From assembly GCA_965261355.1 (NCBI GenBank), contig CBDHDK010000002.1:130456-194455 (forward strand): 64,000 nt of DNA, given 5' to 3'. This DNA comes from Dehalococcoidia bacterium (GTDB lineage Bacteria > Chloroflexota > Dehalococcoidia > Lucifugimonadales > UBA3495). Positions within the stretch are counted from its first letter, which is position 1. Each line of letters begins with the position of its first letter. Position numbers and translations under genes: made by a program. The notes under the pieces were generated by a model, which saw only the letters and a list, made by a program, of their open reading frames with translations, was not told where the DNA came from and did no database searches. This document shows positions 1 to 64,000 of this stretch, one piece after another.

Positions 1-78
1 ACTAATCACATGGTCTTTTTAGTCGGGGTAAAATGGGGCTATTTTGGGCCGGACGCTTTGGGTCCATAGGGTGCTCGG

Positions 79-267
79 ATGCAGGAACGAATAAGGAATC
101 TCGAGAATTTCGCGCAAATTGCCACTCAGTGGGCCAGGGAAATGGAAGAGTCGCAACAGCGAATTGAGAACTCGCAAAGGCGTAGGGATGAATTAATGCA
201 ACAGATGCTGCAGGCAGTGGCTGTAATGCAGGCGGAGATCGTCCGCATTGACGAGACGCATAACTAG
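79..267 (+). CDS. hypothetical small protein (charged, coiled-coil-looking)
   Basis: 62-aa ORF rich in Q/E/R with heptad-like spacing. No recognisable family, and it lies at the window edge. Confidence 0.25.
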   Translation: MQERIRNLENFAQIATQWAREMEESQQRIENSQRRRDELMQQMLQAVAVMQAEIVRIDETHN

Positions 268-303
268 CTGGATAGCGCCCATTCTGCCGTCTTTGCTGGC
301 CGG

Positions 304-534
304 TCAGGGTTCACGGCGGCGGCTGGTGAGCCAGCCCACGATGGTCATCACCGCGACGATGGCCCCGATTCCCAGCAGCAGCCATCCCATGCCCTTGATT
401 ATCCACTCACCAACCGGCGAAATCAGCACCGCACCGATAGCCGCCAGCCACACGCCAGCCACACGCCAGCCAGCAGGCCACAACCGGGTCCCCTGCCGCC
501 GATTCTTATGCGCCTTTGATAGCCCACTATCCAC
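304..534 (-). CDS. small membrane protein (two predicted TM helices)
   Basis: 76-aa ORF with two hydrophobic spans (VAGVWLAAIGAVLISPV and MGWLLLGIGAIVAVMTIVGWL). Its start overlaps the stop of the upstream MBL gene by 8 nt, which looks like operon coupling. Confidence 0.4.
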   Translation of the reverse strand: MDSGLSKAHKNRRQGTRLWPAGWRVAGVWLAAIGAVLISPVGEWIIKGMGWLLLGIGAIVAVMTIVGWLTSRRREP

Positions 535-1363
535 TTTTGATAAGAGCGTAGGTCGAGTAGGACTCTATAATGCGTCCTTCCTCCACCAGTTTCTGCAAAT
601 GGGTGCGGACGTTGCGGGCCGCAGCGTCGCGCAGGTTGTCGGCCAAGTCTCGAGGGTAGACGACGGTCACGATATCGTCCACCGAACCCGCCCCGTCGGC
701 AAGGGCCGACAGCACCTGCTCTTCCCGCTCGGTGCGGTGGCGCGCATACCAGGCGATGCGGGCCGCTCCGTCGCGAATGACTTGACCGTGCCCTGGGCAG
801 AGGATGTCCGGGTTCAGGCGGGCCAGCGTTCCCAGTGACTCCATGTACTGCTTCAGATTGCGGACACTGGAGGACGAGTTGCCGAGGATGGTGTCGCCGC
901 TGAAAACCGCGCCATCGGCCGGCAGGTGGTAAGAGATGTGGTCGTCCTCGTGGCCGGGAGTGTGCCAGGCCTGAAGCGACACGCGCCCTCCGGCATCGAC
1001 CGTTTCCTGTTCTTCCAACGGACGCACCACGCCCTGACCGAGCTGATGGGTCAGGCGCGGCTCGAGCCTGGGGTGGCAGCGGACCTCGCAGTCGAAGCTC
1101 TCCTGCAGCCTGTCCAGGCCTCCGATGTGGTCGCCGTGGCCGTGGGTTACCAGGATGGCGGAAATCCTGGGGCGGCCCAACTCGGTGTGGTAGTCGAGAA
1201 TCTGTCGCGTCCAGAAGCGGTAGGGTTCTCCGGAGTCGACCACGACCATGTGCTCCAAAGGGTCGCCAACGAAGTAGATCTGGGTACCGCCCGGGTGCAT
1301 TGCCCCAAAGGTGGTCGGGTCCTCCTCGATGTGGGTGCTGAAGATGTGAGGGGTTATCTGCAT
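527..1363 (-). CDS. MBL-fold metallo-hydrolase
   Basis: 278 aa with the metallo-beta-lactamase signature THGHGDHIGG and downstream His/Asp ligands. ATG start is preceded by AAGAGG. Confidence 0.85.
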   Translation of the reverse strand: MQITPHIFSTHIEEDPTTFGAMHPGGTQIYFVGDPLEHMVVVDSGEPYRFWTRQILDYHTELGRPRISAILVTHGHGDHIGGLDRLQESFDCEVRCHPRLEPRLTHQLGQGVVRPLEEQETVDAGGRVSLQAWHTPGHEDDHISYHLPADGAVFSGDTILGNSSSSVRNLKQYMESLGTLARLNPDILCPGHGQVIRDGAARIAWYARHRTEREEQVLSALADGAGSVDDIVTVVYPRDLADNLRDAAARNVRTHLQKLVEEGRIIESYSTYALIKSG

Positions 1364-1418
1364 CGGCGGGCCTCTTTCGATTTGGTGAATGGCGCGGCCA
1401 GTTTATCAGGCTGGTGCA

Positions 1419-1491
1419 TCCGGCGGGAATGACGGGTTCTGGGTGCGAGGTGAGACGGGGGTTTGGATTCCCGCGTCCGCGGGAATGACGG
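1419..1491. repeat. REP-like intergenic element (GCGGGAATGACGG x2, hairpin ATTCCCGC-GTCC-GCGGGAAT)
   Basis: GCGGGAATGACGG occurs directly repeated at 1423-1435 and 1479-1491. The second copy is part of a perfect 8-bp hairpin at 1467-1486. The element sits just downstream of the priA stop. Confidence 0.5.
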
Positions 1492-1492
1492 A

Positions 1493-4006
1493 TCAGGTTA
1501 CGTGGGCCGGGTCTATGTCCAAGGTGCAACCGACCGGGAAGTCGGTGGCCTCGAGGAATTCGGCGAGATTGCGGCCGCGCAGCAGCAGGCGCCAGCGATG
1601 GCGGCCACGCAGGCGCGGGGGCAGTCCTGGGGCGGGGCCAGTAACGTCGATGTCGGAGCGCCCCTCGGAGGCAGCGCGACGCTTGAGCTCGTCGGCGATG
1701 ATTGTGGCCTGTCGCTGGGCGGCGTCGGCGTCGGTGTTCTGATAGACGATGTGGGCGAGTTGGTTGAAGGGAGGGTATCCGTATTGCTGGCGGAACTCGA
1801 TTTCCCTCCGATGCATCTCGGCGTAGTCCTGGTTGGACCCGGCGTGGACGGCGTAGTGTTCGGGGTCGTAGGTCTGGACGAAGACGCGGCCGGGAGCGTC
1901 GCCGCGGCCGGCACGGCCGGCGACCTGGCAGAGCAGGCTGAAGACGCGCTCGCCCGATCGAAAGTCGGGCACATGCAGACCGATGTCGGCCAGAACCACG
2001 CCGACCAGGGCAACGTTGGGTATGTCCAGCCCCTTTGCGACCATCTGGGTGCCGATGAGCACCTGCGTTTCGCCCGAGGCCAGCCGGGCCACCGCGTCCT
2101 CGGCAGCGCCGGCGGAACGGGTGGCGTCGGAGTCAAGGCGGTCGACGCTGACGCCTGGAAAGAGCTCGCTCACCTCCGATACGACTCGCTCGGTGCCGAG
2201 ACCGAGCTGCCGAATGCGGCGACCGCGACACTCGGGGCATTCGGTCAGCGGACGGCGAGAATAGTTGCACTGGTGGCAGAGCAGCCGGGCCGGGCCACTG
2301 TGATAGGTCAGAGAAGTAGTGCAGCGGCGGCAGACGGCAACGTGACCGCAGTCGCGGCACTGGACGATGGTGGAAGAGCCGCGGCGGTTGAGGAACAGTA
2401 TCGCCTGGTTGCCGCCAGACAAGCACTCCCGCAGTCCAATGGTGAGAGCCCGGCTGAAGATGTGCCGGTTGCCCTCGCGAAGCTCGCGGCGCATATCGCA
2501 GACCTCGACCTGCGGCAGGCTAGGCGGAGAGCCAGGCTCGTAGCCGTCATGCGATTCGCCGATGCCACGGTCGGGGTTGGTTCGCCGGAGGGACCCACCC
2601 GCCACGCGGTAAGGAAGTTCCAGCAGGCGCAGGCGACCGCGAGAGGCGTGGTAGTAGCTCTCCACGGAAGGGGTTGCGCTGCCGAGAACCACGGCTGCGC
2701 CCGTTACCCGGGCGAGCTCGAAGGCTGCGGCGCGGGCGTGGTAGAGGGGGGCGGTCTCCTCCTGCTTGTAGGTCCATTCGTGTTCTTCGTCGATGACTAT
2801 GATGCCGAGGTTGTCTATCGGGGCGAAGAGGGCGCTGCGGGGGCCGACGACGACGTCGAAGGTGCCGCCGCGGATGTCCCACCACTGGTCGAATTTCTGG
2901 CGCGGCGTCTGCTTGCTGTGGAGCAGGGCGACCCGGCCTGCGAATCGGGCATTCACCCGCTCCAGTGTCTGGGGTGTGAGCGCAATCTCGGGAACGAGGA
3001 ACAGGGCGCGGCGTCCCTGGCGGATGGCGTGGTCGATGGCACGGAGGTAGACCTCGGTCTTTCCGCTGCCGGTGACTCCGTGGAGCAGGAAGGAGCGGGA
3101 AGACAGCGGGTTCCCAGCGGCACCGGCCTCCCTGTCGGGGGAGGCGTCGAGGGCGGCGGTGATCTCGGCAAGAGCGTGGCGTTGTTCGGAGGTCAGGGTG
3201 AGATCCCCGGGCCTTCCGGGTTCGCCCAGGCGCGGGATGGGGGGCGGGCCGCCCGAGGTACGCAGCCACTCCATCGCCACAAACCTTTTCTGCCACAGGG
3301 CCCCCACGGTCCGGGGCGAGAACTCGCGGTTGGCTTCGGCCAGCGGCAGGTGCTGCGGAGACTGGCGGACGATGTCGAGGAGGGCCTGCTGCCGGGCGGT
3401 CAGGTCAGCGGCTTCAGCGCCCGTGGTCCGGACAGGGACGAGGTAGGCCTGGTACTTCGGTGCGACCGACGGGCGGGGGATGGAGACTTCGCGCCGGACC
3501 ACACCTCCCTCTACGAGTCGGATAAGCTCGCGGGCGCCGCGGCGTCCCAGCAGCTTGACGAAATCGGGTTGGGTCATGCGGCCCTTGCCGTTCAGGGCCT
3601 GCAGGGCGGCGTGTGTCTCCAAACGCGGGGGTTCGCTGTCGGGCTCTTTCGCTTCGCCAGGGAACACGGTGGACCGGACGCGGGACTCGAAGCCAGGCGG
3701 GAGCATCAGAGAAAGGGCGGCGAACAGAGGCGAAAGGTAGTAGCGGCTGAGCCATTGCCCCAACCGCAGGTGTTCGCGGCTGAGAAGCGGGGTGGGTTCC
3801 ACCGGCTGGAGGATATCGCGAGTCGGGAAGTCGGGCTCGGCGGAGGACAGCTCTAGTACGATGCCCTGCAGGACCTGGGATCCGAAGGGGACCCAGACCA
3901 GTTGCCCCGGTCGAACGGTGAAGCGGGCGGGGATACCGTAGGTGAATGTACGGGCGTGGCCCACCGGGGCATCGACGGCCACATCTGCAAACCTTAGTTC
4001 ATCCAC
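1493..4006 (-). CDS. priA: primosomal protein N' (replication restart helicase PriA)
   Basis: 837 aa with Walker A GVTGSGKTEVY, DEEH box IVIDEEHE, and the Cys-rich zinc cluster CRDCGHVAVCRRC...CHQC...CPECRG typical of PriA. GTG start. Confidence 0.9.
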   Translation of the reverse strand: MDELRFADVAVDAPVGHARTFTYGIPARFTVRPGQLVWVPFGSQVLQGIVLELSSAEPDFPTRDILQPVEPTPLLSREHLRLGQWLSRYYLSPLFAALSLMLPPGFESRVRSTVFPGEAKEPDSEPPRLETHAALQALNGKGRMTQPDFVKLLGRRGARELIRLVEGGVVRREVSIPRPSVAPKYQAYLVPVRTTGAEAADLTARQQALLDIVRQSPQHLPLAEANREFSPRTVGALWQKRFVAMEWLRTSGGPPPIPRLGEPGRPGDLTLTSEQRHALAEITAALDASPDREAGAAGNPLSSRSFLLHGVTGSGKTEVYLRAIDHAIRQGRRALFLVPEIALTPQTLERVNARFAGRVALLHSKQTPRQKFDQWWDIRGGTFDVVVGPRSALFAPIDNLGIIVIDEEHEWTYKQEETAPLYHARAAAFELARVTGAAVVLGSATPSVESYYHASRGRLRLLELPYRVAGGSLRRTNPDRGIGESHDGYEPGSPPSLPQVEVCDMRRELREGNRHIFSRALTIGLRECLSGGNQAILFLNRRGSSTIVQCRDCGHVAVCRRCTTSLTYHSGPARLLCHQCNYSRRPLTECPECRGRRIRQLGLGTERVVSEVSELFPGVSVDRLDSDATRSAGAAEDAVARLASGETQVLIGTQMVAKGLDIPNVALVGVVLADIGLHVPDFRSGERVFSLLCQVAGRAGRGDAPGRVFVQTYDPEHYAVHAGSNQDYAEMHRREIEFRQQYGYPPFNQLAHIVYQNTDADAAQRQATIIADELKRRAASEGRSDIDVTGPAPGLPPRLRGRHRWRLLLRGRNLAEFLEATDFPVGCTLDIDPAHVT

Positions 4007-4085
4007 AACTCACCGGCGTGGGAGGGCATGTTACGGAACTCCCCGCGACTCTCGTCCTGTTGTCGAAAGCGGGAGAAAGGGGAGT

Positions 4086-4637
4086 TTACGCTCCCGCCTG
4101 CTCTTCGGTCTCTTCAGGCGCGGCCGGTTCCTCGGCCTCAGCCACGGGTTCGGCGGCCTCGTCGACTTCCTCATCGGCCTGCTCTTCAGCCTCGGCGGCC
4201 GCCTGCTCCAGAGCTTCAGCCTCGGCGGCGAGTCGGGCTTCCTCGCGGCGCGCCTCGGCGGCGGTCTGGGCCTCGATGGCACGGCGGCGCTGGGCCGGGT
4301 TCAGTTCCTTGATGCGGGCGGCACGGCCCTGCCGGCCACGCAGGAAGAACAGCTTGGCACGACGCACGGAGCCGTGGCGGGTTACTTCCAGAGATTCGAT
4401 GAGGGGCGAATGCATGGGAAAGATACGCTCTATGCCAATGCCCGCGGTGATGCGGCGGACAGTGAAGCAGGCAGCGGGGCCATTGCCGTGGTCGAGGCGG
4501 ATGACCACACCCTGGAAGGCCTGGATGCGCTCGCGTTCGCCCTCACGGATGCGGAAGTTGACGCGAACGGTGTCGCCGGCGGAGAACTGAGCAATGCGGG
4601 GGTTGGCTTCGGGCTTGTAAATCTCTGAGGCGTTCAT
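4086..4637 (-). CDS. rplS: 50S ribosomal protein L19 with long acidic Ala/Glu-rich C-terminal tail
   Basis: The core FSAGDTVRVNFRIREGERERIQAFQGVVI...RRAKLFFLRGRQGRAARIKE is colinear with L19. I prefer the ATG at 4637 (MNASEI...) over the TTG at 4664. About 72 extra C-terminal residues are present. Confidence 0.88.
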   Translation of the reverse strand: MNASEIYKPEANPRIAQFSAGDTVRVNFRIREGERERIQAFQGVVIRLDHGNGPAACFTVRRITAGIGIERIFPMHSPLIESLEVTRHGSVRRAKLFFLRGRQGRAARIKELNPAQRRRAIEAQTAAEARREEARLAAEAEALEQAAAEAEEQADEEVDEAAEPVAEAEEPAAPEETEEQAGA

Positions 4638-4809
4638 GTTCCAGTCTCTGTCAATATTCAGCAAATATGACTGGCCTCAGCGTTGTCGAAGGACGCGGCG
4701 GGCCGGTTCAAGCCATCGATGTCGAAATCAGTGCGGGGCGCCTACCCTGTCGGCCGTGCCTTTCCCTTCGTAGCGGACGTCCCTCCGTCGCTACCGGGAG
4801 CGGGCCTGA

Positions 4810-4886
4810 TGGTGGGCGGTAGTGGACTCGAACCACTGACCTCTTGCGTGTCGAGCAAGTACTCTAACCAACTGAGCTAACCGCCC
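4810..4886 (-). tRNA. tRNA-Val (anticodon GAC), CCA encoded
   Basis: The reverse complement folds by hand as a cloverleaf: GGGCGGT-TA-GCTC-AGTTGGTTA-GAGT-A-CTTGC-TCGACAC-GCAAG-AGGTC-AGTGG-TTCGAGT-CCACT-ACCGCCC-A-CCA (77 nt). The anticodon loop reads U32 C33 G34 A35 C36, so position 33 is C rather than the usual U. Confidence 0.85.
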
Positions 4887-5002
4887 GCACTGCAAGCAGT
4901 GTAACAACCGGCGTGTCGACGGTCAAGATTCGCGCGGGCCCTCAGAGGGAGTTTTTGTTCGGATGAGACGCCCACAAGCAGGGCAATAGAACTCCAGTAT
5001 TC

Positions 5003-5042
5003 CACCCTCGCCCCGGTCCTTCTCCCTGGGGAGAGGGGATCT
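5003..5042 (+). repeat. REP-like element, family CACCCTC...CTCTCCC-nn-GGGAGAGGGGAT (copy 1)
   Basis: CCACCCTCGCCCCGGTCCTTCTCCCTGGGGAGAGGGGAT contains the short hairpin TCTCCC/GGGAGA. Related copies lie at 6273-6334 and, inverted, at 37196-37228. Confidence 0.6.
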
Positions 5043-5218
5043 TATTTCCAAATGCGATAGCCCTGGGACTTTGGCGGGGGTCTTTTGGTTTTGGACATTG
5101 ACCCTTCAAGCCCGCTCATGGCGGGCCTGTCGAAGCACCAACGGGCGGCCCTTCGACAGACTCAAGGCCGACGGGTTGGCTACAACCAAAAGGCGTTGGG
5201 GCCTTCCCTCGTGACGGT

Positions 5219-5250
5219 GTAACATTTTGCAACATTATGTAACATTTCCG
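5219..5250. promoter_or_regulatory. conserved 31-nt triple direct-repeat motif GTAACATTttGCAACATTATGTAACATTTC (copy A)
   Basis: 27 of 31 nt are identical to 48417-48447. It holds three (G)YAACRTT units about 10-11 nt apart. On the minus strand it reads TTACATAAT (-10-like), pointing toward tRNA-Val and rplS. Confidence 0.45.
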
Positions 5251-5527
5251 CTCATTTCCTGGTGGCGTGTGGAGGTCAGCGAAGGGACAAATGTCAGCAG
5301 GCAGGGTTGCGAAACAGGTGGTCCGGTCGATCATGGGGCACTGGTGCGAAAGTTTTGCCCCGCCCGAATCTTATCCTTCAGCTTAGCCCCTAATTGAGAC
5401 AGATAAGTTTGTCGCTCCTGAGATTTCATTGACAGAACAATTGTACGATTAAAAGTGCCTCAGGGCAAGAGTGATGTTTCTGCGGGAGACAATTGCAAAA
5501 GTGATGTAGGTGAACGCGCCGTGATGC

Positions 5528-5890
5528 TCACCGCAGCTTAAAACGCAAGATCAGCAGTGTTGCTCCCACGGTCAGGGCTGCTAGACAGAGGGGCGAATAT
5601 ACGATCAGTGGTCGAATTGAGATCATACAGTAGTCCAGACTGTCCTGCTCGTTTGGCCAACCCCGGAGGTTCTCATTCCAGTAGCCATAGGACTGGAGAA
5701 TGACCGTGGTGATGGCGACCCCAACCAGTCCGATCCCCAGACCCCACAAGAGAGATTGACGCGTCGATATTCTGGACGAAAACGCACCCAAGCCCAGCCC
5801 AGCCACTGCCCCGAAGAACAAGGGTGAACCGAAATACGCAAGAGTAGCAAGCAGTACCAGAAAATCCAACATCATGTGGTACTGTGGCAA
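5528..5890 (-). CDS. hypothetical integral membrane protein
   Basis: 120-aa ORF with about 4 hydrophobic helices, inside a lower-GC patch. No recognisable family. Confidence 0.4.
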   Translation of the reverse strand: MPQYHMMLDFLVLLATLAYFGSPLFFGAVAGLGLGAFSSRISTRQSLLWGLGIGLVGVAITTVILQSYGYWNENLRGWPNEQDSLDYCMISIRPLIVYSPLCLAALTVGATLLILRFKLR

Positions 5891-6272
5891 CGAAAGGCCC
5901 GTGCGTCAATGCCAACCTCCCAAAACTCTATGCCTCTAACTAAGCGAGGTGTGTTCGTCTTTAGGGTTAAGCAGCCCTCTGCTGATACGACGTGGTTGCA
6001 ACAAGAGACAACGCCGAAAGCGACGGAGGTAGGCATCCTTTTGCGGGCCTTGTGCAAAATGGAGAGCGGTACTCCGGTATTGTCGTTATCTAGCTGGTGG
6101 TGCACGCATCAGCCTACCGGGACTTTTGCAATCGTCTCTTCTGCGGGCAGGGTTCCGGATTTGGCGGTCCAATAAACAGAAGACGGTGCCCTCAGAGCAC
6201 GTGTGGCAATTGCCCATTGCTTATGAAGTACAAGACAAAGCGGCATCCCTCGTTCCTGCGGGAGTAGAGGAA

Positions 6273-6334
6273 CACCCTCACCCCCCGGCTCCGTAGGGGC
6301 AGGCTCTAACCCTCTCCCAGAGGGAGAGGGGATT
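6273..6334 (+). repeat. REP-like element, same family (copy 2)
   Basis: CACCCTCACCCCCCGGCTCCGTAGGGGCAGGCTCTAACCCTCTCCCAGAGGGAGAGGGGAT, with the hairpin CCCTCTCC/GGAGAGGG. Confidence 0.6.
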
Positions 6335-6558
6335 TGTCCCACACCATCTCAGGCAGGCTCAGCTCAGGGTCTGGATTCCCACTGCCCGCTTTCGGGAGGA
6401 CAAGCTCGGTCGTAATACCGGAACGCGAGCTCGAATACCGCCTGAATTGGAACTCTATCGCGTCAGCAGCAGTTGGGAGGTTAGCTGGACCGCCCTGCCC
6501 CACGGCGGGTTTACAATGGAAGTAAATAGCTGGTGAACCGGGCAATTGGGAGTGCGCG

Positions 6559-6951
6559 ATGGCCACGAAGGAACGCTACCGTCTGCTGTACGACGGCGCC
6601 TGCCCGATATGCAGCCGCGAGGTGCTGTGGCTGCACCGTCGGCGGCCGGAAGCGATCGAGGCGGTGGACATCTCGGCAGAAGGCTTCGACGCCGAAGGGT
6701 TCGGCCTGACCGACGAGCAAGTGGATGCGGCGCTTTACGGCATAGGGCCCGACGGCAGCGTGACGGTGGGGATGGCAAGCCTGCGGGAGGGATACCGGCT
6801 GGCCGGGCTAGGCTGGCTGATGACGTGGACCGGGTGGTGGCCGGCACGACCGGCATTCGATGCCTTCTACCGCTGGTTCGCGCGCAACCGGATGCGCATC
6901 GGCCGGCTGCTGGGCAGGGATGACGACTGCGGGGACCGGTGTGGGTTGTAA
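6559..6951 (+). CDS. thiol-disulfide oxidoreductase DCC family (DUF393) protein
   Basis: 130 aa. The N-terminal YDGACPICSREV CxxC motif and overall length are typical of the DCC family. Confidence 0.75.
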   Translation: MATKERYRLLYDGACPICSREVLWLHRRRPEAIEAVDISAEGFDAEGFGLTDEQVDAALYGIGPDGSVTVGMASLREGYRLAGLGWLMTWTGWWPARPAFDAFYRWFARNRMRIGRLLGRDDDCGDRCGL

Positions 6952-7061
6952 TGTCGCCGCACGCCAGGGAGACTAGAATACCCTGAAAAGGACAAGAGCG
7001 GTTCCGTTTGCTTATGAGGTATGGCCCTTCGTTGCATCCGCGCAACGCTCTGTCGCAAGGT

Positions 7062-7772
7062 CTATTCTTCTTTCGGAAGTCCCTGCCCAAAAATGCGGAC
7101 ATGCTCCGGAAGCGTCTTTCCGCTCTTCTCCAAGGCCTCTTCGACCTGCGCAAGATCATGCACGTATATCTCAGCCCGGTTCTCGAATACGTTGATGTCG
7201 GATGCCGCTTGAAACCCTAGCCCTCTGACCATCGAGCCAGCATCTTGTTGGGATCGTTTCAATTCCTGAAGGGTTGCGTCGACGGTTCTGACTTCGATAA
7301 TGTCCCCCATTGGCCCGTCCTGGACATACTTGGCGATTGTCTCCTCCCCGTGCCTGGTGAAGGCTGCCACAACGCGGTATTCCGGTTCGTGCTGAATCCA
7401 GAACCCCCCGAGGGTGCCTTTTTCGTTGGCTTCGAGAGCTGCCCCCAATTCCCCAATTGTTTCCTGCAGGGTCAGCCGCCTGATCGCCTCCGACAACTCG
7501 ACGCCGAATTGTGCCGCATACCACTGGGCATCTTGCGCCAGAGCCGGGGAAACACCCTCCGGTATTTCCTCGGGCGCGAGCGTGTTAAACGGGGTTGGCC
7601 GGGGTCGGTTCGGTTCGTCTGGGTCGTCTATGTCCACTGATTCTGTGTCCACTGCTTTTTGAACCAACCCAACACCCTTCGTTACAGGCACTCCCTCAGT
7701 CGCTGGCGCACAAGCTAGGCACGCCACCAGGGTTACAAGCAGAAACAGTGCCACCGGGACAAGAGTCTTCAT
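7062..7772 (-). CDS. secreted lipoprotein, unknown function
   Basis: I prefer the internal start MKTLVPVALFLLVTLVACLAC (signal peptide plus LVAC lipobox), preceded by GGAAGG. The longer ORF reaching 8003 runs through the intergenic tandem repeat. Confidence 0.6.
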   Translation of the reverse strand: MKTLVPVALFLLVTLVACLACAPATEGVPVTKGVGLVQKAVDTESVDIDDPDEPNRPRPTPFNTLAPEEIPEGVSPALAQDAQWYAAQFGVELSEAIRRLTLQETIGELGAALEANEKGTLGGFWIQHEPEYRVVAAFTRHGEETIAKYVQDGPMGDIIEVRTVDATLQELKRSQQDAGSMVRGLGFQAASDINVFENRAEIYVHDLAQVEEALEKSGKTLPEHVRIFGQGLPKEE

Positions 7773-8142
7773 AGTCGGACAACCTTCCGGGGTTTGGCTA
7801 CATGGATACATTCGCGTTCGGATGCCGCTATCAGGCAACATATCATATGCAAACGGGCCATGAGCGAACGGGCCACATGCAAACGGAATCACCGGAGCTG
7901 TTGAGGTGCGAAAAGAAGAGGACTTTGCGCTGGCATATAGGGATCCCGAGGTTCCGGCGGCGGCAAGGATGCCGGGCTGCAACGCAGTGTGCTCGGAAGA
8001 CATGAGCCATCAAGGGGACTGCGGCGGACTCCGTATCATCAATCCGTTTTCGGATGGAGATTAAGATTCGTTCATGCGCAAAATCGAGTGATATACTCCG
8101 CCCGGACGCGGGAATTGATTCATCACAGGGACCGGGGGGACG

Positions 8143-8586
8143 TTGGAAGTAGGAGACACGACGAAAATACTGCTGGCGGCGAAGAAGGCCGCCGGTCTCA
8201 GCTTCGAGGATCTAGGGAAGACGATCGGCAGAGACGAAGTCTGGGTGGCGGCACTGTTATACCGGCAGGCCAGCGCGGACCAGGAAGAGGCGCTGAAGCT
8301 GGCAGAGGCCCTTGGCGTCAGTCCTGTATTGGTTGAAAACCTCACGGAGCCTCCGTCAAAGGGACTGGGGCCAGTGGTGCCGACCGACCCTCTCATCTAC
8401 AGGTTCTACGAGATAATGCAGGTCTACGGGATGCCGCTGAAGGACATCATCCACGAGAAGTTCGGCGACGGCATCATGAGCGCCATCGACTTCACAATGA
8501 ACTTGGACAAGGAGGAAGACCCCGAGCACGGCGACCGGGTGAAGGTGACGATGTCGGGGAAGTTCCTTCCCTACAAGAGATGGTAG
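8143..8586 (+). CDS. cynS: cyanate hydratase (cyanase)
   Basis: 147 aa. The C-terminal half [38 protein letters not shown] is almost colinear with E. coli CynS. TTG start after a G-rich RBS. Confidence 0.9.
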
Positions 8587-8608
8587 GACACGAGATGGCA
8601 GGCAAGAG

Positions 8609-9757
8609 ATGGCAGCGCTAACCGCGGAGGACCTCCTGAAGCTGGCCACCGACCTGGTCCCTGCGTTGAAGGAGCGGGCGGCTCACACCGAGGAGCTGCG
8701 CCGCGTCCCGGACGAGACGGTCTGCGACGTGCTGGCCACGGGACTGCACCGCATCGGGGCGCCCAGGCGGTTCGGCGGGCTGGACGCGGGCTACGGCTTG
8801 GCGCTGGACGTGGCCGCGGAGCTGGGCCGGGGATGTCCATCGACCTCGTGGTGCTATGGCCTGTGGGCGGCGCATGCCTGGCTGGTGGGCTACTGGCCCA
8901 TGCGGGCGCAGGAGGAGGTGTTCGGAGACGGGGCCGACGCGCTGCTGTCGAGCTCTCTGAACGTGGGAAAGGCCACCTGCGAGCCGGTCGACGGCGGGTA
9001 CCGGCTGTCGGGCAGGTGGGAGTTCTCCAGCGGGTGCGACCACGCGAACTGGGTGATGCTCGGTGCGCCGAACATCGGCGAGCGGAACTGGGTGCTGGTG
9101 CCGCGCAGCGACTTCGAGATAGATGATACGTGGTTCGTGTCAGGGTTGCGGGGCAGCGGCAGCAAGGACATCGTGACGCGCGACGCCTTCATCCCGCATC
9201 ACCGTGTGCTGGACGTCAACAGCGCGGGCAACGGCGACTGGACGGGCTGGGAAATCCACGGACAGGCCCGCTACCGGGTGCCCATCGGGACACTGCTGGG
9301 CTGGGACCTGGTTGCGCCGATGGTCGGCATCGCCCAGGGGATGATTGACGAGTTCACGACGCGGCTCGCCGGGACGTCGGGCCCGGGCAGGACTGCGGAG
9401 TCGCCGGCGGTGCACACGCGTCTGGCGCAGGCTTCGGCGGAGACGGACGCGGCGCGGACGGTGATGCAGGGGGACATCCGCGAGATCCTGCGGAAGGGAA
9501 AGGAGGGTGAGGCCTTCACCCAATTGGAGCGAGCGAGGTTTCGCCGGGACAAGTCGTTCACGGTCCAGCTGTGCCAGCAGGCGGTGAACCGGCTGTTCGA
9601 CATCAGCGGCGGACACGGCATCTTCGAATCGACGCCGCTGCAACGGTTCCATCGGGACGCGCAGGCGGTGGCGCACCGGGACGGACTGATCATGGATATG
9701 GGCGGGCGGGACTACGGTCGGGTGGCGCTGGGGTTGCAGCCGGAGGGGCCGATCTAG
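8609..9757 (+). CDS. acyl-CoA dehydrogenase-fold flavin-dependent monooxygenase (HsaA/C2-type oxygenase component)
   Basis: 382 aa with an ACAD-type N/middle/C layout (GYRLSGRWEFSSG, LQRFHRDAQ). The stop shares the palindrome CTAG (9754-9757) with the convergent MFS gene. Confidence 0.75.
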   Translation: MAALTAEDLLKLATDLVPALKERAAHTEELRRVPDETVCDVLATGLHRIGAPRRFGGLDAGYGLALDVAAELGRGCPSTSWCYGLWAAHAWLVGYWPMRAQEEVFGDGADALLSSSLNVGKATCEPVDGGYRLSGRWEFSSGCDHANWVMLGAPNIGERNWVLVPRSDFEIDDTWFVSGLRGSGSKDIVTRDAFIPHHRVLDVNSAGNGDWTGWEIHGQARYRVPIGTLLGWDLVAPMVGIAQGMIDEFTTRLAGTSGPGRTAESPAVHTRLAQASAETDAARTVMQGDIREILRKGKEGEAFTQLERARFRRDKSFTVQLCQQAVNRLFDISGGHGIFESTPLQRFHRDAQAVAHRDGLIMDMGGRDYGRVALGLQPEGPI

Positions 9758-11232
9758 GGGAGGGTGCGCGGCGGTCGGCCAAACAGCGCCACCACGGCAC
9801 CGACAACGGCAACCCCCGACCCGATCAGGAATACGTCGCGGTAGGCTAGGACAAAGGCCATGCCCTCGGCGCCTGCGGTTCCGGCCAACGTGGCCAAGTG
9901 ATGGTCGCTACGCATGGCAAAGATGCCGCCCACGATTGCCACCGCCGTGACCGACCCCAGCGCCTGGGTGAGGGACAGCATCGCCCCCGCCGTGCTGAAC
10001 CGGGCAGGCTCGACGCTGCGCATAACCAGCGCATAGGCCGCCGCCTGAAAGGTTCCCAGGCCGACGCCCACTATGCAGGCCCTCACCAGCACCTGGGTCA
10101 AGGTAGACTCCTCGTTCAGCAGGGCCATCCACGCTAGCCCCACCGCCATCACCAGCATCCCCGCAACGCCGACGGGCTGGGTCCCGATGCGGTCGGTTAG
10201 CCAGCCTCCCAGCAACGAGAACACCGTTGCCAGCAGGGAAGATGCGGCCAGCAACCCTCCCAGGACCACAGGGCCTCTGCCCAGCGTATCGGCCACATAG
10301 AAGGGAAAGATGAACCAGACCACGAAGGCCCCAAAGAAGGCCAGGTACATGCCGATACTGGAAATCGCAAAGCCGAGATCCCGCAACAAGGTCAAAGGCA
10401 GGACGGGCCACTCGGCCCTCCGCTCGATGCTCCAGAACAGCGCGAACAACGTCGGCGTGAGCGCCAGCATCGTTAGCACAGGCCACGAGACCCAGCCCAG
10501 GTCGCGGCCCAACCGCATTCCAATGATGAGGCAGATCAACCCACCGGCCAACGTGAGCACCCCGGTCAGGTCAAAGGCAGGGCCTTTCGTCCCCTCTGCT
10601 CCGGCGAGGCCGGAGGACAACGGAGGGTCACGGTCCAGGAAAAGCCACGCCAGGATCAAGGCCGCCACCATGAAGGGCACTCTTCCCCAGAATACCCACT
10701 CCCAGTCCTGACCGAACCAGCCGGCCCCCACCAGCAGCCCGGCGCCGATGGTGCCGCCAACCATGCCCAAGGCCAAGCTGCCAGAAGTGAAGCCCATGCT
10801 GAGTCCGCGACGGTGGGGCGGGAACAGGTTGGCGGAGATGGCGGGGGCCACGGCGTACATGCAGGCAGTGCCGACGCCGTGCAGCACGCGGAACCCGACG
10901 ACGGAGGAGAGGTCGGGGGACAGGGCGATGCAGAACATGGAGACCAGGTAGGCCATTCCGCCCCAGAGGTAGACGCGGCGAAGGCCGAAGCGGTCGGCGA
11001 GGCTACCGGCTCCAAGCACCAGGCTGGCGCGGATGCCCATGAACACCACGAGGGCCCACTGCACACTCTGCAAGTCGGCATCGAGGTCGGAGGCTAACTC
11101 GGGCAGGGCAACGTTGACGGAGAAGTCAAGGGAAGCCAGGAACATTGCCAGCCCGGAGGTCGTACCGATGAGGACATTGCGCCAACGGCCACCGCTGGCG
11201 ATCGGGCCGGCGATGGCGTCACCGGCGGCCAA
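9754..11232 (-). CDS. MFS transporter (14-TMS DHA2/EmrB-like)
   Basis: 492 aa and hydrophobic throughout. It carries the MFS motif GSLADRFGLRRVY between TM2 and TM3. TTG start. Confidence 0.85.
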   Translation of the reverse strand: MAAGDAIAGPIASGGRWRNVLIGTTSGLAMFLASLDFSVNVALPELASDLDADLQSVQWALVVFMGIRASLVLGAGSLADRFGLRRVYLWGGMAYLVSMFCIALSPDLSSVVGFRVLHGVGTACMYAVAPAISANLFPPHRRGLSMGFTSGSLALGMVGGTIGAGLLVGAGWFGQDWEWVFWGRVPFMVAALILAWLFLDRDPPLSSGLAGAEGTKGPAFDLTGVLTLAGGLICLIIGMRLGRDLGWVSWPVLTMLALTPTLFALFWSIERRAEWPVLPLTLLRDLGFAISSIGMYLAFFGAFVVWFIFPFYVADTLGRGPVVLGGLLAASSLLATVFSLLGGWLTDRIGTQPVGVAGMLVMAVGLAWMALLNEESTLTQVLVRACIVGVGLGTFQAAAYALVMRSVEPARFSTAGAMLSLTQALGSVTAVAIVGGIFAMRSDHHLATLAGTAGAEGMAFVLAYRDVFLIGSGVAVVGAVVALFGRPPRTLP

Positions 11233-11317
11233 GGGCGCTGCTCGCGGTGCGGGTGCAGGTTGGGCGGTTGGCGGCGTGGATGCTGCGGGAATCCATCATT
11301 GGGGGATTCTACGCTAT

Positions 11318-11357
11318 GGGGCAAGGGGAGCAGGGGCAGAGGGGGAACGGGGCAGGG
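11318..11357 (+). other. G-quadruplex-forming tract (six G3-5 runs)
   Basis: GGGGcaaGGGGagcaGGGGcagaGGGGGaacGGGGcaGGG with loops of 2-4 nt, about 90 nt upstream of the MFS start and on the strand opposite to that gene. Confidence 0.6.
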
Positions 11358-11694
11358 CAGGAGGCGTTGGATGATAATATGCGTTGGGGCCACGCATTCC
11401 CGTGTGGATGGTTCAAGAAAAGCCAATGCCCCGGAGTCATCACCAATCTCCTGCAGAAGACGGGGAGGGGAACATCCGGGGCCCACGCCTATATCATAGC
11501 AAGGCGACGGTCAGAGGGGAAATCTCGGCAGCTAGACTTGGGAAAAACTTTGCCCCGGACCCTTCACTGGCTCGAAACCAGGAGAGGAGCACCCGGGGCT
11601 TACTGCCACTACAGCATCATAGGTTTTGAGAGATCGGCAAATGAAGTCCCGGGGCGAAACAGGCGTAAAATTCCGCGGCTGCGGATTCCATAGT

Positions 11695-12120
11695 CTACTG
11701 AGTTAACCCTGTTCCGTCTCTCCCCTGCCGATGTTCAGAGCCAAACAGTATGAATCGCTCGCTGACTGCTTCTCCTAGATAGACTTCTCTCCTAATCGCA
11801 GTCGAAAGGGGGCCTGTGAAGTCTACTCGCAAAAGACGGCGACATTCCTTCTTGCATTGCTGACAGAAATCATCAACGTGATCCAAGTCGAGAATCTTGA
11901 CAATCGGGTCCAAGTCGAACAGTTGCCCCACGATTTCATAACGTGTGATTTGGTTACTGCTGCCCTTTGAGCAGACTGGCTTGATCGGATTTCCAGATTC
12001 GAGGGGAATCACTCTAGAAAAATGCTGCATCCTGTTCTTCGAGTTTCGGATGATTCCTAACTGCGTCAAATTACTTGGGGCTACCCTGAACCCGTTGATT
12101 GTCAAGCCGGCTTTCAGCAA
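11695..12120 (-). CDS. hypothetical protein (orphan, low-GC)
   Basis: 141-aa ORF in a clearly AT-richer patch. No family recognised. Confidence 0.3.
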   Translation of the reverse strand: MLKAGLTINGFRVAPSNLTQLGIIRNSKNRMQHFSRVIPLESGNPIKPVCSKGSSNQITRYEIVGQLFDLDPIVKILDLDHVDDFCQQCKKECRRLLRVDFTGPLSTAIRREVYLGEAVSERFILFGSEHRQGRDGTGLTQ

Positions 12121-12334
12121 TCTAGCTCACCCCCCCACCAATTGGGCATAAAGAGCCGCGGCAGTCTCACAAAATGAAACCCATCAATTACTTTTGTTCA
12201 TTGACAAGACCTATAGCTAGACTGCTAGAAGAGTTCTCCAGCGTTTATACTAGGCCCCACAATTCAATGATACGGAAATAGGCTAAATAGCGCAAAAATA
12301 GGGTGTTTCAACGAGCGAGGCCAGGAGGGTAGCA

Positions 12335-14308
12335 ATGGTTGAGAGCACGGGTGGGATTGATGCATTGCTTCAGGAGGAGCGGATCTTTCCGCCGCCTGCG
12401 GATTTCGTGGCCAATGCCAACATGTCGGACCCGGACATCTACGCGCGGGCGGCCGCAGACCCGGAGGCGTTCTGGGCCGGGCTGGCCGAGGGGCTGGACT
12501 GGGACAAGAAGTGGGACACGGTACTGGACTGGAGCGACGCCCCATTCGCCAAGTGGTTCATCGGCGGCAAGCTGAACGTGTCGTACAACTGCATCGACCG
12601 GCACGTGAAGAACGGGCGGCGGAACAAGGCCGCCATCGTCTGGGAGGGCGAGCCGGGCGACTGGAAGGTGTATACGTACGGGGACCTGCTCCGCGAGGTG
12701 TGCCAGTTCGCCAACGGGCTGAAGAGCCTGGGCATCAAGAAGGGCGACCGGGTGACCATCTACCTGCCAATGACCCCGGAGCTTCCCATAGCGATGCTGG
12801 CATGCGCCCGCATCGGGGCGCCCCACAGCGTGGTCTTCGGTGGGTTCAGCGCGGAGTCGCTGCGCGACCGCATCAACGACTCGGAGTCGAAGCTGCTCAT
12901 AACCGCCGACGGCGGGTACCGTCGCGGCGGCATCGTGCCCCTGAAGCAGAACGCCGACGGCTCGCTGGACGGCGCGCCAACCGTGGAGAATGTGGTGGTG
13001 CTGCGCCGCACCGGCAGCGCCGACGACAAGATGGTCGACGGGCGGGACATCTGGTGGCACGACCTGATGGAAGGCCAGCCGATGACCTGCGAGCCGGAAC
13101 CGATGGACAGCGAGGACATGCTGTTCCTGCTCTATACCAGCGGCACTACGGGAAAGCCCAAGGGCATCGTCCACACTTCGGGCGGCTACCTGCTGGGAAC
13201 GATGGCGACGACGAAGTGGGTCTTCGACATCAAGGAAGACGACATCTACTGGTGCACCGCCGACATCGGCTGGGTGACTGGGCACAGCTACATCGTGTAC
13301 GGGCCGCTGGCCAACGGCGCAACCACCGTGATGTACGAAGGCTCGCCGGACTATCCGGACCGGGACCGGTTCTGGGCAATCGTCGCCAAGTACGCGGTGA
13401 CCATCCTTTACACCGCGCCCACGGCCATCCGCACCTTCATGCGCTGGGGCGAGAGCTACCCTGACAAGCACGACATGTCGTCGCTGCGGCTGATGGGCAC
13501 AGTGGGCGAGCCGATCAACCCGGAGGCGTGGGTGTGGTACTGGCAGCACATCGGCGGTGGCCGCTGTCCGGTGGTGGACACGTGGTGGCAGACTGAGACG
13601 GGGGCAATGATGATTGCTCCCCTCCCCGGCCTGACCACGCTGAAGCCGGGCTCCGCCACCAAGCCCTTCCCGGGCATCGAGGCGGAGATACTGGACGGCG
13701 AAGGCAACCCGGTCGGCCCGGGCGGCGGTGGATACCTGGTCGTGAAGCGGCCGTGGCCATCGATGCTGCGCGGGGTCTACGGCGATCCGGAGCGGTTCAT
13801 CGACACCTACTGGTCTCGCTATGACGCTGATTTCCAGGGCGGCGGCATCTATTTCACCGCCGACGGAGCGCGGCTGGACGAGGACGGCTACTTCTGGCTG
13901 CTGGGCCGGGTGGACGACGTCATCAACGTATCGGGGCACCGCATCGGGACGATGGAGGTGGAGAGCGCGCTGGTGGACAACCAGAAGGTGGCCGAGGCCG
14001 CCTGCATCGGCAAGGACCACGAGGTCAAGGGCCAAGCCGTAGTCGCCTTCGTGACGCTGAAGGACGGGGTGGACGTTTCGGACGACGTGATAACCGAGCT
14101 GAAGGCCCACGTGGCAGGCAAAATCGGCGCCATGGCCCGGCCCGACGACATCCACTTCGCGGCCGAGCTGCCCAAGACCCGCAGCGGCAAGATCATGCGG
14201 CGCCTGCTGCGCGACGTGGCCGAGGGCCGCGCGCTGGGCGACACGACGACGCTGGCGGACCCGGCGGTGGTGGACTCGCTGAAGGCGCAGTACGGCGACG
14301 AGGAGTAG
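12335..14308 (+). CDS. acs: acetyl-CoA synthetase
   Basis: 657 aa with the AMP-binding signature [13 protein letters not shown], the WWQTETG motif and the C-terminal [11 protein letters not shown]. Strong RBS AGGAGGG. Confidence 0.95.
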
Positions 14309-14332
14309 GAGTCGTGCAAGGCGTTCGATGTG

Positions 14333-14354
14333 GGGGCGCACGGCCGTACGCCCC
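14333..14354. repeat. GC-rich hairpin/REP-like element after acs (GGGGCGCACGGCCGTACGCCCC)
   Basis: GGGGCG/CGCCCC stem enclosing the palindrome ACGGCCGT, 25 nt after the acs stop. There is no T-run, so it is not a classical intrinsic terminator. Confidence 0.4.
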
Positions 14355-14406
14355 TCGCCCCTACCACAAAGGAAATTAACCCTCAATACTTGTCGGAGTA
14401 CCCACG

Positions 14407-14814
14407 ATGACGACCCCGACCCAAGACATAGGAGCCACCAGTAACCACCTTTTCCATTGCCGCCAGTACATGGATAATGCGCTGGAAGCACTGAACAACA
14501 ATGAGCCGGGAAAGGCTGGGGAACTGATATGGGGAAGCGTTGCACAAGCGGTTCATGCGGTGGATGCTTGGCGCGGGCCTGTAATCGACTCTCACCGAGA
14601 CTTGATAAACTTCGCTTACTCCCTTGAGCGAGAGATAGGTGATTCCTCTTTTCGCTTTGTGTTGCGGTCAGCCAGGAGCCTGCACCATAACTTTTACATC
14701 CCGGTTGATACTATTGAGGAAATTGAACGTTTGTTGCCGGGCATACGGAGGACCATCACCAGTATTCTGTCCCTGCTTCCTGAGGAAGTCCGCGACGAAA
14801 CGCCTGCGGAATAG
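14407..14814 (+). CDS. HEPN-superfamily (PaREP1-like) protein, orphan
   Basis: 135 aa and predicted all-helical. It has an Rx4-6H-type motif RSARSLHHNFY near the C-terminal third and a PaREP1-like layout (N-terminal GKAGELIWGSVAQAVHAV helix). Lower GC than its flanks. Confidence 0.45.
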   Translation: MTTPTQDIGATSNHLFHCRQYMDNALEALNNNEPGKAGELIWGSVAQAVHAVDAWRGPVIDSHRDLINFAYSLEREIGDSSFRFVLRSARSLHHNFYIPVDTIEEIERLLPGIRRTITSILSLLPEEVRDETPAE

Positions 14815-15119
14815 TCTATTATGAGAAAAGCAAGCCAGCGGCGAGAGACGAAGTGTGCCCTTGCAGCGGATGGTAGAGATTGCAACTGCCAAGAATGTTG
14901 CGAAGGCTGTCTAGTCAACGCCGTGTATTTGTGTGGCGAATGTTGAGGCCGTGACTACTGCGACCATAGCGTTAGAGACATGGTGGATTTGTTAGCAAGC
15001 TTTGAGTGCACGGGGCGACCGCTGGATTGATTGGATCCGAATACCAAGTTCATTATTAACTGGCCCAGAAGAACGGACAGAACCAGGAGAAAATCGCTTC
15101 TTGATGGAGGAGCTGCGCG

Positions 15120-17219
15120 ATGGCTACTTACCGCAAGCATGAGGCCCAGGAGTGGGCATGGGAGACGCTGAAGGGGCAGTGGACGACGCTGATCACGCCC
15201 TTTACGCCGGACAATCGCTTCGACCGGGAGGGGATGAAGCGGAACATCCGCCACATCCGCAGCCTGGGCACGGTCGGGGCCGGCTGCGCGTGGGGCATGG
15301 GCGAGTTCTGGAGCCTGACCCACGAGGAGCGGCTGGATGTGATGGACGCGGTGGCCGAGGAAGCCCAATCCTCGCCTGGCAAGGGGAGCTGGCCCATCGG
15401 GGCGCACGTGACGCACACGTCGGCTCCGGAGATGCTGTCGCTGGCGGCCCACGCAGAGGGCAGGGGATACGACCTGCTGATCGTCGCGCCGCCGTACATG
15501 GTGACCAAGACCGAGGAGCAGGTGGTGGAGTACGTGCGGCTCCTGGCCGAGCACACCAACCTGGCCATCATGTTCTACAACTCGCCGCAGTTCGGCATCA
15601 CCATGAGCGTCAACGGGCTCGCCCGCCTGTGCAGCCTGCCCAACGTGGTGGGCGTGAAGGAAGCCAGCTTCAACCAGCAGCTATCCATCGAGGCGCACCT
15701 GACGCTGGGGCAGGAGTCCATCATCAGCACGCCGGACGAGTGGATCTACTTCAAGGGACAGGAGCTGGGCATCAACCAGCAGGTTATGTTCGCCAACACC
15801 TCGGACTGGAGGTTCGATGTCCCGGGCGCCAACAACTACGTGCGCTGGATCGACCGGGCGTGCCAGGAAGACCTGGACGAGACCTTCTACGACAATCACC
15901 TGCGCCGCCTGAACGAGCTTTCGGACGCCTGGTGGACGCGGACGGTGGACAAGTACAACGGCGCGCTGCCGGTATCGCTGGTGAAGCACTGGGGCGAGCT
16001 GATGAACATGGCAGCGGGCAAGCCGCGCCTGCCGCTGCTGGACCTCACTCCCAGCGAGAAGATGCAACTTCGCGAGGAGCTGGAGCCGCTCAAGCCGCGG
16101 GTTACAGAAGCGCGCCCACCCGAGGTCATCTCGGAGCGCATTGAGTCAAGGCCGAAGTACACCCCCCGACCGGTGTACTCCAGGCCGTCGGACCCTCAGT
16201 CGAGAACGGCGTGGCTCACGGGCAACGACAACTTCGCTGCAGGAATGCTGCTGATGGTCAGCGTCCAGAACGTCGATGAGGCGCTGGAGGCCGAGCAGGG
16301 CGGAGCCGACGTGGTGGACGTGAAGAACCTGCAGGAAGCGATGGTGGGCTCGGGCCACCCGTCGACGGTGCGGCAGGTGCGGGGCATCATCCCGGTGGAG
16401 AAGCACGTCAGCGTGACGCTGGGCGTGGTGCCCAACCAAGCGGGCACGGTGGCGATGGCGGTGTACGCGGCCGCTATGATGGACGCGACGTCGGTGAAGG
16501 TGGGGTTCCGCGTAGCCGACTACGACACGGCGGCGGAGGTGCTGCAGGAGTCGCGGCGTGCGCTGGACGGGTTCAACACGAAGCTGGTCGGATCGCTGTT
16601 CGCCGACAACGAGCTGTACGAGGGCGGGCTGGACCCGCACCTGATGGTGCAACTGGCCAAGGACGGCGATTGCGACGGATTCCTGATCGACACGCTGACC
16701 AAGGACGGGCGCAATCTGTTCGACTTCATGCCCGAGCCGGTGCTGCGCCAGATAATTCTGGAGGGCAAGCAACTGGGGATGAGCACGGCGCTGTCGGGAC
16801 ACCTGAAGATCAGCGACCTGGACGAGCTGTCGCGCATCAACCCGGACATCGTGGGCGTTCGCGGCGCGGTCTGCTCGTCGGGCGACCGGGGCCGGGCCGT
16901 GGCGTGGGAGGCGGTTGCCGAGTTCAAGCGGCAGCTGGATCTGCGCAAGACGGGGGAGATTGCCGTTCACAGCGAGCCGGCGCCGGTAACTTCCGCGAAC
17001 GGCTGGGTGGTCATCGACGGACGGGGCAAGAGCTGCGCCGGGGTGATCGCCGCCCTCACGAGGCAGATGGAGCAGGACAAGGAGTCCTTCGTGGAGGCGA
17101 TCCTGGCCGACGCGCTGAACATCTACGACGTCACGCTCTGGGCTGAGCAGGCCGGTCACCGGCTGCTGACGCAGCGCAAGGACCCGGACGGGGCGGTGCG
17201 GGTGCTGATACAGCCGTAA
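15120..17219 (+). CDS. three-domain fusion protein: DapA/DHDPS-family aldolase + MfnB-like (4-HFC-P synthase fold) + TusA-like domain
   Basis: Uninterrupted 699-aa ORF. Residues 1-330 are DHDPS-like with VVGVKEAS. Residues 376-608 carry GADVVDVKN, KVG, IDTLTKDGRNLFD, ALSGH and DIVGVRGAVCSSGDR, as in MfnB. Residues 628-699 are TusA-like (GRGKSCAGV). RBS GGAGGAG lies 7 nt upstream. Confidence 0.8.
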   Translation: MATYRKHEAQEWAWETLKGQWTTLITPFTPDNRFDREGMKRNIRHIRSLGTVGAGCAWGMGEFWSLTHEERLDVMDAVAEEAQSSPGKGSWPIGAHVTHTSAPEMLSLAAHAEGRGYDLLIVAPPYMVTKTEEQVVEYVRLLAEHTNLAIMFYNSPQFGITMSVNGLARLCSLPNVVGVKEASFNQQLSIEAHLTLGQESIISTPDEWIYFKGQELGINQQVMFANTSDWRFDVPGANNYVRWIDRACQEDLDETFYDNHLRRLNELSDAWWTRTVDKYNGALPVSLVKHWGELMNMAAGKPRLPLLDLTPSEKMQLREELEPLKPRVTEARPPEVISERIESRPKYTPRPVYSRPSDPQSRTAWLTGNDNFAAGMLLMVSVQNVDEALEAEQGGADVVDVKNLQEAMVGSGHPSTVRQVRGIIPVEKHVSVTLGVVPNQAGTVAMAVYAAAMMDATSVKVGFRVADYDTAAEVLQESRRALDGFNTKLVGSLFADNELYEGGLDPHLMVQLAKDGDCDGFLIDTLTKDGRNLFDFMPEPVLRQIILEGKQLGMSTALSGHLKISDLDELSRINPDIVGVRGAVCSSGDRGRAVAWEAVAEFKRQLDLRKTGEIAVHSEPAPVTSANGWVVIDGRGKSCAGVIAALTRQMEQDKESFVEAILADALNIYDVTLWAEQAGHRLLTQRKDPDGAVRVLIQP

Positions 17220-17286
17220 ACGACGTAAAGGCGTCTGCGCTACTCGACCAAGAGGCGCGTCGGAGCGCTGTAAACAGTTTGAACGG

Positions 17287-17329
17287 GGCTGCCGGGGCGT
17301 AAACAGCCGTTCCGGCAGCCATTCTTTTG
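17287..17329 (+). terminator. intrinsic terminator after the fusion gene
   Basis: 9-bp stem GGCTGCCGG/CCGGCAGCC followed by ATTCTTTTGT. Confidence 0.55.
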
Positions 17330-17450
17330 TATAGTAAACATAATATCCCTTGATTAAGCTCCTGCTCCAATATAGAATTGAACACCGTCGCGCAATACGA
17401 TTCTGCCAAGGAGCGACGCCAATTTATGACCAGAAGGGAGGGCCTGTGGA

Positions 17451-17816
17451 TTGACGGTTCTAGGTTGTCACGTTTTACTCGAACTGAGGGACTGTAACCC
17501 CACTCTGCTCAACGACCTCAATTACATACGTCAGGCGATGCTGACGGCCGCGCATGACGTTGGCGCCACAGTCGTCGGAGAGTCCTTTCACCGCTTCAGC
17601 CCCCAAGGCGTCACAGGCATACTGGCCATTGCGGAGTCTCACATCTCCATACATACGTGGCCGGAATATTCGTATGCTGCGGCAGACATCTTTTCCTGCG
17701 GCTCTTCATTCCTGCCGAGAGAAGCGGCCCAACGGCTGGCAGCGCAGTTGGAATCGCGCGATGCGGAAATCAAGGAGATTGAGCGGGGCCTGATAGTTCA
17801 GCCGGTTAGCGGCTGA
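17451..17816 (+). CDS. speH: S-adenosylmethionine decarboxylase proenzyme (class 1B)
   Basis: 121 aa with G.H...EL..C and the self-processing site AESHISIHTWPE. TTG start 9 nt after AGGGAGG. Confidence 0.9.
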   Translation: MTVLGCHVLLELRDCNPTLLNDLNYIRQAMLTAAHDVGATVVGESFHRFSPQGVTGILAIAESHISIHTWPEYSYAAADIFSCGSSFLPREAAQRLAAQLESRDAEIKEIERGLIVQPVSG

Positions 17817-17828
17817 GTCCCCCGACGC

Positions 17829-18740
17829 ATGGAACTCACGGGCAACTGGTTTGCCGAAAGCGTCACCCCGGACCTTGCCGTAATAGCAAGGTTGCGGGCT
17901 GTAATTTTTTCCGGGAGCACCGCTTACCAGAAGGTGGAGGTTCTGGACTCGTACGAGTTCGGCCGAAGCCTGGTTCTCGACGGGAAAACGCAGTCCACGG
18001 AACTGGACGAATTCATCTACCACGAATCGCTGGTGCATCCGGCGATGCTGTGCCACCCCGGTCCGAAGAGCGTCTTCATCGGAGGCGGAGGAGAGGGCGG
18101 CACGCTGCGAGAGGCACTGGCGCACCGTTCGGTGGAAAGCGTCACGATGATCGACCTGGACTCCGAGGTCGTTGAGTTGTGCCGGCAACACCTGCCCGAC
18201 CACCACAAGGGCAGCTTCGACGACCCGCGCCTGACCCTGCTGCACGAGGACGCTCGGGGCTACCTGCAGTCGGAGGGCAACGGCTTCGACGTGATGCTGA
18301 TGGACTTGGTGGACCCGCTGGAGGGAGGGCCGGCCTACCTGCTGTATACCGAGGAGTTCTACCGGATCGCGAAGAGCCGGCTGAACCCGGGTGGTGTGCT
18401 GGTAACGCAGTCTGGGCCCGTGGGTCTGCCCAACCACAAGGAATGCTTCACCACCATCTTCCACACACTGAGCGAGGTATTCGCCCACACGGCGGCGGTA
18501 CAAGTACACGTGCCCGCATTCGAGACGCTGTGGGGATTCACCATCGCCTCCGACGAACCTCTACGCCCTCTGACCGGATCTGCGCTCGACGCCGCGATTT
18601 CGGGGCGGATCAACAATGCGCTCCGGCACTACGACGCGGAGACTCACCAAGGGATGTTCGCGCTGCCCAAGTTCCTGCGTGAAGGCATCGCCGGGGAAAC
18701 ACGGATCAACCGGGACGACGCCCCGGTCTTCATGGTCTAG
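17829..18740 (+). CDS. speE: spermidine synthase (polyamine aminopropyltransferase)
   Basis: 303 aa with LDGKTQSTELDEFIYHE, GGGEGGTLRE and DLVDP motifs. It immediately follows speH. Confidence 0.9.
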   Translation: MELTGNWFAESVTPDLAVIARLRAVIFSGSTAYQKVEVLDSYEFGRSLVLDGKTQSTELDEFIYHESLVHPAMLCHPGPKSVFIGGGGEGGTLREALAHRSVESVTMIDLDSEVVELCRQHLPDHHKGSFDDPRLTLLHEDARGYLQSEGNGFDVMLMDLVDPLEGGPAYLLYTEEFYRIAKSRLNPGGVLVTQSGPVGLPNHKECFTTIFHTLSEVFAHTAAVQVHVPAFETLWGFTIASDEPLRPLTGSALDAAISGRINNALRHYDAETHQGMFALPKFLREGIAGETRINRDDAPVFMV

Positions 18741-18862
18741 CGTTTCCGCACGATCTAGCGTTCAGCGACCACGCCTCGCGGCCGGGCTCCGCTCCCCAGC
18801 CTTCTCCCCTTTCTGCCTTCATTCCCAGCGACCCATCTTGCTTCGCCATGGCCCCCGGCGAC

Positions 18863-18891
18863 GAAAAAGGGGCGCACTCATGTGCGCCCCT
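18863..18891 (-). terminator. intrinsic terminator of the TPR-protein gene
   Basis: Perfect hairpin AGGGGCGCAC-tcat-GTGCGCCCCT. On the minus strand it is followed by TTTTT. Confidence 0.6.
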
Positions 18892-18923
18892 CGACATCTC
18901 GGCCATACGCGAGCTTGTGTCGG

Positions 18924-19724
18924 CTATTCGCTCCAGGCTGGCTGAAGCTCCTCTTCGTCGATCAGGTTTTCAAATTCTTCATCGTCGTAGGAGGCGTCCT
19001 CGTCCGCCAGGCGGTCGGCCACGTCGGACTCGCGTTCGGAGCGAGTTTCCAGCGACGCAGCGGCGCGCGTGGGGAACGACGCAACGTTCAGCAGTCTGCG
19101 GTTGCGATGGGTCTCGTGGATGGTGATGCTGATGCCTTTGTCTCCGATGCCAATGATGGCCGCTGCGTAGGTATTGCCACCCTCAATGAGGCGACTCAGC
19201 CGGTGGCCCAGCTTGGGGTCAACCTGGCCAAGGAACCGCCCGTCTTCTGCGTACACGTTAAGGTGGTGATGCTCCAGGCACAGCGACACTGGGTCTCCGG
19301 GAGACAGCAGAGCCAGCGAGAGACCGCGTGGCGTCTGGCACAGCAACGTGGTGGTCGACTTGCCGCTTTCTCCGATGAACAACTGGGGAGCACCGGTTGC
19401 CTTGCGGGCCTGCCGCGCGGTGGCGACCGAGTTGCTGCGCATCTGCTCAAGGCGGGACCGATTCTTGCGAGCGATATTGTTTTGAGGGGAAACCTCGCTC
19501 AGACGATCCAGCACACTGCCGGCTTCATCAAAGTTGCCGGTCTCAATGAGGGCCTTGGCGAGCCGGTTCATGACTTCCGCGTCATCGGAGTACTGCTCCA
19601 AGATTGCCCGGTTCACTTGTGCCGCGCGCTCCCATTCGCCTTTCAGGGCGAGGCCCACTGCCTCACGGTCCAGGGTTCGCCTGAACTTTGCTCCGTTAGC
19701 GGCGGCGTGTAATTCCGTACTCAT
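18924..19724 (-). CDS. TPR-like N-terminal domain protein with acidic C-terminus, unknown function
   Basis: I prefer the start MSTELH at 19724 (GGAGA RBS). The N-terminus holds helical repeats (GEWERAAQVNRAILEQ..., AEVMNRLAKALIETGNFDEA) and the C-terminus is DE-rich. Confidence 0.6.
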   Translation of the reverse strand: MSTELHAAANGAKFRRTLDREAVGLALKGEWERAAQVNRAILEQYSDDAEVMNRLAKALIETGNFDEAGSVLDRLSEVSPQNNIARKNRSRLEQMRSNSVATARQARKATGAPQLFIGESGKSTTTLLCQTPRGLSLALLSPGDPVSLCLEHHHLNVYAEDGRFLGQVDPKLGHRLSRLIEGGNTYAAAIIGIGDKGISITIHETHRNRRLLNVASFPTRAAASLETRSERESDVADRLADEDASYDDEEFENLIDEEELQPAWSE

Positions 19725-19951
19725 CTTTCTCCATCCCATTTCTTGGCGCCCAAGGCTGCCATGCCGGTGGCGATTTCCGCATCTCCCTCTGGACGCGGAC
19801 CGGCCAGACATCGCCTGCTGGGGTCAGGTTTCGCAACGTTGCTTATTACAGTGTCATCATTCGGCAGTGGAGGGTCAATAGCAAAATCGTGCTGATAATG
19901 TGGATTTTCCAGGGGATTTTCGTGAAAAAAGAAGAGACGCCGTGCCGATTT

Positions 19952-20692
19952 TTATCGCCGGGAAAAGCCCCGATGAATCCACCTGATACGCAATAAATCC
20001 ATAGTCATCGAAAGTGCGTCGCGTAGGGGCCTCACCTTGCTGTGTTCGCGGTAATGCCAGTCGACGCCGATTTCTGCAATGGTCATGCCGGAACGTCGTG
20101 CAAGATACAGCACTTCGACGTCGAAAGAGAACCCATTCAGGGACGCATTTCGGAACAGAGTTTCGGCGGAGTCGGCGCGGAAGCACTTGAACCCGCACTG
20201 GGTATCGGCCAGCCCCACGGCCGCCATACGACGGACAAGGCCGTTGAAGACGCGGCCCATCAGGTGCCGGCGGCCGGGCTCGCCGTAACGGGCGGCTCCG
20301 GGGGCTTCACGCGAGCCAACTGCTACGTCCACGCCCGTGGCATGCCCATGAAGCAAGCGTTCCACCTGCTTGATGGGGACAGACAGGTCGGCGTCGCAGA
20401 AGAGACGAAATTCGCCGGTGGCGGCCAGCATCCCGTTCCGTACCGCCCATCCCTTGCCGCGATGCTCGAGAGGCAGCACCCGAACGCGCGGGTCGCCAGC
20501 CGCCGCTTCGGCCACGAGGCGAGCGGTGCCATCAACGCTGCCGTCGTCGGCGACTACGATTTCCCACGTGTATTCGCAGCCGACCAGATAGTCAACGACC
20601 TCGCGCACCGTGCGAGAGATACGGCTCTCCTCGTTGTAGGCCGGAATGACGACGGACAAGCAGGGAGTGGAGGACGGCGGATTCTGGCTCAT
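19952..20692 (-). CDS. family 2 glycosyltransferase (dolichyl/polyprenyl-phosphate beta-glycosyltransferase-like)
   Basis: 246 aa with LSVVIPAYNEE, VADDGSVDGT and a DAD motif. Confidence 0.85.
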   Translation of the reverse strand: MSQNPPSSTPCLSVVIPAYNEESRISRTVREVVDYLVGCEYTWEIVVADDGSVDGTARLVAEAAAGDPRVRVLPLEHRGKGWAVRNGMLAATGEFRLFCDADLSVPIKQVERLLHGHATGVDVAVGSREAPGAARYGEPGRRHLMGRVFNGLVRRMAAVGLADTQCGFKCFRADSAETLFRNASLNGFSFDVEVLYLARRSGMTIAEIGVDWHYREHSKVRPLRDALSMTMDLLRIRWIHRGFSRR

Positions 20693-20751
20693 GCCTGTGC
20701 CCTGGTTGTTCCGGCGCCCACGACTACTACAGACGGGGAATAGCGAACGCG

Positions 20752-22647
20752 CTATGCCCGGTCAAGCTGGAACCCTTCGTGCAGCCGGGCCACCGCGCCC
20801 CGCAGCTTTTCGCCGGGGATGATGCAGGTGAGGCTGATTTCGGAGGTGGTAATCATGTCGATATTGACGTCGGCGTCGGCCAGCAACCGGAACATCCTGG
20901 CGGCGAAGCCTGGCCGGACCCGCATTGCCGACCCCACGATGCTGACGGCGGCTATCTCGGTGTCAACGTCGACGTCCATTGCGCCAGCACGATTCGCGGC
21001 GTCTTGTATCGCTGCCCGAGCGGCCGGAAGGTCGGCGCTGCTGACGGTGAAACTGATGTCGGTAGCAGGCTCGGCGCCGGTATCCTGAGGGGCCGTGTTC
21101 TGCACGATGGTGTCGACGCTGACGCCTGCCTCGCTCAGCGGAGCGAAGAGGGTACCGGCAAGGCCGGGCTGGTCGGGCACGCTTCGCACGGTAATCTTGG
21201 CAATCTTGTCCTTGTAGGCCACCCCGGTAATTTTCAGCGGGGCATCTTCAACATCGCCAGACCCCTTCACGTCCTCCGGTAGCGTGCCGGCGTGCGGGTC
21301 GAAGGGTTTGTCGTGGAACCCAAAACTGTCGTTCAGCCCACGGACCGCCTCGACGGCGCTTTCGTTGGAGATAATGCAGGTGGTGCTGATTTCGGAAGTG
21401 GAGATCATGTCGATGTTGGCGCGCCTTTCGCCGAGGGCGCGAAACATCTGGGAGGCAAAGCCGGGGCTGTTCAGCATGCCCGACCCGACGATTGCCACCG
21501 CACCGCTGTCCGGCTTGCCGTCCACCCCGCCGGTCGCGCCCGTGGCTAGGGCCGTTTCCCTCACTTTATCCAGGGCGGTCTCAAAGGCTGCGCGATTTAC
21601 GGTGAAGCTCACGTCGGTTGCGCGGTTGCCGCCGGTGTTCTGCACGATGGTGCCGACGTTAACTCCGGATTCCGCCAGTGGTTCGAACAGGGCGGCGACC
21701 ATGCCCGGTTCATCGGGCACGCCCTTGACGGTAATTCTGGAAACATCGCCGCGGTAGGAAATGCCCCGTACCCTGATGCGGTCTTCAATCGCCTGCCTCG
21801 AGGCGCCATTCTTGCCCTCTGATTCGCATGACGACTGATCGGTCACGGTCCGGTCCTCCCGGGGAGGGCCGGATACTATGGGGAAGCCACCGAATTCTTC
21901 CAGCGAAGTTCCCTGGAGCGCCTTAATCAGCGTACCCGAAGATTTGTTGAAGCTGGAGGCGACCAAAATCGGCACCTGGAACACGCTGCCCAGCTCGATG
22001 GCGCGGGGGTGCATCTTGGCTCCCAGGCTGGCCAGCTCAAGCATCTCGTAATAGGCGATCTCGTCCAGCTTGCGGGCAGCCGGAACGATGCGCGGGTCGG
22101 CCGTGTAGATACCGTCGACGTCTGTATAGATTTCGCAACGGTCCGCACCGAGCGCTCCCGCAATGGCCACTGCGGTGGTGTCTGACCCACCGCGGCCGAG
22201 GGTCGTTATGTCGTCTTCGTCAGTGATGCCCTGGAAACCGGCCACCACGACCACCCTCCCGGACTCCAGTTCCGCCTCCACTCGCTGCACATCCATCCCA
22301 CTGATGCGGGCGCGTCCGAAGGTGGTGTCGGTGTGTATGCCGGCCTGCGGCCCGCTGAGGCTGATCGCATCGCAGTCCATATCAAGGAGAGCCATAGTGA
22401 GCAGGGAACACGAAACCAGCTCACCGGTGGACAGGAGCAGGTCCAGCTCGCGGGCTCGGGGTTCGCGACTCGGGGAAACAGAGCGCGCCCGCGCGATGAG
22501 GTCGTCCGTGGTGTCTCCCATGGCCGATACCACCACCACCACCTCAGACCCCTCATCGTGGGCTTCCTTGACACGCGTGGCGACGTTTCGAATCTTCTCC
22601 ACGTCGGCTACGGAAGACCCCCCATATTTCTGCACTATGCGACCCAT
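20752..22647 (-). CDS. lysC: aspartate kinase with duplicated regulatory (4 x ACT) region
   Basis: 631 aa. The N-terminus IVQKYGGSSV...VVVVSAMGDTTD is aspartokinase. Two successive ACT pairs follow (ISRITVKGVPDEPG... and IAKITVRSVPDQPG...). Confidence 0.9.
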   Translation of the reverse strand: MGRIVQKYGGSSVADVEKIRNVATRVKEAHDEGSEVVVVVSAMGDTTDDLIARARSVSPSREPRARELDLLLSTGELVSCSLLTMALLDMDCDAISLSGPQAGIHTDTTFGRARISGMDVQRVEAELESGRVVVVAGFQGITDEDDITTLGRGGSDTTAVAIAGALGADRCEIYTDVDGIYTADPRIVPAARKLDEIAYYEMLELASLGAKMHPRAIELGSVFQVPILVASSFNKSSGTLIKALQGTSLEEFGGFPIVSGPPREDRTVTDQSSCESEGKNGASRQAIEDRIRVRGISYRGDVSRITVKGVPDEPGMVAALFEPLAESGVNVGTIVQNTGGNRATDVSFTVNRAAFETALDKVRETALATGATGGVDGKPDSGAVAIVGSGMLNSPGFASQMFRALGERRANIDMISTSEISTTCIISNESAVEAVRGLNDSFGFHDKPFDPHAGTLPEDVKGSGDVEDAPLKITGVAYKDKIAKITVRSVPDQPGLAGTLFAPLSEAGVSVDTIVQNTAPQDTGAEPATDISFTVSSADLPAARAAIQDAANRAGAMDVDVDTEIAAVSIVGSAMRVRPGFAARMFRLLADADVNIDMITTSEISLTCIIPGEKLRGAVARLHEGFQLDRA

Positions 22648-22733
22648 AGAATTTTCCCCTGGTCACTGGAAAATGGAACCGGGGTAAATGGAACCGGAAA
22701 TGAAGCGCGCAGAATCTTCGCTGCCTTCAAATT

Positions 22734-23657
22734 CTACGATATCAGATGCGCGCCCAGGGCGGTTGGCTGGGTGACTTTCAGCGTGCCTTCCACGGAGGCC
22801 TGGCGCGCGGCTTCGGCCATCTCGTATGCCACGGTCATTTCGCGCCCCTTGGTCAGGGCCAGCACGGTAGAACCGCTGCCGGACAGGAACGCGCCCAGCG
22901 CCCCGGCATCGATGGCGGCCTTCATCAGCAGCTTCATCGCCGGAAACAGGGGCTGCCGGTATGGCTGGTGAAGCTTGTCCTGGGTGGCCACGGCGAGGTA
23001 CTCCGGATGGTTGGTGGCCATGCCAGCCACCAGCAGAGCGACGCGGGCCATGTTGTGGACGGCGTCGGGCACCGAGAGTTGCTGCGGCAGCACGGCGCGG
23101 GCGTCGGCGGTGGCTATGCGGGTGTTCGGGATGAACAGGACGGCGTGAATCTCGGCGGGCACACTGACCGGCACGGTGTACAGGGTGCTTTCCCCAGAAT
23201 CATCAACGTTGGTGACGACCAGCTGCAGGCCGCCCATGACAGCGGCGGCCACGTTATCGGGGTGCCCCTCGATGGTGGCGGCCATTTCCAGCAGGTCGCG
23301 GGCCGAGAACTCGCCACCCGACAGGGCGTTGGCGGCGGCCAGACCTCCGGCGATGGCGGCGGCGCTGCTGCCCAGGCCGCGGGCGAGGGGTATCTCGTTC
23401 TCGCAGGTCACCCGCATTGGTGGCACGGAGCGGCCCAGTTCGCGGTATAGGAACTCCATGGAGCGGTAGACCAGGTTGTCTGGACCATCCTCCAGCTCGC
23501 CCTCGCCTTCGCCGGAGATGGTCACCGACGGGGTCGCGCCGTTTTCCATCCGCTCCACCTCGACGGTGTTCCAGATGTCGAGGGCCATGCCGAGGCAGTC
23601 GTAGCCCGGGCCGAGGTTGGCGGAGGTGGCGGGAGCGGAAACGCGAACTGTGGCCAT
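22734..23657 (-). CDS. thrB: homoserine kinase
   Basis: 307 aa with the GHMP kinase motifs APATSANLGPGYD and PLARGLGSSAA. The start overlaps the upstream stop (TGATG). Confidence 0.9.
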   Translation of the reverse strand: MATVRVSAPATSANLGPGYDCLGMALDIWNTVEVERMENGATPSVTISGEGEGELEDGPDNLVYRSMEFLYRELGRSVPPMRVTCENEIPLARGLGSSAAAIAGGLAAANALSGGEFSARDLLEMAATIEGHPDNVAAAVMGGLQLVVTNVDDSGESTLYTVPVSVPAEIHAVLFIPNTRIATADARAVLPQQLSVPDAVHNMARVALLVAGMATNHPEYLAVATQDKLHQPYRQPLFPAMKLLMKAAIDAGALGAFLSGSGSTVLALTKGREMTVAYEMAEAARQASVEGTLKVTQPTALGAHLIS

Positions 23658-24796
23658 CAGGGCGACCGGAGGACCTCGTCGAAGATGTAGCGTCCCACAT
23701 CGAGGTTCCTGCCGAACCGGTCCGACGACGAACCGCCGTCGAGTCCCGGGCCGCAGCCGATAATCGGGACGGTGGTCTCGTGGGCCGACCCGTGGGAACG
23801 CAGACCCTTGGGAATGGTCACCTCTGCGGGGTCCCCGAAGACGGTGGTGGCGTCGGCCAGCACCAGGACGTCGCCGATGCGCTCCGGCATGAGGCGGAAC
23901 CGCCGGGCCGCCTCCTCGCCGGGCAGGGCCTCCTCGACTCCTTCCAGGTTGCCGATGGTGTCGAGAGCGGCGTTCAGATCGGCGGAGTCTTCCAGGTGGA
24001 CGTAGATGCAGCCACCGAGGTTGGAGTGGTGGACGACGTAGCGGTCCTTGATGACCGGAATGGCGCGGGCCTTTATGCCGTAGCGGGCAAGCTCTCCCGG
24101 GAGGTGGAGCATTCGGGACTTGTCGGACATGCCGTGGTCGGCGGTCACCAGCATCTGCGCTCCGGGCGCCTGGCCGAGGATGTCGCCGAGACCCTGGTCC
24201 AGGAGCGCGACGTGGCGAGCCGATTCGGGATGTTCCGGGCCGTATGTGTGCATGGCGTAGTCCGTGGTGGTCAGGTAGACCAGGTCGAAGGGCTCACGCG
24301 ACATGGCGTACCGGCCAGCGTCCAGCACCCAACGATTGACCTCCAACGAATAGATGGGCGGAGGTTCCCCCACGCCTGCCACCACCCACCCGGGCGGCTC
24401 TTCGGAGGATATGCTGACGGTGGCGCCATCGCCCGGATATGAACCACCCAAAAGGCGGCGGAGCTTGTCCTTGGCCGTGACAAGCAGGGACCTCAGTCCG
24501 GCTTCCGTGGCACGCTGGAACATGGTCTGTGCGCGAAGGAACTCGCCCGACTCCATGTAGAACTCTTCGCCGCGCGCTCGGTCCAGCCAGTAGTTGGAGG
24601 TTATGCCGTGGCTCTCGGGGTAGCTGCCGGTGACCAGCGACACGTTGTTCACGTTGGTGACGCTGGGCGTCATGCCACGCCCCTCGACCCGGAAACCACG
24701 CCGTGCCATGGCAGCCATGTTCGGCGCTGGGCAGGCGTCCAAGTATTCGGGGTCGAAACCGTCGATCAGCACGACAATCGTTGGACTATTCATCAC
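23657..24796 (-). CDS. alkaline-phosphatase-superfamily hydrolase (nucleotide pyrophosphatase/phosphodiesterase or phosphonoacetate-hydrolase-like)
   Basis: 379 aa with VVLIDGFDPEYL, TPSVTNVNNVSLVTG and TADHGM motifs. The start is GTG 24796 or ATG 24793. Confidence 0.75.
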   Translation of the reverse strand: MMNSPTIVVLIDGFDPEYLDACPAPNMAAMARRGFRVEGRGMTPSVTNVNNVSLVTGSYPESHGITSNYWLDRARGEEFYMESGEFLRAQTMFQRATEAGLRSLLVTAKDKLRRLLGGSYPGDGATVSISSEEPPGWVVAGVGEPPPIYSLEVNRWVLDAGRYAMSREPFDLVYLTTTDYAMHTYGPEHPESARHVALLDQGLGDILGQAPGAQMLVTADHGMSDKSRMLHLPGELARYGIKARAIPVIKDRYVVHHSNLGGCIYVHLEDSADLNAALDTIGNLEGVEEALPGEEAARRFRLMPERIGDVLVLADATTVFGDPAEVTIPKGLRSHGSAHETTVPIIGCGPGLDGGSSSDRFGRNLDVGRYIFDEVLRSP

Positions 24797-24987
24797 ATTC
24801 AGCCAGTCTAGACTACTCCATTGACTACAGCGGCTTCAACTGCTGACTGCAGCGGCTTCAACTGCGCGACCTGGGCGACCTTCTTTTTGTATGCTTCCCG
24901 CAGTGCTCTTGCTTGACAAGCGTTCTCAGGGAGTACGTATAATGTTGCTTGGCTTGGTTGGACCCAGGAGCAACGAGCCGGATTAAA

Positions 24988-25554
24988 ATGCTCTATAACG
25001 TCTCGCAGCTTTTGATGGAGCCAACCGGCTCTACCAGACGGTTCCAGTTGGACGAGCCCATCGCCGTCCCTGACGGCGTGGAAGGCGAGTCTCGCCAAGA
25101 GAATGACGCTGATCGCGGAAGCCGGACCGCCCGGGCGACCGGCACCGTAAAGATGCTTCGAACCCACCAGGGGTTGATGGTGACCGCCACCGTCGAGGTT
25201 GAGATGGCGGCTTCTTGTTCCCGCTGCCTCGTTCCCTGCGACCGCCTTACCACGCTGGCGCTCGAGGAGGAATGCTATCCGACCCTAGACCCGTCAACGG
25301 GCCAGCACGCCGGTCCGCCGGACGAAAGCGAGGGCGTAGTCCACATCGATACACGCCAAATGCTTGATCTGAGCGACGTGTTCCGGCAGTACCTACTCAC
25401 GGACGAGCCGCTCAAGGTGCTGTGCCAAATGGACTGCCAGGGGCTGTGTCCGGAGTGCGGCGCCGACCTCAATTCGGAAAAGTGCAACTGCGAAGAGGCT
25501 TACATCGACCCGCGCTGGGGCGTACTCACCGGGCTAATCGGGAAGGAAGTTTAG
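24988..25554 (+). CDS. yceD: YceD/DUF177 family protein
   Basis: It sits immediately upstream of rpmF. The C-terminal Cys cluster CQMDCQGLCPECGADLN..KCNC is typical of the family. I prefer the ATG at 24988 over 24949. Confidence 0.8.
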   Translation: MLYNVSQLLMEPTGSTRRFQLDEPIAVPDGVEGESRQENDADRGSRTARATGTVKMLRTHQGLMVTATVEVEMAASCSRCLVPCDRLTTLALEEECYPTLDPSTGQHAGPPDESEGVVHIDTRQMLDLSDVFRQYLLTDEPLKVLCQMDCQGLCPECGADLNSEKCNCEEAYIDPRWGVLTGLIGKEV

Positions 25555-25591
25555 ACCTTCCACTCCCGGCAGGATGGACCACCTCACGCCA

Positions 25592-25621
25592 CTGACAAGT
25601 AGGACTTTTACGTTACATAAT
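25592..25621 (+). promoter_or_regulatory. sigma70-like promoter in front of rpmF
   Basis: CTGACA, an 18-nt spacer, then CATAAT (within TTACATAAT), about 75 nt upstream of the rpmF ATG. Confidence 0.4.
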
Positions 25622-25695
25622 GCAGAAATGCGGATGGGCCGCTCTGCATTTGTCAGCCCGGAAGGGCCGGGATACGCTCAGGAGGAACCAGAGAG

Positions 25696-25878
25696 ATGGG
25701 AGCCCTACCCAAGAAGAAACTGACCAGGGCCAGGCAAGGCCGCAGGCTGGCCTCGTACAAGCTGAAGCCGATACACGCGGCCACATGTCCGCGATGCCGC
25801 AACGCTAAACGTCCGCACACCGCCTGCTTGGAATGCGGGTACTACCGGGGCCGGCAGGTACTTCAGGAACGGGTCTAG
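25696..25878 (+). CDS. rpmF: 50S ribosomal protein L32
   Basis: 60 aa starting MGALPKKKLTRARQGRR, with the zinc-ribbon CPRC...CLEC. Confidence 0.92.
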   Translation: MGALPKKKLTRARQGRRLASYKLKPIHAATCPRCRNAKRPHTACLECGYYRGRQVLQERV

Positions 25879-25971
25879 CCTGCCCGCAGGGATGATACCC
25901 TTTTACGCTGGTCGTAACGGCATGCCCTCCAGCGAGACCATCGAGGCGGTTGGGGAAAGCTATACATTGGT

Positions 25972-26126
25972 GTAGCGACACGAGTGGTGTAGCGACACGA
26001 GTGGTGTAGCGACACGAGTGGTGTAGCGACACGAGTGGTGTAGCGACACGAGTGGTGTAGCGACACGAGTCGGACGGGTAGCGACACGAGTCGGACGGGT
26101 AGCGACACGAGTCGGACGGGTAGCGG
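25972..26126. repeat. perfect tandem array: 5 x 17 bp (GTAGCGACACGAGTGGT) + 3 x 21 bp (GTAGCGACACGAGTCGGACGG) + partial unit
   Basis: Read directly from the sequence. The 17-mers start at 25972, 25989, 26006, 26023 and 26040. The 21-mers start at 26057, 26078 and 26099, with a partial GTAGCGG at 26120. All full units are identical within their class. Confidence 0.97.
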
Positions 26127-26217
26127 AATAGTGTAGGTGTGGAGCCGTGTACCTTGCTTCAGCCCGGTCCATACCAGTTCCTAATGTGCATCTTTTTTAC
26201 ATAATGCTTCACTTTTT

Positions 26218-26245
26218 TTGCATTGCAAATTGTTGGTAACATAAT
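26218..26245 (+). promoter_or_regulatory. sigma70-like promoter in front of fabD
   Basis: TTGCAT, a 16-nt spacer, then CATAAT, in an AT-rich stretch about 90 nt upstream of fabD. Confidence 0.35.
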
Positions 26246-26332
26246 TAAACTTCTCCAAAGTGAAATTGAGTCTCCGGTTTCCTCCTGGAGGAGGTAGCTA
26301 CGAATACGACAACATACAGCGATCGGGCATAC

Positions 26333-27253
26333 GTGTTCCCCGGACAGGGGTCGCAGAAGGTAGGAATGGGCGAGGCGCTCCGCGAGTCTTCAGCGGCCGC
26401 GCGCATGACCTTCGAGGAAGCGGACGACAGTCTGGGGTTCCCCATTTCCCGAATGATATTTGAAGGCCCCGCCGGGGAACTTCAGAACACAGTCAATTCC
26501 CAACCGGCCATCATGACCGTAAGCATTGCTGCCTGGCGTGCATGGCGCGAACTCAGCGGCCCGCAAGTGGCTGACGTTGGCGCGGTCGCCGGACACAGCT
26601 TGGGAGAGTACACGGCGCTGGTCGCGGCCGGGGTCATGGACTTCAGAGACGCGGTGCGACTGGTGCGCCGCCGCGGGGAGCTGATGCACCAGGCCTCCAT
26701 CAACCGGCCTGGCGCCATGGCGGCCATTCTGGGATTGGACGAGCTCGCCTTTGACCAGATCTGCGCCGAGACCGGCGTGGAACTCGCCAACATAAACACC
26801 GACAACCAGATAGTTATCAGCGGCGACCGGATGGCCATTGCCCACGCCGTTGACCTCGCCACCGCCAGAGGCGCACGCAAGGCCGTGCCGCTGCCGGTCA
26901 GCGGCGCGTTCCACTCCTCATTGATGTTCGAGGCCGAGGAGGGCCTGGCCGAGGAACTGACTTCCATCGCGCTTGGAGAGCCGCGAATGCCGATTGTGGC
27001 CAACTGCGACTGCCGGTCCCTGACGACCAGCGCGCAGGTGCGCGAAGAACTGGTGCGGGGCCTCTGCGAATGCGTCCAGTGGAAGGACTCGGTTCGCACA
27101 ATGATAGACTCTGGCATAGGAAACTTCGTCGAGTTTGGCGCAGGCGGCGTGCTGGCGGGGCTAATCAAGCGAATCGACCGGACTGTGGAAGTGTCCGCGG
27201 TTGCCGACCCGGATTCCATTCGCAAGCTGGCCGAGAGCTGGCCCTCTCAATAG
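26333..27253 (+). CDS. fabD: malonyl CoA-ACP transacylase
   Basis: Contains FPGQGSQKVGMG, the GHSLGEY active-site Ser and a GAFHS motif. The first canonical start is GTG at 26333, right at V of VFPGQGSQ, so the true start is uncertain (see findings). Confidence 0.88.
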   Translation: MFPGQGSQKVGMGEALRESSAAARMTFEEADDSLGFPISRMIFEGPAGELQNTVNSQPAIMTVSIAAWRAWRELSGPQVADVGAVAGHSLGEYTALVAAGVMDFRDAVRLVRRRGELMHQASINRPGAMAAILGLDELAFDQICAETGVELANINTDNQIVISGDRMAIAHAVDLATARGARKAVPLPVSGAFHSSLMFEAEEGLAEELTSIALGEPRMPIVANCDCRSLTTSAQVREELVRGLCECVQWKDSVRTMIDSGIGNFVEFGAGGVLAGLIKRIDRTVEVSAVADPDSIRKLAESWPSQ

Positions 27254-27289
27254 CCTGAACCACCCTGAAATACCCAGGGGCCGTGTTAT

Positions 27290-27742
27290 ATGGTCAAGTC
27301 CGTTGACCCCAGGCGCACAGCAAGAACCGTCGCGTTGCAATCCCTGTTTGCCGCCGACGTTCGCGCTCGGAAGGCAGACCCAGACTACGGGTGGATGGAC
27401 GAAGAATTTGATGGATCGGTCATGGAGTTGGCAGGACGCCTTCACCATGGCGTTTGTGAACATTGGCCGGGAATAGACAACCTGATAGGCCGCTACGCGC
27501 CGGCTTGGCCCGTGCCGCAGCTGCCCGTCGTCGATCGCAACATACTGCGTATTGCCATATTCGAACTTTTGCATAATCCGGCGACCCCCCGCAAAACGGC
27601 CGTGGACGAGGCGGTGGAGATAGCCAAGGTGTTCGGTAGTGACAGCTCCCCCAGGTTCGTGAATGGAGTGCTAGGCTCCATCATGTCCAGCCTGGAGACC
27701 GGGGAACTGGCCGCCGCCGAACCCTCGCCTAAAGGGAGATGA
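27290..27742 (+). CDS. nusB: transcription antitermination factor NusB
   Basis: 150 aa with RRTARTVALQSLF, VDRNILRIAIFELL and FVNGVLG motifs. Confidence 0.85.
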   Translation: MVKSVDPRRTARTVALQSLFAADVRARKADPDYGWMDEEFDGSVMELAGRLHHGVCEHWPGIDNLIGRYAPAWPVPQLPVVDRNILRIAIFELLHNPATPRKTAVDEAVEIAKVFGSDSSPRFVNGVLGSIMSSLETGELAAAEPSPKGR

Positions 27743-27745
27743 ACC

Positions 27746-28006
27746 TTGCCCACGATTTACGATCGAGTCAAAGACATAGTTGTAGACAAGCTGGGAGTCG
27801 ACGAAGGGGACGTGTCTGAAGGCGCGTCCTTCGTTGAAGACCTGAACGCCGACTCCCTCGACCTGGTGGAACTCATCATGGCCTTTGAGGAGGAGTTCAC
27901 CACCGAGGGGAATCCGCTGGAGATACCCGACGAAGACGCCGGCGGCATAGCCACCGTCGGGGACGCGGTGACCTACCTGAAGGGCCGCGGAATCGAAGAC
28001 TCCTGA
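27746..28006 (+). CDS. acpP: acyl carrier protein
   Basis: 86 aa with the phosphopantetheine site [22 protein letters not shown] start 7 nt after AAAGGGAG. Confidence 0.9.
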
Positions 28007-28084
28007 GGCGCCCGGCAGCGTCAGAACCCGGGAGAGCACGGCTGCATTACCTGCCCAAGCGGGGCACGGCTGAGGAGCTAGGCT

Positions 28085-28816
28085 ATGAATAGCCTGGACG
28101 AGGTGGCCCAAGCGGTCCGCGGATGCACCGATTGCCCGCTGCACCGGGGCCGCACCAATGCCGTCCCCGGCGAGGGCAACCCTTCCGCGGAACTTATGTT
28201 CATCGGCGAGGGGCCCGGGTTTCACGAAGACCGTCAGGGGCGCCCGTTTGTGGGACCGGCCGGGCAGTTTCTTGAAGGCCTGCTGGCGACGATCGGCACC
28301 AACCGCGACGATGTCTTCATAGCCAACATGGTGAAGTGCCGGCCTCCAGACAACCGCGACCCTGATCCGTCGGAAATCGCCTCCTGCAGCAAGTACCTGG
28401 AACGGCAGATAGAGCTGGTGAATCCGAAGCTAATCGTAACCTTGGGCCGGTTCTCGCTGGGCCGCTTTTTCCCGGGGGAGAGCGTTACCCGTGCCCGCGG
28501 CAAACTGCGCCACAAGGACGGCCGGGCCATCTTTCCGGTGCTGCACCCTGCCGCCGCCCTGCGAAGGAACGAACTGCGAAAAACGCTGGTGGACGACTTC
28601 AGGGCGATCGCCGCGCTTCTTGAGTCCGAGGAACTGCCTGAGCCGCAGGGGGAAGCCCGCGCTGACAGCACTCTCGCTGAACCTGCCGCAATGCAACTCG
28701 ACATCTTCGGGGCAGTAGCGTCTCCTCCTCCGCCACCCGCCGAGGAACCTCAGGAAGAACCCTCTCCAACTGAACAGGGACAGCCAGATGGGCCGCAGCA
28801 GCTCACCCTGCTCTAG
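28085..28816 (+). CDS. family 4 uracil-DNA glycosylase with about 65-aa Pro/Glu-rich C-terminal extension
   Basis: Contains C..C.L...R...V.GEGNP.AELMFIGEGPG..ED..G.PFVG.AG and the HPAA motif. The tail contains QLDIF and ends in QQLTLL. Confidence 0.85.
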   Translation: MNSLDEVAQAVRGCTDCPLHRGRTNAVPGEGNPSAELMFIGEGPGFHEDRQGRPFVGPAGQFLEGLLATIGTNRDDVFIANMVKCRPPDNRDPDPSEIASCSKYLERQIELVNPKLIVTLGRFSLGRFFPGESVTRARGKLRHKDGRAIFPVLHPAAALRRNELRKTLVDDFRAIAALLESEELPEPQGEARADSTLAEPAAMQLDIFGAVASPPPPPAEEPQEEPSPTEQGQPDGPQQLTLL

Positions 28817-29013
28817 GAACGGCTCGTATTACCGTAGAGACTTCCGATTCGGCGGCATAGCTGCATACATTATTTCCGGCGAAGGCTGGTCCGGTGAAGA
28901 CTTGGTGAAGAATCCGCGACAGCGGCATTCTGCTCCGTTGCGTGCTTCGGGGATTGTCGCTTTTCCGCCCACGACCTACTTGCGTATCAATCGCCTTCCC
29001 GAGCCTGCCCTGA

Positions 29014-30732
29014 ATGCAGCGAAGGCAGGGCGCCGTCAACACGACACACTTTCTGAAAGGACCGAAAATCATCTTGGCTGAAAAACTGCGCATCATTCCC
29101 CTGGGAGGGCTGGGGGAAATCGGCAAGAACATGATGGCCCTCGAATTCGGCGACGACATTGTCATCGTAGACTGCGGCGTCCAGTTCCCGGAGGAGGGAA
29201 TGCTGGGCGTCGACCTCATAATCCCAGACGTTTCCTACCTGGTGGAGCGGGCTGACCGTGTTCGCGGCATACTCATCACCCACGGGCACGAGGACCACAT
29301 CGGTGCGCTGCCCTTCGTACTGCCGCAGCTTCCGGTGCCGGTGTTCGCGCCGCTGCTGGCCCAGGGGCTGATTTCTGCGAAGCTCAAGGAACGCCGTGCC
29401 ACTCGCGAGTTCACGACGACGCCCATCGAGCCCGGTATCCCGTACCAGTTCGGGCAGCATTTCGCCGCCCGCTGGTTCCGGGTGTGCCACAGCATTCCCG
29501 ACGCCATGGGCATTGCCATCAGCACCCCGATCGGCACCGTGATACACACTGGCGACTTCAAGATCGACCACACTCCCGTCGACGGGCGCACCTTCGACCT
29601 GACTGCCCTTGCCAACTACGGCTCAGAGGGCGTGCTGCTGCTTCTGTCGGACTCCACCTACGCCGAGGTTCCCGGCTACACGGCTTCCGAGCAGGTAGTG
29701 GGCGAGGCGCTGGACCGGGCTATCCGCGAGGCGCCCGGGCGGGTGATGGTCGCCACCTTCGCGTCCCTGGTATCTCGGGTGCAGCAGGTGGTGAACGCCG
29801 CCGAGCGATACGGCCGCAAGGTCAGCATAGTCGGCCGGAGCATGGTGGACACGGTCAACGTGGCCTCCGATCTCGGGTACCTGCGACTGCCGCCCGGCAT
29901 CCTGCTGCCGCTGAACGCGACCCGCAACCTGCCGCCTGAGCAGGTGGTGCTGATGACCACCGGCAGCCAGGGTGAGCCGACCTCGGCGCTGGTACGAATT
30001 TCCAACAATGAGCACCGGGACGTGAAGATAATGCCCGGGGACACTGTGGTTGTCAGCGCGACACCCATACCGGGCAACGAAGTGCCGGTCAGCCGAACCA
30101 TCGACAACCTGCTGCGGCAGGGGGCGCGGGTGCTCCACGACAAGGTAGCCACGGTGCACGTCCACGGGCACGCCAGCCAAGAGGAGCTCAAGCTGGTGCT
30201 CAGCCTGGTCAAGCCGCGCTACTTCGTTCCGGTGCACGGCGAGTACCGGCACCTTAATGCCCACGCCCAACTGGCCTGGGACATGGGGGTCGCCAAAGAG
30301 GGAATCTTCGTCCTGGAAGACGGCGACGTGCTGGAACTGGACGCGAACAGCGGCGCCACGGGCGAGCGCATCAAGGCCGGGCCCATCTACGTGGACGGCA
30401 TTTCCCGACGCGATGTCCAGAGTCCCGTGCTGTCTCAACGGCGCAGCCTTTCGAAGGACGGCGTCGTAGTCGTGGTGCTGACCATTGGGCAGGACACCCG
30501 GATTCCGACCGTGCGCCCGCTCACGGTTGCCAGCGGGTTTATGGAAGAAGGGGAGACGGGCGCGCTGTTCGAGGAGCTGGGGGAGCACCTGGTCGCTGAG
30601 CTCTCGTCCAATGGCGGCCCACCCGTGAGCAACGACGAATTGAAGCGCAAAGTGCGCGAAACTGCCCGCAGCTTCATAGCTAACGCCACCCGGCGATCGC
30701 CTATGATAATACCCGTGGTGACCGAGGTCTGA
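29014..30732 (+). CDS. rnj: ribonuclease J
   Basis: 572 aa with LRIIPLGGLGEIGKNMM, the HGHEDHIGA MBL motif and a beta-CASP region. An alternative TTG start at 29074 is possible. Confidence 0.9.
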   Translation: MQRRQGAVNTTHFLKGPKIILAEKLRIIPLGGLGEIGKNMMALEFGDDIVIVDCGVQFPEEGMLGVDLIIPDVSYLVERADRVRGILITHGHEDHIGALPFVLPQLPVPVFAPLLAQGLISAKLKERRATREFTTTPIEPGIPYQFGQHFAARWFRVCHSIPDAMGIAISTPIGTVIHTGDFKIDHTPVDGRTFDLTALANYGSEGVLLLLSDSTYAEVPGYTASEQVVGEALDRAIREAPGRVMVATFASLVSRVQQVVNAAERYGRKVSIVGRSMVDTVNVASDLGYLRLPPGILLPLNATRNLPPEQVVLMTTGSQGEPTSALVRISNNEHRDVKIMPGDTVVVSATPIPGNEVPVSRTIDNLLRQGARVLHDKVATVHVHGHASQEELKLVLSLVKPRYFVPVHGEYRHLNAHAQLAWDMGVAKEGIFVLEDGDVLELDANSGATGERIKAGPIYVDGISRRDVQSPVLSQRRSLSKDGVVVVVLTIGQDTRIPTVRPLTVASGFMEEGETGALFEELGEHLVAELSSNGGPPVSNDELKRKVRETARSFIANATRRSPMIIPVVTEV

Positions 30733-30811
30733 TAAATCCGAATACCTCTAGGCAGGGCGCGCCCCATTAGCTCTTGGGGCGTGAGTCCTTTTTCTTCTTT
30801 ATCTCCCTGCC

Positions 30812-33109
30812 TTGCCTGTGACAGTGGTCCGCCCCCGGTTGCCGCGGCATAACCGTTGGGAGGTGGCTTGTGTGGTGACTTCGGCAAAAGTGGGGCATTC
30901 CGGTGCCTCCCCTCCGTTATCATTCTCCCTGCGCGACAGTCCGTGGCTTATCGTTGACACCCTGGTAATAGCGGCCCTGGCAGTAATTGGAGCAGTATTC
31001 CTTTTTCTTTATCCTGACGCCAGGGAATCGACATATCAGGCACTGGGCTACGGGTGGGCACTGGTCGCGCTCTGGGCGGCATCGGCGGCATTCGCTCTCA
31101 GGTACATGCCGCGCCAGCTCTTCCGGTACTGGAGACGCTGGGCCGTGGCCGCCGCTTTCGTGGCCCTGTCCGTCGGCGGACTGTCCTACGTCAGCCCCGG
31201 CGACGGGCTTCTGGAGGAAGTTTCCTACGCCGGACGCTGGGGCACGGCCATTGGAGGACCGACGCTTCTCCCCTTCGGGCTGGTGAAGCTGTTGGCCATC
31301 GTCGCGTTCGTGCCGCTGATGCTGTTTCCGCGCATCGCCGGTCCGCTGTATTCCCGCGCCGCGTCCTGGTCTTGGCGACACTTCCTGCTGGCCGCGGGAT
31401 ACCTGTACATCGGAATCCGGCATGCCGGTTCGGTCTTTGGCTCCATGAGCGACCGGGCTCGGGCGGGCAGAGCCCGGCAATTGGCCCAGAAGTCCGAAGA
31501 CAAAGACGGCGAGGAGCAGGAAGAAAAGCCTGCGCCTTCCGTCGTCCCGGAACCGGCCCAGGAAAAACGTTCACGCCATATCAGCGTGTCCGACATCTGG
31601 GACAAGGCCACGGCGCCCGACCCCCACGACGACTACGGCGAGGACTACGCGCCGCCGTGGGAGACGGCCCGGTCCAACTACGCACCTCCGCTGGCGGACC
31701 CGAACGCCGGGCCAATCTGGCGGTTGCCGTCGGTGGAACTGCTGGCGCCACCCGAGTCCGTCGAGGCTTCTCAGGAGACCCTCGTGGATATGGGACACCT
31801 CGTCGAGGAAACGCTGGCGGACCACGGCGTCCGGGTGGAGGTATCCGATATCAAGGCCGGCCCCCGGGTGGTGCAGTTCGGGCTCTCGCCCGGTTGGGTC
31901 CCCAAGAAAGGCGGCGACAGCGAGGACGGGTCCGGCTCACGCGGCCGGGTCAAAGTGCAGAGCATCCTGACGCGTGAGAAGGACCTCGCACTGGCGCTGA
32001 TGACCCCCTACCTTCGAGTCGAGTCCCCCGTCCTGGGCACGAACCTCGTGGGGCTCGAGGTGCCGGTACCCACTCCGACGAAGGTGCACCTTCGCGCGGT
32101 GCTGGAAACGCCGGAGTTCGCCAAGGTCTTGAAGAAGGGCGGCCTGCCCATCGCCATGGGGCAGGACACCGGCGGGGCCCCCGTGGCCCTCGACCTGGCC
32201 GCGCTGCCTCACATGCTCATCGCGGGCGCCACGGGCAGCGGCAAAAGCGTACAGATCAACTCCATAATCGCCTCGTTTCTCCTGACCAAGACGCCGGACC
32301 AACTTCGTATGCTGATGGTGGACCCCAAACGGGTGGAGCTCACGCCGTTCAACGGCATCCCCCACCTGATCCAGCCGGTCATCGTGGAGGCGGAGGAGGT
32401 CACCGACGCCCTGCGCGGCCTGAACCGGGAAATGATCCGCCGCTACAAGCAGATGGAGGAAATGGGCGTCCGCAACATCGAGGGCTACAACGGCAAGTCC
32501 GAGGATAAGATGCCCTTCCTGGTGCTGGTCGTGGACGAGCTGGCCGACCTGATGATGGTCGCTGGCTTCGAGGTGGAGCAAAGCCTGGTGCGCCTGGCGC
32601 AGCTGGGACGCGCCGCTGGCATACATCTGCTACTGGCGACGCAGCGTCCATCGGTGAACGTGGTCACCGGCCTTCTCAAGGCCAACATCCCGGCGCGCTG
32701 CGCCTTCGCGGTTTCCGGTCAGGTGGACTCCCGCGTCATCCTGGACTCCGCAGGGGCGGAGAAGCTGATGGGCAAAGGCGACTCACTGATCCTGCACAAG
32801 GAATCGCCCAAGGCCCAGCGGATGCAGGGCGCGTTGGTCTACGACGAGGAAGTCGAGGAGCTGGTCAAATTTTGGAAGCAGCAGGAGGGCCCGCCGGTCC
32901 CACCCATCCATTTGCTGACCGACGAGGATGACGACGACGCAGAGTCGCTGAACCTGGACGCAGACCAGATGGACATGGCCCGCGACCTGGCGGCGCGCAA
33001 CCCCAACATCGGCACCTCGGTGCTGGAGCGCCGCCTGAAGGTGGGCGGACGAAAGGCCGAGGAAATACTGGAGGTCCTGGAAGACGAGGGATACCTGGTG
33101 CCTCGCTGA
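30812..33109 (+). CDS. ftsK: DNA translocase FtsK
   Basis: 765 aa: N-terminal TM helices, a linker, a motor domain with Walker A IAGATGSGKSV and LVVDELADLMM, and a C-terminal gamma (winged-helix) domain. The TTG start is uncertain. Confidence 0.9.
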   Translation: MPVTVVRPRLPRHNRWEVACVVTSAKVGHSGASPPLSFSLRDSPWLIVDTLVIAALAVIGAVFLFLYPDARESTYQALGYGWALVALWAASAAFALRYMPRQLFRYWRRWAVAAAFVALSVGGLSYVSPGDGLLEEVSYAGRWGTAIGGPTLLPFGLVKLLAIVAFVPLMLFPRIAGPLYSRAASWSWRHFLLAAGYLYIGIRHAGSVFGSMSDRARAGRARQLAQKSEDKDGEEQEEKPAPSVVPEPAQEKRSRHISVSDIWDKATAPDPHDDYGEDYAPPWETARSNYAPPLADPNAGPIWRLPSVELLAPPESVEASQETLVDMGHLVEETLADHGVRVEVSDIKAGPRVVQFGLSPGWVPKKGGDSEDGSGSRGRVKVQSILTREKDLALALMTPYLRVESPVLGTNLVGLEVPVPTPTKVHLRAVLETPEFAKVLKKGGLPIAMGQDTGGAPVALDLAALPHMLIAGATGSGKSVQINSIIASFLLTKTPDQLRMLMVDPKRVELTPFNGIPHLIQPVIVEAEEVTDALRGLNREMIRRYKQMEEMGVRNIEGYNGKSEDKMPFLVLVVDELADLMMVAGFEVEQSLVRLAQLGRAAGIHLLLATQRPSVNVVTGLLKANIPARCAFAVSGQVDSRVILDSAGAEKLMGKGDSLILHKESPKAQRMQGALVYDEEVEELVKFWKQQEGPPVPPIHLLTDEDDDDAESLNLDADQMDMARDLAARNPNIGTSVLERRLKVGGRKAEEILEVLEDEGYLVPR

Positions 33110-33215
33110 TTCCAGAAAGAACTATTCCGGGAAGAAAACTGCCTTCGGGGGCGCCGCACAATACGGCGCCCCTTCGTTTCGCAAACACGTTTCCCGTGCT
33201 ATCATTGGGCAATTC

Positions 33216-33896
33216 TTGACTAGGCCCCCGGCTGCTGCTGTGCTCATTGACCTCCACACCCACAGCTATCCCATGTCCGACGACAGCTTCATGAGCGTTG
33301 ATGATGCCATCGACGGTGTAAATTCTTTGGGCTTGGACGGCATCTGTCTCACCGATCACGACGCTTTCTGGACTGAGGAGCACACTAGGAAGCTATCAGA
33401 GCGCCACGGCATCCTGGTACTGGCGGGAAGCGAGATCAACACCGACGGCGGCCACGTCCTGGCGTTCGGCCTGCGCGAGTACGAGTTCGGGATGCACAAG
33501 CCGGAGTATCTGCGGGCCTGCGCCGACCGGGACGGCGGTGTGCTCGTCGCCGCGCATCCCCACCGCCGCCGCTTCCTGGAGGAGCCGGGCCGCGATCCCG
33601 AGGCTCGTGCCGGCATGATGGAGCGGGCTCTGGAAGACCCTTTCTTCGGGCTGTGCGAGGCTGTCGAAGCGCTGAACGGTCGTGGGTCCGAGGCCCAGAA
33701 CCGCTACTCCTGCGACCTGGGGGCCTCGCTGGGGCTGCCTTCCACCGCCGGCAGCGACGCTCACCGCGTGGGGCAGCTCGGGACGGCTGCAACCGAGTTC
33801 CAGGGCAAGGTGGAATGCCTGGCCGACCTGATCCGCCTACTCAGGGCCGGGCAGTTCCGACCGGTGAACCTGCGGGCCGGCGTACCGGGCAGGTAA
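33216..33896 (+). CDS. PHP (polymerase/histidinol phosphatase) domain metal-dependent phosphoesterase
   Basis: Contains IDLHTHSYPMSDD, CLTDHD and a later AGSDAH motif. The start may instead be the GTG about 24 nt downstream. Confidence 0.75.
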   Translation: MTRPPAAAVLIDLHTHSYPMSDDSFMSVDDAIDGVNSLGLDGICLTDHDAFWTEEHTRKLSERHGILVLAGSEINTDGGHVLAFGLREYEFGMHKPEYLRACADRDGGVLVAAHPHRRRFLEEPGRDPEARAGMMERALEDPFFGLCEAVEALNGRGSEAQNRYSCDLGASLGLPSTAGSDAHRVGQLGTAATEFQGKVECLADLIRLLRAGQFRPVNLRAGVPGR

Positions 33897-33994
33897 CCTC
33901 GCCGAAACAGCGATCCGATCTCCTTCGAATTCCTGTACTTTCACCCCATTTTCCAGGGACCACCAAGCTCGACTGATAGGAGGGAGCGCCTGGC

Positions 33995-34972
33995 ATGGCG
34001 GAAGCCCTGAGAATCGAAAACCTGTTCGTCGAGTTTCGAAGCCCGGCCGGTACGGTCAAGGCCCTGAACGGCATCAGCTTCAGCCAGGAAGAGGGCGAGA
34101 TCTACTGCGTCGTAGGCGAGAGCGGAGCAGGCAAGAGCACCCTGGCGCTGGCCATCATGGGCCTCCTGCCCTACAACTCGTCGATCCTGGGCGGCAGCAT
34201 CTATTTCGAGGGCGTCGACCTGATGCGGGCCGGGCCGGAGTACATCCGGAGCCTGCGCGGCAGCCAGATGTCGATGGTCTTTCAGGACGCGCAGGCCGCC
34301 CTGAACCCGGTGGAGCCCATCGGCTCCCAGCTGGAAGAGGTTATCCACCAGCACAGCAACATGTCGCTGCGGAACGCCAACCGGCTGGCGCAGGAAACGC
34401 TGCGGGAGATGGGCCTGCCCGACCCGAGGCGCGTGATGGGGCAGTATCCCTTCTCCCTGAGCGGCGGCATGTGCCAGCGGGTGATGATGGCCATCGCGCT
34501 GGTGCTGCGCCCCAAGCTGCTGATTGCCGACGAGCCGACATCGGGGCTGGACGTCACCCTGCAGGCGGAGATGCTGGAGAGGCTCAGGGCGCTGGTGCGG
34601 GAGAATGGCTCTTCCATCTTGCTCATCACCCATGATATGGGCGTGGTGGCGTCGATGGCCAAGAGGGTGGGCGTAATCTACGGTGGCAATCTCGTGGAGC
34701 ACGCCGACGTGGTGCCGCTTTTCCGGCGCGCCCAGCACCCATACACCTGGTCCCTGCTACAGTCGCTGCCCCGCCTGGACGAACCGGGCCGACGGATAGA
34801 GCCGTTGCCCGGCAGCCCGCCGGACATGGTGAACATGGGCGAGGAATGCCCCTTCCTGCCGCGGTGCTTCAAGGCGGTGAACCAGTGTCGCAGCCTGCGC
34901 CGTCCCCGCCTGAGCGAGACGGAGGCCGGACACTACGTCGCCTGCTACAACCCGGTGCTGCCCCCGGACTAG
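33995..34972 (+). CDS. ABC transporter ATP-binding protein (oligopeptide/dipeptide DppD/OppD type)
   Basis: Walker A GESGAGKST, signature LSGGMCQR, Walker B LLIADEPTSGLD, and the C-terminal oligopeptide-type extension (HPYT, CPFLPRC). No permease or binding-protein gene lies adjacent. Confidence 0.85.
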   Translation: MAEALRIENLFVEFRSPAGTVKALNGISFSQEEGEIYCVVGESGAGKSTLALAIMGLLPYNSSILGGSIYFEGVDLMRAGPEYIRSLRGSQMSMVFQDAQAALNPVEPIGSQLEEVIHQHSNMSLRNANRLAQETLREMGLPDPRRVMGQYPFSLSGGMCQRVMMAIALVLRPKLLIADEPTSGLDVTLQAEMLERLRALVRENGSSILLITHDMGVVASMAKRVGVIYGGNLVEHADVVPLFRRAQHPYTWSLLQSLPRLDEPGRRIEPLPGSPPDMVNMGEECPFLPRCFKAVNQCRSLRRPRLSETEAGHYVACYNPVLPPD

Positions 34973-34980
34973 AGCCTGGC

Positions 34981-35985
34981 CTACCGGCGCGGGGCTGAGT
35001 CGCCGACCAGGAGCTCGAGAGCCAGGTCGGGATCAAGGCGGCCCTGCTTGATGGCAAGGTCGGCTTCCAGCAGGCGATCGTAGCGCCACGCGATGTCCTG
35101 GCGAGTGTGCCGCCGCGCCTGGTCGGTGGTCTTGCGCACGACGAAGTCCGACGACGTGCCCAGGGCCCGTTTCATCTCGTCGGCGGGCAATCGACGGTCC
35201 ATGGAGTCGCGGGCGAGGGCCAGCAGGCGAAGCTGCCGTTCGACCATGGCGATTATGTACAGCGGGTCCCGCCCGTCGTCGCGCAACTGGGCCAGCAGCC
35301 GCAGCGCGACCTGGGGCCGGCCGTCGATCATCGCGTCCACTGCCTCGAAGATGCTGGCCTCGCGCACTTGCGACACCATCAGCCGCACGTCTGACTCGTC
35401 GATCTGACGTCCAGTCGCGTAGAGGGACAGCTTTTCCAGCTCCTGGTCCAGCGTCCACAGGTCGCCGCCCACAAGGTCGGCCATAGAGCGGATGGCAGCG
35501 GGGCTGATCGCCGCTCCCCTCGCCTCCGCCGTCTCCTTGATCCATCGAGCCAACTGCTCGCCCCGGGGCGCCGTGAGCTCTTCCGCGTTGCAGGGCTGGC
35601 GCAGCAGGCGCAGCAGGGGGTTGTTGGCTGAAATCGCGCCGTCCGACAGTATCAGCAGCGTGGTGTCCGGCATCTGCGGGATGGCGTCGGCCAGGGACTG
35701 CCAGCCGTCTGCGGCGCCACCGCCGCGACGTCCGCGCCCGCGTCCGCCGCTACTGCCGGAGCGCGATTCGGCGGTGGCAAGGAGGCCGTCGACCACGACC
35801 TGGCGCAGCGGGTCCATGAAGGGTATGGCCATGCATACACCCAGCAGTTCCTGCGGGGCAACCTGCCCGCCCTGCATCTTGTGCCGGTTGGCGTCCAGCA
35901 GGTCATTGGCCCCGAGCTCCGCCTCCAGCGCCGCCAGTCGCTGACGCACGAGGAAGCTGTCGCCGTAGACAAGGAAAGCTGGCAA
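34981..35985 (-). CDS. holA: DNA polymerase III delta subunit
   Basis: The C-terminal 334 codons of the 742-aa ORF look like HolA (PAFLVYGDSFLV..., late LLEADLAIKQG). I propose the TTG start at 35985, with GGAG 6 nt upstream and TATAAT about 35 nt upstream. The rest of the long ORF is antisense to the LLM gene. Confidence 0.7.
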   Translation of the reverse strand: MPAFLVYGDSFLVRQRLAALEAELGANDLLDANRHKMQGGQVAPQELLGVCMAIPFMDPLRQVVVDGLLATAESRSGSSGGRGRGRRGGGAADGWQSLADAIPQMPDTTLLILSDGAISANNPLLRLLRQPCNAEELTAPRGEQLARWIKETAEARGAAISPAAIRSMADLVGGDLWTLDQELEKLSLYATGRQIDESDVRLMVSQVREASIFEAVDAMIDGRPQVALRLLAQLRDDGRDPLYIIAMVERQLRLLALARDSMDRRLPADEMKRALGTSSDFVVRKTTDQARRHTRQDIAWRYDRLLEADLAIKQGRLDPDLALELLVGDSAPRR

Positions 35986-36150
35986 GAGCCACTCCGAACA
36001 TCGAGTCAGACCCGCGGGGATTATAGCATCGGCATCCCAAGAGACAGGCAGCCTTGGCGGGGTCGCCCACTGTGGCGGCTTCCGGCGGTCTGTGGAATAA
36101 TGAGCCGTCTTTCCAATCACCCCCAACTGCCGGATGCTGGAATTTATCGA

Positions 36151-37191
36151 ATGAAATTTGGCTTGTTTTCCCATGTGCCCTGGCCTGAGGATATCGCCCC
36201 GAGCCAGGTGGTGGACAACATCACGGAAGAGTTCGTGGTGGGCGAGGAGCTTGGCTTCGACAGCGGCTGGCTGGCCGAGCACCACTTCTCCCGATACGGC
36301 ATCGGCTCGGCGTCGCTGATGCTGCTGGCGAACATCGCGGCCCGCACGAAGAAGCTGCGGCTGGGCACAGCGGTGATCATCCCGCCGCTGCATCACCCGG
36401 TGAAGCTGGCGGAGGACACCGCCACGCTGGACCTGCTCAGCGGCGGCAGGCTGGACGCTGGCTTCGGTCGCGGCACCGCAGGGTACGAATACACCGGCTA
36501 CAGCGTCGACATCGCCGAAAGCCAGGCACGCTTCCAAGAGTCCATCCAGATTGTCGAGGGGCTCTGGTCCACGCCGGGCTTCACCTTCGAAGGCCAGTAC
36601 TACCAGGTGGAGAACGCCAACCTGGTGCCGCCGCCGTTGCAGAAGCCGCACCCGCCGATGTACATCGCCGCCACCAGAACACGCGAGACGCAGGACTTCG
36701 CCGCGGCCAGCGGGCATTCGGGCATCATCGGCGTGGTGCTGGACACCGCCGACGGGCTGGACCTCTGCTACCAGCTTGCGGAGGGCGCGCGCCAGTCGGG
36801 CAAGGAAATGGACATCGGCGGCATCCCGTTCTTCCGCTACTTCTACGTGGCGGAGACCGAGGAGCAGGCGCGGCGCGACAGCGAGGCGGCGCTGAACTGG
36901 ACGATGGATGTGAACCAGTGGCGCCGCACCTACCAGGGCGGCAGCGAGGTCTACGACAGCCTGGAGCATTTCCGCCGCACTCGCACCGAGGAGCCGACCT
37001 CCTTCGAGTACCTGTTCCAGCACCGGGCCTTCATCGGCAACCCCGAGCAGATAACCACCAAGATCCGCGCGCTGCAGGATGCGGGCATTAGCTACTTCGG
37101 CTGCAATTTCTCCTTCGGCGGGATGCCCCAGGACAAGGTGCTGAAGTCGATGGAACTGTTCGCCCGCGAAGTGATGCCCGAATTCGCGTAA
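36151..37191 (+). CDS. LLM-class (luciferase-like) flavin-dependent oxidoreductase
   Basis: Starts MKFGLFSH and contains GFDSGWLAEHHF, LGTAVIIPPLHHPVKLAED and LSGGRLDAGFGRG. ATG at 36151. Confidence 0.85.
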   Translation: MKFGLFSHVPWPEDIAPSQVVDNITEEFVVGEELGFDSGWLAEHHFSRYGIGSASLMLLANIAARTKKLRLGTAVIIPPLHHPVKLAEDTATLDLLSGGRLDAGFGRGTAGYEYTGYSVDIAESQARFQESIQIVEGLWSTPGFTFEGQYYQVENANLVPPPLQKPHPPMYIAATRTRETQDFAAASGHSGIIGVVLDTADGLDLCYQLAEGARQSGKEMDIGGIPFFRYFYVAETEEQARRDSEAALNWTMDVNQWRRTYQGGSEVYDSLEHFRRTRTEEPTSFEYLFQHRAFIGNPEQITTKIRALQDAGISYFGCNFSFGGMPQDKVLKSMELFAREVMPEFA

Positions 37192-37195
37192 GAAA

Positions 37196-37228
37196 ATCCC
37201 CTCTCCCATGGAGAGGGTCAGGGTGAGA
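37196..37228 (-). repeat. REP-like element, same family as 5003 and 6273 (copy 3, inverted)
   Basis: ATCCCCTCTCCCATGGAGAGGGTCAGGGTGAGAG lies between the LLM stop and the prpD-like start. Confidence 0.6.
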
Positions 37229-37279
37229 GTAATAAATGCGTCTCACCAGCCCGTAATAGCGCAGACAGGAGGCGACGAC

Positions 37280-38430
37280 ATGACCACCATGGCTGAAACG
37301 CTGAGCGGCTACGCATCGTCGCTGCGGTACGAGAACCTGCCGGAAGAGACGGTCCACCTAGCCAAGCGGTTCATCATCGACACCCTCGGTTGCGCTCTGG
37401 GCGGGTACAGCAGCGAACCGGCGCGGGTGGCCCGGGAGATGGCCGGCCTCGTCTCCAGTTCGCACCCCGTAACGGTTATGGGCAGCGGTCGGCACACCAG
37501 CCTGGATCTGGCATCCTTTGCAAACGGCGTCGCCATCCGATACCTCGACTTCAACGACGGCTACACCAGCAACGAGTCGGGCCACCCCAGCGACAGCATC
37601 GCCGCGTCGCTGTCGGCCACTGAGGCGGCGGGCGGCAGCGGAAAGACGTTCATTCTCTCGACGGTGCTGGCCTACGAGGTGTTCTGCCGGCTGTGCGACA
37701 CGGTGGACATCAAGCCCCGCTTCGACCACGTCACCGTTGGCGGCACGGCCAGCGCTCTGGCGGCGGCGCGTGCGTTGGGCCTTACGCCGGAGCAGACGCT
37801 GCAGGCCCTGAACCTGAACGTCGCCTCCAACCTCGCCCTGTACCAGACGCGCATCGGAGACGTGTCGATGTGGAAAGGCTGCGCTTACGCCAACGCCACC
37901 CGCAACGCAATGTTCGCCGTGCAATTGGCGCAGCGCGGCATCACCGGCCCGTCGCCGGTGTACGAGGGCGCGGGCGGCTACTTCAACACGGTCACCGGGC
38001 GTCCCTTCGAACTGGGTAAAATGGGCGGCGACGGCGAGCCCTTCAAGATTGCCGAGTGCAGCATCAAGCGGTTCCCGCTGGGCCAGTACTCCCAGACCAT
38101 CGCGCAGGCGGCCCTCGACGTGCGGGAGCAGGTGCCCGGCGGCATCGCGCCGGAAGCGGTAGCCGAGGTGAACATCGCCACCCTGCAGACTGCGGTGAAC
38201 ATCATGGCGGGCGACGCCGAGAAGTGGCGTCCCGCCAACCGCGAGACCGCCGACCACTCGATGCCATACACCACCGCCATAGCGCTGCTGTATGGTGGCG
38301 TGGCAAGCCGTCACTTCGACGACGAGTTCCTGTTCGACGAGACGTTGCTGGAGCTGGTGAGCAAGGTGAACGTGTCGGTGTCTGAAGAGGCCAACCGCCG
38401 CGTGCCGGAGGCGATGCTGTGCGACCTAGA
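37280..38430 (+). pseudogene. MmgE/PrpD-family protein, 5' portion (interrupted by IS)
   Basis: Starts MTTMAETLSGYASSLRYENLPEETVHLAKRFIIDTLGCALGG after AGGAGG. Native sequence ends at ...PEAMLCDLE, and the following 14 codons to the stop are IS-derived. Confidence 0.85.
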
Positions 38431-40261
38431 AGCCGGGCCGAAAAGCCCTGGATGGGGAGAGAGATTTCGGCAGTAAAGCCGGGGCGAACAGAATCTGGGA
38501 CCACAGCAGTCCGAGCCGGACAGCGCCGAAAATGGCCGTAGCATGGGCGACCACACCGTGGGAAACAGCCTGGACATCACTGGGGACGGCACTGAGGACG
38601 GCGCGGTGGCGCGGAAGCCCACCGCCGACACTGTCCGACAGCTCGATTTTGCCCGCCACCAGGGTCAGGTTGGCCACTGTAGCCGCTAGGTACAGCTGGA
38701 ATCGCGTCTTGGCGCGTCCGAAGTAGCGGGACTGGCGAATGCCCAACTGGACCAGTCGGGCCAATCTGTGCTCGACCACCACGCGTCGCGCTCGATATTC
38801 GTCATACCCGGCGCTCTGTTGCAACGCACGGGCCTGTTGCAGGAGAGCCTCCTGGGGATGGATCAGCACCCGCCGTCCCTTCCTGCCCTTGGCCGAGATG
38901 CACTGAGACCGCAGGGGACATGTCATACATTCGGACCCGTCGAACTGGAAGGCCTGCAAGTGGTGTATCCGACCCGCGGCATCCGTACGCCGTCCCGCTG
39001 GCACTATGGTGTGGGTGACCTGCCCTGCCGGACAGGTGCAACTGCCCGCCACCAGGTCGATGACAAAGTCATTCTTGGGAAAGCGCTGCCGGTCGGGCCG
39101 TCCCGGCACCCGGGCAATCAGGGTGCGGCCCGCGTCGGCGAAGGTCTGCCTGGTAGCTCCGTCTCCATAGGCGGCGTCGCCCATGGCCTCCTGCACCGGC
39201 ACACCGGTGTTGGCCTCGCTCTGTTCTACCAGTTCCAGCGCCCCCAGGTTGTCCGGAGCGTTGCCCGGCAGTACCTCCACGGCGGTGATCAGCTGGGTGT
39301 CGGTGTCAACCACAATCGCCGCCTTGTGTCCGTCGAAGCGTCTCCTGCTGCTCTTGTGCCCGTGGCGCATCTCAGGGTCGTGCACCGACATCATCCGGTC
39401 CTTGCTCACCCCGTCCTTGAGGCTCACGCCGTCATCGCCGTCGCCGTCGCCACCCTTGCGCTCAATGTCTTGGAGCAGCAACTGCCCCAGCAGTTCCGCC
39501 GCCGCCACTATCTGCTGACGCTCAGCACCGTCCTCGGGCAACTCCCCCTGGGCCAGCCGCGATAATTCCAAGAGCCGGTCCGCGTCTCCCACAATCCCCG
39601 CCAGCAGTGCCGTCCGCGCCCGCTTGTCCGACCAGTCGATGGTCGCCTCTCCCTTGATGCTGGAGGCGAGGTACCGCCCGTATCCCCGGGCCTTGGCCCA
39701 TTTCCCGACGCTGATTCCCTCAACCTGCGCCAGCGCCCGCATCAGTTTGACGATCCCGTCGGCCAGCAGATTGTAGGTGTCCCTCACCGCGCCCCGGCCC
39801 AGGATGTTGGTCGTGTCCAGAGCCACCTTCATGCTGCGCCTCTTCAGGTAGCCCGACTCCCGGGCGAGGCGCACGCTGGACTCGAATACCTCCCGCACCC
39901 TGTCGTGCAGGATCAGCTGGGCCCGGAACACCTGGAGCGTGCTTTTGGCGAAGGGCCTGTCCTCCACCTCAATCCCCAGAGCCACCTTCCAGCGGATGTC
40001 GAAGTCGGCCCGGGCCTTGGCCTCGGCGTCGCTCACCTTGTCGTGGGTCTGCAACAGCAGCGCCGTGGCCAGCAGGCTGGGCGGCACGCTGTCCCGGCCG
40101 TTGTCAGCGCAGTAGAACACCGCGAAATCGGAGTCCTGGAACAGCCGGCCCCGCAGGGAAGCCAGCAGACCGTAGAAGGTGTCCTTCCCCACGTGGTCCA
40201 GGTACAACCGGTCCGCTTCCCAAAGACCCCTCTGGTCCGAACGCTCTCCCAGCATTCTCAA
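38426..40261 (-). CDS. IS5/IS1182-type DDE transposase
   Basis: 611 aa. It has a DUF772-like N-terminus (GRDSVPPSLLATALLLQTHDKVSDAEA...DIRWKVALG), a DDE region (VVDTDTQLITAVEVLPGNAPD, GDAAYGDG) and VVEHRLARL...RQSRYFGRAKT. Its stop codon lies in the duplicated CTAG. Confidence 0.85.
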   Translation of the reverse strand: MRMLGERSDQRGLWEADRLYLDHVGKDTFYGLLASLRGRLFQDSDFAVFYCADNGRDSVPPSLLATALLLQTHDKVSDAEAKARADFDIRWKVALGIEVEDRPFAKSTLQVFRAQLILHDRVREVFESSVRLARESGYLKRRSMKVALDTTNILGRGAVRDTYNLLADGIVKLMRALAQVEGISVGKWAKARGYGRYLASSIKGEATIDWSDKRARTALLAGIVGDADRLLELSRLAQGELPEDGAERQQIVAAAELLGQLLLQDIERKGGDGDGDDGVSLKDGVSKDRMMSVHDPEMRHGHKSSRRRFDGHKAAIVVDTDTQLITAVEVLPGNAPDNLGALELVEQSEANTGVPVQEAMGDAAYGDGATRQTFADAGRTLIARVPGRPDRQRFPKNDFVIDLVAGSCTCPAGQVTHTIVPAGRRTDAAGRIHHLQAFQFDGSECMTCPLRSQCISAKGRKGRRVLIHPQEALLQQARALQQSAGYDEYRARRVVVEHRLARLVQLGIRQSRYFGRAKTRFQLYLAATVANLTLVAGKIELSDSVGGGLPRHRAVLSAVPSDVQAVSHGVVAHATAIFGAVRLGLLWSQILFAPALLPKSLSPSRAFRPGF

Positions 40262-40328
40262 CCCTCGCTACTCTTGTTGACCCCAATTATAAATGCTCGG
40301 CGACTCAAACCACTTTCCGGCCAGATTT
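38430..40328 (-). mobile_element. IS5/IS1182-group insertion sequence, about 1.9 kb, flanked by CTAG(A) target-site duplication
   Basis: CTAGA occurs at 38426-38430 and at 40329-40333. The imperfect terminal inverted repeats are AAGCCGGGCCGAAAAG and AAATCTGGCCGGAAAG. Removing the element restores the PrpD reading frame exactly. Confidence 0.85.
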
Positions 40329-40553
40329 CTAGAGGTGGTGACCACGTCGGGCCAGCGGTACGCATCGCAGGTCGCGTACCACAAGGGGCACTACCGGAAC
40401 CCGCTGACCGACGCCGAGGTGGAGGACAAGTTCCGCTCTCTCGCCGCCGAGCACCTGCCCAACGACCGCATCGACACGCTGCTGACCCACCTCTGGCACA
40501 TCGACGAGGCACCCGACCTCACGGAACTGCTGCGGCTGGCGCGCTTCGAGTAG
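40329..40553 (+). pseudogene. MmgE/PrpD-family protein, 3' portion
   Basis: LEVVTTSGQRYASQVAYHKGHYRNPLTDAEVEDKFRSLAAEHL... is the typical PrpD/MmgE C-terminus. It is in frame with the 5' portion once the IS is removed. Confidence 0.85.
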
Positions 40554-40591
40554 GCGCGCCAGCATCCTTCAAGTTGCGGGGAGGAACGGCC

Positions 40592-41725
40592 ATGCCCAAC
40601 GCCTTCGGCAAGATAATCGCCAACGTCGACCGCCTGCACGCCCTGATGGACGAGGAAGGGGTCTCGGCCCTTGTCGCCCGCTCGGGCAAGAACTTCACCT
40701 ACCTCGCCGGGTTCGCCTACCCCGGGACCTTGGCTCGCCACCTGGAGTTCCCCGACTCGCCGCGAGAGGTGCTGCTGGTGTGGCCGCGTGTCGGCGAGCC
40801 GGTGATCGTGCTGAACACCTACGCCGCGCCGCTGGCCCGCCGCGATTCGTGGCTGGAGCGCGTCGAGGTGTACGACGACTACGCCGAGTCGCCTTACGAG
40901 CGAGCCGCCGACGTGCTGAGGGAGCTGGGCCTGGCGGAGGAGACCATCGGCTTCGAGAAGACCTACGTCAACGCCGGCCGCTGGGAGGAGATTGCCGGGC
41001 TGCTGCCGAAGGCCCGCATCGTCGACAGCACCGAGCTGATGGACCGTGTGCGCTGGATCAAGACGCCCGAGGAGGTGGCGGCGCTCGAGGCGGGCGCGAA
41101 GCTGCTCGACGAGGCCTACCTTGAGGTGCTGCCCACGGTGCGCCCCGGCGACACCGAGCGGCTGGTGCATAGTCGCATCATCGAGGGCTGCCTCAGGCGC
41201 GGCGCCAACTGGGCCCACGGCATCCTGAACTCCAGCCGCAACACCGTAGCCTACGGCGGCGAGAGCGACATGCCCTTCGAGGCGGGAGACATCATACGCA
41301 ACGATTATGTCTCCTACCTGAACGGCTACCCGGGCCACCAGTCCCGGAGCGTCTGCGTCGGAACGCCTTCGGACGAGCAGAAAAAGATTTACCGGGTAAC
41401 CCGCAACATTTACCGCGCCACCATCGACCGCTGCCGGCCCGGCGCAAGGACGGCCGACCTGTACCACTTCGCCAACGACAGCTTCCACGAGGCCGGGTTC
41501 CAGGGCAACGTGTCGCTGGCCGGCCACGGCGTCGGGGCCTGGTGGCACCAGCAGGAGCCATACATGGTGCCGTCCAGCGCCCGTGTCCTCGAGAAAGGCA
41601 TGGTCGTTGCCCTCGAGCCCCACATCGGCTACTGGCACCTGCAGGACATGGTGCTCGTCACCGACGACGAGCCCCGCCTGCTGTCGCCGCTCATCAGCAC
41701 CAACGAGATGCTGGTGGCGGGCTAG
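40592..41725 (+). CDS. M24-family metallopeptidase (Xaa-Pro peptidase/creatinase-like)
   Basis: 377 aa from the ATG at 40592 (GGAGGAA RBS). It has a creatinase-type N-domain and a pita-bread domain (IKTPEEV, DYVSYLNGYPGHQSR, GHGVG, ALEPH). Confidence 0.8.
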   Translation: MPNAFGKIIANVDRLHALMDEEGVSALVARSGKNFTYLAGFAYPGTLARHLEFPDSPREVLLVWPRVGEPVIVLNTYAAPLARRDSWLERVEVYDDYAESPYERAADVLRELGLAEETIGFEKTYVNAGRWEEIAGLLPKARIVDSTELMDRVRWIKTPEEVAALEAGAKLLDEAYLEVLPTVRPGDTERLVHSRIIEGCLRRGANWAHGILNSSRNTVAYGGESDMPFEAGDIIRNDYVSYLNGYPGHQSRSVCVGTPSDEQKKIYRVTRNIYRATIDRCRPGARTADLYHFANDSFHEAGFQGNVSLAGHGVGAWWHQQEPYMVPSSARVLEKGMVVALEPHIGYWHLQDMVLVTDDEPRLLSPLISTNEMLVAG

Positions 41726-41749
41726 AGGGCTGCCGCAGCCATCCCACCC

Positions 41750-42157
41750 CTAAGCCGACACCTCCTGGTGGCGGGGGTGGAAGCCGGAGTGGTCCGCGAA
41801 TGCGCCGGATTCGGGGTATATCTGGCGGTAGAGGCCGCGGGTGCGGGCCTTGACGGTCTTGTTGACCCGCAGGTACAAGGCCGTCGGGTCGGCCTGCTGT
41901 TCCTTGTACATCTGGCTTTGCAGCGGGCTACCGTCTTCCAGTTCCCAGATGCACAGGTACTGCAGCGCGCCATCGCCTTCTTCCAGCTTGAAGCGGCGGG
42001 CGCTGACGTAGCCCGGGATCTCCATCCGCTCCGGCAGGTGCTGCTCGTTGTACCATTTGTTGAATTCCGCCTCGTCCTCCGGGTCTACTTCCATGGTCAC
42101 CACCAGCACCGTGTTGCCGATGGGCATCGTGGGGTGATTGCCGTTCCGTTCCGCCAT
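41750..42157 (-). CDS. dimeric alpha/beta-barrel (EthD/DUF4286-like) protein
   Basis: 135 aa from MAERNG (AGGAGG RBS). It contains the EFNKWYNEQHLPE...PGYVSARRF pattern. Confidence 0.5.
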   Translation of the reverse strand: MAERNGNHPTMPIGNTVLVVTMEVDPEDEAEFNKWYNEQHLPERMEIPGYVSARRFKLEEGDGALQYLCIWELEDGSPLQSQMYKEQQADPTALYLRVNKTVKARTRGLYRQIYPESGAFADHSGFHPRHQEVSA

Positions 42158-42391
42158 CGTTGTCCCTCCTAATGAACTATCGTTTCCGCCAAGCATGAAG
42201 GTCGGGGCAAGTATACCAACGGCGCACTGCCGTTGAATGTCCACCGGCAGCCTTTCCAACTTTCCGTCTCAATTGCCCTCGCCTCAATTGCAGCTGGGCC
42301 TCGCCGTGCTAAAATCTTCCTGTTTCGGCCAACAGATGCCGTGCGGGTTCCGTGTGCCGCACAGGTACTTTCGAATCAGGGGTCATATAAG

Positions 42392-43087
42392 TTGCAGACG
42401 AGCGAACGAACGAGAATCAAGAACCACCCGGAGCGGGCGGTGCCAGAAGAGGCGGCGGAAATCCTCAGCGCAGGCTTCGTGGCCCACGTCGGCTTCATCG
42501 AGGACGGGCTCCCCTACGTAATCCCGCTGTCATACCACTACGAAAGAGAACAGCCCGACCGGCTGTACCTGCACGGCTCCATCCGCAGTCGCGCCCTTGA
42601 GCTGCTGGCCTCCGGAGCGCCGGTCTGCGTCACTGTGACGTTGACCGACGGGCTGGTCTACTCCCGCAAGGCGATGAACCACTCAATCAACTACCGCAGC
42701 GTGGTGCTGTTTGGCACAGCTCGCGAGGTGACCGACCACGACGAGAAGTTCGCGCTTTTCGACCGGATGGTGCAGCGATATTTCCCCGGCCGGCTCCTGG
42801 AGCGCGACTACAACCCGCCGCCCGCTTCCGACCTCGGCATCACCGCGCTGGTGGAGGTGCGGATCGAGGAGTGGAGCGCCAAGGCCCGCCGCGGCGGGCC
42901 CACTGGCCCGGACGACGGTCCTGTCCGGCATGCCAGGGAACGAACTGACAACCAAAGACTCCAAACTTTTAGCATCAGAGAGGCCATGAAATGGTGGTAT
43001 TGGGCGAAGGCGAGTACAGGTACGAGGTTTCCGAGGGCTGGGGCAAGCTGCCCGACGGGTGGGGTTTCAAGGAGTGCGCCGCCGTAG
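42392..43087 (+). CDS. pyridoxamine 5'-phosphate oxidase-family flavin-binding protein
   Basis: Contains TRIKNHPERA, GFVAHVGFIEDGLPYVIPLSYHY, LYLHGS and SINYRSVVLFG. I propose the TTG start at 42392. The 3' end overlaps the next gene by 97 nt and the tail looks atypical. Confidence 0.65.
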   Translation: MQTSERTRIKNHPERAVPEEAAEILSAGFVAHVGFIEDGLPYVIPLSYHYEREQPDRLYLHGSIRSRALELLASGAPVCVTVTLTDGLVYSRKAMNHSINYRSVVLFGTAREVTDHDEKFALFDRMVQRYFPGRLLERDYNPPPASDLGITALVEVRIEEWSAKARRGGPTGPDDGPVRHARERTDNQRLQTFSIREAMKWWYWAKASTGTRFPRAGASCPTGGVSRSAPP

Positions 43088-43941
43088 GCTGCGACGCAAA
43101 CGATAACGTGTACGTGTTCAACCGTGGCGAGCATCCGGTGATCGTGTTCGACGCCGACGGCAACTTCCTGCGCTCCTGGGGCGAGGGCCTGTACCCGCGG
43201 GCACACGGCGTAACCTTGAGTCCCGACAGCACCATCTTCTTGACCGACGACGGCGACCACACCGTGCGCAAGTGCAACCTGGACGGCACCGTGCTGTTCT
43301 CCCTCGGCATACCCGGCACGCCCGCGCCCTTCATGAGCGGCGACCCGTTCAACCGCTGCACCCACGTCGCCATCGACCCGCAGACCGCCGAGTTCTACGT
43401 GTCCGACGGCTACGGCAACGCCCGCGTCCACAAGTACGACCCCGAGGGCAAGCTGCTGTTCTCATGGGGAGAGTCGGGTACCGGTGAGGGACAGTTCAAC
43501 ATCGCCCACAACGTTTGCACCGACAAGGACGGCTGGGTCTACGTCGCAGACCGCGAGAACCAGCGCGTCCAGGTCTTCGACAAGAACGGCAAGTTCGAGA
43601 CGCAGTGGAAGAACATGGCCCGCCCCTGCGGCCTGTACATCGACCAGAGCGGCAACCAGAAGGTCTACGTGGGCGAGCTTGGCGTCGCCATCGGCCCCAA
43701 CTCGCAGGCCTACGGTCTCGGCCCCCGCGTCGGCATCCACGATGTGAAGGGCAACGTGCTGGCGCGCCTTGGCGACGCTCCGGAGAGCGAAGACCCCGGC
43801 CACTTCATCGCCCCCCATGGCGTCTGCATCAACTCGAAGGGCGACATCTTCGTTGGCGAGGTCTCGTGGACCCACACCGGCAGCCACCTCAACCCGCCCC
43901 GTGAGATCCGATCGCTGCAGAAGCTGACCAAGTTGGCGTAA
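42991..43941 (+). CDS. NHL-repeat six-bladed beta-propeller protein (peptidylglycine-lyase-like)
   Basis: 316 aa with repeated NHL-like blocks (VYVFNRGEHPVIVFD, FYVSDGYGNARVHKYD, VYVADRENQRVQVFD, IFVGEV). Confidence 0.8.
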   Translation: MVVLGEGEYRYEVSEGWGKLPDGWGFKECAAVGCDANDNVYVFNRGEHPVIVFDADGNFLRSWGEGLYPRAHGVTLSPDSTIFLTDDGDHTVRKCNLDGTVLFSLGIPGTPAPFMSGDPFNRCTHVAIDPQTAEFYVSDGYGNARVHKYDPEGKLLFSWGESGTGEGQFNIAHNVCTDKDGWVYVADRENQRVQVFDKNGKFETQWKNMARPCGLYIDQSGNQKVYVGELGVAIGPNSQAYGLGPRVGIHDVKGNVLARLGDAPESEDPGHFIAPHGVCINSKGDIFVGEVSWTHTGSHLNPPREIRSLQKLTKLA

Positions 43942-44179
43942 TTCCTTCATCCGGGTGCGCAGCAGGCCTTTGAATTTGGCCTGTTGCGCAGTCCGGTCCT
44001 CGGCGACATCTCACCACGTCAATGAAGCCACCGCTGCCCCTCGACTTTGGAAGAATGGGCGGCTTATGAATTCCCGCGTTTGACCCGATGGCACAGGCTG
44101 CATCCAGCACCAACCTAACCGGCGTACTATCTTCACACGCGCCAGAGTTGTTTAACTCTTCCAACCCCAGGAGCCGGCG

Positions 44180-45019
44180 ATGGCCTCCCTTGTTACCCTG
44201 TTGTTGGCATTCATGCTCCTTCTCACCACCTGCCAGGGCGGCGCCACAGTGTCCGACTCCTCCGGTTCCTCACGGAGCGGATACGCATCGATTGATGGGT
44301 CGGTCACGTACCGCGAACGGCTGGCGCTTACGCCGGACGCGAGGCTGGTCATCGAGCTGCGGGACGTGACCTACGCCGACGCTCCTGCACCCCTCATAGC
44401 GAGCATGAACATTTCCAACCCAGGGCAGGTGCCCATTCACTTCAGGCTGGAGTACGACACGGCGGACATCGATCCCCGGAACATCTACTCGGTCAGCGCC
44501 ACCATATTCGAGTCCGACGGCCGAATGGCCTTCACCAACGACACCGCCCAAGAGGTGATAACCCGGGGCAATCCCGGCCGCGTGGATATGCGACTCGTGA
44601 TGGTGCAGCCCCCGCCGGGACCTTCCGGTGAAGAGTTCGTGAACACAGCGTGGGTGGAAGGGCCGGTCCGAATCATCAGCGCAAACCTTCTCCCCAACGA
44701 GCCGGAGCCCCTCGTCCGCGTGGTGCACCTCCAGTCTACGGTCGAAGGGTGCGCGCGCCGCGGCAACCAGACACTGGCTGTAGAGGGCTCCGAAATCATC
44801 GTAAGCGTCACCCTGATGCAGCCTCCCGATACTCCGTGGGCCATACCGTGCGACGGTGAGACGGTTCAGGTGGACGAGATACTGCCCTTGGAAGCGTCCC
44901 TGTCTCATGGCAAGAGCTACCGGATAATCGCCAACGGCCAAAAAACGGCGTCGTTTACGCTGCCGGACCCGGCCCTGGGATACACCCACCTGGCGGAGTC
45001 CGTCGTTCGCGACTTCTAG
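44180..45019 (+). CDS. YbaY-like lipoprotein with extra C-terminal domain
   Basis: Signal peptide plus lipobox LLTTC. GSVTYRERLALTPDARLVIELRDVTYADAP...VPIHF is colinear with E. coli YbaY. It ends at a TAG that is in frame with the next ORF. Confidence 0.8.
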   Translation: MASLVTLLLAFMLLLTTCQGGATVSDSSGSSRSGYASIDGSVTYRERLALTPDARLVIELRDVTYADAPAPLIASMNISNPGQVPIHFRLEYDTADIDPRNIYSVSATIFESDGRMAFTNDTAQEVITRGNPGRVDMRLVMVQPPPGPSGEEFVNTAWVEGPVRIISANLLPNEPEPLVRVVHLQSTVEGCARRGNQTLAVEGSEIIVSVTLMQPPDTPWAIPCDGETVQVDEILPLEASLSHGKSYRIIANGQKTASFTLPDPALGYTHLAESVVRDF

Positions 45020-45061
45020 ATAAGGCGGTCCGGCGATGACCCCGGGGAGTATCAGCTGCGG

Positions 45062-45298
45062 GTGGTGTCCGGGAGGTCCAGCGGAAGCTGCACCCGCGTC
45101 AACGGGTACGAGGTCATCCGGAACGAACCGGAAGTCATCGAGGTGCGTGTAACTCACCACCAGGTGTCAGACCCGGAAGCCAGGTGCACCAAGGACTTCC
45201 CCATCAACGAAACGGTGGTGCCTCTGGGAACCGGGTTCGAGGCGGGCACGGAGTATACCGTGGAGGTCAACGGACAGGCACGCACCTTCACCCCGTGA
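45062..45298 (+). CDS. domain repeat homologous to the C-terminal domain of the preceding lipoprotein (separate ORF or cut-off exon-like remnant)
   Basis: It is in the same frame as 44180-45019, with a single TAG and 14 sense codons between them. GTG start without an obvious RBS. It shares the C...I.V.VT...C...PL...G..Y....NGQ...FT.P pattern with residues about 185-270 of the upstream protein. Confidence 0.45.
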   Translation: MVSGRSSGSCTRVNGYEVIRNEPEVIEVRVTHHQVSDPEARCTKDFPINETVVPLGTGFEAGTEYTVEVNGQARTFTP

Positions 45299-45379
45299 TA
45301 GAATCCGGCGGCGACCCGGGCCCTCGTTTGCGGTTCCGGCGGGGTGCGGGAGTCTATCGCAGGGCAGGGTGTATCCGGC

Positions 45380-46078
45380 ATGGAAATTCGCATGGGCAGC
45401 CTGGTGCGGGACGCGCGGGAAGCAACCGGCACGGCCATCATCATCGACGTGTTCCGGGCGTTCACCACGGCGGCCATCGCCTTCGACCGGGGAGCGACGC
45501 AGATTACGCTGGTGGCCGAGGCGGAGGACGCGCTGGAGCTGCACCGCAGCGGGGTCGGCGACCTGCTGATGGGCGAGGTCGACGGAAAGCGGCCCGAGGG
45601 GTTCGACTTCGGCAACTCCCCGTACGAGATTTCTCAGGCCGACGTGGCGGGCAAGAGCCTGGTGCAGTCCACCCGCGCCGGCACCGTGGGCGTGGCTGCA
45701 GCGGCCGATGCCGCCGACACGATTTTCCTCGGCTCCTTCGTAGTGGCACAGGCCACTACGGACGCAATCTTGCGGGACTCGCCAGACGTAGTGTCCATTA
45801 TCGCGATGGGAGACCAGGGCCGGGTGCGCTCCGACGAGGACGAGCAGTGCGGCATCTACCTGCGCAACATCATCGAAGGCCGGAAGCCCGACTTCGAGGC
45901 CGTGAAGTCGCTGATAATGACCGGCGGCGCTACGCAGAAGTTCTTCGACGACCGGCAACCGCAGTTCCATCCGCAGGACGTGGAGCTGGCGCTGCAGGCT
46001 GACCGCTACCCCTTCGCCATGAGCATCACCCGCGAGGACGGGCTGCTCGTGGCGCGAAAGCATGTGCCGGGAGCCTAG
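45380..46078 (+). CDS. 2-phosphosulfolactate phosphatase (ComB) family protein
   Basis: Contains IIIDVFRAFTTAA, GEVDGKRPEGFDFGNSP and IIAMGD motifs. An alternative GTG start at 45344 is possible. Confidence 0.7.
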   Translation: MEIRMGSLVRDAREATGTAIIIDVFRAFTTAAIAFDRGATQITLVAEAEDALELHRSGVGDLLMGEVDGKRPEGFDFGNSPYEISQADVAGKSLVQSTRAGTVGVAAAADAADTIFLGSFVVAQATTDAILRDSPDVVSIIAMGDQGRVRSDEDEQCGIYLRNIIEGRKPDFEAVKSLIMTGGATQKFFDDRQPQFHPQDVELALQADRYPFAMSITREDGLLVARKHVPGA

Positions 46079-46104
46079 GCGAGTAACTTCACTTGCCGGC
46101 CCGC

Positions 46105-47229
46105 TTAGACCCTGGCGAAGCGGTCGGCCTTCAGGTGCTCGGCACCGGCGACTTCCGTGTCGTCCTCCATCACCATGTTGGTGATGATGTCGCACATCCC
46201 TGTGCTCCACAGGATGCCCTTGCGCCCAGCGCCGGTGGCGACGTAGACGTTGTCCCAACCGGGCAGCCGATCGACGATGGGGATGCCGTCCGGAGTCACC
46301 GGACGGAGGCAGGCGGTGTGCTTCACCAACTGGGAATTGGCCAGGTCGGGGGCCATCTGCGCGGCGTTCTTCAAGATGATGTCCCGCGCTGCTGACGAAG
46401 GATTGGCGTTGTAGCCCTCTTCTTCCTCGGTCGAGCCGGTCCACACCAGGCCGTCGGGCTTGCTGTCCGCGTAGTTGCCGCGATAGTTGAGGGCCACGTT
46501 GAAGGCCGGGCCGTCATGGCGCAGCCGCAATATCTGTCCCTTCAACGGCTCGACCGGCAAAGTAGTGTCACACCAGTCGGAGATGAGTTGCGACCACGGC
46601 CCCATGGCGATGATGACCGCTCCGGCCTCCACCTTGCCGTCGGCGAAGGTGACCGCATCGACCCGGCTGCCGTGGCTTTCGAGGCCGGTCGCCCGCTGCA
46701 GGACGAGGTCCGTGCCCTGGTGCTCGGCGGCGCGGGCGGCTGCCAGGGTCAGGTGGTATGCGTCGACCGAGGCCGCCCCCTGCTGGTACAGCGCGCCGAC
46801 GCAGGCTGGGTTCACCTTGGGCTCCAATCGACGAGCGGCGTACCCATCCACCCAGTGGACGTCGAACATTGAGACGTCCTTCGTCCATTTCAGGTTGGCG
46901 TCGTACTCATTGACGTCCTGATCGTCGAATGCCAGATACAGGCGGTTGCGTGGCTGGAAATGAGGGTCGATCCCCGTCGCGCCGTGCAGCTCCCGCGCCA
47001 TGGACCAGTGTCGGCCGAAGCAGTAGAGGCTGAAGTCCAGCAGCGGCTCGGGCAGGCCCATGCCGTGCAGGGGATCAAGGCCGCCGAAGGCGAGCCCGGA
47101 GGCGTGGCTGCCCAGCGTGTCGGCCTCCAGCATGGTGACGCTGAGTCCCCGCCGGGACAGCAGATAGCTGCTCAAGCTGCCAATGATGCCAGCGCCTATG
47201 ACCACCACGTCCTTGGCAGCGTTTCTCAA
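46105..47229 (-). CDS. FAD-dependent oxidoreductase (DAO/glycine oxidase family)
   Basis: 374 aa with the N-terminal dinucleotide fold VVVIGAGIIGSLSSYLLSRRGLSVTMLE. TTG start. Confidence 0.8.
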   Translation of the reverse strand: MRNAAKDVVVIGAGIIGSLSSYLLSRRGLSVTMLEADTLGSHASGLAFGGLDPLHGMGLPEPLLDFSLYCFGRHWSMARELHGATGIDPHFQPRNRLYLAFDDQDVNEYDANLKWTKDVSMFDVHWVDGYAARRLEPKVNPACVGALYQQGAASVDAYHLTLAAARAAEHQGTDLVLQRATGLESHGSRVDAVTFADGKVEAGAVIIAMGPWSQLISDWCDTTLPVEPLKGQILRLRHDGPAFNVALNYRGNYADSKPDGLVWTGSTEEEEGYNANPSSAARDIILKNAAQMAPDLANSQLVKHTACLRPVTPDGIPIVDRLPGWDNVYVATGAGRKGILWSTGMCDIITNMVMEDDTEVAGAEHLKADRFARV

Positions 47230-47289
47230 CTCATCATCTCCTGGATTGGGCTCCCCTTTGGGTTACCCGGTGATTCGACCGTGGTTTTG

Positions 47290-47337
47290 GAAAGAATCGA
47301 CCGTCCGTCCCGGTATTCCCGCCGGACGAACGGTCGA
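47290..47337 (-). terminator. possible intrinsic terminator after the DinB/MDMPI gene
   Basis: Inverted repeat TCGACCGTCCG ... CGGACGaaCGGTCGA. On the minus strand it is followed by TTCTTT. Confidence 0.4.
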
Positions 47338-47403
47338 AAATGACCCGTTTATCCATAATACGCCCAACCCCGGAGATTCTCCCATAGGGAGGGCGGCGGA
47401 TTT

Positions 47404-48237
47404 TCAGACTCCGCGGAACCAGCCCTCGAAGCGGTCGAGCCGGTTGGCGTCTCCGGAGATGGCGAACTCGTTGGCCTCTATGCCCTCCCGGCCGGTGATG
47501 CGCCCGTAGATGAACAGCAGGAATGCCGGGGCCTCGGCACACACCGTCCACCGGTTCGGCACCTCATCTTCGGCGGGGAAGTCGAAGCTGTCGCCCTGCA
47601 CCCGGACGATGATGCTGGACTCGTGGGGCGGGGCGAGGTCGAACTCGTACACAACCGGGGCTTCCAGCTTCTCGCCGGGTCGGAAGCACATGCCGAGCCA
47701 CTTGGGTGTCGCGCTAAGCAGCGTGGAAACGCATTCGGGGTTGAGCTGCGGCGAGTCCTCCACGCCGTGCCGCATGTCCCAGTCGTGTATGGCCAGTTCC
47801 TGGATGCGCAGCTCCAGGTAGTCAGCAGCGGAGATGGCGCCCCGGCGCAGGTGCCAGCAGGGCGTCTCCCAGTCGTTGGGGCCGAGGGCGTCTATCTGTT
47901 CCTGCAGCGCGGCGTAGGCGGTATCGTAGGCGGAGAGCAGGCCCCTGCCGAGCTGCTCGCGGCGCTGTATGTCCCGCTGGGCGTTGTTGACCGACAAAGT
48001 AGTGCTGTCTGCGGGCGTGAAGCCGGGTGCGGGCCCGGAGTCGCCGGCGCGGCCACGTTGCATGCTGTCGGTCTGCCGCTCCGCGCCGCCGATGAGGTGG
48101 CTCAGCACGTCGTGCACCTGCCAGTCGGAGCAGGCGCTGGGGCTCGCCGCCTGCTCCGGAGTCAATGCGGCGAAACTCTGGCGTATATCGCCGACCAGGG
48201 TCTTGGCCAATTCAACCTGCTGTTCGATGCTCGGCAT
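47404..48237 (-). CDS. maleylpyruvate-isomerase/DinB-fold (mycothiol-dependent type) family protein
   Basis: 277 aa from MPSIEQQ. It has the N-terminal DinB_2-like W.V.DVLSHLIGG segment and a C-terminal SCP2-like part. Confidence 0.7.
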   Translation of the reverse strand: MPSIEQQVELAKTLVGDIRQSFAALTPEQAASPSACSDWQVHDVLSHLIGGAERQTDSMQRGRAGDSGPAPGFTPADSTTLSVNNAQRDIQRREQLGRGLLSAYDTAYAALQEQIDALGPNDWETPCWHLRRGAISAADYLELRIQELAIHDWDMRHGVEDSPQLNPECVSTLLSATPKWLGMCFRPGEKLEAPVVYEFDLAPPHESSIIVRVQGDSFDFPAEDEVPNRWTVCAEAPAFLLFIYGRITGREGIEANEFAISGDANRLDRFEGWFRGV

Positions 48238-48416
48238 TGCTCTGCTCCGATCGCTCAAAATTTGTACGAGAAAATTCTCCCTGCATCTTCCGGCCAACGT
48301 AATCCATGGCCCTTCATATCAGGGAAACACGAGGCTCAGGGAAACATGAGGCGGTTCCGAGGAAGGCGGCGTAGGGCCGGCCCGGGCGCCGCAGGGGTGC
48401 CGCCCCCCTGTAGTGC

Positions 48417-48447
48417 GTAACATTCCGTAACGTTATGTAACATTTCG
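48417..48447. promoter_or_regulatory. conserved 31-nt triple direct-repeat motif GTAACATTccGTAACGTTATGTAACATTTC (copy B)
   Basis: Second copy of the 5219-5250 motif. It lies in the 453-nt divergent region between the DinB-fold gene and an LLM oxidoreductase. Its minus-strand reading TTACATAAC points toward the DinB-fold gene. Confidence 0.45.
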
Positions 48448-48690
48448 ATCTTCCGGCTGGGCTGGGCGAGGCCCCTCAATGCGGACCGAGACCTGCCCAA
48501 ATTCCGGGGCTCGCGAGCTTGGTGATACTTACACTATTCATGGTAGAGAGGTGTCACGAGACTTGGCAATGGGCAAATGTCACCAGTCTGCCCCGATGTG
48601 GATACCGTCGCATCAGAATGCTCGCAAGTGGCGGGGCCTACGGGTTCAGTGTAAAATTCAGCGAAACGTCCCCCGAAGGAATTTATAGTT

Positions 48691-49914
48691 ATGAAACTGT
48701 GCTTTTTCCACCTGATGCCCTACCAGGGGCTGCCCAGCAACTTTGAACAAGATTACCACAGCGTATGGGTTGACGTGCCCAACTCGCTGTTCGACCCCAG
48801 CCAGGGCCACCGGTTGTATAACGACTACCTTGACGAGTTGAAGTTCGCCGAGGCCATGGGCTTCGACGGCATCTGCGTCAACGAGCACCACGCCAACGCC
48901 TACGGTCTAATGCCATCGCCGAACCTGATGGCGTCGGCCATGGCGCGCGACACGTCCGACGCCGCCATCGTGGTGCTGGGCAATAGCCTGGCCCTCTACA
49001 ACCCGCCCATCCGCGTTGCCGAAGAGTTCGCCATGCTGGACGTGCTCAGCGGCGGGCGGCTCATCGCCGGGTTCCCGCTGGGGACGGCCATGGACACCAT
49101 CTTCGGTTACGGCCAGGTGCCCATCACGCTGCGCGAGAAGTACCAGGAGGCCCACGACCTCGTCGTGAAGGCTTGGACCGAGCGCGAGCCCTTCTCCTTC
49201 AACGGCAAGTACAACCAGCAGCGCTACGTCAACATCTGGCCGCGACCCTACCAGCAGCCGCGCCCGCCCATCTGGGTGCCCGGCAGCGGCAGCCTCGAAA
49301 CCTGGGACTGGACCATACGCAACGACTACGTCTACTGCTACCTTTCCTACTCCGGCTACAAGGTCGGCAAAACCGTGCTTGACGGCTTCTGGGAGGAGAT
49401 GGACCGGCAGGGCAAGGAGTTCAATCCCTACCACGCCGGCTTCCTGCAACTCGTCGCGGTCTCGGAGACCGACGCCCAGGCCGAAGAATACAAGGAGTCC
49501 ATCGAGTACTTCTTCAAGAAGTGCCTCCACATCCACTCCGGCTTCGGCAACCCGCCGGGCTACCGCTCGGTGCGCAGCAACAACTCCCAGCTGTCCAACG
49601 CCACCACCCAGTCGCGGGAAGACCAGCTCAAGGAGTTCACCTGGACCGACTACCTGGAGGCGGGCAACGTCATCGTCGGCGGGCCCGAGACGGTACGGCA
49701 GCACCTGGCCCATGCCATCAAGGAGCTCAAGGTGGGCAACCTGATGCTGCTGCTCCAGTTCGGCGACATGCCCAAGGAGCTGGCGATGAAGAACACCGAG
49801 CTCTTCGCCCGTGAGGTCATGCCCTACGTCCGCGACCTCTGGTCTGAGTACGACAACCGTTGGTGGCCCGAAGGCGTCTCCAACCCCACCTCTCCCGCGC
49901 CCGTCGCGGTGTAA
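48691..49914 (+). CDS. LLM-class (luciferase-like) flavin-dependent oxidoreductase
   Basis: 407 aa with GFDGICVNEHH, LGNSLALYNPPIRVAEEFAMLDVLSGGRLIAGF and a C-terminal GGPETV...LLLQFG. Confidence 0.85.
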   Translation: MKLCFFHLMPYQGLPSNFEQDYHSVWVDVPNSLFDPSQGHRLYNDYLDELKFAEAMGFDGICVNEHHANAYGLMPSPNLMASAMARDTSDAAIVVLGNSLALYNPPIRVAEEFAMLDVLSGGRLIAGFPLGTAMDTIFGYGQVPITLREKYQEAHDLVVKAWTEREPFSFNGKYNQQRYVNIWPRPYQQPRPPIWVPGSGSLETWDWTIRNDYVYCYLSYSGYKVGKTVLDGFWEEMDRQGKEFNPYHAGFLQLVAVSETDAQAEEYKESIEYFFKKCLHIHSGFGNPPGYRSVRSNNSQLSNATTQSREDQLKEFTWTDYLEAGNVIVGGPETVRQHLAHAIKELKVGNLMLLLQFGDMPKELAMKNTELFAREVMPYVRDLWSEYDNRWWPEGVSNPTSPAPVAV

Positions 49915-50008
49915 GTTCCGGTCATAACAGCGAGCGCAAAACGAGGGCGTCCTCCGGCTGACGAGGGCGCCCCTGATTTACAAAGAGCAGAAAGCAGAGG
50001 ATATACGG

Positions 50009-50905
50009 TTGACCACCAGCGAGATTTCCGCAAACGACCCCCACCCACGCCTGCGCGTCGACGTCGGCGGCATCGAGATGGCCTACGTCGACACTGACGC
50101 TTCCATCGCGCTGTCCGACGGCGCTGTCGTGTTCCTGCACGGCAATCCCACGTCGTCCTACCTGTGGCGCAACATCATCCTTCACGTATCGCCTCTGGCC
50201 CGCTGCCTCGCCCCCGACCTGGTGGGAATGGGCGGGTCCGACGCCACCACCGACGGCTCCTACCGCTTCGCCGACCACAGCCGCCACCTGGACGCCTGGT
50301 TCGACGCGGTGCTGCCTGACGGCCCGGTGACGCTGGTGGTGCACGACTGGGGCTCGGCCCTGGGCTTCCACTGGGCACGGCGCCACGCCGAGCGGGTGCG
50401 CGGGCTGGTCTACATGGAGGCCATCGTGCGTCCGGTGACCTGGGACGAGTGGCCCGAGGCGGCGCGGCAGGTCTTCCAGGGTTTCCGTTCCGAGGCCGGA
50501 GAAACCGTGGTGCTGGAGCGAAACATCTTCGTCGAACGCGTGTTGCCGGGAAGCACAATCAACGGCATCAGCGACGAGGCGATGGAAGTTTACCGCCGCC
50601 GCTACGTCGAACCCGGCGAGTCGCGCCGGCCCACGCTGTCGTGGCCCCGCGAGATTCCCATCGAAGGTGAACCGCCCGACGTGGTGGCCATCGTCGCCGA
50701 GTACGCCGAATGGCTGTCGCGGACTCCCACGCCCAAGTTGTTCGTCAACGCCGAGCCTGGCGCCATCCTCACCGGCCCGCAGCGCGAGTTCTGCCGCACC
50801 TTCGCCAACCAGCGCGAGGTAACAGTCCCCGGCGTCCACTTCATCCAGGAAGACTCGCCGCATGAGATAGGGGCGGCCATCGCGGAGTGGTACGCGGTGC
50901 TGTGA
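50009..50905 (+). CDS. haloalkane dehalogenase (HLD-II type alpha/beta hydrolase)
   Basis: Contains FLHGNPTSSYLWRN, the nucleophile context VVHDWGSALG and the catalytic His in HFIQEDSP. TTG start after GCAGAGGA. Confidence 0.88.
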   Translation: MTTSEISANDPHPRLRVDVGGIEMAYVDTDASIALSDGAVVFLHGNPTSSYLWRNIILHVSPLARCLAPDLVGMGGSDATTDGSYRFADHSRHLDAWFDAVLPDGPVTLVVHDWGSALGFHWARRHAERVRGLVYMEAIVRPVTWDEWPEAARQVFQGFRSEAGETVVLERNIFVERVLPGSTINGISDEAMEVYRRRYVEPGESRRPTLSWPREIPIEGEPPDVVAIVAEYAEWLSRTPTPKLFVNAEPGAILTGPQREFCRTFANQREVTVPGVHFIQEDSPHEIGAAIAEWYAVL

Positions 50906-50994
50906 ATTGGTGACAGTTGTCCCTTGCGAGACTCTGGGCGGTCCGTGTTATTCTGAAAGCATTCCACATTTTTCAGAACTCACAGGACTGTTTG

Positions 50995-52089
50995 ATGCCT
51001 CCGTCAACCACCACTTGGGCCCTTGATGGCCACACCATTGGTAAGCACTTGGTTCTCAGGCACTACCTAAACGCCTAGCTACCAATCATGACCCGGTGGA
51101 ATGGTAGGGTGCTCTTCATTGATGCCTTTGCTGGCCCCGGAGACTATACCGGAGGCGAAGATGGTTCTCCTGTAATAGCATTGAAGTCCTTTCTGGAGCA
51201 CAACTCTCGAAACCGAATGTTGAGTAACATTCGGTTCTTGTTCATAGAGGCCGATCCAGAAAGATCAGATCACTTGGAGAGCGTCTTGGAGGGCTTTGGG
51301 CAACAGATACCAAGCAATTGTGCTTACAAAGTCATTCAGGGTAAGTTCGACGAGACTCTGAATGAAGGTTTAGATGCTATTGAGGCGCACAACAAACAGC
51401 TTGCGCCGTCGTTCGTCATGATAGACCCCTTCGGCGTATCGGGAACTCCAATGAAGACAATAGGCTGAGTTCTAGAAAACCCAAAGTCCGAAGTGTACGT
51501 TTCTCTGATGTACAGAGAAATCAATCGGTTTCTAGACCACCCGAGTTTTGAACACCACCTTAACGATTTGTTCGGATGTCCCGATTGGAAGCAAGCAAAG
51601 AACATTCCTGACTCTTACCAGAAAAAGTGTTTTCTGTTTGATTTATACAGGAGGCAACTAAAGAACAACGGAGCCAAACAGGTTCTGCATTTTGAGTTAT
51701 ACGAGGGAAATGCACTAGTATATGCCATTTTCTTTGGAACGCAGAGCCTCGAGGGCTGCGATAAAATGAAGCAAGCAATATGGAAAGTGGCGCCCTTCGG
51801 CGATTTCAAATTCAAGAGTGGATTAAATAATCGGCTCACTTTCGGCGCGAGCGTTATCGACTTCAACATTTTACAGACTGAACTAACTGATGCGTTTGGG
51901 TTTGGCAATTGGGCTACGATCGAAAGTGTCATGGATTTTATGAAATCCGACAAGACTGTATTCACTTCCAGTCACCTTAAAACTCAAACCTTGAGACCTA
52001 TGGAGGGAAAAGGGGAGCTAGAAGTTCGCGCAGGCAGCCGAAAGAAGTCTGGCACTTATCCTAAAGGAACCGTTCTGAGATTCGTTTAG
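50995..52089 (+). pseudogene. TcmP (three-Cys-motif partner protein) family, two in-frame stops
   Basis: A single frame runs from the ATG at 50995 to the stop at 52089. It is interrupted by TAG 51076-51078 (HYLNA*LPIM, where family members have an aromatic/Trp) and TGA 51466-51468. It carries the methyltransferase-like IDAFAGPG and IDPFG motifs. Low GC. Confidence 0.7.
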
Positions 52090-52143
52090 TAAGGAAAATT
52101 TCTTCAAATAAATACGGGGCACATTGCGATTTCCGGCGGAATT

Positions 52144-52875
52144 ATGGCCGTAGGCAGCAAAATAGAATGGACCGACGCCACCTGGAACCCGGTGACTGGC
52201 TGCAACAAGGTCAGCCCGGGCCGCAAACTGTGTTACGCCGAGCGGCTGTCTAAGCGGCTCAAGGCCACCGGGATGGTCAAGTACCGCAACGGCTTCGCAG
52301 TTACTCTGCATCCCGACGCATTGGAAACGCCCCTGCAGTGGCGCAAACCACGAACCATCTTCGTCAATTCGATGAGCGACCTGTTCCACTACCAAGTACC
52401 GGACCAGTTCGTGCACGACGTTTTCAACGTTATGGAACAGGCGAATTGGCACCGCTACCAAGTGCTGACGAAGCGGCCGGAGCGGGTGGCGGCCCTGAGT
52501 GCAGAACTGCCCTGGCCACTGCAAATCTGGTAGGGCATGAGCGTCGAATCCAGCCGCTATACCCACCGCATTGATCTGTTGCGCGAGTGCGGAGCAGAGA
52601 CTAAATTCCTTTCGCTGGAACCTCTGCTTGGCCCATTGCCGGAACTAAACTTGGACGGCATTGACTGGGTGATAGTTGGCGGCGAGTCCGGTCCGGGAGC
52701 CCGGCCGATGGAAGCGGAGTGGGCGCGGGACATTCGCGACCAGTGCATCGAGGCTGAAGTGCCCTTTCATTTCAAGCAATGGGGCGGCGTCTTCAAGAAA
52801 CGGCACGGGCGAGAGTTGGACGGCAGGACTTGGGACGAGATGCCGAGTTTTGATAATTCGCCTGTCGCGATGTAA
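52144..52875 (+). pseudogene. DUF5131 / phage Gp37-Gp68 family (three-Cys-motif protein), in-frame stop and lost Cys
   Basis: Contains [28 protein letters not shown] (canonical GC.K.S.GC..CYA, so the middle Cys is Arg, codon CGC at 52222-52224). QIW*GMSVE has a TAG at 52531-52533 where the family has WLG(V/M)S.E. Also contains [16 protein letters not shown]. Confidence 0.75.
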
Positions 52876-52930
52876 CCTAGTAATCGCAATGTGCTGGTTG
52901 CAATGAAAAGGTAACCCCATCGGAGCAACG

Positions 52931-53701
52931 ATGCCTGAGACCATCAACCTGGAAATGCGCGGCGGCGACTTTCGCGCCATCGTCGAAACCGGCGGCGACG
53001 GGCCGCCGCTGCTGTACCTGCATGGGGCCGTGGGCCAGAAGGGCTGGGCGCCGTTCTTGGAGCGGCTGTCGCAGCAGTTCACCGTTTATGCGCCCTATAT
53101 GCCCGGCTGCGGCGAGGCTTCCGGCCTGGAGCACATCGCCGATCTCACCGACCTGACCCTCTACCACCTGGCCCTGCTGGACGCCCTCGGGGTCGAGCGC
53201 GCCCATGTGGTGGGCCACTTCCTCGGTGGGATGATCGCCGCCGAGATGGCCGCTTTCTCCCCGCCGTCGATTGACCGGCTGGCACTGGTATCGCCCGCCG
53301 GCGTGTGGCACGACGAAGAGCCGGTTGCCGACCTGCTGGCCCTCAACGCCGATGAGCTATCGGAACGCCTGACCGCCACCCCCAACGGCGCGGCGTCCCT
53401 CGACGGCTTCGCCGACATGCTGGCCCGCGACCGGATGCAGGACATCGCCGCCGCCGGCAAGTTCCTCTGGCCACTGCCCGACCGGGGGCTGCACCGCCGC
53501 GCCTACCGCATCAAGGCGCCGACCCTCATCCTCTGGGGCGGGCAGGACCGCATCAATCCGCCGTCCTACGCCGCCGACTTCCAGGGCCTGATCGCCGAGT
53601 CCCGGACGGGGACCATCGCCAACGCCGGGCACCTGCTGATGCTGGAACATCCCGACGCGTTTGCCGATGCTATTTCCGCATTTCTGTCCGAAGGGAGCTG
53701 A
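52931..53701 (+). CDS. alpha/beta-fold hydrolase
   Basis: 256 aa with LLYLHG and the nucleophile elbow VVGHFLGG (Phe in the Ser position, so catalysis is questionable), plus a late His in NAGHLLMLEHP. Confidence 0.75.
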   Translation: MPETINLEMRGGDFRAIVETGGDGPPLLYLHGAVGQKGWAPFLERLSQQFTVYAPYMPGCGEASGLEHIADLTDLTLYHLALLDALGVERAHVVGHFLGGMIAAEMAAFSPPSIDRLALVSPAGVWHDEEPVADLLALNADELSERLTATPNGAASLDGFADMLARDRMQDIAAAGKFLWPLPDRGLHRRAYRIKAPTLILWGGQDRINPPSYAADFQGLIAESRTGTIANAGHLLMLEHPDAFADAISAFLSEGS

Positions 53702-53785
53702 TTTCTGCCCGATGCGCCGTTGTTCCTCACGAAGGGACGTCACGATTTGGCCGGAAATGGCAGGCTTTTTGAAAACATTGCAACG

Positions 53786-54622
53786 ATGACAGCCGACAGT
53801 ACCGACATACAGCTCGAGAACCTGCGCAACATCCTGCGCGAGATGGGCTCGGTCGTGACCGCCTTCTCCGGAGGCGTGGACAGCGCGTTGGTGGCGGTAG
53901 CGGCGCACCAGGTGCTGGGCGATAGCGCCTTGGCGGCGACCGCCGTGTCGCCCGCCCTGGCTTCGCGCGAGCTTGAGGAAGCCGAAGGGCTTGCGCGTCA
54001 GTTCGGAATCGCCCACCGGGTCATCCGCACCAACGAGATGGAGCGGGAGGGCTACACCACCAACTCGCCCCGCCGCTGCTATTTCTGCAAAACCGAGCTC
54101 TACACCCACCTGACTGCCCTGGCCCAGGCCGAGGGTTACGCCTGGGTCGCCAACGGCGCAAACACCGATGACCAGGGCGACTATCGTCCCGGCATGGAGG
54201 CCGCGGCGGAGCACCGCGCCCGCAGCCCGTTGCTGGAAGCCGGGCTCGACAAGGCGGCGGTGCGCGCCATCGCCCGGCAGTTGGAGATTCCGGTGTGGGA
54301 CAAGCCGGCCCAGCCGTGCCTGTCGTCGCGTGTCCCCTACGGTACGCCCGTAACAGTGGAAACGCTGTCCAAGATCGAGCGGGCCGAGGACTTCCTGCAC
54401 GGCCTGGGTATGCGCGAAGTCCGGGCTCGGCACCACGACAAGCTCTGCCGCGTCGAGGCCTCAGAGGCCGACATGGAAATCGCCTTCCGGCACCGCGAGG
54501 AAATCGTCGCCGCGCTGAAGAAGATAGGCTACCTGTGGGTGTCGCTGGACCTCGCTGCCTTGCGTTCCGGCAGCCTCAACGACCAGCTGAAGCTGTCTAC
54601 TGCTGAACCCCCCCGCCGGTAG
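53786..54622 (+). CDS. larE: ATP-dependent sacrificial sulfur transferase LarE (PP-loop ATPase)
   Basis: PP-loop VVTAFSGGVDS and the conserved Cys context SPRRCYFCK. It is followed by larC and larB. Confidence 0.8.
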   Translation: MTADSTDIQLENLRNILREMGSVVTAFSGGVDSALVAVAAHQVLGDSALAATAVSPALASRELEEAEGLARQFGIAHRVIRTNEMEREGYTTNSPRRCYFCKTELYTHLTALAQAEGYAWVANGANTDDQGDYRPGMEAAAEHRARSPLLEAGLDKAAVRAIARQLEIPVWDKPAQPCLSSRVPYGTPVTVETLSKIERAEDFLHGLGMREVRARHHDKLCRVEASEADMEIAFRHREEIVAALKKIGYLWVSLDLAALRSGSLNDQLKLSTAEPPRR

Positions 54623-54625
54623 CGT

Positions 54626-55849
54626 ATGCGTATCGCCTACATCCAGTCTGTCGGCGGGGCCAGCGGCGATATGCTGCTGGGCGCGCTGGTTGATGCGGGC
54701 CTTTCCCTGGACGTTCTTCGAAGCGAACTTGCAAGGCTGCCCGTCGCGGGCTACTCCATCGACGCCGCTGAGGAGACCCGTTGCGAGGTGCGCGGCACCC
54801 ACCTGAAGGTGCACCTGGAAGACCGCACCCGCCACACCCCTCTTGCGCTGCTCCAGGCCGTCGAAGAAAGCGGCCTCGACTCCTGCGTGAAGCAGCATGC
54901 TGTCTCTGTGCTCCAGGCGCTGTGGCAGGCCGAGGCGCGCGTGCACGGCGAATCGGAGGAAGCGCTTGAGCTGGAAGAGCTCGGCAGCGTCGACACCCTA
55001 GTGGACGTCGTCGGATTCTGCACCGGGCTCAGGGAGCTTGGCATAGAAAAAGTCTACGCCGCTCCTCTGGTGCTGGGCGAAACTGCACCGGCGCGCCGAC
55101 CGGGCGGATACTCCAACCCCGCGCCTGCCACGCTGGAGTTGATTGCCGCGAGGGGCGCTCCCGCAGCCGCCGACAGTCCCGTCCATGCCGGGGCGGGCGA
55201 GCTCACGACGCCGACGGGGGCTGCGCTCATAACGACCCTGGCCGAGTTCCGCCGGCCCGCCTTTTCTGTCCAGCACATTGGAGTTGGCCTCGGCACGAAG
55301 GACCCGCCGGGATTCGCCAACGCGCTTAGAGTATGGCTGGGTGAAACGGAAGGGGCGCACACCGAAGAGAAGCCCGACATCTTCCAGCCGGCCAGCGTGG
55401 TGCTGCTGGAGACCAACCTCGACGACGCCCCCGGGCTGGTGCTGGGCTACACGCAGGAGCGACTGTTCGCTCTCGGCGCGCTGGACGTTTGGCACACTCC
55501 GGTGCAGATGAAGAAGAACCGCCCCGGCGCAGTGCTGTCGGTGTTGGTGCCGCCTCACCTGGAGCAGGCCGCAGTCGAGCTGATCCTGCGGGAAACGCCG
55601 ACGCTCGGCATCCGCTCCCGTCAGGTCGACCGCTACGTTGCCGACCGGCACAGCGTCACCGTCGAGACCGAGTTCGGCCCCGTATCCGTCAAGGTGAAGT
55701 CGCTGGCCTCAACCAATGGGGGCTTGGAACCTATCAGCGCCGCACCCGAGCCCGACGACTGCCGCCGCATTGCCATTGAGACCGGCCTGCCCTTCCAGGA
55801 AGTCTACCAGCGGGTTGCCGAGGCCGCCCGGCAACAGCTCCCGGTCTGA
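54626..55849 (+). CDS. larC: nickel-pincer cofactor biosynthesis protein LarC (nickel insertion, DUF111)
   Basis: 407 aa with the N-terminus MRIAYIQSVGGASGDMLLGALVDAG. This is a full-length fused form. Confidence 0.85.
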   Translation: MRIAYIQSVGGASGDMLLGALVDAGLSLDVLRSELARLPVAGYSIDAAEETRCEVRGTHLKVHLEDRTRHTPLALLQAVEESGLDSCVKQHAVSVLQALWQAEARVHGESEEALELEELGSVDTLVDVVGFCTGLRELGIEKVYAAPLVLGETAPARRPGGYSNPAPATLELIAARGAPAAADSPVHAGAGELTTPTGAALITTLAEFRRPAFSVQHIGVGLGTKDPPGFANALRVWLGETEGAHTEEKPDIFQPASVVLLETNLDDAPGLVLGYTQERLFALGALDVWHTPVQMKKNRPGAVLSVLVPPHLEQAAVELILRETPTLGIRSRQVDRYVADRHSVTVETEFGPVSVKVKSLASTNGGLEPISAAPEPDDCRRIAIETGLPFQEVYQRVAEAARQQLPV

Positions 55850-55853
55850 ACCA

Positions 55854-56660
55854 ATGGCCGTGAACCCGGAAAGCCACGGCGGCGACATCGAGCGGCTGCT
55901 GGAGCAGGTGCGCGACGGGGACCTGAGCACCGACCAGGCCCTGGAACGGCTGCGCGATCTGCCATACCAGGACCTCGGCTACGCCCGCATCGACCACCAC
56001 CGCCCGCTTCGCACCGGCTCGCCGGAGGTGGTGCTGGGCAAGGGCAAGACGCCGCAGCAGGTGGCGGGCATCGTGGCGGCACTGAAGGGACGAGGACATC
56101 CGGTGCTGGTGACGAAGACCGGGTGGGACGCCTACACCGCCGCCATTGAAGTCGCACCAGAAGCCGAGTTCCACGAACCAGCGGGCGCAATCGTCATTCC
56201 GCCAGAGTCCGAGATGCCCAAGACCTCGGGAGCGCTGATCGTTACCGCTGGCACCGCCGACCTGCCGGTGGCGGAGGAGGCGCTGCTCACCGCACGGCTC
56301 ATGGGACAGGACCCAGCACTCATCGCCGACGTGGGCGTGGCCGGACTGCACCGGCTGCTGGACCGCCTTCCCGAAATACGGAAAGCCAAGGTCATCATCG
56401 TCGTCGCCGGCATGGACGCCGCTTTGCCGTCGGTGATCGCCGGGCTGGTGGCGGTGCCGATCATTGCCGTGCCCACCAGCGCGGGCTACGGCGCCAGCTT
56501 CGAAGGCCTGGCCGCGCTGCTGGCGATGCTGAATAGCTGCGCGCCAGGGGTGGCTGTGGTGAATATCGACAACGGCTTCGGCGCGGGATACCTGGCGGCC
56601 CGGATCAACCGCGGCGCGAACTTCTTATCAGACCGCCCCGAGGAGCAGACAGAACAGTGA
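55854..56660 (+). CDS. larB: pyridinium-3,5-biscarboxylic acid mononucleotide synthase LarB (AIR-carboxylase-like)
   Basis: 268 aa from the ATG at 55854. Contains ARIDHHRPLRTGSPEVVLGKGKT, VTAGTADLPVAEEA and VAGMDAALPSV. Confidence 0.85.
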   Translation: MAVNPESHGGDIERLLEQVRDGDLSTDQALERLRDLPYQDLGYARIDHHRPLRTGSPEVVLGKGKTPQQVAGIVAALKGRGHPVLVTKTGWDAYTAAIEVAPEAEFHEPAGAIVIPPESEMPKTSGALIVTAGTADLPVAEEALLTARLMGQDPALIADVGVAGLHRLLDRLPEIRKAKVIIVVAGMDAALPSVIAGLVAVPIIAVPTSAGYGASFEGLAALLAMLNSCAPGVAVVNIDNGFGAGYLAARINRGANFLSDRPEEQTEQ

Positions 56661-56800
56661 ACTGCCGCGTCGGCTGCATGCTCCTCGCCATCCTGTTCGC
56701 CCTGATGTTCGTGTTCGGCGGGATGTTCTGCCGCGTCGTCGTGCCTTTCAGCCCTGACCCGGCGGAGCATCGGTCAAGGGTCGAACCGCAGGCGGGGATT

Positions 56801-57181
56801 CTAGAACTCCACGGCGTGCTTGATGTGATCCACCGACAATAACGCGCCTCCGCGGTCAAGGTTCACGCAGACAAGGTCAATGCGCCACGGGGTCGATGAG
56901 CTGTATCCGGCTGGCGTTTGAGTTTGCAGGAACTCCTCCGCAACGGCGGCTATGCGTTCCGCCCGTCCGGGCGAGATGGACTCGACAGCCTCGCCGAAGG
57001 CGTCTCCCCGCCGGGTCTTGACCTCCACGAATACCAGCTCTTCGCCGCAGGTGGCTACGATGTCGATCTCGCCGGTACGGGAACGGAAGTTGGTGGCTGT
57101 GATGCCGTATCCCTTGGCTTCGAGGTGCAGTCCCGCCTGTCTCTCGCCCCAGCGCCCCAGTTCGGCGTTGCCAGCGCTCAC
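56801..57181 (-). CDS. yraN: YraN family endonuclease-like protein (UPF0102)
   Basis: Contains GERQAGLHLEAKGY, GEIDIVA and LVFVEVKTRR. GTG start in a GTGA overlap with the rnhB stop. Confidence 0.85.
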   Translation of the reverse strand: MSAGNAELGRWGERQAGLHLEAKGYGITATNFRSRTGEIDIVATCGEELVFVEVKTRRGDAFGEAVESISPGRAERIAAVAEEFLQTQTPAGYSSSTPWRIDLVCVNLDRGGALLSVDHIKHAVEF

Positions 57182-57822
57182 CAGACGGGCCGCTCGCGGA
57201 GGTCGAGTCGGGCCTGCGCCACAGGGGCAAAGGAACGACGGTGAATATCGCAGGGGCCGATTTCCCGCAGCCGCTCAAGGTGCAGAGCGGTGGCGTACCC
57301 CTTGTGCCGCGCGAAGCCGTACCCCGGGTACTCCAGTTCGTGATCGGTCATGATGCGGTCCCGTGTCACCTTGGCCACGTTGGAGGCGGCGGCGATGCTG
57401 TAGCTCCGGCTGTCCCCCTTGACCAAGGTATCGTAGGGATAGTGACACTCTCGCACCGGAATGTAGTCCAGCAGCAGGTGCGCCGGCCTGACGCTCAAGT
57501 CGTCGGCGGCCGTCAGCATCGCCCGCAGCGCCGCGACGCCGACTCCGGTGCGGTCAATCTCCGCCGGGTCGACCACGGCCACCGCCCACGCCAGCGCGTG
57601 TTCCTGCACAGCCTCAAACGCCTGCTCCCGTCTCGCCGCCGTCAGCCGCTTGGAATCGTCCAGCAGCCGGAGCCATTTCTCTCGCCCCGTCAGCTCAGGC
57701 GGCAGTATGACGGCCGCCGCCACCACCGGCCCGGCCAGCGGCCCACGCCCGGCCTCGTCGGCCCCAGCCACCGGACGGACGCCGCGCCCCAACAGCGCTA
57801 GCTCCAGGGAGAGGTCGGGCAT
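57178..57822 (-). CDS. rnhB: ribonuclease HII
   Basis: 214 aa with AGADEAGRGPLAGPVVAAAV and LDDSKRL motifs. Confidence 0.9.
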   Translation of the reverse strand: MPDLSLELALLGRGVRPVAGADEAGRGPLAGPVVAAAVILPPELTGREKWLRLLDDSKRLTAARREQAFEAVQEHALAWAVAVVDPAEIDRTGVGVAALRAMLTAADDLSVRPAHLLLDYIPVRECHYPYDTLVKGDSRSYSIAAASNVAKVTRDRIMTDHELEYPGYGFARHKGYATALHLERLREIGPCDIHRRSFAPVAQARLDLRERPVW

Positions 57823-58083
57823 TTAATTGTCGCTACTGGGCAAGGCGTCATCGCCAAACAGGTGCGGCTGAAGGAGGTGCTTTGCGCCCCTGAGCATGAC
57901 GCCGGTAACGGTCCTTCCGTCTTCATCGAAGAAGACGATGCAGCCGGGAAAGAGGTCCATTCCTCCTGGTGCGGGCTTCCCGTTTCCCATCCAGAGAGTA
58001 TCGGACTCTTCATCGTATTCGATCTCGCGGGAGAGATCGGCGGGGGTCAGAAATTTCTTCTCGTGTCCGGTGTCGGAAAGCAT
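57823..58083 (-). CDS. DUF2283-domain protein (putative antitoxin-like partner)
   Basis: 86 aa with the characteristic IEYDEESDTLWM segment. The stop abuts the rnhB start (TAAATG). Lower GC. Confidence 0.6.
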   Translation of the reverse strand: MLSDTGHEKKFLTPADLSREIEYDEESDTLWMGNGKPAPGGMDLFPGCIVFFDEDGRTVTGVMLRGAKHLLQPHLFGDDALPSSDN

Positions 58084-58409
58084 TCGCGCCCTCCTTGTAA
58101 TTCGGTGAAGTGGTCGCGGAATGCGGTGTACAAAGCACCTTCCGGATCAATTACAACTCGAAACCATGCGCCGCCTGCGGCATCATACAAGCTTATTGTC
58201 TCATCCGCCGCAGGCGGGTAGTACCTATAAAATTCCTGATATCTCCCCGACTCGTCGTCTTGCGACTGTGTGTCGGCAGGATATCCCAGTGTATCCATGA
58301 TTACGTCGGCCGACAGTCCAAACTGGTGCAAATGTCTTCGCGAGCTGGTCCTTCGCCAGTATCTGCTTTTTGGAAGCTCATTAAATTCGTACTGATGAAA
58401 GGGATTCAA
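58047..58409 (-). CDS. DUF4258-like protein (putative toxin-like partner)
   Basis: 120 aa. RRHLHQFGLSADVIMDTLGYP ... FRVVIDPEGALYTAF resembles the H..R....GIs...v...l / VV.d....iiT layout of DUF4258. It overlaps the 3' end of mnmA by 29 nt and the DUF2283 gene by 37 nt. Confidence 0.45.
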   Translation of the reverse strand: MNPFHQYEFNELPKSRYWRRTSSRRHLHQFGLSADVIMDTLGYPADTQSQDDESGRYQEFYRYYPPAADETISLYDAAGGAWFRVVIDPEGALYTAFRDHFTELQGGRECFPTPDTRRNF

Positions 58410-59541
58410 TCTCTTTTCCGGCTATATCAGCCACATCCCACCCTGGCTCGATGGTGCCGCCGCCCAGCAGCCGGTCGCCTTCGTAGAAGACCGCGGCCTG
58501 GCCAGGAGTCACGGCCCGCTGCGGCTCCCGGAACCGCACCAGCGCGCCTTCGTGCCGCGGGTGCAGCGTCGCCGGGGCCTCGTAGGCCTTGTAGCGAATC
58601 TTGACCGACACTGGCATCCCTTCTACTGGCGCAATGCCGCCGACGTAGTTGACGCCCGATAGCCAGGCCTTGTCAGCGAACAGGGCGCTCTCGGGGCCGA
58701 CCACCACGCGGTTGTCGGCGGCGTCCAGCCGGATGACGTAGCGTGGCTCTTCGCTGTACGGCAGCGAACCCAGCCCACGCCGCTGTCCGATGGTGTAGTA
58801 CTCGATGCCCTGGTGCGTTCCCAGCACCTTGCCTGAAATGTCCACAATCTCGCCGGGGATGTCCTCGGTCCTCTGCCGGAGGAACTCGCGATAGTCGCCC
58901 AGCGGGATGAAGCAGATGTCCTGGCTGTCTGGCTTGTCGGCTGTAATCATCGCGGCGGCGACGGCCATCCGGCGGATTTCGTCCTTGCGGTACCCGCCAA
59001 CGGGGAGCAGGGTGCGCGACAGCTGGGTCTGTGTCATGCCGAAAAGCACGTAGGACTGGTCCTTGGCTTGGTCGACAGCCTTGTGCAGCGTCGCGCCGCC
59101 TGCTGTTCGCTCGATGCGGGCGTAGTGGCCGGTCGCGACGTACTGCGCCCCGAGGGCGTCGGCACGGTCCATCAGCTGGCTGAACTTGATCCTGTCATTG
59201 CAGGCGATGCAGGGGTGCGGCGTGCGGCCGCGTCGGTACTCGTCCACGAAGTAGTCCATCACACGGTCGCGGAACTCGCGCTCCATGTTCAGCACATAGT
59301 GAGGAATGCCCAGACGTCGGCAGACGGAGCGGACGTCCTCCACGTCGTCCAGCGTGCAGCAGCCCTGGTGGTCAGCGGGCAGCTCGGATTCGTCGAGGCT
59401 GTACAGCTTCAGCGTCACGCCGATAACGTCCCATCCCGCCTGTTGCAGCAACAGGGCGGCAACGGAGGAGTCGACACCACCGCTCATGGCCACTACGACC
59501 CTGTTCGGCTCAATGTTCCCGGTCATATCGTTCCCGGTCAT
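58381..59541 (-). CDS. mnmA: tRNA 2-thiouridine(34) synthase MnmA
   Basis: PP-loop VVVAMSGGVDSSVAA, C..DD and RTPHPCIACN. I prefer the ATG at 59541 (GAGGTG 9 nt upstream). The ORF is open to 59592. Confidence 0.88.
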   Translation of the reverse strand: MTGNDMTGNIEPNRVVVAMSGGVDSSVAALLLQQAGWDVIGVTLKLYSLDESELPADHQGCCTLDDVEDVRSVCRRLGIPHYVLNMEREFRDRVMDYFVDEYRRGRTPHPCIACNDRIKFSQLMDRADALGAQYVATGHYARIERTAGGATLHKAVDQAKDQSYVLFGMTQTQLSRTLLPVGGYRKDEIRRMAVAAAMITADKPDSQDICFIPLGDYREFLRQRTEDIPGEIVDISGKVLGTHQGIEYYTIGQRRGLGSLPYSEEPRYVIRLDAADNRVVVGPESALFADKAWLSGVNYVGGIAPVEGMPVSVKIRYKAYEAPATLHPRHEGALVRFREPQRAVTPGQAAVFYEGDRLLGGGTIEPGWDVADIAGKEIESLSSVRI

Positions 59542-59634
59542 ATGGAAAAGCACCTCTGAATCCAGCCTAGCATACCGTGGCGAAACTTGCACAACAGGCT
59601 GCCCTCGCGAGCGGCTGCCGCCTGGCCGGCACCG

Positions 59635-61497
59635 TCAGGGAGCGTCGGAAAGTCTCTCGCAAGCAACTCCATCGCTGTTGCCGTCCAGGCGATGCGGATC
59701 GCTGTCTGGACCGCCTTCAGCTTCGTAGAAGTCCTGCGCTTCCCGCCAGGTGTCGAAGTCGCCACAGTTGCGGTCTTCGAACTCTTCGGCGGAAGAGGTG
59801 GGCTGCGAAGTCTCAGCCGAGAGCGGCGAAGTCCCGGGGGAACCGCTGCCATCCGGAGCGCTGCGCAATGTTTCGCAGGCCACGCCGTCGCCGTTCCTGT
59901 CCAGGCGGTGCGGGTCCCGGTTTGGCCCGCCCTGAAACTCGAAGAAGGCTTGTGCCGACTGCCAGTCGGCGAAGTCGCCGCAGTTCCGGTCCACGAAATC
60001 CGCCGACGAGGCAGTGGATTCCGGCGTGGAAGGGCTGGAGTCCGACTGCGGTGTATCGGCGAGGGACTCGCACACAACGCCGTCGCTGTTGCCGTCTAGA
60101 CGATGCGGGTCGTGTTCCGGTCCGCCCGCGGCGTAGTAGAAGTTCTGGGCGTCCCACCATGATTCGAAGTCGGAGCAGCTTCTGTCCGCCCCTTTCGGGT
60201 CATAGGGAAGTCCCGAGTAGGTTACCGTTGGAGCTGCAGGTTGAGTTGGAACGGGTGTGGACTCGCGAGCAGGGGTTGGAGCGGGGGTGGGCGTATGAGT
60301 GGGAACCGGGGTCGCGGCAGGCGATGGAGGCGGCGGCAGTGTCGGCGTGGGTGTGGCAACCGGAGTGGGAGTCAATTGGGCGGGACCTACAACCCTCTGA
60401 TGCGGAGGGTAAGGGGATATCAATCCCGCGTTGGGACCGTCCGCGCCTTCCTGCGGGACAGAAGACTGTGAGCGGGGAAGGGAAGTGCAGGGCTCGCCGT
60501 CTCCATCGGAATCGAGATGGTGCGGGTCTTTTCCAGGGCCTCCGGCCGCGAGGAAAAAGGCCAGTGCTTCCTCGTAGGTATCAAACTCCCCACAATCCCG
60601 GTCGGGGCCGAAGGGATCGTACCGCAGGTCGGGCGACAGCGTCGGCGTCGGCGCCGGGGCGGGCGTCGGAGACGGACCGGGACGGGGCTCCTGCTCGATG
60701 ACGGCGGTCGGGGACGGCCCGTCGCTCGCCGCATCGGACCGCTGGAGCAGAACGGGCATCGGGCAGGTATCCAGCATCTCGCGCAGGGCCCGGAATTCTG
60801 CCTCGGTAACGGTCAACTGCCAGCCATGCTTGATGGCGACCCAGTCAGTGGCATAGTCGCACCAGTAGGCCTCCAGGGACGGCCGCCACGCCTCGGGACC
60901 CTTCGAACCCTTGGAGCGATTGGCACTGCTGGTCGTGGCAATGAGGTGGTCTTCGTACCCCAGATAGTTGGCGTACTCCCGCTTGCGGTCACGGTCCAAC
61001 GACCAGGCCCCGGACCGGTGCGCGTTCTGCAGCGGTACCATGTGGTCCACGTCCAGGTCGCTTGGATCGCTCACCCCGATGCCGGTGTACGGTCCCACCC
61101 AGTTGCCCGACTCCACTCGACATTCTTCGGAGGACTCGAAGGACACGGGTGTCAGGGACTCCTCGATCAGCACCTCCTGCCTTGCGTTCTGGCAGTTGCC
61201 GTCGTCATCGACCCAGTGTCGCCAATCGCCGCGATCGTAATCCGCCAGGTCCGGCGCAACCGGGGCAACGGCAACCTGCAGCACCAGCCCGTCAGCGGCC
61301 CGGGTGGCGCTCGGAGTGGCCGCCGCCGGCGTCAGCGCTGTGGTAGCCGGGGTTGGCGTTGGAGCAGCTGTGCTGGTGGGAGCAGGGGTTGCCGTCGCAA
61401 GAAAATCACAACCGGCCCAAGCCATAGCCAGGAGCAGGCACAGCATCAAGGGCGCAACCCGACCGGACTTCCCGCGGAATCCATTGTTCTGATTCAC
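59635..61497 (-). CDS. secreted lipoprotein nuclease: DUF1524/HNH-type nuclease domain + four Excalibur calcium-binding repeats
   Basis: Signal peptide plus lipobox AWAGC. It has a nuclease-like block DRGDWRHWVDDDGNCQNARQEVL...DVDHMVPLQNAHRSGA...SANRSKG. Four copies of DR.C.DF..W..AQ.F....GGP..DPH.LD..GDG..CE.L are separated by Pro/Thr-rich linkers. Confidence 0.8.
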   Translation of the reverse strand: MNQNNGFRGKSGRVAPLMLCLLLAMAWAGCDFLATATPAPTSTAAPTPTPATTALTPAAATPSATRAADGLVLQVAVAPVAPDLADYDRGDWRHWVDDDGNCQNARQEVLIEESLTPVSFESSEECRVESGNWVGPYTGIGVSDPSDLDVDHMVPLQNAHRSGAWSLDRDRKREYANYLGYEDHLIATTSSANRSKGSKGPEAWRPSLEAYWCDYATDWVAIKHGWQLTVTEAEFRALREMLDTCPMPVLLQRSDAASDGPSPTAVIEQEPRPGPSPTPAPAPTPTLSPDLRYDPFGPDRDCGEFDTYEEALAFFLAAGGPGKDPHHLDSDGDGEPCTSLPRSQSSVPQEGADGPNAGLISPYPPHQRVVGPAQLTPTPVATPTPTLPPPPSPAATPVPTHTPTPAPTPARESTPVPTQPAAPTVTYSGLPYDPKGADRSCSDFESWWDAQNFYYAAGGPEHDPHRLDGNSDGVVCESLADTPQSDSSPSTPESTASSADFVDRNCGDFADWQSAQAFFEFQGGPNRDPHRLDRNGDGVACETLRSAPDGSGSPGTSPLSAETSQPTSSAEEFEDRNCGDFDTWREAQDFYEAEGGPDSDPHRLDGNSDGVACERLSDAP

Positions 61498-61516
61498 TGC
61501 CTTGCCTGCTTATCCA

Positions 61517-61568
61517 TTAAATGCACTTCATCCCCTTGAATGCGCTTCGCCTTAAATACACTTCATCG
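61517..61568. repeat. three tandem about 17-nt direct repeats TTAAATGCACTTCATCC / TTGAATGCGCTTCGCC / TTAAATACACTTCATCG
   Basis: Read directly from the sequence. They lie 20-70 nt upstream of the nuclease gene start, in the divergent region shared with the RDD gene. Confidence 0.8.
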
Positions 61569-61793
61569 ACGACACCTGGAATGTTCCCAACCGGCGCCCA
61601 TTTTTGTCTCAGCAGCCTGCGCCTCCTGCAGCACCCAAAATGCGGTACTCGGGCACGCGGAAACGTGCTGCGACTCCGGTGTGGGCCCCCAGATTATATT
61701 CCCGTCCGGACAGTTCGCTCACCGGGTTGAGCGTCGGAATGAAGCCGCGTATGCTGTTTGTGGTTGATTTCGCTCCAACAGGGCATTGAATAG

Positions 61794-62687
61794 ATGACCA
61801 CTGACCCCGGTCCACAGGCCGGACCTTCCTTCTGTGGCAACTGCGGAGCCACCATCGAATTCGGAAGCCCCGCCTGCGCAAGCTGCGGTCAACGGGTGGA
61901 GCCCTCCTTCGCGCCGTCCGACGCGCCCACGCGGGACTACATACCCTACTGCCGCAGCTGCGGCGTGGGCGTTCCCTGGGAAAAAGGCCATGCCTGCCAG
62001 CGCTGCGGAGTAGCTCCCCTGTGCGACCTTCACTTCCGGTCCGCCACAGGCATGTGCCTCGACTGCTCGGCAGCCCCGTCGTTTGGGAGCGCGGAGGCCG
62101 TCGCGCAGACGGCGCAGGGGCTGTCCTGCAGACGGTGCGGCGGAGCCCTGTTCCCCGACGTGGAGTTCTGCCCCAATTGCGGCTTGGCGGCCACGGTCGG
62201 TTCAGCCCATGCTATAGAGTACATGGGATTCTGGATCCGGTTCGCCGCGTTCGTCGCCGACTGGATAATTGTCTACGTCGCCGCGGCAATCGCCGCCGCG
62301 ATAATCGGCATATCCATGACCTCCGGAGACATAGACCCCCAGGCGATGGAAGACTTTTCCATCGCCATCGAGAATCTCAACTACAGCTTCCTTTTACTCT
62401 TCTGCGCGACTTTTGCGGTCTACAGTATCGTAATGACCGTAGTCAGGGGCCAGACGCTGGGCAAGATGCTGCTCCGCATCCAGGTTGTGGACGCCGAGGG
62501 AAACATCCCCCCCTGGCACAAGGCTCTCGTGAGAGAACTGCTGCGCGGGATCATCCTGCTGGCGCTGTTTCCTCTCGGCCTGCTGTACATCTGGGTGGGC
62601 ATGGACTCCCGCAAACGCGGCCCCCATGACTACCTGGGAGGAAGCTTCGTCGTCCGCAAGGCACCCAGGCGACCGCGGGGGTTCTAG
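61794..62687 (+). CDS. zinc-ribbon + RDD-family membrane protein
   Basis: The N-terminus has three CxxC...CxxC ribbons (CGNCG..CASCG, CRSCG..CQRCG, CRRCG..CPNCG). The C-terminus is an RDD domain (FWIRFAAFVADWIIVY ... RGQTLGKMLL ... HDYLGGSFVV). Confidence 0.8.
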   Translation: MTTDPGPQAGPSFCGNCGATIEFGSPACASCGQRVEPSFAPSDAPTRDYIPYCRSCGVGVPWEKGHACQRCGVAPLCDLHFRSATGMCLDCSAAPSFGSAEAVAQTAQGLSCRRCGGALFPDVEFCPNCGLAATVGSAHAIEYMGFWIRFAAFVADWIIVYVAAAIAAAIIGISMTSGDIDPQAMEDFSIAIENLNYSFLLLFCATFAVYSIVMTVVRGQTLGKMLLRIQVVDAEGNIPPWHKALVRELLRGIILLALFPLGLLYIWVGMDSRKRGPHDYLGGSFVVRKAPRRPRGF

Positions 62688-62867
62688 GAATCCTCTGAAA
62701 GAGGGCGTTTTGGCCTGGGTTGTGTTTGACGGAGCGGCGAATGGGGTGAGGACTGCGGTCAGAGGGGCTTGCCGACCGGCACTCAGCCCCTTGCGTTTCG
62801 TCCCTGACTGGGCCCGTTGGGGACTTGATGCAGCCCTGAGGCCGCCATTGCCCCGTATCAACGCGCA

Positions 62868-63505
62868 CTACGCCCCCAGTCGACCCTCCGCCGTCAGCAG
62901 GTACCCAACCCGAACAGCACCGCCAGCCGCTCCGAGTTCTTCGCCAGCCCCCGGGTAGCCGACATCGACCCATACCACACTCTCACCCCCGCGCAGCAGA
63001 TTGTGTGCCTGCGAAACGTCGTGAGCGTTGGTTGCCGTTGCGCTCATGCTGTGCAAAATGCCCATCTCCGAGTCCACCCCGATGTGCGCCTTCATCCCAA
63101 AATACCACTGGTTCCCCTTCCTGGTCTGATGCATCTTCGGGTCCCGCTCCGCAGCCCGGTTCTTGGTGGACGACGGGGCCTCGATGTCCCAGCTTGTGTC
63201 TTTCCAGAGGATGCCGGAAATTCAGGATGGTGGTCTCGTCGGGCAGGGGGCCTGAGAGCTTCAGCCCCGCGAACCGCCTGACAGGGTGGACTCGTAGAGC
63301 AGGTCCTCCATGCCCGGGTCGCTCAGAGCCTGCCCCCGCGGAGGCGGGGGTTGTAGAAGAGGTGGACGCAGTGGACCCTCAGCATGGCGCGCAGCGGGTA
63401 GGGATGGCGTCCCCGCCCGGCCTTGGGACAGAAGGGGCGGATGCGATTCCCCAGGCTCTGCCAGGGAATCAGGCCATCCATCCGCTCCGACAGCTCGATT
63501 GCCAA
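62868..63505 (-). pseudogene. IS5-family transposase remnant (frameshifted, internally deleted, 5'-truncated)
   Basis: Fragments in different frames read LIPWQSL...[54 protein letters not shown] and [38 protein letters not shown]...NAHDV. There are no intact ends. Decay may extend down to about 62690. Confidence 0.75.
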
Positions 63506-63509
63506 CCCC

Positions 63510-63656
63510 GAGCGGCTGTCGGGATACCGGCAGCCGACAGATATCTACCTTATTGCCCTATCCGTGGCCCACAATGCGCGAATGGTGACACAAGATACCC
63601 GGATACCCTTGGGCACAGTCAGTGGAGCGACCGAGGAGCGCTTGGTGGCGACTTAG
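63510..63656 (+). pseudogene. PIN-domain (VapC-like) toxin, 3' remnant
   Basis: Only the C-terminal about 45 codons remain (PTDIYLIALSVAHNARMVTQDTRI...). The 5' part is replaced by the IS5 remnant. Confidence 0.5.
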
Positions 63657-63660
63657 ACCG

Positions 63661-64000
63661 TCAGTACTTCCATTCGGGGTTGCGCTTTTGGAGGAAGGCG
63701 GTTATGCCTTCGTGGGCGTCTTCCTTGAGGAGGTTGTCGACCATCACCTTCTGGGCCATTTCGTAGGCGGCGGGCCGGTCGAGTTCGATCTGACGGTAGA
63801 AGGCGGGCTTGCCCATGGCGAGGGTCTGGGCGCTGGCGGAGGCTATCTGTCTGCCCAGGGCAGCAACGTTGTCGTCAAGCTCGTCGTCGGGGACGACGCG
63901 GTTGATGAGGCCGATTTCCAGGGCCTCGGACGCCGGAATGGGCGTGCCGGTCAGCAACATTTCCATCGCCTTCTTGGTGGTGGCAACAGAGCGGGCCAGC
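63661..64000 (-). CDS. enoyl-CoA hydratase/isomerase (crotonase) family protein, partial (5' end outside window)
   Basis: The C-terminal part reads MEMLLTGTPIPASEALEIGLINRVVP...EGITAFLQKRNPEWKY. The ORF is open at the window edge. Confidence 0.8.
   Translation of the reverse strand, partial: LARSVATTKKAMEMLLTGTPIPASEALEIGLINRVVPDDELDDNVAALGRQIASASAQTLAMGKPAFYRQIELDRPAAYEMAQKVMVDNLLKEDAHEGITAFLQKRNPEWKY

Follow-up and report, generated by a model that had tools for sequence, protein, structure and literature searches.

In the ThiG/ThiS and BexX systems, a lysine of a barrel enzyme forms a Schiff base with a keto-sugar phosphate, and sulfur is delivered by a small carrier protein that is encoded next to the enzyme. 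Among aldolases of the DHDPS/NAL superfamily, DapA has T44 and Y107 as the partners of its catalytic triad, carries a G-T-T-G-E motif and binds aspartate semialdehyde through R138. MfnB, a further Schiff-base barrel, relies on D25, K27 (the Schiff-base lysine), K85 and D151, with K155 and R217, for catalysis and substrate binding (PMC6604932, PMC11365854).

Here we describe a gene, within a 64-kb window of Dehalococcoidia DNA (the whole stretch that was analysed), whose single product joins a DHDPS/NAL-type domain (D), an MfnB-like domain (M) and a TusA-like domain (T). This ORF represents the fully fused end state of a module of three genes, which exists in unfused form as well, in archaea and in other Chloroflexota. 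Because the parts are fused here and stand side by side as separate genes elsewhere, they probably cooperate in making a small molecule, which is likely to contain sulfur. The product probably belongs to neither the methanofuran nor the lysine pathway. Our leading reading, held tentatively and at a little under an even chance, is that the protein unites in one polypeptide a self-contained biosynthetic enzyme of three components, which would take a triose phosphate, a 2-oxo acid and sulfur bound to a carrier and convert them into a small sulfur-containing metabolite or cofactor precursor.

The Fusion Gene and Its Product

The protein is a real fusion of three enzyme-type domains, three folded units joined by two disordered linkers over 699 residues (Table 1). 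Pfam profiles and structure comparisons together uphold the domain assignments and approximate boundaries of the first-pass annotation, and the motifs that it quoted are all present (VVGVKEAS, GADVVDVKN, KVG, IDTLTKDGRNLFD, ALSGH, DIVGVRGAVCSSGDR, and GKSCAGV). Reactive residues are kept in about 150 family members, namely K180 in D, D400, K402, K460, D524, K528, and R590 in M, and C639 in T. In the AlphaFold model, pLDDT is below 50 for residues 330–371 of linker 1 and 618–628 of linker 2. The linkers span 25–63 and 4–27 residues, respectively, among 83 fusions, and conservation of the first is limited to its last stretch, WLxGNxNFAxG. The whole-protein model (pTM 0.52), to which the first-pass annotation had looked for inter-domain contacts, gave no reliable geometry; given this score and the disordered linkers, we dropped any domain arrangement derived from it.

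Table 1. Coordinates of the fusion gene, its signals and its encoded domains within the 64-kb window.
Feature	Residues	Position	Strand	Remarks
Shine-Dalgarno sequence		15106..15112	+	GGAGGAG, 7 nt 5′ of the ATG; read directly from the sequence
Whole ORF	699 codons	15120..17219	+	Uninterrupted; stop codon 17217-17219
D domain	1-329	15120..16106	+	DHDPS/NAL-type Schiff-base aldolase; Pfam PF00701
Linker 1	330-375	16107..16244	+	Disordered; Pro/Ala/Arg-rich
M domain	376-612	16245..16955	+	MfnB-like class I aldolase barrel; Pfam PF04476
Linker 2	613-628	16956..17003	+	Disordered
T domain	629-699	17004..17216	+	TusA-like, beta-alpha-beta-alpha-beta-beta; fold, alignment
Terminator		17287..17329	+	Intrinsic-terminator-like hairpin and T-rich tail, 3′ of the stop codon

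The GC3 of the ORF is 0.91, near the top of the values in the window, which suggests high expression. With its own ribosome-binding site and its own terminator hairpin, whose 13-bp stem (17287–17320) has 10 G-C pairs, the gene looks monocistronic, as had been proposed. An Rfam ctRNA hit at the terminator (20 bits against a gathering score of 50) is a chance match to the hairpin itself. An upstream riboswitch was rejected: neither the 305-nt upstream region (E up to 1) nor the loci of seven relatives gave an Rfam match, and the region is poorly conserved (37% column identity) and in part a decayed small ORF. The flanking genes, acs upstream and speH-speE downstream, are retained solely in relatives of at least 73% identity. 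In the group at 64–71% identity the gene lies between GYD, ThiD-type kinase, IleRS, and Fpg genes and CoxMSL-like genes, and the split forms of the module occupy yet other contexts. Since contexts change with identity group, we regard these neighbors as inherited synteny and rejected them as operon partners.

The TusA-Like Domain and Possible Sulfur Transfer

The reading of the C-terminal domain as TusA/SirA-like is borne out by alignment and by predicted fold, while the Pfam score lies close to the cutoff. Pfam TusA matches residues 631–698 with E = 5.6e-5, scoring 23.4 bits in the whole protein and 28.7 bits when the domain is scored alone, against a cutoff of 28.6 bits, and all but one of 22 diverse family members match it at E < 0.01 (best E 7.5e-9). 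The family profile also matches the TusA/SirA-like protein Ta1170 (PDB 1pav, E 8.2e-5), placing the family cysteine on the cysteine of its CPGP motif. Modeled alone, the domain has a pLDDT of 90.7 and superposes on SirA-like 3hz7, TusA/YhhP 1dcj, and TusA 3lvj_C with TM scores of 0.73–0.81 and rmsd of 1.5–2.1 Å. The fold is that of TusA, SirA, and YeeD (TsuB, PF01206), and as in those proteins the cysteine stands at the N-terminus of helix 1: C639 (codon 17034–17036) is invariant, and the helix begins at this residue. The motif D633-G634-x4-C639-x-G641, followed by W674 and G679-H680, keeps the D-x-x-G…C and W…G-H signatures of the TusA family. Where that family has C-P-x-P, however, T has C-(A/T/K)-G. 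The first-pass annotation had noted the retained cysteine and lost prolines in this one protein, and the family-wide alignment agrees, with C-(A/T/K/Q/R)-G-(V/I/A/L) throughout. A further difference lies in the company that the domain keeps, as its partner, by fusion or by translational coupling, is an aldolase-type barrel and not DsrE, IscS, YeeE, or tRNA thiolation proteins.

Absence of the CPxP motif of characterized TusA proteins weighs against the biosynthetic reading, as does the lack of any sulfur-mobilizing gene (IscS/SufS, rhodanese, or ThiF-type) found consistently near the module loci. Both would fit a scheme in which the parts cooperate but T serves for docking, for regulation or for tethering an aldehyde (as a thiohemiacetal), and in which pyruvate and a furan-type aldehyde yield a C9 compound that contains no sulfur. 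TusA-fold domains are known in non-catalytic roles, Foldseek searches with T also return unrelated small alpha/beta proteins at lower TM scores, and a reactive MfnB-type aldehyde would gain from being handed over to the next active site. We nevertheless consider this scheme unlikely, given that the cysteine never varies among about 150 sequences from archaea and bacteria, despite an overall domain identity that drops to 29%, that C639 aligns with the persulfide-carrying cysteine of TusA-family proteins, and that the partner-binding signature of that family is kept on both sides of it (D-x-x-G before, W and G-H after).

The MfnB-Like Domain and Methanofuran

The middle domain had been described as MfnB-like, which holds at the level of profile and fold, but it belongs to a sister subfamily and is not an MfnB orthologue. 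Pfam 4HFCP_synth (PF04476) matches residues 378–602 over profile positions 1–227 of 228 (E 3.6e-54, 184 bits against a cutoff of 22.4 bits), PDB 4rc1 is matched in sequence at E 1.3e-41, and Foldseek aligns the domain with 4rc1 and 4u9p at TM scores of 0.90–0.93, rmsd of 1.6–2.2 Å, and 36–37% identity. M shares with MfnB (MJ1099) the Schiff-base lysine, the second lysine, both aspartates, the substrate-binding lysine, and the phosphate-loop arginine: D400, K402 (codon 16323–16325), K460, D524, K528, and R590 correspond to D25, K27, K85, D151, K155, and R217, and are kept in 98–100% of a sample of 51 subfamily sequences (the family alignment has 155). On the other hand, three positions that are near-invariant in 66 representatives of canonical MfnB, D61 (99%), Y122 (91%), and A186 (93%), are replaced by V436, F494, and S559 in 98–100% of the subfamily, each being the final residue of a predicted barrel strand. 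The NCBIfam equivalogs NF002573 and NF002575 score 183 and 174 bits on M, about half of their cutoffs (341 and 304), and a subfamily HMM gives 380–470 bits for M domains against at most 220 for canonical MfnB, in a bimodal distribution. Unlike MfnB (EC 4.2.3.153), moreover, M invariably comes with a TusA-like partner and in most cases with a DHDPS-like one as well, has no methanofuran genes near its own gene, and occurs in hosts that, where named, are not known methanogens (Marsarchaeota, Thermoplasmata MAGs, and Dehalococcoidia/SAR202).

The full-length, highly significant match to MfnB and the retention of all six catalytic and binding residues could also mean that M is the 4-HFC-P synthase of this lineage and provides the furan unit for a cofactor of the methanofuran or methylofuran type, used in H4MPT-linked C1 metabolism, with D and T as accessory or unrelated parts. 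In PGAP annotation, some of the archaeal members bear the name "(5-formylfuran-3-yl)methyl phosphate synthase," and genes for H4MPT- and methanofuran-linked reactions have been reported in some Thermoplasmatales and Chloroflexi (PMC5020050). The weak equivalog scores, the clean separation from the canonical representatives and the loss of D61 and Y122 make this distinctly unlikely. Methanofuran, furthermore, contains no sulfur and its synthesis has no DHDPS-type step, yet T is always, and D usually, coupled to M. The earlier statement that the window lacks methanofuran and H4MPT genes holds for the approximately 45 ORFs checked with Pfam: there are no mfn (mfnA and mfnC–F included), fae, mtd, mch, fhc, or fwd genes and no user enzymes in the 64 kb. 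None of the mfn genes or user enzymes, nor any other neighbor, is conserved across 170 module loci, and the searchable literature yielded no paper that ties SAR202 to methanofuran or formylmethanofuran.

The DHDPS-Like Domain

"DapA-type" proved too strong a term for the first domain. Membership in the DHDPS/NAL superfamily stands, with a Pfam DHDPS match over residues 18–222 (E 2.8e-25, 89 bits against a cutoff of 22.1 bits), a barrel followed by a C-terminal helical domain, the Schiff-base lysine in K-E-A and the catalytic tyrosine in Y-N-x-P. The AlphaFold model, with pLDDT mostly above 90, resembles DHDPS, NAL, and KdgD structures at TM scores of 0.79–0.87, at only 17–24% identity to any solved structure (Foldseek). 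Of the DapA set, what remains is the Schiff-base lysine and one tyrosine. K180 (codon 15657–15659) and Y153 (15576–15578), which correspond to DapA K161 and Y133, are invariant in 126 aligned sequences and present in all of 61 sampled family sequences, while T44 is replaced by G or N, T45 by M, Y107 by M or I, and R138 by Q (numbering follows an E. coli DapA sequence, in which landmark residues checked out). The G43 position of DapA holds an invariant W58, an eight-residue insertion relative to DapA bears an invariant SDWRFD, and the 126 sequences share the family-specific motifs FYNSPQFG, KEASF, S-x-PDE, and QQVMF-x-NTSDWRFD. The dapA model TIGR00674 reaches 71.5 bits against a cutoff of 206, and every NCBIfam model falls far below its cutoff. 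D is thus a distinct subfamily of the superfamily, not a DapA orthologue.

The sole NCBIfam model that spans D (residues 24–328) is that of archaeal KD(P)G aldolase, a weak match (E 3.7e-10) that could hint at a catabolic or salvage role, in which D would cleave a 2-keto-3-deoxy sugar acid (phosphate) to pyruvate and a triose (as phosphate or a thio or sulfo analog) for processing by M. Stand-alone D paralogues occur in catabolic-looking contexts (locus L083), and in relatives of at least 73% identity the gene adjoins speH-speE, which generate methylthioadenosine. That synteny is gone in the 64–71% group and in all split forms, however, and the module has no conserved transporter, regulator or dehydrogenase beside it. 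A single-copy-like, very strongly conserved, codon-optimized gene also fits housekeeping biosynthesis better, so we regard a catabolic role as very unlikely. Two stand-alone DHDPS-like proteins, P0324 (L082) and P0277 (L083), were rejected as functional guides: they have no MfnB-like neighbor and score 242 and 402 with the subfamily HMM, against 500–586, and are different enzymes.

Distribution and Repeated Fusion of the Module

The first-pass annotation called the fusion unusual. It is instead the standard form in a large Dehalococcoidia/SAR202-type clade. Full-length relatives comprise more than 120 protein clusters at 71–95% identity, and 183 species-representative genomes encode a relative; the best 80 of these 183 are all full length, at 64–94% identity. 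The three-domain architecture is widespread in this clade. No description of an aldolase–MfnB-like–TusA-like system was found in the searchable literature, nor did any paper there bring together MfnB and a DHDPS fusion, or mention TusA in connection with furan, aldolase, or dihydrodipicolinate (an apparent "DUF556" match, PMC10364804, is really DUF5565, retrieved by prefix matching), in line with the earlier remark that the combination fits no named pathway.

An HMM-based census of 170 loci showed the module in several states (typical examples are L087, L084, L088, L089, and L081). A single D-M-T ORF is present at 83 loci; separate co-directional M, T, and D genes at 32; and a D gene followed by an M-T fusion at 21. 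D is on the opposite strand at six loci and co-directional but more than 600 bp away at one, and in all cases where the contig reaches far enough T follows M. On Thermoplasmata-type archaeal contigs the MfnB-like, TusA-like, and DHDPS-like parts are three separate adjacent genes; other Chloroflexota have a DHDPS-like gene and then an MfnB-TusA fusion, the two overlapping by 4 nt at L089; and the SAR202-type Dehalococcoidia lineage has all three parts in one ORF. Archaeal loci run in the order M-T-D, bacterial ones in the order D-MT. The system is common to Thermoplasmata- and Marsarchaeota-type archaea and Chloroflexota, with archaeal and bacterial sequences 62–64% identical in M and 45–48% in D. 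Fusion arose more than once, as the tree places the M-T fusion of the archaeal locus L081 apart from that of the bacterial clade. No fourth gene is linked to the module, the most frequent non-module family occurring in only 13 of 87 loci. Five loci, Marsarchaeota ones among them, have M and T with no D within 3 kb or more, which also weighs against a strictly three-component enzyme; because of these loci, D may be separable from an M-T core.

The idea that the fusion is an assembly or gene-calling artefact, which could arise from a single indel where D and M-T genes are adjacent or overlap as at L089, was rejected as having a negligible probability, since one in-frame ORF recurs at 83 independent loci from many samples, complete chromosomes such as OZ242027.1 and OZ242013.1 included, linkers differ between fusions in sequence as well as length, the identical protein lies on a second, independent contig, and the fused forms group together in the tree except for one truncated contig.

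A Proposed Biosynthetic Route

If the module is a three-component biosynthetic enzyme, the MfnB-like barrel would bind a triose phosphate as a Schiff base on K402 and make an intermediate akin to 4-HFC-P, either a C6 aldehyde or a C6 ketone; its product is probably not identical to that compound, since apolar residues here take the place of two polar ones that hardly vary in true MfnB. In the DHDPS-like barrel, K180 would form a Schiff base with a 2-oxo acid, pyruvate being the simplest candidate, and the barrel would couple this acid to the aldehyde made by M, much as sialic-acid lyase or NahE-type aldolases do. The TusA-like domain would carry a persulfide on C639 and pass its sulfur to a carbonyl or enone intermediate in one of the barrels, by the logic with which ThiS supplies ThiG, or sulfur-carrier proteins supply BexX, yielding a small sulfur-containing metabolite or cofactor precursor. 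The comparison is one of functional analogy alone, with no homology claimed: ThiS has a ubiquitin-like fold and a C-terminal thiocarboxylate, whereas the carrier of the module has a TusA fold and a proposed cysteine persulfide, and the module, unlike those systems, includes a second Schiff-base enzyme. Channelled synthesis of a furan-type or sulfur metabolite, raised in the first-pass annotation, is possible and is strengthened by co-localization and by the independent fusions; it is without structural support, because AlphaFold gives no defined inter-domain arrangement. A link to loss of the DXP pathway (thiazole or PLP synthesis) was rejected, as the MEP pathway is reported to be the one in use in Dehalococcoidia/SAR202 (PMC6107057).

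A bolder version, possible but on the doubtful side, is that the module is the complete synthase of a new sulfur heterocycle or low-molecular-weight thiol, made from triose phosphate, pyruvate, and persulfide sulfur and serving as a cofactor or redox buffer. Its product might then be a thio-analog of the methanofuran furan, or a thiophene or thiosugar-type C6–C9 phosphate, and its hosts would be the abundant deep-ocean and sponge-associated SAR202-type Chloroflexota together with soil and hot-spring archaea (Thermoplasmata, Marsarchaeota).

Implications

The occurrence of the same three parts as neighboring genes, as a pair and as one protein, together with the 62–64% identity of M across domains of life, is among the strongest purely genomic signals of a joint process, and that process corresponds to no pathway now associated with these enzyme families. 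Identification of the product would correct the current automatic annotations "dihydrodipicolinate synthase family protein" and "(5-formylfuran-3-yl)methyl phosphate synthase," which could mislead metabolic reconstructions into assuming that lysine or methanofuran is made. The single-chain form is also a handy reagent, with three predicted activities available from one clone. Among the hosts are SAR202-type Dehalococcoidia, which form a major group of the dark ocean and of sponge symbionts and have no cultured model, as well as archaea of peat and hot springs. In these organisms the product, once found, could turn out to be a new cofactor or thiol, and its synthesis could reveal a novel means by which sulfur enters a skeleton derived from sugar.

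The fusion gene and its domains

The first-pass annotation described a single uninterrupted ORF joining a DHDPS-like part (D), an MfnB-like part (M) and a TusA-like part (T), with its own ribosome-binding site and terminator, and all of these elements were recovered (see table), the domain types by Pfam (under threshold for T within the whole protein) and structure matches. The closest solved structure to M was the MfnB MJ1099 (E 1.3e-41), and D matched many DapA and NanA structures (~1e-14). An AlphaFold model of the whole fusion, built from an alignment of 76 sequences (mean pLDDT 81), had folded domains at residues 1-329, 376-612 and 629-698, separated by disordered linkers at 330-371 and 618-628. 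The inter-domain contacts hoped for from such a model could not be read from it, its pTM of 0.52 leaving relative domain placement undefined. In Foldseek comparisons, M superposed on MJ1099 (TM 0.90-0.93, rmsd 1.6-2.2 Å) and D matched DHDPS, NAL and KdgD structures (TM 0.79-0.87, 17-24% identity).

Coordinates of the fusion gene, its parts and other features of the window
Feature	Position	Remarks
Fusion ORF	15120-17219 (+)	699 codons
Shine-Dalgarno	7 nt 5' of ORF	GGAGGAG
Hairpin, T-rich tail	17287-17329	strong; 3' of ORF
D, Pfam DHDPS	residues 18-222	E 2.8e-25
M, Pfam 4HFCP_synth	residues 378-602	whole profile matched, E 3.6e-54
T, Pfam TusA	residues 631-698	23.4 bits, under 28.6-bit threshold
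WLxGNxNFAxG	residues 364-375 (16209-16244)	in D-M linker
Broken Cys-rich ORF	14850-15095	copy of a ~90-residue ORF; one frameshift, two stops
speH-type AdoMet decarboxylase, spermidine synthase	17451-18740	directly downstream of fusion
Aspartokinase	20755-22647	631 residues, unusually long; ~four ACT domains
Transposase region	34984-41638	DDE transposase at 38429-40261 (-)
ComB-like 2-phosphosulfolactate phosphatase	45344-46075	
Luciferase-like monooxygenase	48691-49911	GC3 0.91
Low-GC stretch	50000-52100	GC drops to 0.557; low-GC3 ORFs 51088-51468, 51493-52089
LarE-like PP-loop protein, LarC	53720-55846	adjoining

Judged by its sequence, D belongs among the Schiff-base enzymes in the DHDPS/NAL superfamily, with K180 and Y153 (K161 and Y133 of E. 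coli DapA) invariant in its family. The label "DapA-type" holds for the superfamily, its Schiff-base lysine and one tyrosine only; DapA itself is rejected, because T44 is replaced by G or N, T45 by M, Y107 by M or I, and R138, the aspartate-semialdehyde-binding residue, by Q, and because every NCBIfam model scored far below its cutoff. Invariant motifs specific to the D family are W58, FYNSPQFG, KEASF and, with an insertion, QQVMF-x-NTSDWRFD.

In M, residues D400, K402, K460, D524, K528 and R590 are counterparts of MfnB residues with a demonstrated or proposed essential role (PMC6604932, PMC11365854). Under its own HMM the M subfamily scored 380-470 bits, versus at most 220 for 66 canonical MfnB representatives. 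Whereas canonical MfnB has D61, Y122 and A186, the M subfamily has Val, Phe and Ser, each of which ends a predicted barrel strand in the AlphaFold model. Strand ends are where the active sites of barrels lie. We infer that M retains its Schiff-base and aldol machinery but departs from MfnB in some acid/base steps of furan formation, and the product of M may therefore differ from 4-HFC-P.

By fold and by family, the third domain is TusA-type, as first proposed. Scanned alone, T scored 28.7 bits against Pfam TusA, which was also matched by 21 of 22 diverse T relatives (best E 7.5e-9), and a T family profile reached the Thermoplasma TusA/SirA-like protein Ta1170 (1pav; E 8.2e-5), aligning the invariant Cys with that of its CPGP motif. 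A separate model of T (pLDDT 90.7) resembled SirA-like 3hz7 (TM 0.77/0.81, rmsd 1.5 Å), E. coli TusA/YhhP 1dcj (0.76/0.73, 1.7 Å), TusA from the IscS complex (3lvj_C; 0.74/0.75, 2.1 Å) and YeeD in 8k1r (TM 0.80). C639 lies at the start of helix 1 (AlphaFold), and with D633-G634, G641, W674 and G679-H680 it makes up the TusA signature minus its prolines, matching the earlier description of a kept Cys and lost prolines.

Distribution and fusion history

The triple fusion is genuine and, within one lineage, common; the "unusual" of the first-pass annotation does not apply to its frequency there. More than 120 protein clusters covered it at full length (71-95% identity), and 183 species-representative genomes encode a relative. 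The best 80 of these were all full length (64-94% identity) and came from MAGs assigned to Dehalococcoidia, SAR202 or "Chloroflexota", including several complete chromosomes, with one exception, a Planctomycetota-binned contig (JADFOJ010000064.1). Its triple fusion (75% identity) groups with Chloroflexota sequences, and the binning is probably an error. Clustering at 50% identity put the entire architecture into one library cluster, the further matches being fragments and then stand-alone single-domain proteins at no more than 44% identity. An assembly artefact is ruled out by comparison of loci: the frame is kept in all 83 single-ORF loci, their linkers vary (25-63 and 4-27 residues, hardly conserved in sequence), and a second, independent contig of 22.9 kb encodes an identical protein.

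Stand-alone relatives of D form a distinct DHDPS subfamily with the same unusual motifs. At one archaeal locus (L081) such a gene adjoins one for a 322-residue protein holding MfnB-like and TusA-like parts, 58% identical to fusion residues 376-690. Searches with this protein found ~250-residue MfnB-like proteins (71-77% identity) in Marsarchaeota and Thermoplasmata, and ~325-residue MfnB-TusA proteins in other Dehalococcoidia and Chloroflexi. The Thermoplasmata-type order is MfnB-like, 94-residue TusA-like and DHDPS-like, co-directional; in Marsarchaeota MfnB-like precedes TusA-like; in other Chloroflexota DHDPS-like precedes an MfnB-TusA fusion, adjacent or with a 4-nt overlap.

A census with purpose-built HMMs for D, M and T covered 170 loci, 80 of them from a metagenome scan. 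The single ORF accounted for 83, separate co-directional M, T and D genes for 32, and D followed by an M-T fusion for 21; D lay on the opposite strand in six and in one was co-directional at a distance of more than 600 bp, and five had M and T but lacked D within 3 kb. The other loci were contigs too short to judge or two loci of stand-alone D paralogues without M. Wherever the sequence reached far enough, T followed M, and no fourth gene family recurred nearby (best family, 13 of 87 loci). In a neighbour-joining tree of M, the bacterial M-T clade, the triple fusions and the archaeal genes fell apart; the triple fusions were contiguous, consistent with one origin, and the L081 fusion nested among archaeal genes, independent of bacterial M-T. 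Because gene order differs between two domains of life, fusion is repeated and other partners are lacking, these comparisons are a strong argument for joint action of the three proteins.

Within the D-M linker, conservation is confined to WLxGNxNFAxG, directly before M. This motif is a novelty of the triple fusion, since two- and three-gene forms lack it, their M proteins beginning at M-x-LMVSVQ.

Genomic surroundings

This part of the SAR202-type genome has a housekeeping character: the window encodes PriA, ribosomal protein L19, cyanate lyase, acetyl-CoA synthetase, AdoMet decarboxylase, spermidine synthase, aspartokinase, FabD, RNase J, FtsK, a ComB-like phosphatase, a luciferase-like monooxygenase, a LarE/LarC-like pair and MnmA. 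At 0.91, the GC3 of the fusion gene is the same as for acetyl-CoA synthetase and one of the highest in the window, which suggests strong expression.

The 305-nt leader consists largely of a broken Cys-rich ORF, intact in some relatives (e.g., L015: ...CVCSGWADCDHHACCGGCPDNPDYGCGECW...NQD*, ending ~25 nt before the fusion RBS). It is missing from many others and is therefore not part of the module; its product could be a metal-binding protein or peptide precursor. Downstream, the AdoMet decarboxylase/spermidine synthase pair, whose enzymes yield methylthioadenosine, is kept in 50 of 53 relatives at ≥73% identity, inverted in place in the 73-80% group. The link is gone in more distant relatives and all split forms, so this is probably inherited synteny. 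Among 28 relatives at 64-71% identity, 16 have a CoxM/CoxS/CoxL-type molybdenum hydroxylase operon directly downstream (~0.4-6.5 kb) and 22 a ThiD/PdxK-type kinase upstream; both are lineage-specific and were not found with other module forms.

Elsewhere, the LarE-like protein (weak NAD_synthase/Asn_synthase matches) and LarC (Ni_insertion, E 5e-109) represent nickel-pincer nucleotide synthesis, another sulfur-inserting cofactor pathway. The ComB-like and luciferase-like genes are of types characteristic of organosulfur and recalcitrant-carbon metabolism in SAR202. The transposase lies between two ORFs of odd composition, one of 742 residues (GC1 0.80; sole Pfam match, C-terminal DNA polymerase III delta) and one of 415 (GC1 0.83; no Pfam match). 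The low-GC stretch may be recently acquired, and the GHMP kinase adjoining the aspartokinase is probably a homoserine kinase.

Possible function

At slightly less than even confidence, we favor a mechanism of condensation by M, 2-oxo acid addition by D and persulfide delivery by T. The MfnB-like barrel would condense triose phosphate on K402, giving a carbonyl compound of six carbons; the DHDPS-like barrel would carry a 2-oxo acid on K180 and add it to the M-made aldehyde, by analogy with NAL-type enzymes, which add pyruvate to C6 aldehydes; and C639 would supply sulfur, as persulfide, to an intermediate of carbonyl or enone type. For the sulfur step, the pairing of ThiG and ThiS and that of BexX and its carriers offer parallels, by analogy and with no homology implied.

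That the three parts act jointly without sulfur transfer seems unlikely. The reading of M as a genuine 4-HFC-P synthase serving a methanofuran-type cofactor is distinctly unlikely. In its favor, H4MPT/methanofuran genes are reported in some Thermoplasmatales and Chloroflexi (PMC5020050); as first noted, no other such gene was seen within the 64-kb window. A catabolic or salvage role is improbable, and an artefactual fusion has virtually no likelihood.

In public records the proteins go by the names "hypothetical," "dihydrodipicolinate synthase family" or "(5-formylfuran-3-yl)methyl phosphate synthase," and the full-text literature searched contained no description of the module, in keeping with the earlier remark that it fits no named pathway. 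The kinds of domain are known; the system that combines the three appears to be new. That its product is a new cofactor or thiol containing sulfur is possible, if on balance doubtful.
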